From contig CAVRVY010000004.1 of the NCBI GenBank assembly GCA_963724765.1, forward strand, positions 832,001-896,000: a stretch of 64,000 bases of DNA, written 5' to 3'. Within the stretch, counting starts at the first letter, position 1, and the number at the start of each line of letters is the position of its first letter. The notes below the pieces were generated by a model, which was not told the DNA's origin, made no database searches, and saw only the letters and a list, made by a program, of their open reading frames with translations. The position numbers were made by a program, and so were the translations under genes. Shown here piece by piece: positions 1 through 64,000 of this stretch. Source of the DNA: an uncultured delta proteobacterium. GTDB lineage: Bacteria; Desulfobacterota; Binatia; Binatales; Binataceae.

Positions 1-1
1 C

Positions 2-130
2 GACGCGGCCCGCGTTATTCATCTGTTGGGGCTGGTGTTTATCGCGATGTTCGTCGTCACCCACATCGTGCTGGTGCTGCTGCATCCGCGGGAGCTGGCG
101 GCAATGGTCACCGGAGGCAGGCGTGCCTAA
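2..130 (+). CDS. cytochrome b subunit, 3' end only (partner of the downstream molybdopterin oxidoreductase)
   Basis: Frame from position 2 reads DAARVIHLLGLVFIAMFVVTHIVLVLLHPRELAAMVTGGRRA*: a TM helix with two His and the ..MVTG end typical of di-haem cytochrome b; overlaps the next gene start. Confidence 0.75.
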   Translation, partial: DAARVIHLLGLVFIAMFVVTHIVLVLLHPRELAAMVTGGRRA

Positions 131-818
131 GATAATCACTCGGCGACAACTGCTCACGGGGTTCGCGGCGGCTGCGATGCTGGCCGGATGCGACACGCGC
201 CATCCAGTGGCAGGTTTTCTGAAAAGCATGGGGCGTTTCAACGAACGCTTCGAAAGTCTGCTCTTCTCGCCCTCGCGTCTCGCTCCCGAAGCGCCCGAGA
301 AAGACCTGACGCCCGAGCGTGCGTTTCCGAGTTACTTCATCGCGGACACGATGCCGTTTCCGCCTGCCGGATGGTCGCTCAAGGTGGGCGGGATGGTTGC
401 GCGCCCAGGCGTGTTCACGCTCGAGCAGCTAAAGGCAATGCCCCGCACCGACATGCGCGTGCGCCACCATTGCGTGGAGGGCTGGTCGGCGGTTGCGGCC
501 TGGCACGGTCTGCGGCTAAGCGAACTTGCGCGCATGGTCGGCGTCGATCCGCGCGTGCGCTACGTCGAGTTCCGCTCGTTCGACGAAAACTACTGGTCGT
601 CGTGGGATCTTGGCAGCGCGCTTCATCCGCAGACCCTGCTCGCATATGGGATGAACGGGCACAATTTGCATCCCAACCACGGCGCGCCGCTGAGGGTCTA
701 TTCCGCGATTAAACTCGGCTACAAAAGCGTCAAGTATCTGACCGAAGTCAATTTTCTACCCACTCCCACCGGGGGCTATTGGGAAAACCAGGGCTACGAA
801 TGGTTCGCTGGAGTGTGA
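123..818 (+). CDS. molybdopterin-dependent oxidoreductase, sulfite oxidase/MsrP-like, with Tat signal
   Basis: TRRQLL twin-arginine motif, HHCVEGWS Mo-ligating Cys motif, HGAPLR and KLGYKSVKY motifs. Confidence 0.9.
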   Translation: MPKIITRRQLLTGFAAAAMLAGCDTRHPVAGFLKSMGRFNERFESLLFSPSRLAPEAPEKDLTPERAFPSYFIADTMPFPPAGWSLKVGGMVARPGVFTLEQLKAMPRTDMRVRHHCVEGWSAVAAWHGLRLSELARMVGVDPRVRYVEFRSFDENYWSSWDLGSALHPQTLLAYGMNGHNLHPNHGAPLRVYSAIKLGYKSVKYLTEVNFLPTPTGGYWENQGYEWFAGV

Positions 819-837
819 TCGCGAAGAGGGGGAATAC

Positions 838-2031
<1,194 letters not shown>

Positions 2032-2856
2032 TTACACGGTTGCGATGAATTCCTCGATGGTGCGCGCGACCGCCGCCGGCTGCTCGAGGATCACGTGATG
2101 ATGCGCGCCGGCGATCGTCACTAGCGAGGCGATCGGATTGGAAGCGACGGCGCGCGCCGCTCCTTCGGCGGTCATGATGCGGCTGTGCTCGGCGCGTATC
2201 AGCTGCAGCGGGTCGCGAATTTGCGCGATTGCGGCGAGCACGTCGATTCCATCGCTGCCGAGGAAGCTGTCGCGGTCGAACTTCATCGTCCAGCGGCCCT
2301 CGGAAGTTTGCCCGAGGCTCTTTTCAGCGATCGCCCTGAGCGTCGCAGGAGCGATCTCCCCCTCCTTGGGCATCAGGCGAAAGCGCGCAAGCGCGGTTTC
2401 GAGATCAGGATAATTGATGACCGGTAAGCCCTTGAGCCGGCGCAGGTAATGGTTGCGCCGATCGTTGGACGTGACCGCGGCGTCGATCGCGACGATCGCG
2501 CGCGCGAGGCCCGGATACTCGGCTGCGAAAGTCAGCGCGCTAATCCCGCCCATGCTGTGTCCGACCACGAACGGCCGTGGCGGCGCGCATTCCGCGATGA
2601 AACGCGCGAGGTCGTGGGCGTACTCCAGCGGGCCATACGCCGGCGGACGCACCCATTCGCTGTCGCCGTGGCCGCGCTGGTCGAGCGCGAGGAGGCGGAA
2701 GTCCGCCGCACGCATCACGTCGGCGAGCGGCTGCCACCACCAGGCGTTGGCCGAATTGCCGTGGAGCAGCACGATCGTACGCGCCGCGCCGGAATTCCAT
2801 TCCAGGTAGTGCAAGCGCGGCGCGGAGCCGGTGAAGCGGCTCAAGGGTTCGCTCAT
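2032..2856 (-). CDS. alpha/beta fold hydrolase
   Basis: LLHG, DQRGHGDS, GHSMGG nucleophile elbow, GAHHHV catalytic His region. Confidence 0.9.
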   Translation of the reverse strand: MSEPLSRFTGSAPRLHYLEWNSGAARTIVLLHGNSANAWWWQPLADVMRAADFRLLALDQRGHGDSEWVRPPAYGPLEYAHDLARFIAECAPPRPFVVGHSMGGISALTFAAEYPGLARAIVAIDAAVTSNDRRNHYLRRLKGLPVINYPDLETALARFRLMPKEGEIAPATLRAIAEKSLGQTSEGRWTMKFDRDSFLGSDGIDVLAAIAQIRDPLQLIRAEHSRIMTAEGAARAVASNPIASLVTIAGAHHHVILEQPAAVARTIEEFIATV

Positions 2857-2891
2857 CCGTTAATCCTTTGCGAATATGACAGCGACGTCAC

Positions 2892-3728
2892 CTACGCAGC
2901 CCCGTCCACGGCTTCGGCGAGAAACGGCGTCATCACGGCGACCAGTCCCGCGGGATTGTCGATCGGCACGTGATGGTTGGAGTTCTCGACCTGGACCATC
3001 CTTCCGTGTGCCATCCGCGCCGCCATCGCGCGCGCGAACGAGGCCGAGAGCACCGGGCTCAGCGCCGCCTTTATCAGCAGCGCCGGGCATCGGATGCGCT
3101 CGAGTTCGCCGTCGAGCTGGACCGGCTCGCGCCTTAGCGTGCGGCGATCCATCTTGTGCACCCATTTGCCGTCGGCGCGTTGACGAAAGCTAAGTTCCGC
3201 CACGTGGCCGAGAGCCTCGGGCGAGGCCAGTGTGTCGCCAGGCAACAGGCGGAACGAGGCGACCGCGTCGGGAAGGGAGTCGTATACCGAGGCGGGGCGA
3301 TCGGCGATTGCCGCCAGCGTTGCGACCGCGTGCTTCGGATAGGCTGGTATCGAGTCGATCGCGATCATCGCGCGCAGCCGCTCGCTGTGCCCGACCGCAT
3401 AGACCATCACGCTATGGCCGCCCATCGAGTGGCCCACCAGCACCGGTGCGCCCAGGCCCCATCCGTCGATCACGGCCTCGAGGTCGGCGGCGTAGTGGCG
3501 CGAGCCATAGGCCCACTGCGCTGTCCACGGACTGTCTCCGTGACCGCGCTGGTCGAGCGCCATCACGTGAAAGCGGCTGGTCAGCGAGGGCGCGACGAAA
3601 TCCCACCATCGCGCGTGCGCCGCGCCGCCATGCACCAGCAGCATCGGCGGCCTGCCCTCGCCTCCATAATCGACACAGCTAAGCTCGATGCCGTCGCCCT
3701 TGAATTTTATGACTTTTGGACGCTCCAT
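2892..3728 (-). CDS. alpha/beta fold hydrolase (paralog of adjacent gene)
   Basis: LVHGG, DQRGHGDS, GHSMGG, SNHHV. Confidence 0.9.
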   Translation of the reverse strand: MERPKVIKFKGDGIELSCVDYGGEGRPPMLLVHGGAAHARWWDFVAPSLTSRFHVMALDQRGHGDSPWTAQWAYGSRHYAADLEAVIDGWGLGAPVLVGHSMGGHSVMVYAVGHSERLRAMIAIDSIPAYPKHAVATLAAIADRPASVYDSLPDAVASFRLLPGDTLASPEALGHVAELSFRQRADGKWVHKMDRRTLRREPVQLDGELERIRCPALLIKAALSPVLSASFARAMAARMAHGRMVQVENSNHHVPIDNPAGLVAVMTPFLAEAVDGAA

Positions 3729-3854
3729 ACCGAAATGTCGGACCTTTTCCTAATCTGCTTACACCGCGCGAGGCTGTCTGGCGCGGGGTCCGCGGCTTTG
3801 CAACACGCAAGTCCGCGTGCCACGATTCTATCAGCGGCAGGTAAGACGAACTCA

Positions 3855-4412
3855 ATGCGGATCGGGGCGAAACTGGCCTTGCTGGGCCTTGCGGGGATGC
3901 TCGCGATGGGTGCGCCGGCGCTTGCGCGCGCCGACGAAGCCAACGCAGCCAAGGCGCGTTCATTGGTCGATGCGGCCATCAACATGACCGACAGCCAGCA
4001 GGCGGTAAAACTGCTGTGGCAGGCGAGCGATATCGACCCGACGCTGGAGGACCCGTACGTCTATCTCGGCCTGTACTACAACTCGCGATCGCAGTTCGAC
4101 CAGGTCGTCTCGGTCTACAAGAAGCTGATCAAGTACGAGCCCAACTCGCTCAGCGCCTACCTCAATATCGGCGAGGCGTACATGTCGTTCACGCCGCCCA
4201 AGGCGGCCGACGCGCTTCCCTACTACCAGAAGGCTTACCAGATCGATTCGACCTCGGCCTTCGCGGCGCTCAGACTCGGCGAGGTTTACGCGCAGATGGG
4301 TAATCGCGAGCAGGCGGCGCACTATCTCAATCAAGCCGCGGCCGACAACGCCAAGAACCCGGCCGTGGCGGCCGAGGCGCGCAAAGTATTGGGCGACATG
4401 GGCGCGATGTAG
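3855..4412 (+). CDS. secreted tetratricopeptide repeat protein
   Basis: Start re-called at MRIGAKLALL (signal peptide ending ARA); TPR motifs PYVYLG, AYLNIGEAY, AALRLGEVY. Confidence 0.85.
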   Translation: MRIGAKLALLGLAGMLAMGAPALARADEANAAKARSLVDAAINMTDSQQAVKLLWQASDIDPTLEDPYVYLGLYYNSRSQFDQVVSVYKKLIKYEPNSLSAYLNIGEAYMSFTPPKAADALPYYQKAYQIDSTSAFAALRLGEVYAQMGNREQAAHYLNQAAADNAKNPAVAAEARKVLGDMGAM

Positions 4413-4431
4413 CTGCGGCGCGGACGGGGGA

Positions 4432-4878
4432 CTACGGAGGGGGGCCGCCGCCGTCGTGAGGCCCGCCCTCAGGAGGAGGTCCACCCTGCGGAGGTCCGCC
4501 TCCGCCGCCATGCATGCCGGGACCGCCGTCGCGGTCGCGCTCGGGGGGCGGCCTGAATTCGCGATCGAATTTCTCCTGCTGCTCGGGCGTCAGCAGGGCG
4601 CGAACCCGTGTGCGCGCCTGAGTCATCGTTTCGTGGCGCTGATGCTGGAACTCCTCGCGCAGGTTCGTCACCTTGGCGCGCGTTTCCTTTACGATCTGGA
4701 GGAGTTGATCGCGCTGCGTAGGCGTCAGATTCAGCTCATGCTGCATCCGCTCGATGAATGATTCGTGCGGAATCCCCAGCCATCGGTAGCGATAAGCAAA
4801 ACTGCTCGCGGCGAACCCGATTGCCAGGCCCGCGATTGCAATCGCCACGAACAGCCAGCCTCTGCTCTTATCCGGCAA
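4432..4878 (-). CDS. periplasmic Spy/CpxP/ZraP-like helical protein
   Basis: N-terminal TM, LNLTPTQ and LLTPEQ (LTxxQ) motifs, Gly/Pro-rich tail. Confidence 0.75.
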   Translation of the reverse strand: MPDKSRGWLFVAIAIAGLAIGFAASSFAYRYRWLGIPHESFIERMQHELNLTPTQRDQLLQIVKETRAKVTNLREEFQHQRHETMTQARTRVRALLTPEQQEKFDREFRPPPERDRDGGPGMHGGGGGPPQGGPPPEGGPHDGGGPPP

Positions 4879-5473
4879 GGTCGTTGCTCACCGCGGGTAT
4901 CGGGGGTATCTGCTCCCCAAGGAAATCCGTGTCCGGCTGCACGGCCGTTTCGGAAATCGAATCCGAATTGCTCAGGACGTCGTCGAAAGACTGGGACGGT
5001 GCGGCTACCGAGAAGTAGGCGAGCAGCACGGCCGCCGCCACCGCCGAAAATCCCGCCGCGACGTCGCGCCATTGACGCGAGGGACGGCGATCGGCGAGCC
5101 GGTAGACCGAAGAAGCGCGCCGCAGGATTTCAGCCGCACGGTGAGCGTCGGCGCGCCGCAATCCATTCATGTCTATGGGCACATCGATCGAGGTTTTTTG
5201 CGAAGTTCTTTGCGAAGTTGTTTGTGAAGCGCCTTGTGGAACGTCTGGGGCAACTTGCGGCGCAGTATGCGGCGTCGCGCTGATTCCAGTCTCGGCCGCC
5301 ACCGCTGCACCCTTGGCATGAAGCATCGGCGCGGTCAGCGCAAAGGCACGAAATGCGCGGTCACACTTGGAGCATCCTTTGAGATGAGCGAGCAACTCCA
5401 GACGGCGTTCGCCGTCGAGCGCGCCACACCAAAAGCCCACGAAATCCTGACGTGTTTCAAAGCAATTCATCAT
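4868..5473 (-). CDS. zinc-finger (zf-HC2) anti-sigma factor
   Basis: HLKGCSKC HxxxCxxC motif, single TM near the C-terminus, directly downstream of the ECF sigma. Confidence 0.85.
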   Translation of the reverse strand: MMNCFETRQDFVGFWCGALDGERRLELLAHLKGCSKCDRAFRAFALTAPMLHAKGAAVAAETGISATPHTAPQVAPDVPQGASQTTSQRTSQKTSIDVPIDMNGLRRADAHRAAEILRRASSVYRLADRRPSRQWRDVAAGFSAVAAAVLLAYFSVAAPSQSFDDVLSNSDSISETAVQPDTDFLGEQIPPIPAVSNDLAG

Positions 5474-6108
5474 TCACTCTCCGGCTTGCGCGGCCGTACC
5501 AGGCGCGCCGCCTGACGGCGCAACGCCTGCCGCGCCCGAAAGGCGCGGATTTTAACCTTCGCTTCGCTCCAGCCGACGATGTCGGCAATTTCGCTGACGC
5601 TCATTTCTTCTCCGTTTTGCAGCGTCAGTACCAACCTGTCCTCGGGCCGCAGCGTTGCCAGCAACTTGTCCGCCAACGTCTTGGCTTCGCGCCGTTCCTC
5701 GGCCGCCTCGACCAACTCCTCGGGCGTGGCCGTATTAACCAGGCCCAGCCAGTTCGCCTCGGCCACACTGAAGTCGGCCACCAGTTCCTCGGGGCGACGC
5801 CGGCGCCGGCGCAATTCGTCATAGCACAGGTTGGTGGCAATGGCTCGTAACCAGGCACCGAACGGAATTTCCGCGCGATAGCCTTTCAAGCCACCATAGG
5901 CGTGGATGAAGGTTTCCTGGGCCAGGTCGCGGACCTGCTCGGCGTCGGAAAAAAAGCGCTGGCAAATGCGCTCGACGCGTGGGCGATGGCGTGTGGCCAG
6001 CTCTGCGAAGGCCGCAGACTCGCCCTTCAGCGCCCCCGCTACCAGGTCCTGGTCCGATGGCTCCGACACGCTACGCGCGAAACGCTTGAATGCAAGGATG
6101 CCACGCAT
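5470..6108 (-). CDS. ECF sigma-70 family sigma factor
   Basis: Region 2 DLAQETF..FGAWLRAIATNLC; region 4 MSVSEIADIVGWSEAKVKIRAFRAR. Confidence 0.92.
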   Translation of the reverse strand: MRGILAFKRFARSVSEPSDQDLVAGALKGESAAFAELATRHRPRVERICQRFFSDAEQVRDLAQETFIHAYGGLKGYRAEIPFGAWLRAIATNLCYDELRRRRRRPEELVADFSVAEANWLGLVNTATPEELVEAAEERREAKTLADKLLATLRPEDRLVLTLQNGEEMSVSEIADIVGWSEAKVKIRAFRARQALRRQAARLVRPRKPESE

Positions 6109-6209
6109 ACCTGATAGAAAGTACGACGGCTCCGGTCCATGGTTACACCGAAAATGCCCGGTTTCCGGCCAGATTCGCCCTCATCATCGAACGCTACGCC
6201 TGCCGGGCG

Positions 6210-6872
6210 CTACCCCCGCCGGGGTGGCCGGTCCAGACCGGCACGGTCCAGGTCCTCGGGGGTATCGAGGTCAGTCAACACACCGGGGTCGTCAACGTCG
6301 ATGTAGGCGACGCGATCCGGGTCTGCGGCCACGACCACCCGGGCCCCCTGGTCTTCGGGCGCGGCTGCAAGCTCGCCAAACAGCTCACGCGCAAACAGCA
6401 CGGGATGGCCGCGGCGACCACGGTACCGCGCGATCGCTATCGGCCTGCCCACGCGCCGATAGCCGTCGATAACCGCGGCGAAAGTCTCTGCACGGACCAT
6501 CGGATGGTCCGCCAGGTGAATCAGCGCGCCCGCCGCGTCGAGACCGACGTGAGGGACCGCCACCTTGATCGAGGAAAGCTGGCCGCGAAGATAGTCGGGA
6601 TTTTCGACCACCGCGATTCGCGGATCGGAGGGCATTGCGCTTCGCACCGCGTCGCCATGCGCGCCGACCACCACGATCAGCCGCGCGACGCTTTGCAGCA
6701 TCGCGGCCGCGAGTATTTCGATGAAGGTGCGCGACCCCAGCTTGAGCAACGGCTTGGGATAGCCCATCCGGCGCGACTCGCCCGCCGCCAGCAGGATCGC
6801 CTCGAACCGCGCACTGGCGGCGGACACTGCGTTTCCGCCTTGACCTGCCGCCACCACTGGATCGCTCCGCAC
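6210..6872 (-). CDS. MocA/YgfJ-like molybdenum cofactor nucleotidyltransferase (start may be ~6828)
   Basis: ILLAAGESRRMG.PK.LL, GQLSS, ADHP, GHPVLF, DLDTPED; next to xdhC. Confidence 0.85.
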   Translation of the reverse strand: MRSDPVVAAGQGGNAVSAASARFEAILLAAGESRRMGYPKPLLKLGSRTFIEILAAAMLQSVARLIVVVGAHGDAVRSAMPSDPRIAVVENPDYLRGQLSSIKVAVPHVGLDAAGALIHLADHPMVRAETFAAVIDGYRRVGRPIAIARYRGRRGHPVLFARELFGELAAAPEDQGARVVVAADPDRVAYIDVDDPGVLTDLDTPEDLDRAGLDRPPRRG

Positions 6873-6880
6873 CGGCGCTC

Positions 6881-8071
6881 CTAACCCGAGTGCCGCAACT
6901 GGCCGAGCTTGACCCCGAGGTTGAACGGATCGCGGACGCCCGTGCGACGTTCGCGAATGATCTCAGCGATTATCGAGACGGCAATCTCGGCGGGCGTTTC
7001 GGCGCCTAAATCGGCGCCGAGCGGCGCGTGGACCTCGTCCAGCTCGGAGACGGGAACGCCGTCTTCGGCGATGCGCTCGAGCGTCGCGCGCACGCGGCGT
7101 CGCGAACCGATCATCCCGATGAAGGCGCTGTTGCGCCGCCTAAGCGCGGTGCGCAGAACCTCTTCGTCGAAAGCGTGGCCGCGGGTGACCGAGAGCAGGT
7201 AGCAATGGCGATCGAACTCCAGCGCTTCGATCGCAGCGGCGAACGGCCGCACGATTATCTGATCGGCGGTGGGAAAGCGCTCGCGGTTGGCGAAGGCCGC
7301 GCGATCATCGATCACCGTGACGTGGAAACCCAGCATCGAGCCGAGTTGCGCGAGCGGCTGCGCGATATGACCGGCGCCTACGATTATCAGCCGCTGCGCG
7401 CCAGTGATGGGATCGAGAAAGACCCGCGGCGCGCCGCTCGGTTCGATGCGCGTGGCCGGCCGCACCGCGCCGTCGGCGCCGACCTCGAACAGCGCCGGCA
7501 CCGCATCCGCGGTACGCTCTCCAAGCTGCTGCGCCGCCGCGGCGCCCAGGCCCGCGAAACCGTCGATCGGCGTCGCGCGCCGCGATATATCGACCACCGT
7601 ACGCTCGCCGACCTTCGCCAGGGGTACAGTCCCTTGCGAGCGCTCCGAGGCCGAACTGCCCGGATCCACCACCGTGAGCAGCGCGGCAGGCCGATTGCTG
7701 TCGGCCGCCTCGGCCAGGCGGCGGGCGATCTCGAGGTCCGCGCGCGGCCGCCAGAGGTCGATGAAAACGTCCATGATGCCGCCGCAGGTGCCGATCTGTT
7801 GCTGGTCGAAATCGCCCGTGAGGTCGACTTCGGCCAGCCGGGCCTCGCCCCCATCTTCAAGTAATACTCGAGCTTTGCGGAAGACCTCGGCCTCGCCGCA
7901 GCCGCCGCCGATAGTGCCGAACTGGCCGTCGTCGCGCACGATCATCTTGGCCCCGACCTCGCGGGGCGTCGAGCCGCGCACGTTAACCACCGTGGCCAGC
8001 GCGAATGGTTTGTCGCGCTCCAGCGTTCGTACCGCTTCGGCCCAAATTTCTTCCGGTCCGATCATGCTCAA
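6881..8071 (-). CDS. XdhC/CoxI family molybdoenzyme maturation factor
   Basis: GSTPREVGAKM, GTIGGGC, CGG, GAGHIA, GMIGSRRR, AETPAEIAVSI. Confidence 0.92.
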   Translation of the reverse strand: MSMIGPEEIWAEAVRTLERDKPFALATVVNVRGSTPREVGAKMIVRDDGQFGTIGGGCGEAEVFRKARVLLEDGGEARLAEVDLTGDFDQQQIGTCGGIMDVFIDLWRPRADLEIARRLAEAADSNRPAALLTVVDPGSSASERSQGTVPLAKVGERTVVDISRRATPIDGFAGLGAAAAQQLGERTADAVPALFEVGADGAVRPATRIEPSGAPRVFLDPITGAQRLIIVGAGHIAQPLAQLGSMLGFHVTVIDDRAAFANRERFPTADQIIVRPFAAAIEALEFDRHCYLLSVTRGHAFDEEVLRTALRRRNSAFIGMIGSRRRVRATLERIAEDGVPVSELDEVHAPLGADLGAETPAEIAVSIIAEIIRERRTGVRDPFNLGVKLGQLRHSG

Positions 8072-8257
8072 CCTGCTCTCGACGATTCCGCGCCGATACG
8101 GCCTGCGCGCGGATCGCGCGCGTCCACTATGGTGTCACGCCACATCGGCACGCACGACTATTCCTGCTCTTATTGTGGATCGAAAGCCATCGCCGTTTCC
8201 ACCGGGCGAACGGGTTGGGTGGCGTGCGCCGGTTTACGGCAGTGCTTTGGAAGACGG

Positions 8258-8800
8258 CTAGTCGGTCGGCACGGGCGGCACCGGCGGCGCTTTTGGGCCG
8301 ATGCCAGGCTTGCGCGAAGTGGCGATGCGGCCGACTTTATCGATCCCGTAGCGCTCGAGCATCCGGTACAAGGTCGAGCGCGAGATCCCAAGCAGGCTCG
8401 CCGTGCGGCGGCGATTGCCCGCAGTCTCGCCCAACAGGCGAACAAGAGCTTGCTTGATGATCTGGTCGAGCGTGAGCGGCCACACATCTTTAGCCGGATC
8501 GTGTCCCGGATCTCGTAAGCCGATTACCGTGGATTTGGCCGATGCTTCGCCGGCCGCTCGGATGCTCGGCGCGTCCCGGATCGCAACAGCGCTCGCTTGT
8601 AAGGGATTTGGCGCGACATGTTCGATCGTGAGCCACTTGTCAGACTCATCTGACTCATCCCGACGCGGCGCGACTTGCGCCGGCGAAGACTCGGCGGTCG
8701 GAGCGCCCTCGCATGAAGATGAACCGGCTTGATTAGCGTTGGTTTTCGGACCGACAACGGCAAGCCCGTTGGAATCGGCGATGGCACTGTGCGGATTCAT
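8258..8800 (-). CDS. stand-alone Fis-type HTH (HTH_8) protein with low-complexity N-terminus
   Basis: LTLDQIIKQALVRLLGETAGNRRRTASLLGISRSTLYRMLERYGI is the NtrC/Fis C-terminal HTH; no AAA+ domain; start uncertain. Confidence 0.8.
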   Translation of the reverse strand: MNPHSAIADSNGLAVVGPKTNANQAGSSSCEGAPTAESSPAQVAPRRDESDESDKWLTIEHVAPNPLQASAVAIRDAPSIRAAGEASAKSTVIGLRDPGHDPAKDVWPLTLDQIIKQALVRLLGETAGNRRRTASLLGISRSTLYRMLERYGIDKVGRIATSRKPGIGPKAPPVPPVPTD

Positions 8801-8812
8801 GCCTTACAAGTG

Positions 8813-8828
8813 AGCAAGGGACGCGCCA
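8813..8828 (-). promoter_or_regulatory. sigma54 -24/-12 promoter upstream of the Fis-HTH gene
   Basis: Minus strand TGGCGC-GTCCC-TTGCT, exact GG-N10-GC spacing. Confidence 0.65.
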
Positions 8829-8866
8829 TCGCGCGGCTGTCTCATGGTGGCGACGGGGAGCGCGCG

Positions 8867-9319
8867 CTATTCGCCGAGCAGGCCGGCGAGCACCTGTGCG
8901 GCATGGTCGCGCGGATCGACTTTGTCGTAAACTCGTTCGATTCGACCGCCAGCGTCGATCAGGAAGCTGATGCGCTCGGGATACCTTGCCTTGAGGTTGT
9001 CGCAGGCGCCATAGGCCAGCGCGACCTCGTGCGTAGTATCGCTGAGTAGCTTGAAACCGAAGCTGTATTTGCGCGCGAACGCGGCATTGTCGGCGACGCT
9101 GTCGAAACTGACGCCGATCACTTCGATTGCGCTCTGGTCGAAATACTCCCGATGATCGCGCAATCCTCGCCCCTCGAGACTGCACCCGGGTGTGTCGGCC
9201 TCAGGAAAAAACCACAAGAAGATCCTGCGGCCGCGCAAGCTCGACAGGGCGAGCCGCTCGCCGTCATGGGACGGAAGGGTAAAATCCGGCGCCGGATCGC
9301 CAGCCTTCAGCATCGCCAT
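8867..9319 (-). CDS. bcp: peroxiredoxin, BCP/PrxQ family
   Basis: Start re-called at MAMLKAGDPAPDF; FFPEADTPGC peroxidatic motif, GVSFD, RISFLID. Confidence 0.88.
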   Translation of the reverse strand: MAMLKAGDPAPDFTLPSHDGERLALSSLRGRRIFLWFFPEADTPGCSLEGRGLRDHREYFDQSAIEVIGVSFDSVADNAAFARKYSFGFKLLSDTTHEVALAYGACDNLKARYPERISFLIDAGGRIERVYDKVDPRDHAAQVLAGLLGE

Positions 9320-9369
9320 CCCTCCCGGCTTCCTCGCGGCCTCGTCGGATCGCAGACACGCACCGGCGC

Positions 9370-9861
9370 TCAGTTGAGCGTCGCGCGTAGCCGGGCCAGG
9401 TAGGCCTCGCAGGTGGTTTCGCCCGGCTGAATTTCGAGCGCGCGCTCGAACTCGCGGATCGCTTGCTGCAGCATCCCCTTGGTCGCGTACAAGCGTCCCA
9501 GGTTCATGTAGGGAAAATGGCGCGGCTCGTAGCGCGGCGCCTGCTTGGCCTGCTCCAGCCACGGGATCGCCTCGTCGAGTTCGCCCTTGGCGATCAAGTA
9601 GGCGCCGATGTCGTTATAAGGATTACCGAAGCCGGGATCGACCTCGATGGCCTTCTTGCACTCGCCGATCGCGTCGTCGACACGGCCGAGAAAATTGTAA
9701 GCCCAGCCACGAAAGGTGTAGGCCTCGGCTGTCGGGCAGACTTCGATCGACTTCGTGTACAGAACGATCGCGCCGTCGAAGTCGCCGTGCATGTGATGCT
9801 CGACGCCCTCGTTCCACAGTTCGAGCGCGCGCTGTTTGAGAGCGGAATCTTCCATTCGCAT
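9370..9861 (-). CDS. tetratricopeptide repeat protein
   Basis: TAEAYTFRGWAY, FGNPYNDIGAYLI, PYMNLGRLY TPR units; start re-called at MRMEDS. Confidence 0.85.
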   Translation of the reverse strand: MRMEDSALKQRALELWNEGVEHHMHGDFDGAIVLYTKSIEVCPTAEAYTFRGWAYNFLGRVDDAIGECKKAIEVDPGFGNPYNDIGAYLIAKGELDEAIPWLEQAKQAPRYEPRHFPYMNLGRLYATKGMLQQAIREFERALEIQPGETTCEAYLARLRATLN

Positions 9862-9956
9862 CGCCGTCGTCGATCGCTTCCCAAGGCCTTGGTTATTGCC
9901 ACCCGCCGCGCGCGTCAAGAGGGCCCTCCCCTCGGACTCGGTGCGGCCAGCGCATC

Positions 9957-10430
9957 TCAGCGTATGCGCGCGTAAGCGACCGTATCGCCAACCCCGCCGG
10001 AGATTGAGAGGCTGCCAGAGGCGGGAGTGCATCTGACCGGATTCGCCGCGGTGGTGTCCGTGCACATCACTATGTTATCGGCGCCAGTGAAACAGGCGTC
10101 GCTGACCGAGGCCGTCCCGTCGCTAAGCGTCGCCCTGCCGCTACAAGGCGCCCCGGAAGACATCGCAAACCCACCCAGCGGCCCCCATGAACTCACCGTC
10201 GTTGGCGGCACCGGGGGTTGTGACGCTACCTGCAAACATCCGGATGCCATCAATCCCGCGATCGCCAGTCCAGCGATCATCAATATTGACAGTGCGCTGG
10301 AGAGCGCGCTTGCGAGCGCGGATATCCTGACCAGCGCAAACATCGGAACGATCCCACGCATCCGCTCCACCTCCTCAGCCTGGTTCATGAATAGCCAAGC
10401 GTTCGACTCCTCGTCCCCCGATGCCCTCAT
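9957..10430 (-). CDS. putative lipoprotein with small Cys-containing beta domain (true start probably later)
   Basis: Hydrophobic stretch ending MASGC (lipobox-like), four further Cys; downstream of tadC. Confidence 0.55.
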   Translation of the reverse strand: MRASGDEESNAWLFMNQAEEVERMRGIVPMFALVRISALASALSSALSILMIAGLAIAGLMASGCLQVASQPPVPPTTVSSWGPLGGFAMSSGAPCSGRATLSDGTASVSDACFTGADNIVMCTDTTAANPVRCTPASGSLSISGGVGDTVAYARIR

Positions 10431-10504
10431 TCTATCCGGCTGCGGCCATGATGTCGCGCCTGTTGAGGCGGGCGCGGAATACGGCAGAGATCAGAAAGCA
10501 GAGA

Positions 10505-11440
10505 TCAGAAACTCAGCGTACGAACCGTTTGCACGATCGCCGGGCCGATGATGATGAGCAGCATCGCCGGCAGAATCATCAGTACCAGCGGGAAAAGAAT
10601 CTTGATGGTGGTTTTCTGGGCGGACTCTTCGGCCTGCAGTTTGCGGCGGGAGCGGATGGAATCGGAGATCGCGCGCAGCGCGGGCCCGATAGCGGCCCCG
10701 AGTTGCTCGCTCTGAATCAGCGTCGCGGCCAGCGGCTTGATATCGGCGACCCCGCTGCGGCTGGCCAGCGCGCGCAAAGCCTCTCCCAGCGAAGAGCCCG
10801 CGTTGACCTCGGCCGCCACCTGCGAAAGCTCATGTCCGATGACAAGGTGCTGCGCCTTGCTTTCGTCGCCAACGATTTTTATCGCCTCCAAGAGGCCGAG
10901 TCCCGCCTCGACGCACACCACCAGCAGATCGAGCACGTCGGAAAGTTGGCGTCCGATATCAATCTGGCGGTTCTTGGCGCGCTTGTTGAGATAGTACCCC
11001 GGAAGGAACGCGCCCAAAGCGGCGCCGGCAATCGTCAGCCCGATCACGCGGCTTCCACGCATCTCGAACACGAGGCTCGGAATCAGGCCCAGCAATAGAC
11101 CGCACACCGCCGCCATGACCTTGCAGATCTGGAAGATCGCCGCACTGGAGGCCTTAAAACCAGCCTGCACGAGCAACTCGGCGCGCTTTTCGTGACTCGG
11201 CGTGGACACCTTGGGCTTGGGCAGCCGTTCGACCGCCCACTTGAGCAGCGCACGCGTCGTCTGCTGATCACCAGAGGCAACTGGCATGCCTGCGGCGGCC
11301 ATGTTGAGGCGTCCTCTGTGTCCCACCTGGCTCATCCGCGAATGCATCAGATGCCGACCGTTGGTAACTGAGATGTAAACGGCGGTCGCAGCGCCAGCAA
11401 GCACCAGGAACACGATGAAACTGATTAGAACAGGGCTCAT
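10505..11440 (-). CDS. tadC: Tad pilus assembly membrane protein TadC (T2SSF family)
   Basis: LSDVLDLLVVCVEAGLG, LIQSEQLG, AEESAQK..IKILFPLV. Confidence 0.9.
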   Translation of the reverse strand: MSPVLISFIVFLVLAGAATAVYISVTNGRHLMHSRMSQVGHRGRLNMAAAGMPVASGDQQTTRALLKWAVERLPKPKVSTPSHEKRAELLVQAGFKASSAAIFQICKVMAAVCGLLLGLIPSLVFEMRGSRVIGLTIAGAALGAFLPGYYLNKRAKNRQIDIGRQLSDVLDLLVVCVEAGLGLLEAIKIVGDESKAQHLVIGHELSQVAAEVNAGSSLGEALRALASRSGVADIKPLAATLIQSEQLGAAIGPALRAISDSIRSRRKLQAEESAQKTTIKILFPLVLMILPAMLLIIIGPAIVQTVRTLSF

Positions 11441-11453
11441 AGCGTCATCCCGA

Positions 11454-12407
11454 TCAAAATTTGACTTTCAGGATATGCCGAATCAGCAGAAAAGCGCCGA
11501 GATCGAGCCCGGCGGCCATCTTCAGAATCAGCTGGCCCGTGTGATCGAAAAACAACATTTGCGCATAGCTGGGCTGGACGATGCTGAACATCGCGAGCAC
11601 TACCACCGGCAGCAATCCCACCACCATCCCACTCATCCGGGATTGCGCGGTGAGCGCGCGAATCTGTGAGAACAGGCGCTGGCGGGTGCGCACGATGTCG
11701 GACAGCCGCGCGATGATCTGCGCCAGCGAACTGCCGACCTCGGCCTGCACCTTGACCGCGACCACGAATAACCGCAGGTCGTCCTCCGGTATCCGCGCCA
11801 GCATGTCGGCCAGCGCCTGCGAGACCGGCAGTCCAAGGCGCGTCTGCTCGACCACGGTGCGGAACTCGCCGCCCAGCGGATCGGCGAACTCCTGCTCCAC
11901 CACCTGCATCCCACGCTGCAACGTATGGCCGGCCTCGAGGGACGACTTGATCAGATCGAGCGCGTAGGGAAACTGGACCAGGAAGGCCTTGAGCCGGCGG
12001 GTCCGCTTGAACCTGATGTAGAATAAAGGCGTCACGCAAAGCGCCAGGCCCGCACCAATCGAAAGGAGCGGGTCGCCGGAGACCAGCATCCCGCCGGCGA
12101 TACCAGCCGCGAGCAATCCGCCCATCAGCAGCAGCGTTCTGTAAGCGCTTTGATACATCCCGGCCTGCCACATGTACTGTTCGAGCCGGCGCATCAGGTC
12201 CATTCGACGCAGGAGACCGCTAAACAGGCTGCTGGCGGCGCGCGAGCGGGGGCCGGTACGCGCCAGCGAGTCAATGACGTCGGATGAGCGAGTAACTTCG
12301 TCGAGGCGGTGCGTAACCGCGACGTGGTCCAGCGAGCGACGAACCAGCAGAGTGCCGACGCCGGCAAACAGCAGAAAGATCGCGCACGCGATTAAGAGAT
12401 CCATCAA
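11454..12407 (-). CDS. tadB: Tad pilus assembly membrane protein TadB
   Basis: QFPYALDLIKSSLEAGH, PLGGEF, RALTAQSRMS. Confidence 0.9.
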   Translation of the reverse strand: MMDLLIACAIFLLFAGVGTLLVRRSLDHVAVTHRLDEVTRSSDVIDSLARTGPRSRAASSLFSGLLRRMDLMRRLEQYMWQAGMYQSAYRTLLLMGGLLAAGIAGGMLVSGDPLLSIGAGLALCVTPLFYIRFKRTRRLKAFLVQFPYALDLIKSSLEAGHTLQRGMQVVEQEFADPLGGEFRTVVEQTRLGLPVSQALADMLARIPEDDLRLFVVAVKVQAEVGSSLAQIIARLSDIVRTRQRLFSQIRALTAQSRMSGMVVGLLPVVVLAMFSIVQPSYAQMLFFDHTGQLILKMAAGLDLGAFLLIRHILKVKF

Positions 12408-13780
12408 TCCGTCCCGGTTGACCGCAGGATGTTCTCGAGTTTGTAGCCGGCACGCTCGATGCGTTGCGCGTAGGCCGAGCGGATGCCGGTGCTGCGGTAG
12501 TGGCCGTGCACCGTGCCGCTCACGTCAGTGTCTGCGTGCACGAACTCGGACAGGTCCTGCATCATGATGGCCTCGCCTTCCATGCCGGTGACTTCGGAAA
12601 TCTTCATCATCCTGCGCGAGCCGTCGGACAGTCGCGCGACATGGACGATGATGTTAATGGCCGAGGCGATCTGCTGGCGCATCGCGCGCTGCGGGATCGA
12701 AAAGCCCGACAACAGCATCATCATCTCCAGACGGCCGAGGCACTCGCGCGAGCTGTTGGCGTGGATGGTCGCGATCGAACCGTCGTGGCCGGTTGACATC
12801 GCCTGCAACATGTCGAAGACCTCGGCCCCGCGCACCTCGCCGACGATTATCCGATCGGGGCGCATCCGCAGCGTGTTGCGCACCAGGTCGCGCGCCGTGA
12901 CCTCGCCCTTGCCCTCGAGGTTGGGCGGACGGGTCTCCAGCCGTACCACGTGGGTCTGTTGCAGCAATAACTCGGCCGAATCCTCGATGGTGACGATACG
13001 TTCGTCGGACGGCACGAAACTCGAAAGACAGTTGAGCATCGTGGTCTTGCCCGAGCCGGTGCCGCCGCAGACCAGCAGATTAAGCCGCGCCTTAACCACT
13101 GCCTGGAGTAACGTCACCATCTCCGGCGAGATGCTGTCCTTGGCCAGCAGATCGGCGATCGAGTAGCGCTTTTTGCCGAAGCGCCGGATCGAAAGCGAAG
13201 GCCCGTCGATCGCCAGCGGCGGAATGATCGCGTTGATGCGCGATCCGTCGCGCAGGCGCGCATCAACCATCGGCGATGACTCGTCGACCCGCCGCCCGAC
13301 CTGCGAAACGATGCGGTCGATGATCAGCATCAGATGATGATCGTCGTGGAAGTGGATTCCGGTCTCGTGCAGCTTGCCGTGCTTTTCCACGTAGACGTGA
13401 TCGCGTCCGTTGACCATGATGTCGGTTACGTCGTCGTCGCGCAGCAGCGGCTCCAGCGGCCCCAAACCGAGCAGTTCGTTCTTGACCTCCTCGACCAGCC
13501 GCGCGCGATCGCCGTCGGTCAGCAGGCGTCCGTCCTCGTCAAGGGTCTCGCCGATGGCGGTTGTGACCTTGGCCGAGATCAGCGCCGGATCGAGCATCTC
13601 CATGCGCGAGACGTCCATCGACTCGAACAGCCGGTTGTGCACCTTTATCTTGAGTTCGCGCGTGGATTCCGCGGCCTCGTCCCGTGGGCGCCATATGGTG
13701 GCGCTGCCGCCAAGAAAGGCTCCCGGCTGCTCGACCGGCACTCGGTTATGGGCCTGTGATATCCTTTCGATGAGTCTCAC
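12404..13780 (-). CDS. tadA: Tad pilus ATPase TadA/CpaF
   Basis: [23 protein letters not shown], Walker [31 protein letters not shown]; GTG start after GAGGAG. Confidence 0.95.
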
Positions 13781-13792
13781 TACGCTCCTCCC

Positions 13793-15022
13793 TCAGGCAC
13801 GAGCACCGAGCGAGCCCAGCAGCCGGCTGACAAACCCAGGCCCCGGACGCGACTCGGCTTCGGCCGTGACTTCCTCGCTGGCGCCGAGGCGGTTCGCGAG
13901 CTCCGCGAAGGCGAGCACCAACGCGCAGTTGGGCGCCACCTGCGAAGGCATCTGCGCCGTCGCCACCGATTTTTCCATCACCCGTTCGTCGCGCGGAATA
14001 CGCGCGTAGATCGGGCACCTTAGTGTTGTGACGATCTGCGCCTCGGCGATCGGATGGCCCGGCTGATAGCGGTTGAGCACCAGCCGTGGTTCGATCCCGT
14101 CGATCCCCAGCCGCCCGAACAGCTCCATAAAACGCAGGGCCCGATGCGTCGCGGTCACCGACTGCTCGAGCACGTAAAGCACCTCCTCCGAGCGCTCCCA
14201 CGCGGCGACGGAGTTTTCGTCCACATGGTCACCGCAGTCGATCACGATGTAGTCGAACAGTTGGCGCAGCAGATCGAGCAGCTGCCCGACCGTGACGTCG
14301 GAAACTTCCTCGCTGTCCTCGATTCGGTCCGGGGCGCCCAATACGTAGAGCCCCGAAGCATGCTTGGTCAGCGCCGCTTCCAGGCTTATTGAATCCGGTT
14401 TGCGATCCAGGCGCGCCAGTGCGAGGATGCCGCGCTCGGGCTCGGCGCCGAACAGATGGCCCAGGCTGCCCTCCTGCAGATCGAGGTCCACCAGCACCAC
14501 GCGTACGCCGCCCTCGCCCATTAGCGCCCGGCCCAGGCTCGCGCAAAGCGTGGTAACCCCGGCTCCGCCACCCAGGCTGGCCACCGAAATAATCTTCCCG
14601 CCCGCGCGGCGCACGCTGCGCCGCCGCGCCTCGCTGACCTTGAGCAGCGGGCGCATAAGATCGCCCACCTTCAGCGGCCCAAACAAAACCTCATCGGCGC
14701 CCGCGCGCAGCACCCGGCACATCAGCGCCTCCGATTCCTCGCTCAGCAGCGCGAACAGAGATGGCCGCGGCGTGCGCTCGGATTCCTTCTGTAAATAGCT
14801 CAGGGCCTCCTCTTCGTCCGCGCCGAACAGGATCATCGCTACGTCGGCCTCCGCGCTGAGCGCAGCGGCCTCAGCAGGCTGTGCCTCCGCAATCGCCACG
14901 GCCGGATCGATCAGCGAGCGCAAAACCCCTCGCGCTTGCTCCATCTGGAGCGCATCGCGACCCACCAGGAGTACCGACAAACCGCCCTTGAACGTACCGT
15001 CCTTGCTGCTCGACCGTCCCAC
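13793..15022 (-). CDS. cpaE: CpaE/TadZ pilus localisation protein (degenerate receiver + MinD-like ATPase)
   Basis: RAGADEVL receiver remnant, deviant Walker A SLGGGAGVTT, LVDLDLQ, FDYIVIDC; start re-called at GTG 15022 after CAGGAG. Confidence 0.85.
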   Translation of the reverse strand: MGRSSSKDGTFKGGLSVLLVGRDALQMEQARGVLRSLIDPAVAIAEAQPAEAAALSAEADVAMILFGADEEEALSYLQKESERTPRPSLFALLSEESEALMCRVLRAGADEVLFGPLKVGDLMRPLLKVSEARRRSVRRAGGKIISVASLGGGAGVTTLCASLGRALMGEGGVRVVLVDLDLQEGSLGHLFGAEPERGILALARLDRKPDSISLEAALTKHASGLYVLGAPDRIEDSEEVSDVTVGQLLDLLRQLFDYIVIDCGDHVDENSVAAWERSEEVLYVLEQSVTATHRALRFMELFGRLGIDGIEPRLVLNRYQPGHPIAEAQIVTTLRCPIYARIPRDERVMEKSVATAQMPSQVAPNCALVLAFAELANRLGASEEVTAEAESRPGPGFVSRLLGSLGARA

Positions 15023-15198
15023 AACAATCTCCTGTGCGACGCGCCCCTCCCCCAAGGCACGCCTTCGTCCGCGCAACCGCCGGAGCTCGCGCCCGCGGTT
15101 CCCTTTTCGCGTCCACCGCTTAGAACCGTCCCTTACGGCCTCGCTTACCGGAGGCGCCGGCCGTCACCATCACTCACTGGCGGTGGTTCCTAAGCGGC

Positions 15199-15402
15199 CT
15201 ACGCGGCGCTGAGCGCGGTATCGATCGTTTTGACCATCGAGCCGATGTCCTGACCCATCACCTGGTAGCTGACGTACGCCACGATCGCTACAGCGGCCAG
15301 AATGAGCGCATACTCAGTCATGGTCTGACCTTCCGCCATCTTGCTGATATTCTTGCGCATTTTCTCATTCGCATTCACATACATCTTCGTAAACAGTCTC
15401 AT
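15199..15402 (-). CDS. flp: Flp type IVb pilin
   Basis: EG|QTMTEYALIL Flp motif plus hydrophobic helix; AG-rich RBS before ATG 15402. Confidence 0.92.
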   Translation of the reverse strand: MRLFTKMYVNANEKMRKNISKMAEGQTMTEYALILAAVAIVAYVSYQVMGQDIGSMVKTIDTALSAA

Positions 15403-15498
15403 AACTTCTCTTTCCTCTTTCTCGGCCGAAGCCGGTTGTTCTATTTCGTACACTCGCAGCGCTCATCTGGCGTTCCTGCGTATCCACAGTGGCATCTG

Positions 15499-15630
15499 TC
15501 AATTACTACTCAGTGAAGTGTCCACTGTAGTCACATAGAGCCGATGTCTCGACCTATCACCTGTTAAGTGATGTAGACTACGATCGCGACGGCCGCGACA
15601 ATCAGCGAAGAGTCCGTCTAATCAAGCCTT
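15499..15630 (-). pseudogene. flp: degenerate second flp pilin copy
   Basis: Reads TDSSLIVAAVAIVVYIT*QVIGRDIGSM/(frameshift)TTVDTSLSSN* versus intact TEYALILAAVAIVAYVSYQVMGQDIGSMVKTIDTALSAA*; TAA at 15564-15566. Confidence 0.85.
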
Positions 15631-15907
15631 GTAAGCGCCGTAATGAGTAGCGCTCGTATCAGGAGGGCTTCCCGCAGCGACCCGGTCGATCAAGGATAAA
15701 GTAGGTCTGAACATTGTTTTGATTGTCGATACTCACCAACCGCATTCGGCTCGAGGAGTACGCACTGCGATAATGAATGCCTATTGGCGTCACTCTCATT
15801 GCTTTGCCGATGCCTTGAATTTTTGCGGCCGCCTGTACGAAGACAGTACATGTGCTTAGATAGTTCATCTGGATCTACGAGCCGGAGTGCTTACATAAGG
15901 GGACAAC

Positions 15908-15923
15908 AGCATCGGTCATGCCA
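15908..15923 (-). promoter_or_regulatory. sigma54-like promoter upstream of the flp/tad operon
   Basis: Minus strand TGGCAT-GACCG-ATGCT, GG-N10-GC. Confidence 0.55.
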
Positions 15924-16298
15924 TAAGGGGAGAGAAGAAAACTCTTCGTTCTGTCGGACGCTTTTGGAAGTTACGAGGGATTGCCGTCTCAGGAACGAAC
16001 GCTCGGCGGCCGGCCTGCTCCTGAAGCGGCTATGTTACTGCGCGAATATGGAACAATCGCGCGATAGGCGTGCGCGAGAGACGGGATGCCAGAGACGGCG
16101 GGTCTCGGAGAACACGAACGCGAGGCGGCCGTGCTAGTTCAAGCGTGGATGGGTTGCGATTTCGGCTGGAGTTTGGGCGCTGGAGGCCGACAGAGGACGA
16201 AAACTTCTCAGATAGGATGCTACTTAAAGACGAACGCGGCTGCGGCCATCCGACGTCATTTCGACCACGCGTGGGACGCCGGCCACGCGTCCGTGCGC

Positions 16299-18044
16299 TT
16301 AGTACTGGAGCGTTCTGACCACGGGATTTCCGGTGAGATTGGAGGCGTAGCCGCCGACGAATCCCGCGTTTAGATTGAGAGTGTCCGAGGCCAGCGTGTC
16401 GTAATCGCCCATGTAATCGGGCGCCATCAAGACGTCCTGTCCCACGATTGTGGGGAACTGCATTAACGTGATGCGATTGTTAAGCCAGTTCTTGCCGTTG
16501 TGAGAAGACGCGCAGAAGCGATCGATGCGAAAGTTGGCGGGGTCGCGCCTGCGGTCGTAAAAGCAAATCGCTATGCGGCCACTGCGATCCGAGGCGAGCG
16601 CCGGTTCGAACTGATCGGTCAGTGGCGCAGTGCCGCCCTCGGCGTTGTTATTGACCCGCACCGGTGGCGACCAGGTCGCACCTGCGTCGCTCGACTGGCT
16701 GAACATGATATCGGTGAAGTTGTAGAAGCCGGTCGTGGTCAGTGCGTCAGGCGCCTGGCGATCACCGTCATTCCACGCCAGGTAGACCATTGCGCTATTA
16801 AGGGTTCCCTTACCGATCGCGAGGCTGGGATGCTCGTTGCTGTGAGCCAGCCCCTGCCAATCGGCGCAGTCGCCCGCGCAACCGATCGTCGCCGCCGTAA
16901 CGGGCGAAGCCGGAAAGGACTGCGCCTGGTTGGTCGATCCGGAGATCTCGATCTCGCGTTCACCCAGGCCGTTGGTGTTACCAAACAATTCCCACGTTAC
17001 GTAGACCTCGCCATTCGGCCCCACCGCCACCTGTGAGCCGGCGACGAAAGCGAACGGATGCGCGCTGTCGGCGCATACCTGCGCCACCACCACCGGCGTA
17101 CCGCTCCAGGTCGTGCCTCCGTCGGCCGAACTTATGGCTTCGATCGCGTAGCGCGGCACCGCCGAACCGCTTTCGGTTCCGCATACCGAACCTGAAAAAT
17201 CGAGATCGCTGTAAGTCACATAGAGCCGGCCTGGCGTGCTGTGATCCACCGCGACCCAGGCTCCATCCACGATGTGGGTGTTCGATGGCTGACCGGATAT
17301 TACGACCGGCGTCGCAAACGTCTTCCCGCCATCGGTCGAGATTGACAGGCTCACGCCGGATACCTCGTTCGTGCCGTCCAGAAAGGCCGAGACATAGTAG
17401 AAGTTCGCCGCGCTCGCGCACGCGACGACCGGGTCACCCGACATGAAGGTGTTGGGATCGCTCGGCGTAGCCGGCGATCCCATATAGGTGAACGTGGCGC
17501 CGCGGTTGGACGACTGCGCATAGCCGTCCATGCTGACGCCGCGTCCGGCAGCCATCGTCGTTACTTCGGCGTCCGTGTCATTGAAACCCATCACCACGTT
17601 GCTACCGCACCAAGCGGTCGCCGTTTCACTCTGGGTAAACCCCGAATAGCGCGAGTTGCGGAGATTGGTTGCCAAAGCCAGCGGCGCTTCCGCTGTCTCA
17701 GGAGCACGCGATTGCACGGGCCCCGCAGGCACGGCCGTCCCTTTGATCACCCGCTCGCGCACGGCCGCCCAGCGATTGGCGAGGCTCAACAGATTGCGGC
17801 TTGCCGCGGAAAGCGGAACGGGATCGAACCCAGCAGTGTCCTCCAGGCGCCTAAGACGCGCCATCGTGACGTCGATTGGCGCCTCGGTTCGCGCAGCCTC
17901 GCTTTGGACACCCGGGCGCGCTGCGCTATCGGTCGCGAGTTGCCCGGCTGCGCAAACACCCACGCTCAGCATCGCGCCCAGCGCTATGCACAGAGCCCAC
18001 GCTGCCATCCCAACCGCATCCAGTCCCGCCTTTTCCTGGGCCAT
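16299..18044 (-). CDS. secreted BNR/Asp-box repeat (sialidase-like beta-propeller) protein
   Basis: Signal/TM segment; Asp-boxes SSNRGATF, STDGGKTF, SADGGTTW, SSDAGATW; C-terminal YMGDY. Confidence 0.85.
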   Translation of the reverse strand: MAQEKAGLDAVGMAAWALCIALGAMLSVGVCAAGQLATDSAARPGVQSEAARTEAPIDVTMARLRRLEDTAGFDPVPLSAASRNLLSLANRWAAVRERVIKGTAVPAGPVQSRAPETAEAPLALATNLRNSRYSGFTQSETATAWCGSNVVMGFNDTDAEVTTMAAGRGVSMDGYAQSSNRGATFTYMGSPATPSDPNTFMSGDPVVACASAANFYYVSAFLDGTNEVSGVSLSISTDGGKTFATPVVISGQPSNTHIVDGAWVAVDHSTPGRLYVTYSDLDFSGSVCGTESGSAVPRYAIEAISSADGGTTWSGTPVVVAQVCADSAHPFAFVAGSQVAVGPNGEVYVTWELFGNTNGLGEREIEISGSTNQAQSFPASPVTAATIGCAGDCADWQGLAHSNEHPSLAIGKGTLNSAMVYLAWNDGDRQAPDALTTTGFYNFTDIMFSQSSDAGATWSPPVRVNNNAEGGTAPLTDQFEPALASDRSGRIAICFYDRRRDPANFRIDRFCASSHNGKNWLNNRITLMQFPTIVGQDVLMAPDYMGDYDTLASDTLNLNAGFVGGYASNLTGNPVVRTLQY

Positions 18045-18091
18045 ATAGCGTTAGTCGCGCGCCCTCCGGCCGCGTCCCTCGCCTGTCGCAG

Positions 18092-18107
18092 GGCAACAAT
18101 GATGCCA
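18092..18107 (-). promoter_or_regulatory. sigma54 promoter upstream of the sialidase-like gene
   Basis: Minus strand TGGCAT-CATTG-TTGCC about 50 nt before the ATG. Confidence 0.65.
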
Positions 18108-18799
18108 CTCGGATATGCAAATGAGCGCGCGGAGGTTGAGTTCCGCGGACAAAAAAAACAGGCATTTGCCAAGAATCGCCGGCGCTGGAGACAAGCGAGA
18201 GTTTGGGAATCTTCCTGCCGATTCACCAAGCGCCATAAAACAGGCGCCGACGAATTGGCAGTTCGACGCAAACTGACACGGCGCCGAAGGCGCGCGACCG
18301 AAGGGCGCTATCAGAGTATTGCTGCTTTGGAACCGGCGGCGTGTGAGGCGACGCCCCCAGTCTTCAGGTGAGACAGCCGGGCGCGCCAGAATTAATTCCG
18401 CCATCGCCCGATGTCTGGGGATGTTCGCTGATTTCGGGCGAGGTCCCGCGAGCCTATCGATGTCCGGCGCCATTCGCCGGCACCCGCGCGAACCACATCG
18501 CCGGCGCGAGACTACGGCGATGCTTGCGGCAAACTCACTCCCAGGGCGAGGAGAACTGCTCGAGTTCGCGGTCCACCGAACGCCGCGGAGTCTGCATCCC
18601 GTAGATTCCCGGCGCAAGCCATCTGAGCGCCGCGATCAGCCGCCACATCACCACGCTCGGCGCGCGAGCAATGGCTCGATTCATGTCCATTTCCGGATCT
18701 GAAACGCTAGTCATCCGCTGTGCGTCCACGAAGCACCACCCGGGGTCATCGCCCTGGAGATCCTCCGCTCCTGCCCCTGCCCCCCGAAGACGCAGGCAA

Positions 18800-18815
18800 A
18801 GCAATTGCCATGCCA
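18800..18815 (-). promoter_or_regulatory. near-consensus sigma54 promoter with no recognisable gene directly downstream
   Basis: Minus strand TGGCAT-GGCAA-TTGCT with an AT-rich tract upstream. Confidence 0.7.
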
Positions 18816-18984
18816 TTAAACGAGTTGTGTCTAATATAATCAATTTTCGCCTGTACCAATTCGTACTGGGCATCACACAGATTCGCGCTCGCCACGCGTG
18901 TTGGACTGCAACGCACGATGCGCCGCGATGCCACTGGCGTCCGATCAAATAGGCAGTGAGACGCCGCATCGCTGTCAGCCTTGT

Positions 18985-19812
18985 CTAGTTTACCGCCAGG
19001 AGGAATTTCGTGATCACCGCCGCGCTGTACTCCGGCACTTCCCAGAAGAAGAGGTGACCCGCGCCGGGTATCTTGTGTATATGCGCGCCCGCAATACGTT
19101 CCTTGAGGATGTCGGAGTTGGCGTCCGGAACGAGCAGATCGGACGTGCCGGTGATGACCAGCGTCGGCGCCTTTATCAGGGACAGCCGATCGAAGGTGTC
19201 AAAACTCCCGATCGCGCCCCCTTGCAATTGATAGGTGTGAAACGGCGTCATCGGGTAATTCATCACTTCAGCCACCCGCTCTTTGAGTACCGCTTGGCCC
19301 CTGGCTGACGCGAGGAATGGCTTGGCACAGCAGGCGGCAAGCAGGCGCTCGACTTGTGGCGCAAGCGGCTCATCCGGGTTGGCCTGCAGCGCGGCGAGCG
19401 CTTCAGGGTCGCCTGCGATGCCGTGGCTGATGCTGCACAGCGTGCAACCCAGCACCAGTGCGCGCAGGCGCGCGGAATGATTGAGCGCGAACTCTTGCGC
19501 GATCATCCCGCCCATCGAGATGCCCATCACATGCGCGCGGTCGATTTTGGCATGGTCAAGCACGCTGGCCACGTCGGCGGCCATGTCGGCCAGCGAGAAC
19601 GGCTTTTCCGGCTTGTCGCTCTCGCCGGTGCCGCGGTTGTCGATCACGACAGTTTTGAAGTGCGCCTCGAGCAGCTTAAGGAACGGCTCGCCCCATCCGC
19701 GGCCCGACCCGCCGTAGCCGAAGATGAGCGCGAGCGGCTCGCCCTCGCCGCGGAGCTCGTAATGAATCCTGGTGCCGTCCCGACTCTGAGCAAAAAATGT
19801 TCTTGCGGCCAC
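18985..19812 (-). CDS. alpha/beta hydrolase (enol-lactonase/PHA depolymerase-like)
   Basis: DNRGTGES, GISMGG, GTSDLLVP, GAGH. Confidence 0.85.
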   Translation of the reverse strand: MAARTFFAQSRDGTRIHYELRGEGEPLALIFGYGGSGRGWGEPFLKLLEAHFKTVVIDNRGTGESDKPEKPFSLADMAADVASVLDHAKIDRAHVMGISMGGMIAQEFALNHSARLRALVLGCTLCSISHGIAGDPEALAALQANPDEPLAPQVERLLAACCAKPFLASARGQAVLKERVAEVMNYPMTPFHTYQLQGGAIGSFDTFDRLSLIKAPTLVITGTSDLLVPDANSDILKERIAGAHIHKIPGAGHLFFWEVPEYSAAVITKFLLAVN

Positions 19813-19875
19813 TGGTTTCTCCGTCGCAATCAGATTTACGCCGCAGGGTACATCGCCGCGAACTTTTCCGGAATA

Positions 19876-20712
19876 TCATTCCGGGTCTTGTGCATTTTCA
19901 TCGCTATCTGTTTGCTTGTGCTGCGCCGCGGTCGAACTTTCGCAGATGGTCAGCCAGTCGGTGCGCACCTTGTCCCATTGCTGAATCAACACGCCGTGCG
20001 CCTCGAATAGCGCGCGGATACGCTGCGGACTCCAGCCGGCGATCTGTTCGAGGATCGGCACCAGCACGCTCAAGGCGTCGTCGCTGATAATCGTGCGCTT
20101 GGCGATCTGCGTGATGTACTTGGCCTCCGAGGCCGCGATCGTGAAGCCGCCGCGATGGTTCACCTCGAGCATGACGTGGATGTCCGAGCTGCCGTCGCCC
20201 ACATAAATAACGCGGTCACTCGGGACGCCCAGCGCCAGGCGCAACTCATCGATCGCCGCCACCTTGCCATAGCCCGCGGCCACCCGCACGATCGACTCGA
20301 TCTCGCCCGACTCCGCAGCATAGCCGAGCCTGGTGCCGACAACGTGATCCGGCGGCACGATTCCCTCCAGGGCCGACCGCACGACCTCCTCGGGCGCCGC
20401 AGAAATGACGTAGAAGTCGAAACGATGACCCTCGATGCCGTTTTCCAGCAGCTCGGTCAGCAGCGGGATGTTGCGTTTGAGACGCACGCGGCGGCCGACT
20501 TCGGCCAGGTCCTGCCTGCGCACGCGCCGGAACTCCGGGTCGTGGCGCAGAAGGTAGGCCAGTTCGCCGCCCTGCTGCACCAGGTTGAGCCGCGAGAGGC
20601 CGATCACCTTTTCTTCGAAGCCGGTGATGCGGAGCAGCTCGCTCAGAGCGATACCGGAATCGTTGAAGCTGAGCGTCTGATCGAAATCGCTTGCGAGCAG
20701 ATAGTGTTTCAT
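19876..20712 (-). CDS. HAD-like hydrolase/phosphatase
   Basis: Motif [14 protein letters not shown] in GYGK, motif IV VGDGSSD. Confidence 0.85.
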
Positions 20713-20907
20713 CTGATGCAACGGCAAATCATGATAGCGCGAACCATTTGGCTATTCGCGACACAAGTCAGGAGCAGCAATAAGTATTAATGGAATGTTC
20801 ATGGAGTATTACGCGCCGCCGCCGCCGGACTCGCTCACAAGCAGCAATTGTACCATCTATTCTTCGCGCAAACTTGCCGCCACGCTGCCTCAGCGCGAAT
20901 CGCCAAT

Positions 20908-20946
20908 AGAAAAAGGCGGCCCGCGCGGTAGACGCGCGAACCGCCT
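20908..20946 (-). terminator. intrinsic terminator after the phasin-like gene
   Basis: Minus strand AGGCGG..CGCGCG/CGCGCG..CCGCCT stem followed by a T run. Confidence 0.6.
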
Positions 20947-21007
20947 GCAATACCATCATCAGCGGAGCGAAATTATAGTCCGCCCCCGCTTGGAAGCGAA
21001 CGGCTCC

Positions 21008-21274
21008 TTAGAGCTTCCAGAGCGAACGAGCGGTGCTCACGCTCTGCTCGACCAACTTGCGGCCGATCGTTTGCTGCGCTTCGATCAGGGGGTAGATAGG
21101 AGTTTCCTTGGCCCACTCGGTCGCTTTGACCTGGAAATCCAGCGCCTGGGTCGCGAGCTTCTCGGTAGTGTCGATGTACCACGCCGCCGCCTTTTTGGCG
21201 CCCGCCGGATTAAAGCAGGTTTCCGCGATACGTGAAAATCCCTCGTATGCTCCGCTATGTTCTTTCTCTGACAT
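21008..21274 (-). CDS. small helical protein, phasin-like
   Basis: 88 aa from MSEKEH with GGAGGAG RBS; amphipathic helices; next to phaC. Confidence 0.6.
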   Translation of the reverse strand: MSEKEHSGAYEGFSRIAETCFNPAGAKKAAAWYIDTTEKLATQALDFQVKATEWAKETPIYPLIEAQQTIGRKLVEQSVSTARSLWKL

Positions 21275-21361
21275 TAGTAATCTCCTCCGTACATTCTTTT
21301 GGGAGCCTTGCTCCGTCGTGTTAGAATTTAACCACGAATTCGCGTTAGGCTCGGTGTGCTT

Positions 21362-21377
21362 TGTCGCGCGCGCGACA
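21362..21377. promoter_or_regulatory. Crp/CooA-type operator TGTCG-N6-CGACA
   Basis: TGTCG-CGCGCG-CGACA upstream of the phasin-like gene; same motif as 23355-23374. Confidence 0.65.
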
Positions 21378-21426
21378 TTTTCGAACGTTTGCGCGTCGTC
21401 ATGATTCTTTCCCTTACGTTTCTTGT

Positions 21427-22485
21427 TCAATTCGATCGTTCTCCCAACCATGCGCCGATTTTTGGCCACAGTTGCTTGTGAGCCGCGCCGCTCACCATCG
21501 CTCCCACGTGTCCGGTCGGGAAGGTCAGATTGCGCCGGTCGCAGCTGCTCACGCGATCGACCAGCCCCAGGCTCGAGCGTGGATGCACTACGTCGTCGTA
21601 GTCGGCAACCACGTTGAGCAACGGACACCTGATTTGTTCAATTTCGACCTTGCGCCCGCCGACCTCGAACCCGCCGCGCGCAAGCAGATTACGCTTGAAG
21701 ATATCCCCGGACATCTCCCGGAAAATCCGTCCCGCCATCGCCACGTCGCTGCTCATCCAGCGCTCGAACAGATCAAACTGTTCGGCATAGCCGTCGCGCT
21801 CGGCGTTGCGATACAGACCAACGTACTTGTCGATCGCGTGATGCACCGGGGCCATCGCGGTGAAGAACGACTGCACCATCCATGCTGGGCAGTTGCCATG
21901 CACCCGCGTGACCATCTCCATCGCCTCCTCGCTCATCCGGTCGAGGATGCTATAGATGGGCAAATCGCGCACACCCATGTCGAACGGCGTGGTCGCGGTC
22001 ACTAGGTTGCGCACGTTCTCGGGATGGAGCGCGGTGTAGATGAGGCTCAGCAGCGCGCCGAAGCAGTAACCCAGAACCGTGACCTGCGCGGTGCGCGTGA
22101 TCGCGCGCACGAAACGCACAGCCTTGTCGAGGTCGCCGTTGACGTAGGCGTCGAAGCCGCGCCAGGTGTCGGTAGGATTGGGCGGCAGCCAGTCGGTCAG
22201 GTAAACGTCAAAGCCCGAGCGCGTCAGGAATTCGATCACGCTGCGGCCCTTCTGGATGTCGAGCACGAACGGACGCTTGATCAACGCGTAGACCAGCACG
22301 ATAGGCGTGCGATGGGCATTTGTGCCCGTGGCCGCGTAATGACGCAGCCGCACCTTGCCGCTCTCGAAGACCACGCGGTAGGGCGTGACCGGCTGAGGGT
22401 CGTTGACGGTCGCATGTGCGCCCTTTTTGAAACCGTCGAGCGTGCGCATCGCGCCGTCGAGCCAGTAGCCGGCAATCGCGTTCAT
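21427..22485 (-). CDS. phaC: class III-like polyhydroxyalkanoate synthase PhaC
   Basis: 352 aa; TPIVLVYALIKRPFVLD, lipase box GYCFG (catalytic Cys), DYDDVV Asp, TGHVG His. Confidence 0.88.
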   Translation of the reverse strand: MNAIAGYWLDGAMRTLDGFKKGAHATVNDPQPVTPYRVVFESGKVRLRHYAATGTNAHRTPIVLVYALIKRPFVLDIQKGRSVIEFLTRSGFDVYLTDWLPPNPTDTWRGFDAYVNGDLDKAVRFVRAITRTAQVTVLGYCFGALLSLIYTALHPENVRNLVTATTPFDMGVRDLPIYSILDRMSEEAMEMVTRVHGNCPAWMVQSFFTAMAPVHHAIDKYVGLYRNAERDGYAEQFDLFERWMSSDVAMAGRIFREMSGDIFKRNLLARGGFEVGGRKVEIEQIRCPLLNVVADYDDVVHPRSSLGLVDRVSSCDRRNLTFPTGHVGAMVSGAAHKQLWPKIGAWLGERSN

Positions 22486-22492
22486 TGGCGTG

Positions 22493-23032
22493 TTAGTTGG
22501 CTGGAGCATCTTCGCCTTGCTTGCGCTCGAAGGGCGCCACCGCCGGAGTCCATCCGCCATTCCACATCGCGGTCAACGGGTCACCCACCTGGCGCTCGCC
22601 CGCAGCCGTCTCGATCTCCGCCGCGCGCGCTTCCTCGGCTTCCAGGCGGGCCCCCGCCAGGTCGTCGCGAAGCGCCCCCAGTTCGGCGCGCAACTCAGTC
22701 AACTCGGCTGCCGAGGGCAGCCCCACCACCGGCCATAGCGCGGCGAAAAACGCCCCCGTCATTGCCGAACCCAGGCGCTGCCACCTGAGCGACGCCTCCA
22801 TCGAGCGGCCCGCCGAAGCACCGACCTCCGGACTTGCATAAAGACCGTTGGCGGATTCGTTGAGCAACTGCACCCAGGCGTCGTAGGCCTTCCATCCCGC
22901 CTGCTGCAGGTCCTTTTCGAGATCATGCTCCCCGCCGCGTTCGCGGTCCTGGGCGAACATGCTTCTGGCGGCCACGAATGGCATTTCGACCATCGCCTCG
23001 CCGAGTTTGGCCCATTGCTCGAAGAATTTCAT
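22493..23032 (-). CDS. PhaE/PhaR-like PHA synthase second subunit
   Basis: 179 aa helical protein directly upstream of phaC; GLPSAAELTELRAELGALR resembles the PhaE LPTRxE coiled-coil box. Confidence 0.6.
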   Translation of the reverse strand: MKFFEQWAKLGEAMVEMPFVAARSMFAQDRERGGEHDLEKDLQQAGWKAYDAWVQLLNESANGLYASPEVGASAGRSMEASLRWQRLGSAMTGAFFAALWPVVGLPSAAELTELRAELGALRDDLAGARLEAEEARAAEIETAAGERQVGDPLTAMWNGGWTPAVAPFERKQGEDAPAN

Positions 23033-23096
23033 ATGTACCCCTTTATGCTATCCGCGTGGTCGAAGACTGGCCCAAAACGATACGCTATGCTGTTTG

Positions 23097-23112
23097 AGCA
23101 GCATTTATGCCA
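23097..23112 (-). promoter_or_regulatory. sigma54-like promoter upstream of the phaE-like/phaC operon
   Basis: Minus strand (T)TGGCAT-AAATG-CTGCT, GG-N10-GC, 65 nt before the ATG. Confidence 0.6.
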
Positions 23113-23354
23113 ATCGTTTCAACTATTCCTTGTCGCTCTTGTTGCCGGATGCCTCGCGCCGGGGATGCCCATTGTGCGCGCCTCTGCCGCCGTTTTAGGC
23201 ACTCCTCCATTTTCACGACCAATCCGTACCGTGATTCGGTTGCTGCCTGATGAAGGCCGGATTGTCGCTGAATGAATCACCCTGCGCTTTTCCTGCATTC
23301 GGTGATTGAAGACTATCTGATATTCACGGTATAGCAAAATTAGCTTTCTTAACA

Positions 23355-23374
23355 TTTGTCGCAGGTGCGACAAA
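23355..23374. promoter_or_regulatory. palindromic Crp/CooA-type operator
   Basis: TTTGTCGCA-GG-TGCGACAAA (perfect 9-bp arms) between the divergent phaE-like and crp genes. Confidence 0.75.
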
Positions 23375-23452
23375 ACCGAGCATGCGCGGCCCTTAACCCT
23401 CGTGTTTGGTCGCTTTGGTGACATCACCGCCGTCTGTGCTAACCAATGAAAT

Positions 23453-24190
23453 GTGACAGCCGAAGTCTCGCAACAGAAGCTGCTCAGCCGGCTACGGACG
23501 CTAGCGTGGATGTCGGAGGCGCAGCTCGCCAAGCTCTCCACCGCGACCATCACGCGCCGCGTGCGGCGCCACGAAACAATTTTTTTCGAGGGCGAGGACG
23601 CCAAGTCCGTTTACGTGCTGCTCTCGGGCGTCGCCAAGCTGACCTTTCTCAACGCGAGCGAACGTATCCTGGTCTCGCTGGTCGGTCCCGGCGAGATCTT
23701 CGGCGTCTCCTCGCTGCTGACGGTGGCCAAGCGGCCCTTTCGATGCGACGCGTTCAGCGACTGCCTGGTCGGCGTCACCAGTCCGGAGGCCTTCGTCGAC
23801 GCCTCGCTCGGCGTGCGCCTGGAAGATTTGAGCCGGGTGCTCGATGTCACTGTGGGACGCTGGTGGGCGATGCTCTTGCGGTATACGAATTTTCTCGGAC
23901 TCGCGTTGCGCGAGCGGCTGGCGGGCGCGCTGCTGGAGTTGGGGACCAAGTTTGGTGCCGAGGACGCGCGCGGGCGGATTTTAACCCTGAAGCTTACGCA
24001 TAGCGATCTGGCCGAGTTGGTCGGCGCGTCGCGCCAGCGGATCACCGAGCAGTTGAGCGAATTCGAGCGCACCGGCGTGATCATCCGCGACGGGCGGCGT
24101 CTCATAATCGTCACCAGCGAATTGCTCGCCCTGGTGCAGGGTGACAAGCCGGGCCCCGGCGGCGACGAGGGCACCGGCGCCGCGCGCTAA
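23453..24190 (+). CDS. Crp/Fnr family transcriptional regulator
   Basis: cNMP-binding domain (IFFEGE, VLLSG, GPGEIFG) and HTH LTHSDLAELVGASRQRITE. Confidence 0.92.
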   Translation: MTAEVSQQKLLSRLRTLAWMSEAQLAKLSTATITRRVRRHETIFFEGEDAKSVYVLLSGVAKLTFLNASERILVSLVGPGEIFGVSSLLTVAKRPFRCDAFSDCLVGVTSPEAFVDASLGVRLEDLSRVLDVTVGRWWAMLLRYTNFLGLALRERLAGALLELGTKFGAEDARGRILTLKLTHSDLAELVGASRQRITEQLSEFERTGVIIRDGRRLIIVTSELLALVQGDKPGPGGDEGTGAAR

Positions 24191-24224
24191 GTTATCTATC
24201 CAACGATCGAAGAATAATGTCTCA

Positions 24225-25274
24225 TCAATTCTTCCTGAAATACGGCATCACTTCGCGGGCGAAGAGCCGCATCGATTTCTTGGTCAATTCCGAATCCACG
24301 TTGGGAAAGTCCATCATGCATTGCAGATAGTCCATCCCCACTTCGCGCTGGTATTTTTCGATCTCGCGGATGCAATGGCCGGGGTTGCCCAGGATGAAGC
24401 GCTCGCGGAAGGTCTCCAGGCTGACTTCGCGTGCGCCGGATACAGCCTGTCCGCGGTCGTCCTTTAACTCGCGCACCTGCGCCCAGCGTCCGTACATTCC
24501 GGCCTGTATATAGATCATTCCGGGCCCGCCTTCCCGCTCTGCCTGCTTCATGGTCTCGGCGCAATAGACCTCGCGGATGACTGGCGTACAGGTTTCCTTG
24601 CGGCCGAATTCAGCCAGGTAACGCCGATAGCTTGCGTAATGATTTTTAAGATCGCTCAGATGATGGCGTGGCGAGGAGCACAGCGCGTCCGCCCATTTTG
24701 CCGCGCGGCGAAAGCCACCTTCGGTCGAAGCTCCGATCCAGATTGGCGGATGAGGCTTCTGCGCGGGCTTGGGCATCACGGAGATTTCCGGAAACTGATA
24801 GTACTTGCCGCTGTACGCGAACGAATCGGTGGTCCACGACTTGATCAGGATCTCCAGTTGCTCTTCCATCCGCGCTTCCCGGCCCTTGCGCGGTTCTCCC
24901 AGACCTTCGAACTCGATCGGACGGTAACCGGCGGCCACGCCCACGATGACGCGTCCATTGGCGATATTGTCGAGCACCGCCACGTCCTCGGCGATGCGCA
25001 CCGGGCGATGGAGCGGCAGCAGCAGCATCGCGGTGCCGATCTTGATTATGCTCGTCCGCGCCGCCATCGCGGCCGCCGTCAGGAGCACCGAGGGGCACTC
25101 GCCGTCTTCCTTGAAGTGATGTTCGATGAGCCAGGCGGAATCGAAGCCCAGTTCCTCGGCAAGCACTACCTGCTCGAGCATCTCTCGATATACTTCGGTG
25201 TGCGGTTTTCCCGAGCCCTGGGCCGCCTGCAGATTGAAGGGGCCGATACCGAATTTCATGATTTGGCTCTCCAT
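24225..25274 (-). CDS. LLM class flavin-dependent oxidoreductase
   Basis: AEELGFDSAWLIEHHF, RIAEDVAVLD, PKPAQKPHPPIWIG. Confidence 0.92.
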   Translation of the reverse strand: MESQIMKFGIGPFNLQAAQGSGKPHTEVYREMLEQVVLAEELGFDSAWLIEHHFKEDGECPSVLLTAAAMAARTSIIKIGTAMLLLPLHRPVRIAEDVAVLDNIANGRVIVGVAAGYRPIEFEGLGEPRKGREARMEEQLEILIKSWTTDSFAYSGKYYQFPEISVMPKPAQKPHPPIWIGASTEGGFRRAAKWADALCSSPRHHLSDLKNHYASYRRYLAEFGRKETCTPVIREVYCAETMKQAEREGGPGMIYIQAGMYGRWAQVRELKDDRGQAVSGAREVSLETFRERFILGNPGHCIREIEKYQREVGMDYLQCMMDFPNVDSELTKKSMRLFAREVMPYFRKN

Positions 25275-25500
25275 TAAAATTATTTCCGCGCTGAATTCTC
25301 TGTCAAAATTCCGTGAAGATGTAAATGTCTGAATCGTCGAAAGCGGCGCGGGAACGGCTTGAAATCGCCGCGCGATTGCTGAAGAGTCTTACCTTCGTCC
25401 GAGTTTTATTTTCGTTCGGATTTGTTGTCGTAAAATCTGATTTCCAAATAACGATTTCCAAGCCACGTAACGCGGCGCCCCCGCGAGGAGCACTGGCGAG

Positions 25501-26343
25501 ATGCCCGAAGACAAGTTTCAGATTGCCGGCGGACTCAAATTGCACTACCTGGACTTCGGTGGTGAGGGAAAGCCGGCGTTGGTCTGTATCCACGGGCTGA
25601 CCGGCAACGCGCACAACTTTGACGCGCTGGCCCCGCATCTGACGGCGCGCTACCGCGTGCTCGCGCTCGACGTCCGCGGCCGCGGCGACAGCGGGTGGGG
25701 TGCGCCGCTAGACTACAATCCGCAGGTCTACGTCAGCGACCTCAAGGAATTCCTCGACGGGCTCGGAATCAAACGCGTGAGCCTGGTGGGAACCTCGATG
25801 GGCGGTGTGATCTCGATGATGTTCGCCGGCGGCTATCCGGAAACCGTCGAACACCTGGTCCTAAACGACATCGGCCCTGACATCGATCCGGCCGGCCTGA
25901 TGCGAATCATGGCCTATCTTGGCCAGGCGCCCGATCGCTTCAAGAATCTGGCCGAGGTCGGAGCCTACTACCGCGAAATCTACCCGCCCGCGGCCACGCT
26001 CTCGGACGAGGTGCTCACCGAGTGGGTGCGATGGTCGGTGAAGACGGCCGAGGACGGCAGGCTTACGTGGAAGATGGACCCGGCGGTTCGCCGCCCGCCG
26101 CGCGGAGGCTCGGCGGCGCGGCCGATCGATCTGTGGCTGCCCTACAATCGCGTGATGGCGCCCATCTTGATCGTGCGCGGGGCGGAGAGCGACATCCTGT
26201 CGCGCGAAACGGCGGCCCGGATGGTCAAGGTGCAACGCGGCGTGCGCCTGGTCGAGGTTCCCGGCGTCGGCCACGCGCCCTCGCTGGTCGAGCCGGAAGC
26301 GCTCGAGGAGATTACCGGCTTCCTCGGCGTCGCCAAGGCGTAG
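25501..26343 (+). CDS. alpha/beta fold hydrolase
   Basis: CIHGLT, DVRGRGDS, GTSMGG, GVGHAP. Confidence 0.9.
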   Translation: MPEDKFQIAGGLKLHYLDFGGEGKPALVCIHGLTGNAHNFDALAPHLTARYRVLALDVRGRGDSGWGAPLDYNPQVYVSDLKEFLDGLGIKRVSLVGTSMGGVISMMFAGGYPETVEHLVLNDIGPDIDPAGLMRIMAYLGQAPDRFKNLAEVGAYYREIYPPAATLSDEVLTEWVRWSVKTAEDGRLTWKMDPAVRRPPRGGSAARPIDLWLPYNRVMAPILIVRGAESDILSRETAARMVKVQRGVRLVEVPGVGHAPSLVEPEALEEITGFLGVAKA

Positions 26344-26359
26344 CGCGGCGCAAAGCAAA

Positions 26360-29300
26360 TCAACTTCCGCGGCCGGCGACCGACACCTTGACCGTGGCCG
26401 GGGTGCCCGGCGCGGTGTCCGTCATCACCAGCGTCGCGGTCGCCCTGCCCGTCACCGTCGGCGCGAACTGCACGCCGATCGTCAGGCTCTGATGCGGCTG
26501 CAGCGTGAACGCTGCGGCACCCTGGGTGAGAGTGAACGGGCTGCCGATAGCGAACGCGCCTACACTGCCGTTCAGCACGCCGCGCGCCGCGTTGGTGACG
26601 GTGAAGGTCTTGGTGAGCGTGGTGCTTCTGGCGACCGGGCCGAAACCGAGCGTCGGCAGCACCGCGGGCGGTATCGGCGCTGCCAGGTTGACCACCAGAT
26701 GCCCGCCCACTCCTATGCCGCCGATCGGAAGGTTCACGCTCGGATGCGCCGGATCGTCGCTGATGATCGCCAAAGTGGCGCTAACATGACCGATGACCGT
26801 GGGCGTAAATTGTACGGTAACAAATTGCTTCTGGCCGGGCGCGAGATTAAACGTCCCGCCGCCCGCGCTCACGTTAAAGGGCGCGGCAAGTGCGCCAACC
26901 GACCCGGTGAGCATACCAATACCGCTGTTCCTGACCGCAAATCTCATCGACCCCGGCGTGACGCCGATTCCGACCCGGCCGAACCCCATACTGACCGGGA
27001 GCGCAAGCGTGCCCGCAACTCCGTGCCCGACAAGCGCGACCGTGAAGACCGGATGATGCAGGTCGCTGCTGGTGATGTTCAGGCTGCCGGTCGCCTTACC
27101 GATCAACGTGGGTGTGAACTGGATCGTCACCGCAGTTTTGTGCAAAGGCGCAATCGCGAATGGTCCGAATCCCGAAAGCACCGCGCAGGGCCGCGCCATC
27201 GCGCCCAGCGACACGGTCAGCGTCTTGTACGGGCTGAGATTATGGATGTTCACCACCCTGATCCGGGGCGCAACACCGATTCCCACCGAACCGAATAGCA
27301 TCGGCGTGGCGACCGAGAGCGTACCGCCCGGCACCGGTGTCGGAGTCGGTGTCGGTGTTGGCGCTGGTGTCACAACGGGGGTCGGCGTCACGATCGGAGT
27401 CGGCGCCGGCGACGGCGTTGCCGTGGGTGACGCGATGGGCGTCGGCGTTGGTGTCGGCACCGGTGACGGCGTTGCCGTGGATGACGCGGTCGGCGTCGGA
27501 GTCGGCGCAGCCGACGGCGTCGGTGACGCGATGGGCGTGGGAGTTGGGGTCACAATGGGCGTTGGCGTCGCAACGGGCGTCTGCGTCGGAGTCGGCGCCG
27601 GTGATGGGGTTCCCGTGGGGGACGCGGTCGGCGTGGGCGTGGCGATCGCTTGCGGATGGTCGTACTCGAGCATGCGGCTGTCGGCCGAATCGGCGACATA
27701 GAGATTGCCGGCGCTGTCCAGCGCGACTCCGTTGGGCGCGCACAGTGTGTCGGCGCTGGCCGTGACGACGCACTGCGTGTCAGTGTCGGTGGCACGGCCG
27801 AATACCAGGTCGGCGCTCGCATCGCCCGCGCCACTCTCGCCACTGGCCGCGTTGAGCGGAGTGTTGTACTCGAGGACGCGATTGTCGCCGGTATCGGTGA
27901 CGTAGAGATCGCCGGCGCTGTCGGCCGCGACGCTTGCGGGCTGGCAGAGGCTGTCGGGCCCCACACCGCCAATGTCGCCGTCGGCAATTCCGCGGTTGCA
28001 TCCGGTGGCGGTAAAACTACCGGCCTGGCCGAAAACGAAATCGGCGTTGGTGTCGCCGGCATCGTACTCGAACACCCGGCTGTTGCCATAGTCGGCGACG
28101 TAGAGATTGCCCGTCTGGTCGAGCGCCACGCCGGTTGGATTGCACAGGCTGTCTGGACCGGCGCCGTTGAGGTCGCCACCCGCGGCGCCGTCATTGCACG
28201 CGACCGTGGCGAAGCTCAAGTTTTGGCCGAAGACAAGATCCGCGGTGGTATCACCGGCGGAACCGGATATGCCGGGGGTGCCGCCGCCGGCCGCCAGCGG
28301 ATCGTCGTATTCGAGTACGCGGCTGTTATCGGTGTCGGCAACGAAGACGTCGCCCTCGGGGTCTACCGCGACCCCGCTGGGACGGTTGAGCCCGTCGACG
28401 CCGCCGCCGCTGACGACGGTGGTGAAGCTGCCGCCCTGGCCAAACACCTTCTGCGCGCTTTGTCCTGCGGTCATGCCGCTGCTGAAGGGCTGGGCGAACT
28501 CGAGCACGCGGTTGTCGTCGGCGTCGGCGACGTAGAGATTGCCTGCGCTATCGACGGCGACTCCACTGGGCTCACACAAACTGTCGGGGCCGACGCCATT
28601 TACGTCGCCGCCCGCCAGTCCGGCGTCGCACACGAAGCTGAAAAAGTCAGGTTGGCCGATAACCAGCGCGGCCGCCGCGCCGTCGGCAAACGCGCTTGCG
28701 CTGGTCCATCCGAGCACCCGGCTGTTGGCGGTGTCCGCGACATAGAGATGCCCGTCCGCGTCGATCGCGGGGTTCGCGGCCAGCACGTTGGTCGACGCCG
28801 GATTAGCCAGCTCGAGCGCGGCGGGGCCGCCAAAGTTATCCATGTTGTGCTCAAGGTCGGTCTGGCCGAGTTCGCGGTCGGCGATCGTGTCGCCGGCGCC
28901 ACTCTCGCCGCTGGCTGCGTTGAGCGGCGTATTGTAGACCAGCAGCCGGCCGTTGTCCGAGTCCGTGGCGTAGAGGTTGCCCGGGGCGTCAAGCGCGACG
29001 GAGGCGGGCGAACAGAGCGCGCCGGCATCGACCACGATTCCGAAGCCGGCCAACAGCCCGGTGTCGGAACCGTTGCACAGCGCGGTCGTGAAGCTCCCGG
29101 CCTGGCCAAACACCAGGTCGGCCACCGCGTCACCGGCCCCACTCTCGCCGCTGCCGCTGTTTAGCGGCGTGTTGAACTCCAGCAGGCGGCTGTTGCCGGC
29201 GTCGGCGACATAGAGATTGCCGGCGCCGTCGGTCACGAGTCCCTGCGGATCGGAAAGACTGTCGGGCCCCAGGCCAGCCACATCGCCGCCCCCGGCGCCG

Positions 29301-30364
29301 TCGTTCGCCCCGCCGGTGGTAAAGCTGCCGTTCTGGCCGAAGACATTGTCGGCGATGGTGTCGCCGGCGCCGGCCAAGCCGCTCGACGGATTGAGCGGCG
29401 TGTTGTATTCGAGGATGCGATTGTTGTTGGTGTCGGCCACGTAGAGGTTGCCGCTCGCGTCGGTGATGACGCCGGTTGGCCCGCACAGGCTGTCGGGCCC
29501 TGTGCCGCTCACATCGCCGCCCGCCGTGCCGTCGGCGCAGAGCTTGGTCGTGAAGCTGTTGCTCTGGCCGAAAACCATGTCGGCGAGCGCGTCGCCGGCG
29601 CCGCTTTCGCCGATGCCGGCGTTAAGCGGCGTGCTGTATTCGAGCACACGGCTGGCGCCGCTGTCGGCGATGTAGAGATTGCCGACCGCGTCAACCGCAA
29701 CCGCTCGCGGATCGCACAGGCTGTCGACACCGACGCCGGCGACGTCGGCGCCCGCGATGCCGTCGTCGCATCCGCTGCCGACAAAGCTGCCATGTTGTCC
29801 AAAAACCATCGCGGCCGCCTCGCCTTGGGTAACTCCGCTCAGAAATGGGCTGCTGAACTCCAACACGCGATTGTCGATGCTGTCGGCGACGTAGAGATTG
29901 CCGGCGCTGTCGACCGCGACACCCTCGGGTCCGCACAGACTGTCGGCGCCCATCCCGCCCACGTCACCACCCGCCGCGCCGTCGTCGCATCGGTAGCTGT
30001 AAAAATCTGGCTGGCCGATCACGATACTGGCCGGAGCTCCGTTGTTGAACATGCTCGCACTGGTCCATCCCAGCACCCGGTTGTTGATCGAATCCCCGAC
30101 GTACAGATGACCAGCCGCATCGACCGCCACGCCGGTCGGGCCGGAAAGCGCGTCCGCGCCGCCAAAGTCGAACATGCTGTGGGTGAAATCAACTTCGCCC
30201 AACTCGCGATCGGCGGTAGTATCGCCGGCGGTTCCAGGTGTGCCCGCGACCGCCACGCGCACGAACGACAACGCCGCAGCGACTGCCAGCGCGGCGAACA
30301 CTGCTCCAACGGAAAGATAGTTACCGCCGCCGGCAAAGCGGCGGCGCCTTGGATGGATACCCAT
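26360..30364 (-). CDS. large secreted/surface protein: NHL-repeat propellers, Pro-Thr linker, three Ig-like (ASH/choice-of-anchor D-like) domains
   Basis: Signal peptide; repeated P.GVAVD..GNLYVAD..N.RVLE; ~100-aa PTPT linker; repeated FG.V....VQF.PT domains. Confidence 0.85.
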
Positions 30365-31055
30365 TTTCGAGACAACTCCTGTCCGCCGAAAACTTGAAAC
30401 CGGGGAGTCGCAAGAAACGATCCCAGGCGGTCTCGTTATGACTCACCAGTGCCGCTCAGTTACGCTAACTGCGCACATGCATTTGGCATTTGGCTTAAAT
30501 AGTCAGTGCGTCTTACGCGACGCGCGCGCGTCACATGGGGCACGATCTTTTTTTCGCACCGATGACACACTACGAAACAATAAGTGCTCGAACGCGAGAC
30601 ACCGTCTTACTGAGGAATGTTGCAGCGATCCCGTCCTAAATCTCCGGCACTCAACTCCCAGCGTTGGAATAGTCTTTCCCTTCTGGGCAACTGGAATCTC
30701 GCAGACCTATGTGGCGCGCGCATTCCCTGGCAGGAATGAGTCGGATCGCCAAGTGCCCGAATCAGACTTGCCGATACCGCCTCGGCGCACCAGGACGGCC
30801 AGCCACACTAAGACTAGTACAGATAGAGTAACTACCACACCTTAATGCCTTAAAGTCTTAAATTGACACGTCAGTTGTTCGCGTTAATGTTTGATCTATG
30901 GTTAATGCCTTATCTATGTTCAAATCAATTATTCATGTATACTCAGTGTCACTACGTCGAATATCAATTGACATTATACCGGCTTGTGAGGACCTTCCAG
31001 GTTCGGCGACGTAGGTTCGTGCAAGCGAGATCGCTTTTCAATGAGGACCCTTCGA

Positions 31056-32569
31056 ATGAATATCCGAGGTCGTGAATCCGGACAGATGATATTTCTCGCC
31101 ACCATTGCGATGATCGCCCTGCTTGGCTTCAGCGCTTTGGCGGTTGATATGGGGATGATTTATTCCACAAGGCGCCGCATGCAGACGGCCGCCGATGCTG
31201 CGGCAGTCGCAGGCGCCACGGCACTGCGCGACGGACAGAATTACACCCAAACCGCCGACACCGTTAGTTCATTCAACGGTTTTACCAATTCGCAGAACAA
31301 TGTGGCGGTTACGGTTAGTGAACCTACACTGCCCTCGCCGTATCCCAGCGGTGTAACCTACGTCGAGGTCGACATTTCTCAATCCGTACCTACCTATTTC
31401 CTGCGCGCGCTGGGTTTCAATTCAATGAACGTGGGCGCTCGGGCCGTGAGCGGCGCCGTCGCCGGACCTTCCTGCATATATGACTGGATCCGATTGACTC
31501 GAACACCCTGTCGTTGACGGGCAATTCCAACGTCAATTCTCAGTGCGGTGTAATCGATGACTCGACTTCTTCCTCCGGGCTTTCGCTTAACGGCAATGTC
31601 ACGCTAACGGCAACGTCTATCGGCGTGGTCGGGAGCAGTTTTTCCCAGTCTGGCAACGTCACCGTTTCGCCGCAGCCTGTCGAAAACCTCGCGGCGCTGA
31701 GTGACCCGCTGGCCGCTCGGGCCACAACCGTAGCGCTCAGCGCGGGCACCTGCGCTCAGCAGACTGGCGAATCGGGAAGCGAGAACTGGAGCGGCAATAT
31801 CACCAGTCTCACGGTCCCTAGCGGGGTATATGATGGCGGCATCAGCATCAGCGGGAACATCGGTTCCGTCATCTTCTCCGCCGGCAACTATGGGAACAAC
31901 GTGAACTTCAACGGGAATGGCGGGAGCCTGACTTTCAATCCTGGCGAGTACCAGAACGGCGGCAGCGGCGACGGCATCACACTAAGTGGAAATACCGCGA
32001 CGACCTTCAATGCCGGAACGTACACGTTTTGCGGTGCCGTCGACATCGTCGGCAACAACACCGTCACTTTGCAGCCTGGTACGTATTTCGGCGGAATCAA
32101 GATCAGCGGCAATGCCAGCGTAAGCTTCAGTCCGGGCACCTATATCCTGGCCGGCGGCGGTCTGACGGTTACCGGCAACTCCACGCTGAAGGGCACCGGT
32201 GTGACTTTCTATAACACCAGTGCGACAGGATACGCGTACGCGCCAATCGACTTGACCGGCAATGAGACGGCCAACCTCAGCGCTCCCACCTCAGGGGCCT
32301 TCGAAGGCTTCCTCCTCTTCCAGGATCCGTCGATCCCTGTCGGCTCCGCGGCTATCACTATCGTTGGCAACTCGTCGTCGACCTTCGATGGCATCATTTA
32401 CGCACCCAAAACCGCGATCACTTACGTCGGCAACTCCAGCGGCGCCGGCTACACGGTTTTGATCGGCTATACAATCTCGGTGACCGGCAACTCCACATTA
32501 AACATCGGTAACAGTTACTCCTCGCTTGCCCACGGATCGCCGATAAAGTCGAGCGCGCTCTATGAATAG
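31056..32569 (+). pseudogene. tadG: TadG-like pilus adhesin interrupted by a 1-bp frameshift at ~31482
   Basis: N-terminal GQ..AVDMG..RRRMQTAADAAAVAG Tad domain; adding one base to TGC ATA TAT GA CTG GAT CCG gives C-I-Y-x-L-D-P and fuses ORFs 31041-31517 and 31514-32569. Confidence 0.8.
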
Positions 32570-33038
32570 CCATCGCGCAAGCAGAACTTCCGGATGGCGA
32601 CGGCTTTGGGCTGGTCGTGGCCAGAGCTATGTCGAGTTGGCCTTCGCGCTTCCAGTACTTGCGATTGTTTTGGTGGTGGCAGCCGATTTCGGACGGCTCT
32701 TCTACACTTATGTCGAGGTGATCAATGCAGCGCGCGCCGCGGCGCAATATGGATCGAATAGCGTCGTTACCGCCGCCAACTCGACCGGGATGATTGCCGC
32801 GGCTAAGCAGGATGGCGTGAATGTGGCCAATTTGACGGTGACCGCCAGCCAGTGTACGTGCGCAACCGCGACCTCATCTGTTCCCGCCTGTTCATCGAAC
32901 TACTGCACCGATGATCCGCAGGGAAACTATGTTGTCGTCAATGCACAGGCTCCGTTTGCCACAATAATGAAATACCCGGGAATTCCCTCCTCCGTCACCC
33001 TCGACAGTCAGGCCGTGATGCAAGTTCAGCAACAATGA
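32562..33038 (+). CDS. tadE: TadE-like pseudopilin
   Basis: RGQSYVELAFALPVL, DFGR, AARAAAQYG. Confidence 0.88.
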   Translation: MNSHRASRTSGWRRLWAGRGQSYVELAFALPVLAIVLVVAADFGRLFYTYVEVINAARAAAQYGSNSVVTAANSTGMIAAAKQDGVNVANLTVTASQCTCATATSSVPACSSNYCTDDPQGNYVVVNAQAPFATIMKYPGIPSSVTLDSQAVMQVQQQ

Positions 33039-33469
33039 GAAGACCTTTCATTGCTGTGGTTGCGAAGCGTACGCCTGGCGCAGGGACGGTGGAATTTGCG
33101 TTAGTGGCTACCGTCTTCCTTTTGCTAACGTTTGCGATAATCCAGATGGCGATAGTGGTGTACTCGTATAACACCATCAGCCAAGCCGCCCGCGAATGCG
33201 TGCGCTACGCCATCGTGCATTCGCCTACTGGCCCCAACCCGGCGACGACCGCTCAGATCGAGAACGTCACGGTTGGTTATGCTGACGTGCCTGCACCAAA
33301 CCAGCTAACGCCGAGCGGGGTTACGGTGACTTGGCCAGCCGATTCGAGTCTTCCCTCGCAGGCCGATGCGCAGTGCAGCATCTCTTTGAAATACAACCTG
33401 CAGATACCTTTTCTGCCATCGATGACGCTGCCGCTTACCGCTAGCGCACGGATGCTGGTTTCTCAGTAA
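33035..33469 (+). CDS. tadE: TadE/TadF-like pseudopilin
   Basis: GAGTVEFALVATVF, QAARECVRYA. Confidence 0.85.
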   Translation: MRRPFIAVVAKRTPGAGTVEFALVATVFLLLTFAIIQMAIVVYSYNTISQAARECVRYAIVHSPTGPNPATTAQIENVTVGYADVPAPNQLTPSGVTVTWPADSSLPSQADAQCSISLKYNLQIPFLPSMTLPLTASARMLVSQ

Positions 33470-33480
33470 CTGAGTAGCTA

Positions 33481-33509
33481 GGGTTCGCCTCGCGCGATGA
33501 GGCGGACCC
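33481..33509. terminator. hairpin between convergent genes
   Basis: GGGTTCGCCTC-N7-GAGGCGGACCC. Confidence 0.5.
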
Positions 33510-33537
33510 GTCCGCCCAACCGCCAAGGCCGTGACGC

Positions 33538-34560
33538 CTAGTGCGGGAACTCGACGATCACCTTGGCCCGGCCGCCCGGCTTGCGCAGCGCCTGGAACAT
33601 CTCGGGCACCTGGTCGACACCGATCACGTCGGTAACCATCGGTCGCGGGTCGACCTTGCCGGTCTCAAGCGCGTCGATCGTCTCCTGGAACTCCGCGTCG
33701 TTGTAGCCGAGCACGAAGTTGACCGTGACCTCCTTGAAAATGCATCGCACCGGCGTGATCTCATCCGGCTCCATGCACACCCCGAGCACCACCACCCGTC
33801 CCAGCGTCGCGACCATGTTGATCGCCGACTCCAGCGTCGACTTCACGCCGATGCACTCGAAGACGAGATCGGGGCCGCGCCCGGTCAACTCGCGCATCCG
33901 CTCGGCCGGATCCTTCTCTGTGGGATCGACGACTTCGGTCGCGCCGAGCCGCCGGGCCAGATCGCCGCGCCCCCGCGCCAGCTCGGATACGATCACCGTT
34001 GTCGCGCCCTTGGCCTTGCACCATATCAGGGTCGAGAGTCCGATCGGCCCGGCGCCCATCACCACGCACGCGGCGCCCGGACCCAGCCCGGAGCGGTTGA
34101 CGCCGTGCAGGCCGACCGAGAGCGGCTCGACCAGTGCGCCCAGTTGCGAGCTTACGTTGTCGGGCAGCTTGAAAAGGCTCTTCGCTCCACACATCACGTA
34201 CTGGGCGTAGGCGCCTGGAAGCTGTCCCAGGCCGAGCCCGCGGATGTTCTCGCAATGCATCCCATGGCCGGCAAGGCACCGCTCGCAGGTGTTGCATCCG
34301 ATATACGGGAGCGAAGTCACGCGGTCGCCGATCGCGTAGCCGGTGACCTGCGGGCCGAGTTCGACGATCTCGCCGCAGAACTCGTGCCCCATCACCGAGT
34401 CGGGCGGCATCCCGAAGCCGAATTGCACGGCGTGCAAATCGGAACCGCAAATTCCGCAGTCATGGACCTTGAGCACGACCTCGCCGGGCCCGGCCGTGGG
34501 CCTGGGCACGTCGACCACGGCCATCTCGTTCTGCCGTTTGTAGACCGCGGCTTTCATCAA
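33538..34560 (-). CDS. zinc-dependent alcohol dehydrogenase (MDR family)
   Basis: CGICGSDLH, GHEFCG, CxxCxxC..C structural zinc, GAGPIG. Confidence 0.92.
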   Translation of the reverse strand: MMKAAVYKRQNEMAVVDVPRPTAGPGEVVLKVHDCGICGSDLHAVQFGFGMPPDSVMGHEFCGEIVELGPQVTGYAIGDRVTSLPYIGCNTCERCLAGHGMHCENIRGLGLGQLPGAYAQYVMCGAKSLFKLPDNVSSQLGALVEPLSVGLHGVNRSGLGPGAACVVMGAGPIGLSTLIWCKAKGATTVIVSELARGRGDLARRLGATEVVDPTEKDPAERMRELTGRGPDLVFECIGVKSTLESAINMVATLGRVVVLGVCMEPDEITPVRCIFKEVTVNFVLGYNDAEFQETIDALETGKVDPRPMVTDVIGVDQVPEMFQALRKPGGRAKVIVEFPH

Positions 34561-34597
34561 AGTTTCTCCCGCGGGATTTTATAAATTCGCGGTGCCG

Positions 34598-34981
34598 CTA
34601 TTTGCGCTCGATCAGCTCGATCTTGTAGCCGTTGGGATCCTCGACAAACGCAATCACCGCGCCGCCGAATTTCATCGGACCGGCCTCGCGCGTGACCTTC
34701 ACGCCCTTGTGCTTGAGTTCCTCGCAGGTCTTGTGGACGTCGTCGACGCCGACCGCGAGATGGCCGAATGCGGTACCCAGGTCGTAGCTCTTGGTCTCCC
34801 AGTTATGGGTGAGCTCGACGACCGTCTCGTCCTCCTCGTCGCCATAGCCGACGAAGGCCAGGGTGAATTTTCCGTCGGGATAATCCTTGCGCCTCAGCAA
34901 TTTCATTCCCAGCGCGCCGCAGTAGAACTTCAGCGTCTCGTCGAGATCGTTGACCCGGATCATCGTGTGCAAAAGCCGCAT
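34598..34981 (-). CDS. gloA: lactoylglutathione lyase (glyoxalase I)
   Basis: MRLLHTMIRV, ELTHNW, FGHLA, FVEDPNGYKIELIE. Confidence 0.95.
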   Translation of the reverse strand: MRLLHTMIRVNDLDETLKFYCGALGMKLLRRKDYPDGKFTLAFVGYGDEEDETVVELTHNWETKSYDLGTAFGHLAVGVDDVHKTCEELKHKGVKVTREAGPMKFGGAVIAFVEDPNGYKIELIERK

Positions 34982-35145
34982 CGTGGTTCTCCCTTGTTGG
35001 CACGCCCACTGCCGAGCGCCGCAAACGCGAGTGGTTCACTTTTTCATGGCCGTATTGGCTCTTTTTCCGCGATTGGGCGCGGGATGTCAATCGTGCCCTT
35101 GTGCGCCTACCTTCTTCGCAGCGCGACGGGCTCCGCAGGTTTTTT

Positions 35146-35211
35146 GCAGGGACGTTTCGGGAACCGCCCTTCTGATTCAGATCTGACGGGCCGTTCTCTA
35201 ACGGCCCCTAC
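35146..35211. repeat. inverted REP doublet (REPIN-like)
   Basis: Minus strand GTAG-GGGCCGTT-AGAG-AACGGCCC facing a degenerate plus-strand GCAG-GGACGTTT-CGGG-AACCGCCC. Confidence 0.55.
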
Positions 35212-35335
35212 AAAACCCGATTGGGGGCGCGCTGTCTTGCCGCGCTGCCGCCCCGGCGAGGCTTTGAAAACCGGATGTGATATGCATTTTTGGAAGCTGC
35301 GGGCTCGCAGAGTAAGGAGGCACGCAAGGAGGCAA

Positions 35336-36517
35336 ATGGACTTCAACTACAGTCCCGAGGACGAGGCGTTTCGGGCCGAGTTCCGCGCCTGGCTTGAAAA
35401 AAACCGCCAGTACGCCACACCCGCGCGCGAGCCGCTGACCGACGAATCCGACGACGAGTGGGAGGCGCGCCTGCGATGGCATCGCAAGCTCAACGAGGGC
35501 GGATGGATCGGACTTAGCTGGCCCAGGGAGTACGGTGGCCGCGGCGCATCCCTGCTCCAGAGCATCATCTATGAGCAGGAGCTCGAGCGCGCCGGCACCG
35601 CCGTGCCGTTCGTCGGCTTCGGCATTTCGCTGCTCGGTCCCACGCTTATCCACTGGGGCACCGACGAACAGAAACGCCGCCATCTGCCCAGGATTTTCAC
35701 CGCCGAGGAAATCTGGTGTCAGGGCTACTCGGAACCCAACTCGGGCTCCGACCTGGCCTCGGTGCAGACCCGCGCGGTCGAAGAGGGCGATTACTTCGTC
35801 GTCAACGGATCGAAAATCTGGACCTCCTCTGCGCATCACGCCGACTGGATATTTCTGCTCACGCGCACCGATACCGAGGCGCCCAAACACAAGGGCATCA
35901 GTTACCTGCTGGTCGATATGAAAACGCCCGGAGTTACCGTGCGGCCGCTGGTCCAGATGACCGGCGCGCGCGGCTTCAACCAGGTCTTCTTCGAAGACGT
36001 CCGCGTGCCCAAGGCTAACATCGTCGGGCACAAGAACCAGGGATGGCAGGTCGCGATCACCACGCTGATGTTCGAACGCTCGGGCGGCCATGACCGGGGG
36101 CTGATGCGCCAAGTGCGCGAGCTGACGACACTCGCGAAGCGGCTGCCGCGCAATGGGCGCAACGCCTGGGACGACACCAGCGTGCGACAGCGGATCGCGC
36201 AGTTCGCGATGGAGGTCGAGGCGATCAAGTACACGGGCTTTCGCAACCTCACGCGCCAGCTCAAGGGACTGCCGCCGGGGCCGGAGGGCTCGATGATGAA
36301 GCTGTGCGCCACCGAGCTGGGCTTGAAGATCGCGATGTTCGCGATGGAATTGCTGGGGCCGTATAGCCAGTTCGAGTACGGTGCGGCCTTCGCCATGGAT
36401 CACGGCACCTGGTCGCAGCGGATGCTGGCGGCGCGTGGCCCGACGATCTACGCCGGGACCAACCAGATCCAGCACAACATCATCGGCGAGCGCGTGCTGG
36501 GCCTGCCCAAGGGATAG
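35336..36517 (+). CDS. acyl-CoA dehydrogenase
   Basis: Start re-called at MDFNYS; WCQGYSEPNSGSDLAS, FNQVFFEDV, TTLMFER, IIGERVLGLPK. Confidence 0.93.
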   Translation: MDFNYSPEDEAFRAEFRAWLEKNRQYATPAREPLTDESDDEWEARLRWHRKLNEGGWIGLSWPREYGGRGASLLQSIIYEQELERAGTAVPFVGFGISLLGPTLIHWGTDEQKRRHLPRIFTAEEIWCQGYSEPNSGSDLASVQTRAVEEGDYFVVNGSKIWTSSAHHADWIFLLTRTDTEAPKHKGISYLLVDMKTPGVTVRPLVQMTGARGFNQVFFEDVRVPKANIVGHKNQGWQVAITTLMFERSGGHDRGLMRQVRELTTLAKRLPRNGRNAWDDTSVRQRIAQFAMEVEAIKYTGFRNLTRQLKGLPPGPEGSMMKLCATELGLKIAMFAMELLGPYSQFEYGAAFAMDHGTWSQRMLAARGPTIYAGTNQIQHNIIGERVLGLPKG

Positions 36518-36559
36518 TACGACACGGCTCAGCGCCCTGCACTCCGTCAGAATCCAGAA

Positions 36560-37879
36560 CTAGCGGCCCCGCGGTGCGGCCGGGCCTGCGCTCGCCGCCA
36601 CATGCTGCTGTAGCGCGCGAACGCTGATACCGAGTTTGCGCGCGGCCGCCGTCCGGTCGCCGCCGCATACCACCAGCGCCTGCATCACCATCTCGCGCCG
36701 CATCCGGAACGGACTCGACTTCCAGATCGAGGGAGCGATAAGAGGTCCGACGAGTTCGGGGCGGAGGTCGTCGGCTTCGATAAGCTGGCTCGCGCCGTCG
36801 TGCTGCAGGATCGCGAACCGCGTAACCAGATTGTGCAGCTCGCGCACGTTGCCCGGAAATGGATAGTTGCCCAGCGCCCTGAGCGCTCCAGGCGTGAAGC
36901 TCAGTTGGGACGCCGCGACGCGCAGGAAGCCGGCTGCGAGCAGCCCGATGTCGTCGCGGCGCTCGCGCAACGGTGGCACTCCCAGGGTCAGAACGGCGAG
37001 CCGGTCGTAGAGCTCGCGCCTGAACCGGCCCTTCAAGACCATCGGCCCCAAAGGCCGGTTGGTCGCCGATACCAGGCGGGCGCCGGGCCGGATTTTTCCA
37101 ACCTCGGAATCGCTCGCCACGGAATCACCGGCTCTCAAGATCGCGCGCAGCACTCGGCTCTGCGAGGCGGGTGAAAGTTCCGAAACCTGGTCGAGGAACA
37201 GCGTGGTGCCAGAGGCCGCGCACAGCTCGTCGAGCCGGTTTTCGCCGCCCGCCGCGCCGCGCACGGCATCGCCGGACGCATCCTTTTCAGGGCCGCGATC
37301 AACCCTGCGCGGTCCCAGGGCAGGATCGTTGAGTGCAGCGCAGTTGACCGAAGACATTCCGCCAGCGCGTCCGCTGGCGGCGTGAATCAGACGCACCAGC
37401 AATTCCTTGCCAGTGCCTGTCTCGCCGGTCACCAGGATCGGCGAATCCACCTGCCCTGCGCGTGTAGCGGCGCGAATGACCGCGAACATCGCGGCGTCGG
37501 CGGTCAACAGCGGCGGAGAAAGTCCGAAAGCTTGCGAGACGATATAACTCGCCGCGGCCCACACGCCGCCGGGTCCTTCGAATTCGATTGCGTCAATCCT
37601 ATCAGCGCGCCCGTCGGCGCGTTCGATCCGCAACCGCGCCGTGGAACCGCCAGCTCGACCGTCTGCCGCAAACGATTCGAACGCTTCGACCGATTCGACG
37701 CGTATCGTGGCGCGCTCGCGATCGTTTGGCGCAAGCAATTCGATTCCCAATCCCGAGAGCAACGGTTCCATCGATCGCGGCAATGCCGGCGCCAGCCAGA
37801 CCCTTTCGCAGCTCGTATGCGCGCTGCCCGTCTTCTGAATTTCAGTCTTCGCGATTTCAGTCTCCATGTGATCTTTCAT
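36560..37879 (-). CDS. degenerate sigma54 enhancer-binding protein (AAA+ and Fis HTH)
   Basis: Walker A GETGTGKE, VNCAAL, ATNR, FPGNVREL, HTH present; GAFTGA absent; Walker B reads LFLDQV. Confidence 0.85.
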   Translation of the reverse strand: MKDHMETEIAKTEIQKTGSAHTSCERVWLAPALPRSMEPLLSGLGIELLAPNDRERATIRVESVEAFESFAADGRAGGSTARLRIERADGRADRIDAIEFEGPGGVWAAASYIVSQAFGLSPPLLTADAAMFAVIRAATRAGQVDSPILVTGETGTGKELLVRLIHAASGRAGGMSSVNCAALNDPALGPRRVDRGPEKDASGDAVRGAAGGENRLDELCAASGTTLFLDQVSELSPASQSRVLRAILRAGDSVASDSEVGKIRPGARLVSATNRPLGPMVLKGRFRRELYDRLAVLTLGVPPLRERRDDIGLLAAGFLRVAASQLSFTPGALRALGNYPFPGNVRELHNLVTRFAILQHDGASQLIEADDLRPELVGPLIAPSIWKSSPFRMRREMVMQALVVCGGDRTAAARKLGISVRALQQHVAASAGPAAPRGR

Positions 37880-38101
37880 CCGACCCTCGCAAAATCCTGC
37901 CCGCACCGATCACCCTTGCCCGCCTCACTCGCTCACCGATCTGCGACCTCTACCGCCGCTCCCGCCGGTCAGCTAGCTCACCGATCTTCGACCTTGCCGA
38001 CGGTACCCCTCATCCTGCTCATCCGCCTGCGACCCTCGCCCACCGCGCACTCCGCTGCCGGCGCCGTTTACATCCGCCGCGTGTTCTCTGAGAACGGTAG
38101 G

Positions 38102-38117
38102 TGCAAGGCGGATACCA
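38102..38117 (-). promoter_or_regulatory. sigma54 promoter upstream of the degenerate bEBP
   Basis: Minus strand (T)TGGTAT-CCGCC-TTGCA, GG-N10-GC. Confidence 0.65.
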
Positions 38118-38454
38118 AACCGGCGAAAGAGCCAAAACTCAAACAAGCGGAGCAGAACTCGCCATTGCCATCAGACGACGAAAAGTTGGCGACGAAAATC
38201 CGCTCTATGCGTCGGATGAGCGTGTAAACAATGGCGAAAGGCGGAGCGCCGATGGACCGCCCCGGAGACACACTTGATCCGCGCGTGATACGTCCGTCAG
38301 GTAGCGCACGGGTGTGAGACGTTTTCGCGTGACCAACTCGCTGGCTTTTTTGCGTCCCGATGTTCTACACCCTTGGTTGAGTTGATGAGGTAAAATTATC
38401 GGCGCGCAAAAAAGTCGCGGAAAATCGAACGACGCGCACCGCGGAGCGATAACG

Positions 38455-40212
38455 ATGGCGAACGCGCATCAAAGTGAACTGGCCTTCAAAGTCGTGGTCG
38501 AAAAGGATCAGCCGATGCGCACGCGCGATGGCGTGTGCCTGCGTGCCGACGTGTATCGTCCCGACGCGCCGGGACGGTTCCCGGTGCTGCTGGTGCGCAC
38601 GCCATATGACAAGGGCGCCGGGATGGCGCTGACTGAGAAGGACTACTTTCCCCCACGCGGATACGTCGTGGTGGTGCAGGACACGCGCGGACGCCATAGC
38701 TCGGAGGGCGACTTCTATCCCTTCATCCACGAGGCGCGCGACGGTTACGACGCCGTGGAGTGGGCGGCGGCGTTGCCCTGCTCGGACGGCCAGGTCGGGA
38801 TGGTTGGGCAGTCGTACCTCGGACTGGTGCAGTATTACGCCGCCAGTCTGCGACCGCCGCATCTGCGCATCGCCGCGCCTGTTTCAGGACCGGTCAGCTA
38901 TTTCGAGAATTTCGCGTACCGGCGCGGCGCGCTGGAACTGGGATGGATGCTGTCCTACTTCATGTTCATGGCGCGCGACACGCTGGCGCGCAAGGGGATT
39001 TACGACCAGCATCGCGAGCGGCTGGACAGCTATGTCTCGCGTCCGGACATCCCGATGGCTCCGCTCAAGCGCGACGCCTACCAACATTTGCCGGTTGGCG
39101 ATTGGGGCGAGCGGCTGAAAGATGGCGCGCCGTATTTTGCTGACTATCTACGCCATTGGACTGACTGTCCGTATTGGGCGGCGACCGATTTGCGCTCACG
39201 CTTCGGCGAATTCGACACGCCGATGTTTCACGTCGGCTCGTGGTACGACGTGTTCCAATACGACACGCTCGCGATGTACCTCGGGATGCATGACGGCGCG
39301 CGCAGCGCGCCGGCGCGGCGCGCGCAGAAGTTGCTGATGGGTCCGTGGGCGCATCTGCTGCCCTACTCGATCCCGACTTCGCGCGGTACCGGGGATATCG
39401 ACTTCGGCCCCGAGGCCTCAATCGAGCTGCACGCCCTGCAACTGCGATGGTTCGATCACTTTCTCAAGGGGATCGGCAACGGCGTGCTCGAGGAGCCGCC
39501 GGTGCGGCTGTTCGTGATGGGCGAGAACCGATGGCGCGACGAGAACGAATGGCCGCTCGCGCGTACGCGATACACCGAGATGTTCCTGCATAGCGGCGGG
39601 CACGCCAACAGCCTAAACGGCGACGGGCGGCTCGGTCCTGCGAGGCCGGGCGAGGAGCCGGCCGATCGTTACGTCTATGACCCCAATGATCCGGTGCCGA
39701 CGCGCGGCGGCACGACGCTGGGGTTGAAGGCCGGGGTCTTCGATCAGCGCGAGGTCGAGCAGCGGGGCGATGTCCTGGTCTATACCGGCGAAACGCTGGC
39801 GGACGACCTGGAAGTCACGGGGCCGGTGACGATGATTCTGTACGCGGCCTCGTCAGCGCCGGATACTGACTTCACGGCGAAGCTGTGCGACGTGCGGCCG
39901 GATGGCTATGCGCAGAATATCGTGGAGGGCGTGGTGCGCGCGCGTTTTCGCGAGTCGCTCGCAGTGCCGTCGCCGATCGTACCGGAAAGGGTCTACGAAT
40001 ACCGGCTCGACCTGTGGGCGACCAGCCATCTGTTCAAGGCCGGGCATCGCCTGCGACTGGAGGTTTCGTCGAGCAATTTTCCACGCTACGACCGCAACCC
40101 CAACACTGGCAAGGATCTGTTCGCCCACGCCGAGCTTGCACGGGCGCATCAGAGCGTCTTCCACGACAGCCGCTACTCCTCTCGCGTGGTGCTGCCGATG
40201 ATTCCGCGTTAG
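38455..40212 (+). CDS. CocE/NonD family hydrolase
   Basis: RTPYDK, QDTRGR, GQSYLG, GSWYD, GPWAH, SSNFPRYDRN. Confidence 0.93.
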   Translation: MANAHQSELAFKVVVEKDQPMRTRDGVCLRADVYRPDAPGRFPVLLVRTPYDKGAGMALTEKDYFPPRGYVVVVQDTRGRHSSEGDFYPFIHEARDGYDAVEWAAALPCSDGQVGMVGQSYLGLVQYYAASLRPPHLRIAAPVSGPVSYFENFAYRRGALELGWMLSYFMFMARDTLARKGIYDQHRERLDSYVSRPDIPMAPLKRDAYQHLPVGDWGERLKDGAPYFADYLRHWTDCPYWAATDLRSRFGEFDTPMFHVGSWYDVFQYDTLAMYLGMHDGARSAPARRAQKLLMGPWAHLLPYSIPTSRGTGDIDFGPEASIELHALQLRWFDHFLKGIGNGVLEEPPVRLFVMGENRWRDENEWPLARTRYTEMFLHSGGHANSLNGDGRLGPARPGEEPADRYVYDPNDPVPTRGGTTLGLKAGVFDQREVEQRGDVLVYTGETLADDLEVTGPVTMILYAASSAPDTDFTAKLCDVRPDGYAQNIVEGVVRARFRESLAVPSPIVPERVYEYRLDLWATSHLFKAGHRLRLEVSSSNFPRYDRNPNTGKDLFAHAELARAHQSVFHDSRYSSRVVLPMIPR

Positions 40213-40468
40213 GCTCTAGCGTGCGAATGGCCGAGCGCTTCCGGCCTCCTTTCCCTCGTCTTGAGAGGGGAAAATGGCGATTTTCCTCGCGCTCGACAAC
40301 CCTGATAGTATCCACCCAATCAAGCTCGCGGTTACCGAAACGATCAGGCGACGGCGGATTCGCGTCGCGCCGGGAGCATTGAAACTCAGCGCCGCGAGGC
40401 CAGGACTTCGAGAGTCAACACTGAGAAGCCAAGACTGAAAAGCCAAGGACTGAGAGGACAGACTCAAT

Positions 40469-41722
40469 TTGGCCGCACACAGCTTGCCAGGCAGCTTGCC
40501 CTCGCCTGTCCATCATAAGCCCCGTTTCCTCATCGCCGATCGAATCGCCAATCGCGCATCTCGGTCCGCCAGCGTCATACGGATCGCGCGGATCGGAGCC
40601 GCCATCACGCTCGCCGCCGCGCTCGGCGCGGGATGCTCGAAGTCCGGGCCCGTCGCCACCGGCGGCTTCATGAACGGACCCGTCCCGGTGCTGATTGCCC
40701 AGGCCGTACAGAAGACGGTCCCGATTCAGCTCCATGCCATCGGCACGGTCGAGGCCTACTCGACCGTCTCGGTGAGGTCGCAGATCGATGGCAAAATCGC
40801 CGAGGTTCATTTCCACGAAGGCCAGGACGTAAGAAAGGGCGACCCGCTGGTCACGATCGATCCGCGCCCGCTCGAGGCGTCCCTGCATCAGGCCCAGGCC
40901 AATCTCGCCCGCGACCGCGCGCAGCTTGCGCAGGCAACCAACGACGATAAGCGCTACGGCTACCTGTTGGAGCAGCACGTGGGTTCGCGCGAGCAATACG
41001 ACCAGGCCCATGCCACCGCACAGGCGCTGCGCGCGACCGTGATGGCTGACCAGGCGGCCGAGCAGACGGCGCAGCTCAACCTCGAGTACACCGAGATCCG
41101 TTCGCCGATCGACGGCCGCACCGGCAACCTGATGCTGCATCCGGGCAACCTGGTCAAGGCCAACGATTCCGCCAGCGCGATCGTCGTGATCAACCAGCTC
41201 CAGCCGATCTACGTCGATTTCAACGTGCCCGAGAAGGACCTCGACGAGGTCCGCCGCGACATGAGCGGCCATCAGCTCGCCGTGCTGGTGCGGCCTCGCA
41301 GCCGGGAACTCCAGGCGGCTTCGGAGAGCGGCACGCTCAGCTTCATCGACAACGCCGTCAACGCCAACACCGGCACCTTCGAGCTCAAGGGGATATTCGC
41401 CAATCAAACGCAACGGCTGTGGCCGGGCCAGTTCGTCGACGTCACTTTGACTCTCAGCGAACTCCCGGACACAATTCTGGTGCCGTCGCAAGCAGTGCAA
41501 ACGGGACAGGACGGATCCTTCGTGTTCGTAGTCGAACGGGATATGTCGGCCAAGACACGTCCGGTGGTAGTGGGCGACTCGCTCGAGGGTCAAACGGTGA
41601 TCAAGCGCGGACTCAAAGCCGGTGAAACGGTGGTCACCGACGGCCAATTGCGCCTGTTCCCAGGCGCCAAGGTGAAAATCAAGAGCGGACTGGATCAGCC
41701 GGCGCAGCAGGTGCCCTCGTGA
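40469..41722 (+). CDS. RND efflux periplasmic adaptor (MdtA-like); start uncertain
   Basis: Lipobox LGAGC, IGTVEAYSTV, IRSPIDGRTG, LWPGQFV, VVTDGQ. Confidence 0.9.
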   Translation: MAAHSLPGSLPSPVHHKPRFLIADRIANRASRSASVIRIARIGAAITLAAALGAGCSKSGPVATGGFMNGPVPVLIAQAVQKTVPIQLHAIGTVEAYSTVSVRSQIDGKIAEVHFHEGQDVRKGDPLVTIDPRPLEASLHQAQANLARDRAQLAQATNDDKRYGYLLEQHVGSREQYDQAHATAQALRATVMADQAAEQTAQLNLEYTEIRSPIDGRTGNLMLHPGNLVKANDSASAIVVINQLQPIYVDFNVPEKDLDEVRRDMSGHQLAVLVRPRSRELQAASESGTLSFIDNAVNANTGTFELKGIFANQTQRLWPGQFVDVTLTLSELPDTILVPSQAVQTGQDGSFVFVVERDMSAKTRPVVVGDSLEGQTVIKRGLKAGETVVTDGQLRLFPGAKVKIKSGLDQPAQQVPS

Positions 41723-44700
41723 ACCTGGCCGAGGGCTTCATCCGCCGCCCGGTGATGACGACGCTGATTTCGCTGGCGATCGTTTTCTTCGGCTTGATGG
41801 CCTACCGGATGCTGCCGGTAAGCGACCTGCCCAACGTCGACTTTCCCACCCTCGTGGTCAGCGCCACCTTGCCTGGCGCCAGCCCCGAGACGATCGCCTC
41901 GTCGATCGCAACGCCGCTGGAACGGCAGTTCTCGACCATCGCCGGCCTGGACCAGATGACTTCGACCAGTATTCAGGGCCAGACCAGCATCACGCTCGAG
42001 TTCGCGCTCGACCGCAACATCGACGCCGCCGCGCAGGACGTGCAGGCGGCAATCGCGGGGGCCCAGTCGCAGCTCCCGTTGGGGATGCCGAGCCCGCCCT
42101 CTTACGAGAAGGTCAACCCGGCCGACAAGCCGGTGCTCTACCTCGGGCTGAGCTCACCGACCCTGCCGCTCTCGCAGGTCGACGAGTACGCCGAGACTTA
42201 CCTCGCCGAGCGCATCTCGATGATCAGCGGCGTCGCGCAGGTCGCGGTGTACGGCTCGCAGAAGTACGCAGTGCGTATCCAGGTGGATCCGCAGGCGCTG
42301 GCCTATCGCGGCATCGGTATCGACGAGGTCGCGCAGGCGATCGAGAACGCCAACGTCAACCTACCCACCGGCACGCTCTACGGTTCGCATGAGGCCTTCA
42401 CCGTTCAGGCCAACGGGCAGCTCACTAACGCCGCCGCCTACCGGCCGATAATCGTGGCTTACAAGAACGGGGCGCCCGTGCGGCTGGAAGAAGTGGGGCG
42501 AGTGCTGGACGGCGTCGAGAACGACAAGGTGGCGGGATGGGTCGGCGACCAGCGCGCGGTGGTGCTCGCAATCCAGCGCCAGCCGGGCACCAACACGGTC
42601 GAGGTAGTGAACGCGATCAACAGGATCCTGCCGTCGTTCCGCACCGAGTTGCCGGCCTCGGTCAGCATTACGAATCTGTACTCGCGCGCGGATTCGATCC
42701 AGGCCTCGGTCGCCGACGTGCAGTTCACGCTGCTGTTGACCGTGTTCCTGGTGGTGATGGTGATTTTCCTGTTCCTGCGCAATATCTCCGCCACGGTCAT
42801 CCCGAGCGCCGCGCTGCCGATGTCGATCATCGCCACCTTCGCGGTGATGTGGGCGCTCGGCTACACGATCGACAACCTTTCGCTGCTCGCGATCACACTT
42901 TCGGTCGGCTTCGTGGTCGACGACGCGATCGTGATGCTCGAAAACATCGTGCGCCACATGGAGATGGGCAAGAGCGTGATGGAGGCGGCGCTCGACGGCT
43001 CGCGCGAGATCGCGTTCACGATTCTTTCGATGACCTTCTCGTTGGCCGCGGTTTTCATCCCGGTCCTCTTCCTCGGCGGGATCATGGGCCGCCTGCTGCA
43101 CGAGTTCGCCGTCACCATCGCCGCCTCCATCCTGGTCTCGGGCTTCGTCTCGCTGAGCCTCACCCCGATGCTCTGCAGCCGCTTCCTGCGCCCGCCCGGG
43201 GCCGAGCGCCACGGCCGCCTCTACCTGGCAACCGAGCGCGGGTTCGACCGGATGCTCGAGGGCTATCGCCGCAGCCTGTCCGCCGTGATGAATCATCGGC
43301 GCGCGACGCTCGCGGTAGCGCTGGGATTGCTGCTGGCGACTTTCTACCTGATCGCGGTCATCCCCAAGGGCTTCCTGCCCAGCGAAGACCAGGACCAGGT
43401 GCTGATGTTCACCAAGGCGGCGCAGGGGATTTCGTACGACTCGATGGTCAGGCACCAGGAGGCGATCGCCGATATCATCCGGCGCGATCCCAACGTCACG
43501 ACTTATTTCTCCAGCGCCGGCGCAACCGGTTTCAGCGGCAGCGGCAACACCGGCATCCTGTTCGCGCGCCTGAAGCCGCGCAGCGAGCGCAAGCTGAACG
43601 TCGACCAGATAATGGCTGAGCTGCGGCCCAAGCTGGCCGCCGTGCCCGGCATCATAGCCTTTTTGCAGAACCCGCCGCCGATCCAGATCGGGGCCAAGTT
43701 CACCGAGGCCACCTACCAGCTCGCGCTGCAGAGCCCCAATAGCGACGAGCTATACAAGTACGCGCAGATCCTGGAGCACAAGATGCGCGGGATGCGCGAG
43801 CTGACCGACGTCACTAGCGACCTGCAAATCTCCAACCCGCAAGTCAACGTGGTGATCGACCGCGACAAGGCGCATTCGCTCGGCATCTCGGCCCAATCGA
43901 TCGAGGACGCACTCGACAGCGCCTACGGCCAGCGCCAGATCTCGACCATCTACGCGCCCAACAACGAATATCACGTGATCCTGGAAGTCGAGCCGCAGTA
44001 CCAGGCCAACCCGGCGACGCTCGCGCTGCTCTACGTGCGCGCGCAGAGCGGGCAACTGGTCCCGCTCGACACCGTCGCGCGCCTTCAACCCACGCTGGGG
44101 CCGCTCGAGATCAACCACTCTGGACAGCTCACCGCGGTCACCATCTCGTTCAACGTCGCGCCCGGGGTCTCGCTCGGCAAGGCGCTCGACGATGTGAAAC
44201 TGCTCTCCAACGACACCGTGCCGGCCAGCGTCAGCACCGCCTTCCAGGGCACCGCCGAGGAATTCCAGTCCTCGATGCGCAATCTCGGAATCCTGCTCGT
44301 GATGGCGATCCTGGTCATCTACATCGTGTTGGGCGTGCTCTACGAAAGCTTCATCCATCCGGTGACGATTCTCTCGGGATTGCCGGCGGCCGGCTTCGGC
44401 GCGCTGCTCACGCTGATGATCTTTCACATGGAGCTCGATCTGTTGGCCTTCGTCGGCATCATCATGCTGGTCGGCCTGGTCAAGAAAAACGCCATCATGA
44501 TGATCGACTTCGCGCTCGACGCCCAGCGCACCGAGGGCAAGAGCGCGGCCGAGGCGATCTTCGAGGGCAGCATCATTCGCTTCCGGCCGATCATGATGAC
44601 CACGATGGCGGCGCTGATGGGCACGCTGCCGATCGCGCTCGGGATGGGCGCGGGCGCCGACTCGCGCCGCCCGTTGGGCGTGGCGGTCGTGGGCGGGCTG

Positions 44701-44883
44701 TTCTTCTCGCAGCTCCTCACCTTGTACATCACGCCCGTCATTTACACGTATATGGAGTCCTTCCACGATTGGATAACCGGACGGCGCAGCCACCAGGCGG
44801 CTCCGGTTGAAGCGGGGCCTCATCTGCTGGGCGGCGGCAAGCGGGCCGAACGAGAACCTCCGCGCCGCCGCGCCGCGTCGTAG
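41719..44883 (+). CDS. RND efflux permease (MdtB/MdtC-like)
   Basis: FIRRPVMTTL, LPVSDLPNVDFPT, GFVVDDAIVMLENI, VKKNAIMMIDFA, RFRPIMMTT. Confidence 0.95.
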   Translation: MNLAEGFIRRPVMTTLISLAIVFFGLMAYRMLPVSDLPNVDFPTLVVSATLPGASPETIASSIATPLERQFSTIAGLDQMTSTSIQGQTSITLEFALDRNIDAAAQDVQAAIAGAQSQLPLGMPSPPSYEKVNPADKPVLYLGLSSPTLPLSQVDEYAETYLAERISMISGVAQVAVYGSQKYAVRIQVDPQALAYRGIGIDEVAQAIENANVNLPTGTLYGSHEAFTVQANGQLTNAAAYRPIIVAYKNGAPVRLEEVGRVLDGVENDKVAGWVGDQRAVVLAIQRQPGTNTVEVVNAINRILPSFRTELPASVSITNLYSRADSIQASVADVQFTLLLTVFLVVMVIFLFLRNISATVIPSAALPMSIIATFAVMWALGYTIDNLSLLAITLSVGFVVDDAIVMLENIVRHMEMGKSVMEAALDGSREIAFTILSMTFSLAAVFIPVLFLGGIMGRLLHEFAVTIAASILVSGFVSLSLTPMLCSRFLRPPGAERHGRLYLATERGFDRMLEGYRRSLSAVMNHRRATLAVALGLLLATFYLIAVIPKGFLPSEDQDQVLMFTKAAQGISYDSMVRHQEAIADIIRRDPNVTTYFSSAGATGFSGSGNTGILFARLKPRSERKLNVDQIMAELRPKLAAVPGIIAFLQNPPPIQIGAKFTEATYQLALQSPNSDELYKYAQILEHKMRGMRELTDVTSDLQISNPQVNVVIDRDKAHSLGISAQSIEDALDSAYGQRQISTIYAPNNEYHVILEVEPQYQANPATLALLYVRAQSGQLVPLDTVARLQPTLGPLEINHSGQLTAVTISFNVAPGVSLGKALDDVKLLSNDTVPASVSTAFQGTAEEFQSSMRNLGILLVMAILVIYIVLGVLYESFIHPVTILSGLPAAGFGALLTLMIFHMELDLLAFVGIIMLVGLVKKNAIMMIDFALDAQRTEGKSAAEAIFEGSIIRFRPIMMTTMAALMGTLPIALGMGAGADSRRPLGVAVVGGLFFSQLLTLYITPVIYTYMESFHDWITGRRSHQAAPVEAGPHLLGGGKRAEREPPRRRAAS

Positions 44884-44917
44884 CATCCGCCGGAGCGCCT
44901 GTGGCCTCTTTCCCCGG

Positions 44918-44958
44918 CGGCGCTCTTTATTTCCTGCGCGCAAGTGCGCGATAAATAA
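44918..44958 (+). repeat. direct repeat copy 1 (promoter-like)
   Basis: CGGCGCTCTTTATTTCCTGCGCGCAAGTGCGCGATAAATAA; near-identical to 47356-47395. Confidence 0.85.
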
Positions 44959-44997
44959 AGGTGGAGCGCAAACGACTTCCGTCAAACGGAGGACCCG

Positions 44998-45540
44998 ATG
45001 GCACGGCTCAGTTCGATCCCATTTGAAAAAGTCGATCCGGAGCTGCAGGCGGTCATGCGCGAGTATGACGTAGAACTCGGCGGTTCCGGATTTGTCCAGG
45101 TCCTGGCCCACGCACCGGAGGTCTTCAAAGACTTCATCAAATTTTACTTTCCTTTGGTCAGCACCACGCGTGGATCGGTCAACATGAAGTTGACGGAACT
45201 CGCCCGCCTCAAGGTTGCGGAAAAGAATGAGTGCGGCTTGTGAATGGGCGCCAGGTTTGCCTTGGCAAGGCAACAAGGACTGACCGAAGAACTGGTCGCT
45301 GAACTACCTCATTTTGAAAGCAGCCGAAAACTGACAGGCCAGGAAAAAGCGGCGATTCGCTTCGCCGAGATACTTGCGGGCGATCATCGGCAGGCCTCGC
45401 AGCAAACCTTCGATGTCTTGCGCGAGCATTTTACCGAAAGCGAGATCGTCGACCTCGGCTTCAGGATAGTGACCTTCGTCGGCTACGGCCGCTTGATTCA
45501 CGCCCTGGGTCTGGAGATCGGAAAGACCTGCCCGCTGTGA
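44998..45540 (+). CDS. AhpD/carboxymuconolactone decarboxylase family protein, probable selenoprotein (CxxU)
   Basis: Two abutting in-frame ORFs joined at GAG TGC GGC TTG TGA ATG = E-C-G-L-U-M; the fused 180-aa product has CMD features (ELARLKVAEKNEC, EKAAIRFAE, LREHFTESEIVDL). Confidence 0.82.
45255..45274 (+). promoter_or_regulatory. bacterial SECIS-like hairpin
   Basis: G-(T)-TTGCCTT-GGC-AAGGCAA-C: 7-bp perfect stem, G-first loop beginning 21 nt after the TGA. Confidence 0.65.
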
Positions 45541-45642
45541 GCAAACACAGCAAGCTTGATCCGAGTCCCGCGGCCTACAGCGCCTCCCGCGCTCCGCGCG
45601 GAAACTGTTTCGTCGGGAGGTTCAAAACAACCCGAGCGAAGA

Positions 45643-47082
45643 TTATCGATGAAGCTCCTCTAGTTTGCTGATATCGTACAAATTCAAGACCTCCTGTGCA
45701 GTCGGGACGGGAAATCCGACTCCATAACCGATGATGATCGTACCGCGGCTGTTCTGGAGGTCCATCACGGGTACGCCCGTGAAAGTCGTGGAATGGGCGC
45801 CCTGGTTCATCTCGGACCATTCGTTCGTATAGGTCTCGCTCCACTTCTTAGGATATTCCCAGATTTTCCACAATTTTCCGCCACGATCGAAGGCTACCTC
45901 GAACCAACTATCCCAGTTTTCCGAATCCCAGAAATTGAGCACGGCGCTATAGGGCGCGCGTGGGTCGATTGGCGTGCGTTCAATCACCGCGAATTTGCGC
46001 ATTGACCAACCCGGATCGTTCACGATGAGACCGTTCGTCCCGTAGCAGTGCAGGTAGAGCTTCTGCTGATCCATCAGCCCCAGAACCTCTTTCCAGCCGA
46101 GGAATTTCCACTTCCAGTCGAGCTCGCGGTCGGCGAACCCGTAAAAGTCGGCGATAGTATGATCGGTACCCATCATCGAATCAGACTTAACCTCGGCGGA
46201 AATGCGGCGCACGCGACGGAGCTGCGGAATATAGGCCCAGCCGTCGTCGGGACGATGAGGGTCGCTGTAGCGATAGACTATGAAAACCGTCCCACGAATA
46301 TCGAACGGCGCCTGAAACCCGGTAAACTCTTTGAACTCAAACAGTTTGGCGTCTGGCACTGGCAGTAGACCGCCATTCTTTTGCTCTTGTGCCAAGTGAC
46401 TGAAATAGACGCGGCGGTAATATGCTCCCAGGTTTCGCTGAAAGGAGCCTCCACCACCATATTCCTCGCTGATGTTAGGCGGAAAACGGGTTTTGATATT
46501 GAAGCCGGCAAGCCATTCCGAGGGCACTTCAGGAACTATCGACGGCTGCTCGCCGCTATGTTCGCCACCGAAACGAACCCAAGTCAGATTCCAGCTCACG
46601 CCGATGAGGCCAAAATTCTGCCAGCGATACTCGAAATTCCAGGCAGCCTTTAATCCTGAATCGGAATCTTCGGTACTCAGAGAGGCGTCGGAAAAGGGCT
46701 GTCCGCATACGTAGTTGGCCATGGTGCCATCTGGATTGAGCCTCACCTGGCTCTGATACTTCTCGGTGCACTCCATGTAGTCTTTACGCGGCTGGTGGCT
46801 TTGGACCCGTTGAACAGCCAGCTTGAACTCTGGAAAGTCAAGCTGCTCGATGAACCCCGGAATTATGAAGGGCCGCAGCTTGTCCGTGTCTTTCGAAGTC
46901 AGCACGTCGCCCGGCTTGAAAGCCGGTTTGGCATCTTGGTACTGATGCAGCCACTTGAGATAGGTGTCGAGAGTAAAAGTCTGAATGGCCTGCGCACTGG
47001 CGGGTGGTGCTTTAAGCGCAACGGTCAATAGCAAAAGGAGGAACCAAAACGATCGCACTCTTCGCAATTTCCTACTCTGCAT
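45643..47082 (-). CDS. DUF1329 family periplasmic protein (lipoprotein-sorting-like fold)
   Basis: Start re-called at MQSRKL (signal peptide ..ASA); G.PF, AAWNF, WAYIPQLRRVRRIS, FDRGGKLWK. Confidence 0.85.
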   Translation of the reverse strand: MQSRKLRRVRSFWFLLLLLTVALKAPPASAQAIQTFTLDTYLKWLHQYQDAKPAFKPGDVLTSKDTDKLRPFIIPGFIEQLDFPEFKLAVQRVQSHQPRKDYMECTEKYQSQVRLNPDGTMANYVCGQPFSDASLSTEDSDSGLKAAWNFEYRWQNFGLIGVSWNLTWVRFGGEHSGEQPSIVPEVPSEWLAGFNIKTRFPPNISEEYGGGGSFQRNLGAYYRRVYFSHLAQEQKNGGLLPVPDAKLFEFKEFTGFQAPFDIRGTVFIVYRYSDPHRPDDGWAYIPQLRRVRRISAEVKSDSMMGTDHTIADFYGFADRELDWKWKFLGWKEVLGLMDQQKLYLHCYGTNGLIVNDPGWSMRKFAVIERTPIDPRAPYSAVLNFWDSENWDSWFEVAFDRGGKLWKIWEYPKKWSETYTNEWSEMNQGAHSTTFTGVPVMDLQNSRGTIIIGYGVGFPVPTAQEVLNLYDISKLEELHR

Positions 47083-47355
47083 AGTCCCACTCCTTGTCGG
47101 CCAAAGGTGGACGTAACACGCTCGCTGGCGCGATGCTGTCGCATGGTAGGGAGGAAAGGAATTTCCTGGATCGGCACTTCGCGTAATCCTTCGAGAGGGG
47201 TTCCCTCCCCCGAATAGAGCACCGAGCACCTGTAACAGCCGCATATCACAGTCAACCTGAGCCGTCAAACCGCTTGCACGAGCCTTTTACCGAACCCGAG
47301 ATCGTCGGAGATCAGAAAGACCTGCCCGCTGTGAGATGACTCGGGGCATCTCCGA

Positions 47356-47395
47356 CGGCGCTCTTTTTTGCTGAGCGCAAGTGCGCGATAAATAA
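47356..47395 (+). repeat. direct repeat copy 2 (promoter-like)
   Basis: CGGCGCTCTTTTTTGCTGAGCGCAAGTGCGCGATAAATAA; 1 indel and 2 mismatches versus copy 1. Confidence 0.85.
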
Positions 47396-47430
47396 GCGCG
47401 GCTAAGAACTCGCGGCGGGAGGTCCTTGCC

Positions 47431-48876
47431 ATGGCGGTTCCGATATACCGGCTCTTCATAGACGGCCAAGCGGTCGATACCCCCGACCATTACGAATTGC
47501 GCTATCCGTTCAACGGCGAACTGGTCGGCATGGTCGCGCGAGCCGGCGAGCATGAGATCGACGCGGCGATCGCGGGCGCGGCGCGCGCCTATGAGGAGAC
47601 CCGCCGCTTGGGGCGGGCGCGGCGCGCCGAAATTCTGAGCGCGCTGAGCCGCGGCGTGGCCGAGCGGCGCAGCGACTTCGAACGCGCCATCACGCTCGGC
47701 ACCGGCAAACCGATCGACTACGCGCGCGCCGAGGTCGGCCGCACCGTGGGCGTCCTCGCGCTCGCTGCCGAGGAGATCAAGCGCTTCGGGCAGAGCGCCG
47801 AACCGATCGATTTCGAGGCCGCGCACTCGGGCTCGGTCGGAATCGTCGAACGCTTCCCCATCGGCCCCATCTCCGCGATCGCGCCGTTCAATTTTCCGCT
47901 CAACCTGGTCACGCACAAGGTCGCCCCTGCCATCGCCACCGGCAACACGATGGTCGTCAAGCCGCCGCCGCAATGTCCCGGGCCCGCCCTGATGCTGGCC
48001 GAGCTGGCCACCGACGCGGGGCTGCCCAAGGGCGCGCTCAACGTCATCTCCGCCGATCCGCCGGTCGCCGAACGCCTCGCCGTTGACGAACGGATCAAGA
48101 TGGTGAGCTTCACCGGCAGCGCGAAGGTCGGATGGGCGCTGCGGGCGATGGCCGGGAGCAAGCGCGTAGCGCTGGAACTCGGCGGCAACGGCGGCCTTAT
48201 CGTCGACGACGGCGCCGACCTCGAATACGCCGCGACGCGTACGGCGCGCGGCGCGTTCGTGCACGCCGGCCAGGTCTGCCTCTCGGTCCAGCGCATCTTC
48301 GTCCATCGCAATGTCTACTTCGCATTCCTGAAGCACCTGGTCGACGCGACCGAGCGGCTCGGCGTGGGCGATCCGATGGACGAGCGCACGGTGGTCGGGC
48401 CGCTGATTTCGAGCGCGGCGGCCGACCGCGTAACGGAATGGATCGGCGAGGCCAAGGCGGCCGGCGCCGGGATTCTCACCGGCGATCGGCGCACGGGCAA
48501 CGTGGTGGCGCCGACACTGGTCGAGCTTTCCGAACCGAAGCTCCATCGCCTGCGCGTATGGTGCGAGGAGATTTTCGGACCGGTCGCAACCGTCGAACCG
48601 ATCAACTCGTTCGCCGAAGGAGTCGCGGCGACCAACGATTCACCCTACGGCCTGCAGTCCGGCGTCTTCACCACCAATCTCGAACACGCCTTCATGGCGT
48701 TTCGCGAGATCGAGGCGGGCGCGGTGATCGTCGGCGACACCGGCGTGTTCCGCGTCGACACCTATCCGTTCGGCGGCGTGAAGGGCTCGGGGCTGGGGCG
48801 TGAGGGCGTGCGCTGGGCGATGGAATCGATGACCGAGCCGCGGATGCTGGTGCTGAGCCTGCGCGGCCACGCCTGA
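47431..48876 (+). CDS. aldehyde dehydrogenase
   Basis: PFNFPLNL, SFTGSAKVG, LELGGN, AGQVC, EEIFGP, PFGGVKGSGLGREG. Confidence 0.95.
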   Translation: MAVPIYRLFIDGQAVDTPDHYELRYPFNGELVGMVARAGEHEIDAAIAGAARAYEETRRLGRARRAEILSALSRGVAERRSDFERAITLGTGKPIDYARAEVGRTVGVLALAAEEIKRFGQSAEPIDFEAAHSGSVGIVERFPIGPISAIAPFNFPLNLVTHKVAPAIATGNTMVVKPPPQCPGPALMLAELATDAGLPKGALNVISADPPVAERLAVDERIKMVSFTGSAKVGWALRAMAGSKRVALELGGNGGLIVDDGADLEYAATRTARGAFVHAGQVCLSVQRIFVHRNVYFAFLKHLVDATERLGVGDPMDERTVVGPLISSAAADRVTEWIGEAKAAGAGILTGDRRTGNVVAPTLVELSEPKLHRLRVWCEEIFGPVATVEPINSFAEGVAATNDSPYGLQSGVFTTNLEHAFMAFREIEAGAVIVGDTGVFRVDTYPFGGVKGSGLGREGVRWAMESMTEPRMLVLSLRGHA

Positions 48877-48959
48877 AGCGTCGGCGCGGCGGCGGCATCC
48901 ATTTTGCGCCGGCGGTTGAATCTGTGCGAAGATTTCTCCGCATCGGCTAGCGAGGAATC

Positions 48960-50153
48960 ATGGATTTCAAGTTCAGCGCAGAGGACGAGGCTTTCCGCGT
49001 GGAGCTGAGGAGTTGGCTCGAGGCCAACCTGCCCCGCCGCGAACGTAGCGAGGACGTCGAAGATTCTTTCTCCGAAGGGAACGCGAGCCACTGGCAGCGG
49101 CGTCTGGCGTGGCACAAGAAGATGCACAGCGGCGGATGGGTCGGCATCAGCTGGCCCAAAGAATACGGCGGCCGCGGCGCCACGCTCACCCAGCAGCTGG
49201 TCTACGGCGAGGAGATGAGCCGCGCGCACGCGCCCGCACTGGTCAACCAGCTCGGGACGATGCTGGTCGGGCCGACTCTCATCCAGTGGGGCACCGAGGA
49301 ACAGAAAAAGCGCTACGTGCCGAAAATTCTCTCGGCCGACGAGATCTGGTGCCAGGGTTACTCCGAACCCAACTCCGGGTCCGACGTCGCTTCGCTGCAG
49401 ACCCGCGCGGTCGAGGACGGCGACTACTTCGTCGTCAATGGCCAGAAAGTCTGGACCTCCGACGCGCATCACGCCGACATGTGCATCCTGCTCGTGCGCA
49501 CCGATCCCGACGCGCCCAAGCACAAGGGCATCAGCTATGTCCTGGTCGACATGCACAGCCCCGGCATCACGGTGCGCCCGCTGACCCAAATAACCGGCGA
49601 GCGCGGCTTCAACGAGGTCTTCTTCGAGGACGTGCGAGTACCGAAGAAAAATATCGTGGGCGAGAAGAACCACGGATGGCAGGTCGCGATCACCACGCTG
49701 ATGTTCGAGCGCACCGGCGTCGGCGATCCCAACATGAACACCAACCAGGTACTGGAGCTCGCGCGTCTCGCGCAATCAATCCCGCGCAGCGGCGCGAGTG
49801 CATGGGACGACACCAGCGTGCGTCAGCGGATCGCGCAGTTCGCGGCCGAGGCCGCCGCGCTCAAGTACACCGGCTATCGCCAGATCACGCGCCGGCTCAA
49901 AGGATGGCCGCCGGGGCCTGAAGGCTCGGTGATGAAGCTCGGCTCCAGCGAGCTTCATCTCCGGATGGCCAAGTTCGCGATGGAACTGCTGGGGCCGTAC
50001 AGCCAGTTCGAGCACAAGGCGCCGTTTGCGCTCGGCCGCGGCGTATGGAGCTACCGGATGCTCGGGGCGCGCGCCTACACGATCGCGGGCGGTACGAGCG
50101 AGATTCAACACAACATCATCGGCGAGCGCGTGCTCGGCCTGCCCAAGGGCTGA
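48960..50153 (+). CDS. acyl-CoA dehydrogenase
   Basis: WCQGYSEPNSGSD, FNEVFFEDV, IAGGTSEIQ. Confidence 0.93.
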   Translation: MDFKFSAEDEAFRVELRSWLEANLPRRERSEDVEDSFSEGNASHWQRRLAWHKKMHSGGWVGISWPKEYGGRGATLTQQLVYGEEMSRAHAPALVNQLGTMLVGPTLIQWGTEEQKKRYVPKILSADEIWCQGYSEPNSGSDVASLQTRAVEDGDYFVVNGQKVWTSDAHHADMCILLVRTDPDAPKHKGISYVLVDMHSPGITVRPLTQITGERGFNEVFFEDVRVPKKNIVGEKNHGWQVAITTLMFERTGVGDPNMNTNQVLELARLAQSIPRSGASAWDDTSVRQRIAQFAAEAAALKYTGYRQITRRLKGWPPGPEGSVMKLGSSELHLRMAKFAMELLGPYSQFEHKAPFALGRGVWSYRMLGARAYTIAGGTSEIQHNIIGERVLGLPKG

Positions 50154-50185
50154 GCGCGAAACCGCTCGCGAGAAACGGGAGCGCA

Positions 50186-51370
50186 ATGGATTTCAAGCTG
50201 AGCGCGGAGGACGAGGCGTTTCGTCAGGAACTCCGGTCGTGGCTCGACGCGAATCTGCCCGAGAGCGAGCGGCGCAATCGCTTCTCGCTGGAATTCATGC
50301 ACAGCGAAGCGGGCGAGGAGTGGACGCGGCGGGTGGCGTGGCACAACAAGATGCACGCTGCGGGATGGATCGCGGTGCATTGGCCCAAAGAGTGCGGCGG
50401 GCGCGGCGCGACGCTGACGCAACAGATGATCTACCAGGAGGAACTCGAACACGCGCGCGGGCCGGTGCTGGTCAATGGCCAGGGTATCGGATTAGTCGGG
50501 CCGACGCTGATGCTCTGGGGCACCGAGGAGCAGCGCCGGCGCTACATGCCGCCGATGCTCGCGGCGGAGGAGATCTGGTGCCAGGGCTATTCGGAACCCG
50601 GCTCGGGATCCGACCTCGCTTCGCTGCAGACGTGCGCGGCCGAGGACGGCGACTACTTCGTCATCAACGGGCAGAAGGTCTGGACCTCCGACGCGCATCA
50701 CTCCGACATGTGCTTTCTGCTGGTGCGCACCGACCCCGACGCGCCCAAGCACAAGGGCATCAGCTACGTCCTGGTCGACATGCACAGCCCCGGCATCACG
50801 GTGCGCCCGCTAACCCAGATGACTCGCGACACCGGTTTCAACGAAGTCTTCTTCGAGGACGTGCGGGTGCCGAAGAAGAACGTGGTCGGCGAAAAGAACA
50901 ACGGATGGCTGGTCGCGCTGACCTCGCTGATGTACGAGCGGCGCTATCGCGGACTGGATAACAATATCGGCGAGCTGGTCGATCTGGCCAAGACGGTGCG
51001 GCGCAATGGCCGCGTCGCGTGGGAAGACGACGACGTTCGCCAGCAGATTGCGCAATTCGCCTGCGAGGTCAGCGCGCTTCGGTTGCTCAACCTGCGCCAG
51101 CTCACACGCCAGCTCAAGGGATTGCCGCCGGGGCCGGAAAGCTCGATCGTCAAGGTCGTGACCACCGAGATAAATCTAGGAATCAACAAGTTCGCCACCG
51201 AACTGCTCGGCGCTTATAGCCAGATCGAACTCGACGCGCCGTTCGCGATCGCCGAGGGGCGATGGCTCTACCGGATGCTGGCGTCGCGCGGGCTGACGAT
51301 CGCGGCCGGACCGAGCGAGATTCAGCGCAACATCATCGGCGAGCGCGTGTTGGGATTGCCCAAGGGCTAG
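50186..51370 (+). CDS. acyl-CoA dehydrogenase (tandem paralog)
   Basis: Start re-called at MDFKLS; same motifs as the upstream paralog. Confidence 0.93.
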   Translation: MDFKLSAEDEAFRQELRSWLDANLPESERRNRFSLEFMHSEAGEEWTRRVAWHNKMHAAGWIAVHWPKECGGRGATLTQQMIYQEELEHARGPVLVNGQGIGLVGPTLMLWGTEEQRRRYMPPMLAAEEIWCQGYSEPGSGSDLASLQTCAAEDGDYFVINGQKVWTSDAHHSDMCFLLVRTDPDAPKHKGISYVLVDMHSPGITVRPLTQMTRDTGFNEVFFEDVRVPKKNVVGEKNNGWLVALTSLMYERRYRGLDNNIGELVDLAKTVRRNGRVAWEDDDVRQQIAQFACEVSALRLLNLRQLTRQLKGLPPGPESSIVKVVTTEINLGINKFATELLGAYSQIELDAPFAIAEGRWLYRMLASRGLTIAAGPSEIQRNIIGERVLGLPKG

Positions 51371-51379
51371 AGATTTTTC

Positions 51380-52729
51380 TTACGGCGCGGTGAGCGCTTC
51401 GACTTCGTCGATCGTCTTGGGAATCGCCGCGGTCAGCACTTCGTGGCCCTCCGCGGTGACCAGGACGTCATCCTCGATCCGGATGCCGACGCCGCGCATC
51501 GGCTCGGGCGCGCTCTCGTCGTCGGGCGCAATGTAGATCCCCGGCTCGACCGTCAACACCATCGAAGGCTCGAGCGCGCGCGAGCCTCCGCCGACGCGGT
51601 ACAGCCCCACGTCATGCACGTCCATCCCGAGCCAGTGGCTCGTCCGATGCATGTAGTAGCGGCGATACGTCGCGGTCGCGATCGCGTCGTCGAGCGGCCC
51701 CTTGACGAGGCCGAGCTCGATCATGCCCTCGACCAGCACGCGCAGAGCGGCTGCATGCACGTCGTCAAAGCGCACGCCCGGCTTTATCGATTCGATCCCG
51801 CGCCGCTGCGCTTCGAGCACGACCGAGTAGAGCGCGCGCTGCGCGGGGTTGAAACGCGTGCCGACCGGAAAGGTGCGGGTCACGTCGGAGGCGTAAAAGT
51901 CGACTTCGCATCCCGCGTCGATCAGCAGCAGATCGCCGCCTACCATCTTGCGGTCGTTGTGGATGTAGTGGAGCGTCGCGGCGTTCGGACCCGAAGCGAT
52001 GATCGACGGATAGCTGGGGCCGGCTGCGCCGCGCGAGCGAAACGCGTAGTCGACAAGCGCTTCGATCTCCCACTCCATCATCCCGCCTCGCGCCCGGCGC
52101 ATCGCGTCCTTGTGCGCCTCGCACGAAATCGCAACCGCACGGCGCATCGCGTCGAGCTCCTCGGGCCGCTTCTTCAGCCGCGCCTCATGGATTAGCTCGC
52201 GCGGATCGAGCATCGCCACCGGTCCCGAGCCGGTCCGCGGCCGCATCGCCTGCGCCCCGCGAATCAACTCGAGCACCCGCGCATTCATCCGCTCGTTGTT
52301 GCCGAGCGGGTAGTAAACGCGCTCGACGCCTTCGAGATAGCGCGGCAGCACACGGTCCAATTCGTCGATGACGTAGGCCTTGTCGGCGCCGTAATCGAGC
52401 ATCGCGCCTTCGACCCCGGCGCGCCGTCCGGTCCAGGTCTCGCGCTCGCGATCGCGCGGCCGCACGAACATCACGAATTCGCCGTCCTTGTGGCCCGGGG
52501 CGAACAGCGCCACCGACTCGGGCTCGGCAAACCCGGTCAGGTAGTAGAAATCATTGTCCTGGCGATAGACGAACTCTACGTCATTGGAGCGCACCGCGAC
52601 CGGCGCGCTCGGCACAATCGCGGCCGCCGCGCCGATCTCCGCCATGAAGCGCGCGCGCCGCTCTTTGAAAATCTCCGTGCGGCCGTTGGGATTCGTTTCA
52701 CTCACGCCGCCGCTCCCCGTCTGCGCCAT
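51380..52729 (-). CDS. pepP: Xaa-Pro aminopeptidase P
   Basis: YRQDNDFYYLTGF, LLIDAG, YASDVTRTFP, HWLGMDVHD, TVEPGIY, GIRIEDD. Confidence 0.93.
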   Translation of the reverse strand: MAQTGSGGVSETNPNGRTEIFKERRARFMAEIGAAAAIVPSAPVAVRSNDVEFVYRQDNDFYYLTGFAEPESVALFAPGHKDGEFVMFVRPRDRERETWTGRRAGVEGAMLDYGADKAYVIDELDRVLPRYLEGVERVYYPLGNNERMNARVLELIRGAQAMRPRTGSGPVAMLDPRELIHEARLKKRPEELDAMRRAVAISCEAHKDAMRRARGGMMEWEIEALVDYAFRSRGAAGPSYPSIIASGPNAATLHYIHNDRKMVGGDLLLIDAGCEVDFYASDVTRTFPVGTRFNPAQRALYSVVLEAQRRGIESIKPGVRFDDVHAAALRVLVEGMIELGLVKGPLDDAIATATYRRYYMHRTSHWLGMDVHDVGLYRVGGGSRALEPSMVLTVEPGIYIAPDDESAPEPMRGVGIRIEDDVLVTAEGHEVLTAAIPKTIDEVEALTAP

Positions 52730-52732
52730 CGC

Positions 52733-53575
52733 CTACGGAAAACCTGCGCCGGCAACCTCGACCTCCGTGGTCTCGATCCGCGAGTTGCGCTTGGCGCGGA
52801 GCACGTCGGGGTCGATCGACTCTGACGTGAGCAAAAAAAGCGTACGGCGCCCGGGACCGCCGAGCATGCATGCGATCGGCATCTGCTCGCGCGTGATCCG
52901 CTCGGTCACCTGACCGCCCTGCTTCACCCGCAACAGCTCGTGGGTAAATGGCGAGGCCACCCAAATCGCGCCCTCGGCGTCGAGCGCGATTCCGTCGGGC
53001 ACCCCCTCGCCCAGCTCGGCCCACACGCGGCGGTTGGTGAGCGTGCCGTCGGCGGCAATGTCGAACGCAGTCAACCGATGGCCCATCGTCTCGCCCACCA
53101 CCAGTGTCTTGCCGTCGGGCGTGATCACGCTGCCGTTGGGAAACTCAAGATCGCGCGCCACCACGCGCGCCGCGCCGTTGGGCTCGACCATCACCAGCTC
53201 GGCCGGCTTCTGCGGCGCATGCGAAATGATGTCGTAGCCGAAATTGCCGACGTAGGCACGGCCGCGGCCGTCGACCACCATGTCGTTGCAATGATACGAG
53301 GCGAGCGCGCTGAGGTCGGCGTGCAGCTTGAGCCCGACGGCCTCGTGGCGCAGCAGCTTGCGGTCGGTCATCGAGACCACCAGCATCCGCCCGTCCGCAA
53401 GCCATCCCAGGCCCGAGGGCCATGCCGCGACTTCAGCGATCACCGTGTTGCGGCCTTGCATATCGACCGCGTTCACCGTATGCGCGTGCATGTCGGAGTA
53501 ATAGAGCTTCCCATCATGCCATCGCGGCCCTTCGCCGAAAGCCAGGTTGTCCAGCAATGCTTTGAATTGTCTCAT
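52733..53575 (-). CDS. SMP-30/gluconolactonase/LRE family protein
   Basis: FGEGPRW, CNDMVVD, FPNG, PDGIALDAEG. Confidence 0.9.
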   Translation of the reverse strand: MRQFKALLDNLAFGEGPRWHDGKLYYSDMHAHTVNAVDMQGRNTVIAEVAAWPSGLGWLADGRMLVVSMTDRKLLRHEAVGLKLHADLSALASYHCNDMVVDGRGRAYVGNFGYDIISHAPQKPAELVMVEPNGAARVVARDLEFPNGSVITPDGKTLVVGETMGHRLTAFDIAADGTLTNRRVWAELGEGVPDGIALDAEGAIWVASPFTHELLRVKQGGQVTERITREQMPIACMLGGPGRRTLFLLTSESIDPDVLRAKRNSRIETTEVEVAGAGFP

Positions 53576-53624
53576 GGCTCCTCCGGAACAATTAGTGCCT
53601 GCGCGTAACCGTATTGCGTAATTG

Positions 53625-54863
53625 CTATTCCAACGCGCCGGCCGCACGCAGTTGTGCAACCTCGTCGGCACTATAGCCTAGCACCTGCGTGAGCACTTCG
53701 TCGGTATGCTGTCCGATAAGCGGCGCCGGCGCGCGAACCCCGCTTTCGGTGCGGCTCATCCGCCACGGGATTCCGCAATGCTGCTGCACGCCGACTTCAG
53801 GGTGGTCGAGGTAGACCCAGTAGCCGCGCTCCTTCAAATGAGGATCCTCGGAGACGAACTTGTTGGGCGCGCATACGGCCGCCGCCACGCCGGCAGCCTG
53901 GAGGATTTGTTCCGCCTCGGCGGCGCTGCGCTGCGAGGTCCACGCGGTGATCGCGGCCTCGAGATCGTCCTCGTTGTGCTTGCGCGCCGCGGCGGTAGCG
54001 AAGCGCGCATCGCGCGCCATCTCGGGCCGTCCGATCGCGCCCGCCAACCGGCCGAACTCGGCGTCGTCGGCGGCCACGATCGACACCCACATGTCGATTA
54101 TGATGCCGGTGTTCTCGAATCGATCCCTGGACGGGAAAATGCCGTGGGGCGCGATCAGCGGATCGCGATTTCCGTCGCGCGCGGGCTCGTGCCCGTTCAT
54201 CGTGTAGTCCATTATTCCTTCGGGCAGCAGCCCCATCGCGCACTCCCACTGGCTCATGTCGATGTACTGGCCTTCGCCGGTTTTCTTGCGATGGTAGAGC
54301 GCGGCCAGGAGCGCGAACGCGCCATGCACGCCGGCATTGGGATCGGCGTAGCTGAAACCGGTATGCATCGGCCGCCATCCCTTGTAGCCGGTGAGCGAGG
54401 AGAAGCCCGAGAGCGGCACCTGCGCCGGCCCATAGGCGACGTATTCGTGGTACGGTCCCGTGTCGCCATAGCCGGAGAGCGAGATCATGATGAGGTCGGG
54501 CTTGATCTTGCAAAGCGCCTCGTAACCCAGTCCCAGCCTTTCCATCACGCCGGAGGCGAAATTGTTGGTGACTATGTCACTCGCCTCGACCAAGCGGCGC
54601 GCGACATCGAGCGCACCCGGCTTCGCGTAGTTCAGCGTCAGCGAGCGCTTGCCCTGGTTATACTGGTTGAAGTAGCCGGAGCGATTGATGCCGGGTTTGC
54701 CCTCGGGCCACGGCGGCAGCATCCGCGTCACGCACGGCCGCGTGCGGGTCTCGATGCGAATTACATCGGCGCCGAGATGGGCGAGCTGGAGCGTGCAGTA
54801 CGGCCCCGCCCATACCCAGGTGAAGTCGGCAATTCTCACGCCTTCAAGTGGAAGCTTCGCCAT
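53625..54863 (-). CDS. family III CoA transferase (CaiB/BaiF), catalytic subunit
   Basis: PLEGVRIADFTWVWAGP, NQGKRS, SYADPNAG with the active-site Asp. Confidence 0.92.
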   Translation of the reverse strand: MAKLPLEGVRIADFTWVWAGPYCTLQLAHLGADVIRIETRTRPCVTRMLPPWPEGKPGINRSGYFNQYNQGKRSLTLNYAKPGALDVARRLVEASDIVTNNFASGVMERLGLGYEALCKIKPDLIMISLSGYGDTGPYHEYVAYGPAQVPLSGFSSLTGYKGWRPMHTGFSYADPNAGVHGAFALLAALYHRKKTGEGQYIDMSQWECAMGLLPEGIMDYTMNGHEPARDGNRDPLIAPHGIFPSRDRFENTGIIIDMWVSIVAADDAEFGRLAGAIGRPEMARDARFATAAARKHNEDDLEAAITAWTSQRSAAEAEQILQAAGVAAAVCAPNKFVSEDPHLKERGYWVYLDHPEVGVQQHCGIPWRMSRTESGVRAPAPLIGQHTDEVLTQVLGYSADEVAQLRAAGALE

Positions 54864-54913
54864 CGTTTAATCTCTATTTGCTCTCGCCGTGGCGCTCGCG
54901 TCACACTGCGCGC

Positions 54914-56122
54914 TCAGATCACTCCCGCGCGCCGCAACCCGTCGATATGCGCCGGTTCCAAGCCCAGGCGCGCGCCGAAAATCTCCTCGTTATGCTGCCC
55001 GAGCGTCGGCGCCGGGCGGCGAATCTCCCACGGGGTGCGGCCGTACTTGAGCGGCGCGCCGGGATACTTGTGCGTGCCTGCCACGGGATGCGCTATCTCA
55101 ACAAAGAAGCCGCGCTTTTTCAGATGATCGGAGCTGAGCAGATCGCCCATGGTCGAGACCGGCGCGAAGGGGATACGCCGCGCCTGCGCTTTCTTGTAGA
55201 GCTCGAGCGCGCTCTGATCCTTGATCCAGTCCTCCAGAAAAACCTTGAGCGCGTCCCAGTTGACACCGCGTTTGAGCCGGTCAGCGAAAATCTCTTCCGA
55301 CGCCCACTCCGGATTGCCCATCAGCTCGACGAAATTGCGCCACTGATGCTCCTCGACGCAGCAGACGAAAATATAACCGTCGCGGCATTCCATCACTTCG
55401 AGCGGCTGGATTGGCTTCTGCCCCAGCCGCGACGCGACCATATTCATGTAGGGCCAGAATTCGAAGAACATCTCCATCTCGGCGGCCAGCGATTCGTAAA
55501 TCGAAACCTCAACGTGTTGGCCTTCGCCGTCGCGCACTTGCGCGAACACCGCGCCCATCGTCGCGACCGCCGCATGCGCTCCGCCCTGGAAGCCGGCCTG
55601 CTGGCCGAAGGTCTTGAGCGGCGGCAACTCGGGATACTGCCAGCCGCCGCCGTTGACGTAGCAGACGCCGCCCGCGCTCCACAGCGTCAGATCTTCGGCG
55701 CGCCAATCGCGCTTGGGCCCGCTTAACCCCCACGGCGAAATCGAGGTCATCACCAGACGCGGATTGCGGGTGCGCAGGCGTTCGAAGCTGAGCCCGATAC
55801 GGTCCATATCGGCCGGCGCGACGTTGTGAATGAGAACGTCGGCGTCGGCGGTTAACCGTTCGAGCAACGCGAAGCCCTCGGGAAGCGCCAGGTCGAGCGT
55901 GACCCCGAGCTTGTTGGTATTGAGGTAAAGATAGAGGCCGCTTTTTTCCGGATGCGTCTCGCCGCCGGGAAACGGGCCGCGCGAGCGCGCGCGGTCGCCG
56001 GCGCCCGGCCGCTCGATTTTGATCACCTCCGCTCCCATGTCGGCCATCAGCTTGGCCGCGTAGGGAGCGGCGACCATCTCGCCCAATTCGACGACTTTAA
56101 GCCCTGAGAGCGCGCCGGCCAT
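54914..56122 (-). CDS. family III CoA transferase, probable non-catalytic subunit
   Basis: LSGLKVVELG, DMGAEVIKIE, LNTNK; the Asp position reads QQAGFQGG. Confidence 0.88.
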   Translation of the reverse strand: MAGALSGLKVVELGEMVAAPYAAKLMADMGAEVIKIERPGAGDRARSRGPFPGGETHPEKSGLYLYLNTNKLGVTLDLALPEGFALLERLTADADVLIHNVAPADMDRIGLSFERLRTRNPRLVMTSISPWGLSGPKRDWRAEDLTLWSAGGVCYVNGGGWQYPELPPLKTFGQQAGFQGGAHAAVATMGAVFAQVRDGEGQHVEVSIYESLAAEMEMFFEFWPYMNMVASRLGQKPIQPLEVMECRDGYIFVCCVEEHQWRNFVELMGNPEWASEEIFADRLKRGVNWDALKVFLEDWIKDQSALELYKKAQARRIPFAPVSTMGDLLSSDHLKKRGFFVEIAHPVAGTHKYPGAPLKYGRTPWEIRRPAPTLGQHNEEIFGARLGLEPAHIDGLRRAGVI

Positions 56123-56139
56123 TGCTACGCACCACCCGA

Positions 56140-56412
56140 TTATTCGGGCAACACCTTGCGGAACGGCTTGACCTCGACTCGCTCGAACACGCCGTCGCGA
56201 GCGTACGGATCGTTGCTCGCGAATTCGAGCGCCGCCGCCTCGCTCTCCATGTCGACGATGATCAGGCTGCCGCTGCCGTCAGTGAACGGGCCGCCGATTA
56301 GCATCTTGCCGCTCTGGGCGACCGGCCCCACGTACGCGAGATGGCGCGGACGCACCGTGGGCCTGAGCGCGGCGCCGTTGGGTCCGTCGTGGCCGATGAT
56401 CACGAACAACAT
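56140..56412 (-). CDS. YciI family protein
   Basis: RPRHLAY, GGP, GSLII, NDPY. Confidence 0.88.
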   Translation of the reverse strand: MLFVIIGHDGPNGAALRPTVRPRHLAYVGPVAQSGKMLIGGPFTDGSGSLIIVDMESEAAALEFASNDPYARDGVFERVEVKPFRKVLPE

Positions 56413-56490
56413 GCTGTTCCTCCTGCCCAGCGCGAAGTTAGCATGCACGCCGCGCGCCGCCCAAGCGCCGTCAAGGGGTTCGGGTGCGCG

Positions 56491-57276
56491 TCAGGTGGCC
56501 GAAATAGCGCCGTAGCCGGTGTAGTAAATCATGAAATACGCAGCGCCCAGCGCAAACAGCGCCACGGTTGCCGCGACGTCGCTCGGTTCGACCGGGTAGT
56601 CGATGAAACTGGTCGGCTGACGGCTCATCCCGAAGCCGCGCGCCTCCAGTGCCATCGCCATCGAATTGGCCTTGCGCAACGCTCCCATGAAAACAGGAAT
56701 CAGGACTGGCACGTAGCGTTTAACTCGCTCCAGCGGGCCACCGCGATTGAAATCGTAGCCGCGCAGGTTCTGCGCCTGAACCACGGTGAGCGCCGAATCG
56801 ATGAACAGCGGCACCAGGCGGAACGAAAGCGTGATCGCGAAGCCTACGCGGTAGGGTACGCCCAAACGCGCGAGGCCGGCGGTGAATTCCTCGACCTTGG
56901 TGGTCGACAGGAACAGCACCGAGGTCGCGAGCAGTTCGGCCAGCTTCAGACCGCGCCCCAGCCCGAACACCAGCGACGCACGGCTCAGATGGATGAGCGG
57001 CAGATTTATCAGCGCCGGCCCCTTGCGATAGAAAACCATCCAGGCGAGCGTGGTGGACAGGATCACCAGGATGAAGAGCCAGCGCAGGCGATAAAAGTTC
57101 GGCCAGGCGCCGGTGAACTCCGCGAGCGCCAGCATCACCAGCCCGAGCGGCAGCAGGGCCAGCGGATGGTCGACCCAGTAGACCGACCAGAACATCACGA
57201 ACAGCGCAAAAACCTTGACCGTCGGATGGAGCCGATGGATGAAGGTGGCGCGCTCGATGTAGAGAAAGATCGGCAT
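56491..57276 (-). CDS. ecfT: ECF transporter transmembrane component T
   Basis: HRLHPTVK, SFRLVP, AQNLRG, ALEARGF motifs. Confidence 0.92.
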   Translation of the reverse strand: MPIFLYIERATFIHRLHPTVKVFALFVMFWSVYWVDHPLALLPLGLVMLALAEFTGAWPNFYRLRWLFILVILSTTLAWMVFYRKGPALINLPLIHLSRASLVFGLGRGLKLAELLATSVLFLSTTKVEEFTAGLARLGVPYRVGFAITLSFRLVPLFIDSALTVVQAQNLRGYDFNRGGPLERVKRYVPVLIPVFMGALRKANSMAMALEARGFGMSRQPTSFIDYPVEPSDVAATVALFALGAAYFMIYYTGYGAISAT

Positions 57277-57277
57277 T

Positions 57278-59047
57278 TCAGCTCTGCGCTCTCAGCCACG
57301 CGGCGAGTTCGTCGGGCCCAAGCGCGACCGTGCCGAAGCGGCGCGAAAGCTCGGTCGCCTCGGGCGCGCGAAACGACGAGGAGGCGAGCAACTCGTCGTG
57401 GGCGAAAAATTCGCGCACGCCGCCGTCGAAGAGCTTGCGCCCGCCGCGGATCAGGACCACGCGGCGCGCGTACTCGGCGACCAGCCACGGCGTATGCGTG
57501 ATCATCACGATCGCGATTCCGTCGCGGTTGAGATCGGTCACCAGCGCCATCATGCGGCGCTGCTCGCGATAGTCGAGACCAGTAGTCGGCTCGTCGAGAA
57601 TCAGCAGGCGCGGGCGCAACGCGAGCACGCTCGCCACTGCCAGGCGCTGGCGCTCGCCCTTGCTAAGCAGGAATGGGTCGAGCGCGCGCGCATCCTGAAG
57701 CCCCACCGCGCGAAGGACTTCGCCACATCGGCGTTGAATCTCGCCGGGCGCGAGGTCGAAGTTGCGCGGCCCAAAAGCTACCTCGTCCTCGACGGTCGCG
57801 GCGAAAATCTGATTGTCGGGATTTTGGAAAACGTAGCCGACCTCGGCGGCGGTCTCTGCCGGGCGCATCGTGGTGCGGTCGCGTCCGTTGAGCATTACAG
57901 CGCCCGCGATGGGCCGCAGCAGGCCGACCAGATGCTTGGCCAGCGTGGTCTTCCCCGAGCCGTTCTGGCCGATGATCGCGACGAATTCGCCCGGGGCGAT
58001 CCGCAGATCGATCGAATCGAGCACCGGCGGCCCGTCCGGGTAGTTGAATTTGAGCGCGCGCACCTCGACCAGAGGATTTGCGCCATTGGCGATCGGCGCA
58101 TCCTGGGCACAAGCATCGGGGGCGGCGCCGGAAGGATGAGACGAAGCACCGAGATGTGGCAGCGCGCTGCGAATCAGCGCCTCGGCTTCATCCACGCTTG
58201 CGGCATGGGCCGCAATTCCCGAGGAGGCGAGCACGCGGTTCAGGTCGGGCGGATGAACTCCGCACTCCTCGAGCAGTTCGAGCCGCGTCATCAGATCGTG
58301 CGGCACGCCCTCGGCGATTATCTCTCCCTGGCGAAATAGCACCAGGCGATCGGCGCCGCGCAGTACCTCGGCCTCATGCTCGATCACGATCAGGCTGAAT
58401 CCCTGCTCGCGCAGGCTGCGAATCAGCGCGAAGATCTCGGCCTTGCCTTCGGGGTCAAGATCGGTGGTCGGCTCGTCGAGCACGATCACCGACGGGCGAA
58501 GCGCGAGCACCGAGGCGATCGCGAGCCGCTGCTTTTCGCCGCCCGAGAGCGAGGTCGGGTCGCGATGCTCGAAGCCGGCCAGGCCGACCGCCTCGAGCGC
58601 GGGGCGGATGCGGCGCGCCATCTCGCTGCGCTCCATCCCGACCTGCTCCATTGCGAACGCGACTTCGTGCGCGACGTTGGTGGAAAAGAGCTGCGCCTCG
58701 AAATCCTGGAAGACCATCCCGACCCGCGGCGCGACCTCGCAGACGCGCGCGCCGTCAAGCGAGCGGCCGCCGATTCGCACCACGCCTGCAAATGCACCGC
58801 CCTCGAACTCGGGCACGATCCGATTGAGGCACTTGGCGAGCGTCGACTTGCCCGCGCCGGACGCGCCCATCACACCGACCATCTCGCCTGCGGCGACCGT
58901 AAAGCTGATGCGGCTGAGTGCCGGACGCTCGCCCTCGTGATAGGTGAAGCTTACGCCTTCGAGCGCCACGGCGTGCGCGGCGGCGGCCGCACCGTCGTCC
59001 AGTCCTACTGCGCCGGACGCTCCGGAGGCGGGATTGCCGTCCTTCAC
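57278..59047 (-). CDS. ECF transporter fused double ATPase (A-A')
   Basis: Two NBDs: GASGAGKST/LSGGEKQR and GQNGSGKTT/LSKGERQR; start re-called at GTG overlapping the upstream stop. Confidence 0.92.
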   Translation of the reverse strand: MKDGNPASGASGAVGLDDGAAAAAHAVALEGVSFTYHEGERPALSRISFTVAAGEMVGVMGASGAGKSTLAKCLNRIVPEFEGGAFAGVVRIGGRSLDGARVCEVAPRVGMVFQDFEAQLFSTNVAHEVAFAMEQVGMERSEMARRIRPALEAVGLAGFEHRDPTSLSGGEKQRLAIASVLALRPSVIVLDEPTTDLDPEGKAEIFALIRSLREQGFSLIVIEHEAEVLRGADRLVLFRQGEIIAEGVPHDLMTRLELLEECGVHPPDLNRVLASSGIAAHAASVDEAEALIRSALPHLGASSHPSGAAPDACAQDAPIANGANPLVEVRALKFNYPDGPPVLDSIDLRIAPGEFVAIIGQNGSGKTTLAKHLVGLLRPIAGAVMLNGRDRTTMRPAETAAEVGYVFQNPDNQIFAATVEDEVAFGPRNFDLAPGEIQRRCGEVLRAVGLQDARALDPFLLSKGERQRLAVASVLALRPRLLILDEPTTGLDYREQRRMMALVTDLNRDGIAIVMITHTPWLVAEYARRVVLIRGGRKLFDGGVREFFAHDELLASSSFRAPEATELSRRFGTVALGPDELAAWLRAQS

Positions 59048-59829
59048 ATCAGCCCCACGCCCACCACGGCCAGCAGGATGAACGGGCTCACGACGATCGC
59101 GATCTCCTTGTCGTACGGCGCCTGCGTCATCGCCGCCGACAGAAACGACGGCGCCCAATAGCCGGTGGAAACCAGGTTGCCCATCAGCCACGCGCCCGCC
59201 TCGCCCGCCACCAGTATCGCGAGCCCGGCCGCGCGCACGCCCCATCGGCGCTCTTTGAACTCGGGCATCACGTCGGTATACAGCATCCGCCCGCGCGCCA
59301 CCCGGGGATAGACCGCGATCAGGATGAGCGGCGAGAGCACCAGGGCCGAGGCCATGTTGTTGAACACGATCACGTTGCCCAGGATGCTGAAGGGCCGCAG
59401 GCCGAGCAGGTTGTCGCCCCATCCGACGATATCGGCGCAAATCACGGAGGCGGCCAGACATGCCGCTACGTATTTGGCGATCGCTGCGGGCGAGCGCGTA
59501 ATCGGGCTCTGGCCTTGGGCGACCACGTTCCAGACCTTGTATGGGATGTATCCGTACAGGAGGTTGGCGAAGAAACCGAAAATGTCGCCAGGACCAACGC
59601 CGCCGAAGAAATCACCGATCATGTTGCCGATCGCCGAGCCCCAGGCCGCCGCCGGCCCGAACAGAAACGAGCACACGATCGGAATCGCATTGGCCGGACG
59701 CAATTCGGTGACGCCTGGGATGAGCGGCACCACTTTGAACGGCACCAGCACGGCGGCATAGAGCGCGGCCGAGATCGCGCATAGCACGACCATCCGGGTG
59801 TTGCGCCACATCGCGCCTAGCTCTCTCAT
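59044..59829 (-). CDS. ECF transporter S component, QueT-like
   Basis: AISAALYAA, ELRPANAI, LFGPAAAWGSAIGNMIGD; multiple TMs; operon with A and T components. Confidence 0.8.
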   Translation of the reverse strand: MRELGAMWRNTRMVVLCAISAALYAAVLVPFKVVPLIPGVTELRPANAIPIVCSFLFGPAAAWGSAIGNMIGDFFGGVGPGDIFGFFANLLYGYIPYKVWNVVAQGQSPITRSPAAIAKYVAACLAASVICADIVGWGDNLLGLRPFSILGNVIVFNNMASALVLSPLILIAVYPRVARGRMLYTDVMPEFKERRWGVRAAGLAILVAGEAGAWLMGNLVSTGYWAPSFLSAAMTQAPYDKEIAIVVSPFILLAVVGVGLM

Positions 59830-60004
59830 CGCGCGCGCTTTCCGCTCGGGTCCATCTCGACGCCAAGCAGTATCCTGCCGCCGATCCACTGATCAAGCGG
59901 GGGGTGGCGTACTTTCAATTTACGGACGCAGGGCGGCGCTCTTGCCCTCGCCGCGCGTGGAACGGAAAATCGAGGCGTACTCCGCCAGGTGGAGTTTTGC
60001 CGGA

Positions 60005-60373
60005 ATGCCGATCTACGAATATCAATGTGAGAAGTGTCGCAAGCGCACCAGCGTGCTCACGATGCGCGTGAGCGAGCGGGTCGAGGCGGTATGCAAGCAT
60101 TGCGGGAGCGCGCGGATGCGCCGTCTGATGTCGCGCTTCGCGACGCCGCGCAGCGAGGAGTCGCGGATGGATTCGCTGTCGGATCCCTCCGGCTTCTCCG
60201 ACGTCGACGAGAACGACCCCAAAAGTATCGCGCGTGCGCTCAGGAAAATGGGCAAGGAGATGGGCGACGAGATGGGCGGGCCGGAATTCGATGAAGCGGT
60301 GGACCAACTCGAGCGCGGCGGCGGTTTGGATGACGACGGCGGCGACGATGGCGGTGGCGGCGATGATCTGTAG
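60005..60373 (+). CDS. FmdB family zinc-ribbon protein
   Basis: MPIYEYQCEKC..CKHCGS..RRLMS. Confidence 0.9.
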   Translation: MPIYEYQCEKCRKRTSVLTMRVSERVEAVCKHCGSARMRRLMSRFATPRSEESRMDSLSDPSGFSDVDENDPKSIARALRKMGKEMGDEMGGPEFDEAVDQLERGGGLDDDGGDDGGGGDDL

Positions 60374-60417
60374 CTGTCAGCGACTGGCCGGTCCGGCCTG
60401 ATTCACTTCTTAACTCT

Positions 60418-61017
60418 TCACTTCTTCTTCACTGCCTCGACATCGATTGACACCGAGACTTCGTCGCCCACCACGGCGCCGCCGGCTTCGATCATCTTGT
60501 TCCACGTAAGCCCGAAGGCTTTGCGGCTGATCTTGGTGGTCGCGGACGCGCCGGCGCGTGTGTTGCCCCACGGATCCTTGATTGGCGCGGTCGGCCCATC
60601 AACCGCGAGCGTGACCTCCTTGGTGACGCCGTGGAGCGTGAGGTCGCCGACGACGTTCCACTTGCCGGGACCCGCCGGCTCAACCTTCTTCGACTTGAAG
60701 GTCATCCTTGGATACTTCGCGACGTCGAGGAAGTTGGCGCTCTTGAGGTCGGCGTCGCGGTCCGAGGAGCGCGTATCGATCGACGCGGTATCGATGGTCA
60801 CATCGATCGAAACCGATGCGGGATCGTTGCCCTTGGCGGTGATGGTGCCCGCGACTTTGTCGAACTGGCCCCTGACGCTCGAGATAGTCATGTGCCGCAC
60901 GGTGAAGCCGACGGTGGTGTGACCGGGATCGATCTGCCAGGTATCCGCCGACGCGGCGAGCGGGACAGCGATTACCAGCGCTAGTGCGATCAAACTTCGC
61001 AACATCCAGTTTTTCAT
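60418..61017 (-). CDS. YceI family lipid-binding protein
   Basis: Signal peptide, WQIDPGHT, RDADLKSANFLD, GDLTLHGVTK. Confidence 0.93.
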   Translation of the reverse strand: MKNWMLRSLIALALVIAVPLAASADTWQIDPGHTTVGFTVRHMTISSVRGQFDKVAGTITAKGNDPASVSIDVTIDTASIDTRSSDRDADLKSANFLDVAKYPRMTFKSKKVEPAGPGKWNVVGDLTLHGVTKEVTLAVDGPTAPIKDPWGNTRAGASATTKISRKAFGLTWNKMIEAGGAVVGDEVSVSIDVEAVKKK

Positions 61018-61080
61018 CAGCGCTCCCCAAGCCGGACACGGGCGTCCGTTTTTCCGTTCAACCCAAGAGCCAGTAGCAGT

Positions 61081-61560
61081 CTAGCCGGCCTCCAGCAACA
61101 CCACGGCGGCCGCCGCCATCCCTTCGCCGCGCCCGAGCGCGCCCAATCCTTCCGGACTCGAGGCCTTGACGTTGAGCATCGCCGGCTCCGCGCCGAGCGC
61201 GCCCGCCATCCGCTCCCGCATCGCGTCGACGTAAGGCGCAAGCCGCGGGCGCTGCGCGAAGATCGTAAGGTCGGCGTTGACCAGACGCCATCCGCGCCCG
61301 CTCGCGAGCTTCCAAACCTCGGCGAGCAGCGCGAGGCTATCGGCGTTCTTGTAGCGGGGGTCGCTGTCGGGGAAATGGCGGCCGAGGTCGCCCTCGCCCA
61401 GCGCGCCAAGGATGGCGTTGGCCAGCGCATGGGCGGCGACGTCGGCGTCGGAGTGTCCGTCGAGTCCCGTGTCATGGCGGATCGTTACGCCGCCGAGCTT
61501 GAGCGCGCGGCCCGGACGCATCGGATGGAAGTCGAAGCCCTGCCCCACCTTAAGCCGCAT
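61081..61560 (-). CDS. ispF: 2-C-methyl-D-erythritol 2,4-cyclodiphosphate synthase
   Basis: VGQGFDFH, GHSDADVAAHA, GDLGRHFPD, NVKA, GRGEG. Confidence 0.95.
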   Translation of the reverse strand: MRLKVGQGFDFHPMRPGRALKLGGVTIRHDTGLDGHSDADVAAHALANAILGALGEGDLGRHFPDSDPRYKNADSLALLAEVWKLASGRGWRLVNADLTIFAQRPRLAPYVDAMRERMAGALGAEPAMLNVKASSPEGLGALGRGEGMAAAAVVLLEAG

Positions 61561-61613
61561 CGCGCCCGCCCTTCAGTCCGCAGCGGATTCCACCGGGCAT
61601 CGCACCGAGCGCG

Positions 61614-61642
61614 TTGACAATACTTGGGACGGCGTCCAAGCT
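61614..61642 (+). promoter_or_regulatory. sigma70-type promoter
   Basis: TTGACA-17 nt-CAAGCT upstream of GGAGG RBS and GTG 61680. Confidence 0.5.
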
Positions 61643-61679
61643 TTGACGCAGTCCGTTGTTACGGGCGCCAGGAGGGGAC

Positions 61680-61967
61680 GTGGCCGCACCGGCATTCGTC
61701 AAAAATCCGAAGTTCATTGGTGGTGTGATCGTCGTCCTGTGGGTCGCCTATGTCGTCTACTGGAACTATCGGCTGACTCCGATCTATATCCAGCTCTTTC
61801 CATTTCTGAAACCCGCGCAACTCAGCGTCTCCTCGGTAATCATCGGCGCCGCGCTCTTCGGATGCCTCGCCACGATTGCGGTTCAGTTCCTGTGGCGCAG
61901 GGGCCGCTCGAAAAACGGCTCAGCCGCATCGACCGCGGCCGCTGACAGCAACAAAACCGTCGCCTGA
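61680..61967 (+). CDS. small two-TM membrane protein (LapA-like)
   Basis: Two TM helices with an intervening N..P..I.LF strand and basic tail; GGAGG RBS. Confidence 0.65.
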   Translation: MAAPAFVKNPKFIGGVIVVLWVAYVVYWNYRLTPIYIQLFPFLKPAQLSVSSVIIGAALFGCLATIAVQFLWRRGRSKNGSAASTAAADSNKTVA

Positions 61968-63145
61968 GCGCCGGCCTTGAGCAGGGTCGCGTCCGACGGG
62001 CCAATCAGCAGCGCGTCGGCGCGCGCGAGCGAGCTCAGGATTCCCGATCCCTGATTGCCGGTCGGCGCAGCGTAAAGGTCGCCGCCCTCGCGCCGCAAGC
62101 GCACGCGCACGAATTCCGTCAGGTCCTTCGCGGTTTTGATATCCTCCGCGCATCGCACCGCCACGCGCGGCAATCCGAGGTCGCGCCGCCCGCCCATCTT
62201 CAGCAGCGCCGGCCGCACATACAGGTAGAAACACACCATCGTCGAGACCGGGTTCCCCGGCAGACCGAAAATCGGACGGCTGCCGACGGTGCCGAACTTG
62301 AGCGGACGTCCGGGCCGCTGCGCCACGCCATGAAAGAGCTGGCGCATGCCCAATTCGTCGAGCGCGCCCTTGACGTGATCGAACTGGCCGACCGACACGC
62401 CGCCGGTCGAGAGCACGGCGTCGAAGGCGAATGCTTCGGTCAGACGGGCGCGTATTTCCTCGGGACGGTCGCGCGCGACTTTCAGGATGACGGGTTCGCC
62501 GCCGGCCTCACGCACCGCGCCCGCGAGCGCGTAGGCGCTGGAGTTGACGATCTGCGCGCCGGTCGGAACTTGGTCGACGTCGACCAGCTCGTCGCCGGTT
62601 GCGACGATCGCGACGCGGGGACCTCGACATACGTCGATCATCGAGCGGTTGAGCGACGCGAGCATCCCTAGGTCGGCCGCGCCCAGCCGCTTGCCGGCTT
62701 CCATCACCAGCTCACCCGCGCGCAGATCCTCGCCGCGCGGGCGGATGAAGTTGCCTCGCGCGGCGGCGGACAGAATCTCGACCCTGTCGCCGCTCGTGCG
62801 CGTCTGTTCGACCGGCACGATCGCGTCGGCGCCCGCGGCCATGGGCGCGCCGGTCATCGTACGCATCGCGGTGCCCGCCTCGACCCGCACCGCCGGCATC
62901 GCACCCGCCGCCACGGTGCCGAGCACGCTGAGCCGCGCCGGACTCGACGCGCTGGCCTGAGCGATGTCAGCGGCGCGCACGGCGTAACCGTCCATCGCGG
63001 AATTGTCGAAGCCAGGAATATCGCGGGGCGCGCGGATTTCCTCGGCGAGCACGCGGCCGAGCGCGGCGAGAATCGGCGTCCGCTCGACGCCGAGCGGCGT
63101 CACGTTTTCGAGCACCAGTTGCAGGGCTTCGTCCGCGCTGATCAT
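61883..63145 (-). CDS. moeA: molybdopterin molybdotransferase MoeA
   Basis: FDNSAMDGYAV, TGDEL, STGGVSVG, RPGRP, LPGNPVS. Confidence 0.95.
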   Translation of the reverse strand: MISADEALQLVLENVTPLGVERTPILAALGRVLAEEIRAPRDIPGFDNSAMDGYAVRAADIAQASASSPARLSVLGTVAAGAMPAVRVEAGTAMRTMTGAPMAAGADAIVPVEQTRTSGDRVEILSAAARGNFIRPRGEDLRAGELVMEAGKRLGAADLGMLASLNRSMIDVCRGPRVAIVATGDELVDVDQVPTGAQIVNSSAYALAGAVREAGGEPVILKVARDRPEEIRARLTEAFAFDAVLSTGGVSVGQFDHVKGALDELGMRQLFHGVAQRPGRPLKFGTVGSRPIFGLPGNPVSTMVCFYLYVRPALLKMGGRRDLGLPRVAVRCAEDIKTAKDLTEFVRVRLRREGGDLYAAPTGNQGSGILSSLARADALLIGPSDATLLKAGAQATVLLLSAAAVDAAEPFFERPLRHRN

Positions 63146-63341
63146 TAATCGAACCTTAACCCGAAACTGAATCGGACCTTAAGATGTTGAGCGAAACTGC
63201 TCAAGTGTCTCGCACCAAAGACCGAAAATCAGGATACGCGGGTTCGCCCGCGATTAGAACCACGGCTGATGCGAGTGCCAGTGCAACAATTGAAATGAGG
63301 CAGGCGCCGACGGAGTAAACGATGCGAACGCGGGCCGGGAT

Positions 63342-64000
63342 TCAGAAGATCTGCATCGCGCCGATATCCCGCGCGTCGGCACTTTCCTGAAGCGGAAGCC
63401 GCAACTCGTAACCCGGGCCCGGCGGGACACGGTTGTGCAGGATGGCCGGGTTGTACTCGCGCAGCACGCTCACGGAGACTCCCGTCTGGCGCGCGACCTG
63501 GGAGAGCGTCGTACCGCCCTTGACCTTGATCGTGCGGAAGCTCTCCGGCTCCGTGTAGTTGACCGGTTCGAGGCCGTAGCGTTCGGGCTGATGGGCGATG
63601 ATCGCGACCGCCATGAAACGGTTGAGGAGCGAGCGGGTATTGTACGGCAGACGCGAGGTCAGGCTGTTGTAGTCTACGCCACGCAGCGAAAAATAGTCGT
63701 TCATCGCCGTTTCGCCCCGGTTCCATCCGACCAACGCCACGCGCCAGTCGCCAACCTCGTTATGCAGAGCGGCCAGGTATTGAGCGGCGGCACGTGTCGA
63801 TTTTATCGGGTCGCGCCGCTCATCGATGTACCGGTCCACCCTGAGATTGAAGCGCCGCGCGGTCGCCACACTAAGCTGCCATGGCCCGGCGCCCTTACTG
63901 GAAAACGAACTTTCGGCGAATGAGAGATAAACCAGGTCCGGCGGCAGGTCGTGGTTTTCCATGACCTTGACCATCATCGGCAGGTACGGACGGCTGCGGC
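63342..64000 (-). CDS. MltD-like lytic transglycosylase with LysM domain (5' truncated by the window)
   Basis: AESSF catalytic Glu, GPWQL, DERRDPIKSTRAAAQYL, WNRGE, LysM-like TLSQVARQTGVSV..YNP. Confidence 0.88.
   Translation of the reverse strand, partial: RSRPYLPMMVKVMENHDLPPDLVYLSFAESSFSSKGAGPWQLSVATARRFNLRVDRYIDERRDPIKSTRAAAQYLAALHNEVGDWRVALVGWNRGETAMNDYFSLRGVDYNSLTSRLPYNTRSLLNRFMAVAIIAHQPERYGLEPVNYTEPESFRTIKVKGGTTLSQVARQTGVSVSVLREYNPAILHNRVPPGPGYELRLPLQESADARDIGAMQIF

Follow-up and report, generated by a model that had tools for sequence, protein, structure and literature searches.

An open reading frame interrupted by one TGA

On the forward strand of the DNA analysed here, a 64-kb stretch referred to throughout as the window, two open reading frames of 81 and 98 amino acids (44998-45243 and 45244-45540) lie in a common frame and are separated solely by the TGA at 45241-45243, a layout that an earlier note on this DNA had described and that the present analysis confirms. 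Read through this triplet, the sequence across the junction becomes N-E-C79-G-L-U82-M-G-A-R, in which U stands for a predicted selenocysteine (Sec). The features of the locus and its surroundings are collected in Table 1.

Table 1. Features of the predicted selenoprotein gene and of its surroundings (window coordinates).
Feature	Position	Strand	Remarks
AhpC/TSA gene	8867-9562		Sole such gene in the window; about 35 kb away
RND efflux pair	40469-44883		Neighbour of the predicted selenoprotein gene
Shine-Dalgarno motif GGAGG	44988-44992	+	5 nt upstream of the start codon; read from the sequence
Predicted selenoprotein gene, complete	44998-45540	+	180 codons from ATG 44998; predicted Sec-UGA is codon 82; true stop TGA 45538-45540
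Cys79 codon TGC	45232-45234	+	First residue of the predicted C-G-L-U redox motif
In-frame TGA, predicted selenocysteine 82	45241-45243	+	TGA/TGC/TGT column in relatives; aligns with the second CxxC Cys of PA0269
Predicted SECIS hairpin	45257-45273	+	5' arm 45257-45263, loop GGC 45264-45266, 3' arm 45267-45273
Terminating TGA	45538-45540	+	Without a downstream hairpin
DUF1329/LolA-like gene	45643-47268	-	Neighbour; missing from L001 and L003

Neither the GGAGG motif nor the start ATG differs between the window and the related loci L001-L004, while the remainder of the upstream spacer is variable. Codon comparisons within the gene indicate that purifying selection is acting in frame on both halves: relative to L001, 25 differing codons in the N-terminal half give only three amino acid changes and 21 in the C-terminal half only one, and relative to L004 the corresponding figures are 46 codons with nine changes and 47 codons with 11. 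Genome-wide reassignment of TGA is excluded, since this triplet serves as the stop for 22 of the 48 Pfam-supported ORFs of the window, the present gene among them. A scan of the window for coding pairs joined by TGA returned eight sites, of which 45241 is the sole credible selenoprotein site; the other seven were rejected, being adjacent same-frame genes or antisense shadow frames. As for transcriptional signals, a scan of 44700-45800 gave no promoter-like site and one terminator-like site, which lies inside the gene on the minus strand and represents a count no higher than in shuffled sequences. A palindrome at 44937-44950, considered as a conserved operator, was discarded because only L001 has it in common with the window.

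Family, fold and redox motif

The fused protein matches the Pfam family CMD/AhpD (PF02627) with 33.2 bits against a cut-off of 23, over residues 40-124, a stretch that spans the junction, whereas neither half alone has a Pfam match at E ≤0.01; the search with the fused protein that the earlier note had proposed thus recovers the family across the TGA, and in the fusion only. AlphaFold2, given an alignment of 50 rows, yields a confident, all-helical model (pLDDT 92.0, pTM 0.86), and the modelled protein has the AhpD fold. It has 30 matches in the PDB at E ≤0.001, those listed being AhpD/CMD-family proteins, the debrominase Bmp8 included; the best of the listed matches are 2prr (TM 0.80), 3c1l, 2pfx, 2oyo, 6k40, 7xw1, 2ijc, 2o4d and 6ohj (TM 0.80).

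In the AhpD of Mycobacterium tuberculosis the attacking residue is the second Cys of a CxxC motif, with help from a Glu that precedes the first Cys by 12 residues and a His that follows the second by four. The CxxC motif of Pseudomonas aeruginosa PA0269 aligns with C-G-L-U of the window protein, its first Cys falling in the Cys79 column and its second at the TGA, which bears out the proposal of the earlier note that the TGA occupies the place of the second Cys of the AhpD motif, as do the Cys codons of the relatives described below. The columns of C79 and of residue 82 are at least 90% conserved (alignment A4), and E67, 12 residues before C79, is invariant. Four positions past the second Cys, PA0269 has His while the window protein has Arg86, a residue that is at least 90% conserved in Sec and Cys forms (alignment A4).

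None of the curated NCBIfam models takes in this protein. The best match, NF053654 (YciW-related (seleno)protein), itself annotated as Sec/Cys, covers residues 1-154 with 54.7 bits against a cut-off of 310, so that the window protein is not a member; TIGR01926 gives 46.0 against 81.8, NF041047 19.9 against 110, and NF041238 16 against 175 bits. Because the protein falls under the cut-off of every NCBIfam (seleno)protein model, its branch lies outside the curated models, and the NCBI annotation pipeline would not rescue the gene through NF053654.

The TGA column among relatives

One scan of 185,579 species genomes yielded 503 confirmed relatives, the best 80 of which were kept. Among these best 80 of 503, the codon at the column of the window's TGA is TGA in 43, TGC in 32 and TGT in five, with no TAA, TAG, TGG or other codon, so that the earlier note's question of whether homologues have Cys or else TAA/TAG at this position is answered by TGA, TGC or TGT in 80 of 80. 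Within the same set, all kept relatives of at least 52% identity have TGA save two with TGC, L020 (Nevskia) and L024 (Rhodospirillales). TGA forms occur in Binatia/Binatota metagenome-assembled genomes (MAGs), in MAGs labelled ‘delta proteobacterium’, in gammaproteobacterial MAGs, in Rokubacteria and Methylomirabilia, and in one Dehalococcoidia MAG, the hosts of this branch among the best 80 of 503 being mostly Binatia and soil or groundwater MAGs. On a quick maximum-likelihood tree of 79 rows, with the Sec/Cys column masked and L040 and L041 (under 150 aa) omitted, the distribution of Sec and Cys needs only two changes, where shuffled labels require 26.6 on average (as low in none of 500 shuffles), and the TGC pair L020/L024 is nested inside a starred clade of 27 TGA forms.

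Closer to the window, L001 and L003 are syntenic with it at about 84-93% nucleotide identity, and the gene itself is 93% identical in nucleotides to L002 and L003 and 81% to L004, from a Binataceae MAG; the window thus probably stems from a Binataceae genome. Four other assemblies, 81-93% identical in nucleotides, keep the TGA, so that an error of reading or assembly is excluded, a point that bears on the earlier note's refuting condition of reads with TGC, TGT or TGG. That the gene is a pseudogene created by a nonsense mutation, or its TGA an artefact of assembly, would be suggested by the presence of an in-frame stop and by nothing else; against this, the triplet is kept not only in those four assemblies but in 43 loci from several phyla, and the half downstream of it is still under purifying selection in the same frame. 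We regard either version as having a negligible chance of being right.

Public protein sets mirror the split. A word-indexed protein search gave 177 matches among 263 candidates, and among the 120 matches listed, 12 are full length (182-199 aa), one has 140 aa, and 107 have 99-133 aa and cover merely 42-55% of the query. The 12 full-length proteins, the one of 140 aa and 16 of the 107 short ones were aligned: all 16 short proteins are C-terminal halves whose first residue lies at or after 83, and the residue at the TGA column of the 12 full-length proteins is Cys in nine and W in three (P0011-P0013). An exhaustive search of representative proteins returned 1246 matches at E ≤0.001, with N-terminal pieces whose last residue is exactly 81 (for example P0124, P0137, P0160 and P0169) and public C-terminal pieces that begin at residue 83-84. 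Gene callers treat the UGA as a stop and therefore split the gene, as the earlier note had anticipated, with the consequence that N and C pieces are found separately in these sets. Relatives bear the name ‘alkylhydroperoxidase family enzyme’ in JGI annotation, and marine ‘tara’ proteins are among those found.

The hairpin downstream of the TGA

Beyond a gap of exactly 13 nt (45244-45256), the TGA is followed by the stem TTGCCTT, which pairs with AAGGCAA in 7 bp around the loop GGC, so that the loop starts 20 nt after the UGA; the perfect stem with a G-first loop that the earlier note had seen is indeed present in the sequence. The limits stated for bacterial SECIS elements in the relevant part of a recent review (PMC13188914) are a loop of 3-9 nt, an upper stem of 4-16 bp, a G in the first two loop positions, a loop 16-37 nt after the UGA, and a minimum free energy at or below -7.5 kcal/mol. 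The window's hairpin lies inside these published limits (PMC13188914) for loop, stem, loop G and spacing, and its standing on energy depends on the amount of flank counted, the hairpin alone (17-23 nt) giving -6.3 to -7.0 kcal/mol, short of the limit, and the helix forced within 60 nt giving -17.0.

Taken by itself, the hairpin in this single sequence is only mildly unusual. A comparable element was defined as a perfect stem of at least 7 bp whose loop has 3-9 nt, contains a G at its first or second position and starts 16-37 nt after the TGA. When the 70 nt that follow the TGA were shuffled 20000 times, 79 of the shuffles gave such an element, and one follows 21 of the 1643 TGA trinucleotides on both strands of the window. 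The plain fold of 45241-45300 is no better than that of shuffled sequences (z = -0.65, with 60 of 200 shuffles folding as well). Searches against Rfam gave no match for the whole window at gathering thresholds, a result uninformative for short bacterial SECIS elements, and nothing but a chance match to a ribosomal leader for 45150-45400 at E ≤10.

It is the comparison across relatives, not the fold of one sequence, that places the hairpin well beyond chance. RNAalifold, applied to the 36 TGA forms whose hairpin is in the same register as in the window, independently predicts the exact 7-bp helix with its 3-nt loop. Pair counts, made on the 28 distinct sequences among these 36, show 98.0% of helix cells paired, a share that drops to 37-54% once the 3' partner is shifted by 1-3 columns, and compensatory double changes in five of the seven helix pairs, with variant stems such as TCGCGCT/AGCGCGA, TTGCCCT/AGGGCAA, TTGCTTT/AAAGCAA and TGCCGG/CCGGCA. 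The covariation score is reached by none of 500 shuffles, a figure to be read with the caveat that kinship alone can lift sequences above shuffles even where no structure exists; the shifted controls, and the many different compensatory types, speak against such an artefact here. All 36 sequences of this class (class A) have the loop GGC. The hairpin overlies codons of a conserved peptide, F-A-L-A-R-Q, and part of its conservation therefore comes from the protein. Some compensatory changes alter the peptide (to F-A-L-A-A-R in L015), so that the helix is preserved at a cost to the protein sequence.

Seven relatives of gammaproteobacterial type use a second register: their loop is 4 nt long (three have GGTC, three AGTT and one AGGT), the helix is 98% paired, and two of seven pairs show double changes. 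The Dehalococcoidia gene has its own version, CTCCCGT-GGTCG-ACGGGAG. Altogether, 41 of the 44 TGA forms, the window included, have a perfect Watson-Crick stem of at least 6 bp whose loop starts 17-21 nt after the codon, the remaining three being imperfect through a mismatch or a G-U pair or limited to 5 bp. Of the 37 Cys forms, three have any perfect stem of at least 6 bp, with loop starts 11-26 nt after the codon (scanned range 10-30 nt).

The earlier note had also raised the possibility of a bulged U at the base of the stem. This form can be drawn in the present sequence (G45255-C45274, U45256-A45273 and U45257-A45272, with U45258 bulged), but its energy of -5.2 kcal/mol is less favourable than the -6.3 kcal/mol of the plain helix. 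A conserved bulged-U SECIS was nonetheless rejected, since the three extra pairs hold in 18, 18 and 23 of the 28 distinct sequences and are thus less conserved than the outer pairs of the plain helix, which hold in 25 and 27.

One chain or two

The ATG directly after the TGA led the earlier note to suggest that a two-chain product might also arise when selenium is scarce. In the full rival account the UGA is a real stop, and an N-terminal piece of 81 residues and a C-terminal piece of 98 residues, the latter made by restart at UGAAUG, would perhaps form a split AhpD. The window has this ATG, as do 20 of the 43 relatives with TGA, and gene callers routinely start the C half from it. It is, however, present in only 21 of the 44 TGA forms, the other 23 lacking ATG, GTG or TTG at this place and having AAG, AGG, ATC, ATA, ATT, CTG, CTC or CAG instead; moreover, 33 of 37 Cys forms, which need no restart, likewise have Met after the Cys, and no Shine-Dalgarno motif precedes 45244. 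The Met after the TGA thus looks like a residue preference and not a start signal. A split gene would also have no use for a TGA placed on the catalytic Cys column or for a covarying hairpin, and neither half is recognised as a domain alone. Two separate chains are accordingly very improbable.

The reading that best fits these observations is that 44998-45540 is one gene for an AhpD/CMD thiol/selenol oxidoreductase of 180 residues, whose UGA is read as Sec with the aid of the SECIS hairpin downstream. Judged from sequence comparison, this is very probably correct, and the CMD match, the codon column and the covariation of the stem all support the enzyme with a CxxU motif and a SECIS-like hairpin that the earlier note had put forward.

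Selenocysteine machinery and genomic surroundings

Pfam searches of 106 candidate ORFs found no SelA, SelB or SelD in the 64-kb window, a tRNA search of the same 64 kb found no tRNA, tRNA-Sec included, and the sequences flanking the 43 TGA-bearing loci likewise lack tRNA-Sec. At 6210-8071 the window has XdhC-like and MocA-like genes, which were considered as selenium-linked YqeB/YqeC and rejected by NCBIfam. We infer that the Sec decoding machinery is encoded elsewhere in these genomes. Three contigs (OY761159.2, CBDDQA010000005.1 and CAVWXK010000001.1) contain two TGA-bearing paralogues, each with its own hairpin, and L015 and L018 have a second, more distant AhpD-like TGA gene directly beside the first; such multiplicity lends indirect support to the presence of this machinery.

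The absence of Sec machinery from the window and of tRNA-Sec from those flanks could also be taken to mean that the UGA is read through, or locally reassigned, as Trp, Cys or Gly with no Sec machinery at all, and the W printed at the column in P0011-P0013, which are predictions from close relatives, would agree with this. Yet the DNA of locus L039, whose read-through shares 95% identity with P0013, has TGA at that position, so that the W is most simply the product of a pipeline translating TGA as Trp. Other points weigh against a standard amino acid as well: TGA ends nearly half of the Pfam-supported ORFs of the window, as noted above; the column in homologues holds Cys codons and never TGG (best 80 of 503); and the hairpin fits a signal of the SelB type. 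We consider insertion of a standard amino acid highly unlikely, and return to Sec as the preferred reading.

The surroundings say little about a partner. No ahpC adjoins the predicted selenoprotein gene, and no partner recurs among 89 flanking ORFs from 12 TGA-bearing and two Cys loci.

Proposed mechanism and function

Translation would start at ATG 44998 and proceed to the UGA at 45241, which, to judge from the comparison of relatives, is read as selenocysteine and not as a stop. The same comparison indicates that the mRNA folds 13 nt past the UGA into the 7-bp hairpin with its GGC loop, and by analogy with the established bacterial mechanism this structure would recruit the complex of SelB, GTP and Sec-tRNA(Sec) to the ribosome paused at the UGA. 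The active site of the resulting protein would be Cys79-Gly-Leu-Sec82. As expected from the chemistry of the family, the selenol, in place of the attacking second Cys, would attack an oxidised substrate, candidates being peroxides, the disulfide or sulfenate of a peroxiredoxin, and other small electrophiles; the attack would lead to a selenenylsulfide with Cys79, to be reduced by the cellular thiol system.

Reduction of peroxide or of a peroxiredoxin is the default guess for the function. A different proposal is that the Arg branch, with the pattern E67-x11-C79-x-x-U82-x3-R86, is a Sec-dependent reductase of small electrophiles, such as a reductive dehalogenase resembling Bmp8, and does not serve in peroxide defence. 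The lack of an ahpC partner and of a conserved neighbourhood, together with a match to Bmp8 equal to that to ‘peroxidase-related’ structures, leaves some room for this proposal, which we nevertheless rate as unlikely; were it true, the selenol would have a role like that in iodothyronine deiodinase.

Comparison with known systems

The selenoprotein family to which this gene is closest in kind has long been described. AhpD-like CxxU selenoproteins appear in the pertinent sections of a 2005 account of the Sargasso Sea, with 27 sequences of COG2128 (PMC1088965), and of the 2008 Global Ocean Sampling (GOS) study, with 299 ‘AhpD-like 1’ and 70 ‘AhpD-like 2’ (pfam02627) sequences (PMC2398784), so that the earlier note was right to call the family known; they are also mentioned in reviews of 2022 and 2026 (PMC9312934, PMC13188914) and in BSepDB (PMC13326102). 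As far as these sources describe them, members of this family (COG2128/YciW, TIGR01926) resemble the window protein in having CxxU at the site of the AhpD CxxC, a SECIS just past the UGA, a length of about 180-190 residues and many Cys homologues. Unlike the members of TIGR01926, however, the window protein belongs to a branch beyond the reach of that curated model (46 vs 81.8 bits). Published selenoprotein lists (PMC2398784, BSepDB) may already contain this branch. A search of the full-text literature returned no paper pairing Binatia with selenocysteine or Binatota with selenoprotein.

Among proteins of known structure, PA0269/AhpD (2ijc, 2o4d, 7xw1) and the ‘peroxidase-related’ proteins with an AhpD core (2prr, 2oyo, 2pfx, 3c1l, 6k40) match the family profile with E values of 8e-30 to 3e-14, and all are Cys proteins, unlike the predicted Sec protein of the window. 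The P. aeruginosa structure 7xw1 shares the fold (TM 0.62 by query length and 0.82 by target length), and PA0269 lacks the first ~35 residues of the window protein. The M. tuberculosis AhpD (1gu9, 1knc), a reductase of AhpC, belongs to the same superfamily and has the same kind of CxxC centre, but is only marginally similar (profile E 0.23, TM 0.42), and its ahpC adjacency has no counterpart here. Bmp8 (6ohi, 6ohj) shares the architecture of ~190 residues, matching with a profile E of 7e-17 over residues 13-178 and the TM score of 0.80 given above, the chain of its C82A mutant scoring 5.9 bits lower against the family profile; at 15-17% identity, it differs in being a Cys protein encoded in a natural-product cluster, no such cluster being present around the window gene. 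According to the part of its description concerned with catalysis, Bmp8 removes bromine reductively while its own cysteines form a disulfide (PMC5577590).

With respect to the RNA signal, the window's hairpin resembles the SECIS of Escherichia coli fdhF in being a short hairpin at a fixed distance past the UGA, with a G opening a small loop. The minimal fdhF element is a hairpin of 17 nt that lies 11 nt after the UGA and has the loop GGUC. Three relatives have the same loop, GGTC in DNA, as in fdhF, whereas the window has a GGC loop and a spacing of 13 nt, and its bulged U is not conserved.

Implications

The gene adds a member, in an uncurated branch, to the long-described AhpD-like CxxU selenoproteins, and provides a further example of the well-known pattern in which Sec replaces the attacking Cys of a CxxC redox centre. 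A new biological question would arise only if its substrate proves unusual, and the main value of the finding lies in the correction of annotation: this gene and more than 100 of its relatives appear in public protein sets as two fragments or under the name ‘hypothetical protein’, and a model made from the 43 TGA-bearing loci together with the hairpin would put such records right. A model of this kind would further identify selenium use in Binatia and in several other uncultured lineages, and Binatia would be Sec users whose genomes each encode at least two AhpD-like selenoprotein paralogues.

Reading of the Sec codon in public proteins

Three public protein predictions that are full-length relatives of the selenoprotein (P0011, P0012 and P0013) carry W at the Sec column, the alignment position of the in-frame TGA. 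The related locus L039, which has TGA at this column in its DNA, gives a read-through product with 95% identity to P0013, and the W therefore probably stems from a pipeline that uses a TGA=Trp code.

Gene neighbourhood and other genes of the window

Among the four loci closest to the window (L001-L004), the palindrome upstream of the selenoprotein gene is common to the window and L001 and absent from L002-L004. The DUF1329/LolA-like gene (region 45541-47317 of the window) is missing in L001 and L003, with synteny otherwise kept, a difference that is either an insertion in the window or a deletion in the relatives. Elsewhere in the window, the peroxiredoxin ORF scores under the NCBIfam cut-offs, and the window scan found no in-frame TGA in it. 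The mechanical start of the acyl-CoA dehydrogenase ORF is probably placed too far upstream, because its pre-domain residues overlap the glyoxalase-family ORF.

Features of the window and of related loci (L numbers), with positions in each
Feature	Location	Strand	Remarks
Palindrome CGCGCA-AG-TGCGCG	window 44937-44950		47 nt 5' of selenoprotein start codon
DUF1329/LolA-like gene	window 45643-47268	minus	GC3 0.63; directly 3' of selenoprotein gene
BCP/PrxQ-type peroxiredoxin ORF	window 8867-9562	minus	domain starts at residue ~82-88 of mechanical ORF
Tad/type II secretion-like pilus cluster	window 10505-15076	minus	T2SSF (two), T2SSE, ParA-like ATPase
NHL-repeat protein	window 26360-30364		1334 residues
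TadE-like gene	window 33035-33469	+	apart from pilus cluster
Acyl-CoA dehydrogenase ORF	window 34592-36517	+	~250 residues ahead of first domain
Glyoxalase-family ORF	window 34598-34981	minus	well supported; opposite acyl-CoA dehydrogenase ORF
TGA variant without upstream Cys	L034 6232; L038 10244		motif S-S-A-K-P-U
Second, more distant AhpD-like TGA gene	L015 10528-11160	+	adjoins first TGA gene
Second, more distant AhpD-like TGA gene	L018 around 9602	-	adjoins first TGA gene

Variants and paralogues in related loci

In the variant of L034 and L038 the upstream Cys is gone and two residues are inserted, with TGA and hairpin retained; its neighbours in L038 are thioredoxin, AhpC/TSA-Thioredoxin_10 and GST genes. 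In the second AhpD-like gene of L015 and L018, the in-frame TGA lies within H-N-A-C-T-L-U-R-G-A-V-Y, and the hairpin that follows, ATGCCTC-GGC-GAGGCAT, again has the 20-nt spacing. The top NCBIfam match of this gene is once more NF053654, the YciW-related (seleno)protein model, with a score far under the cut-off. Two widely separated TGA-bearing paralogues of the window's selenoprotein gene occur on each of three Binatia-type contigs, OY761159.2 (L009, L022), CBDDQA010000005.1 (L010, L023) and CAVWXK010000001.1 (L036, L038).
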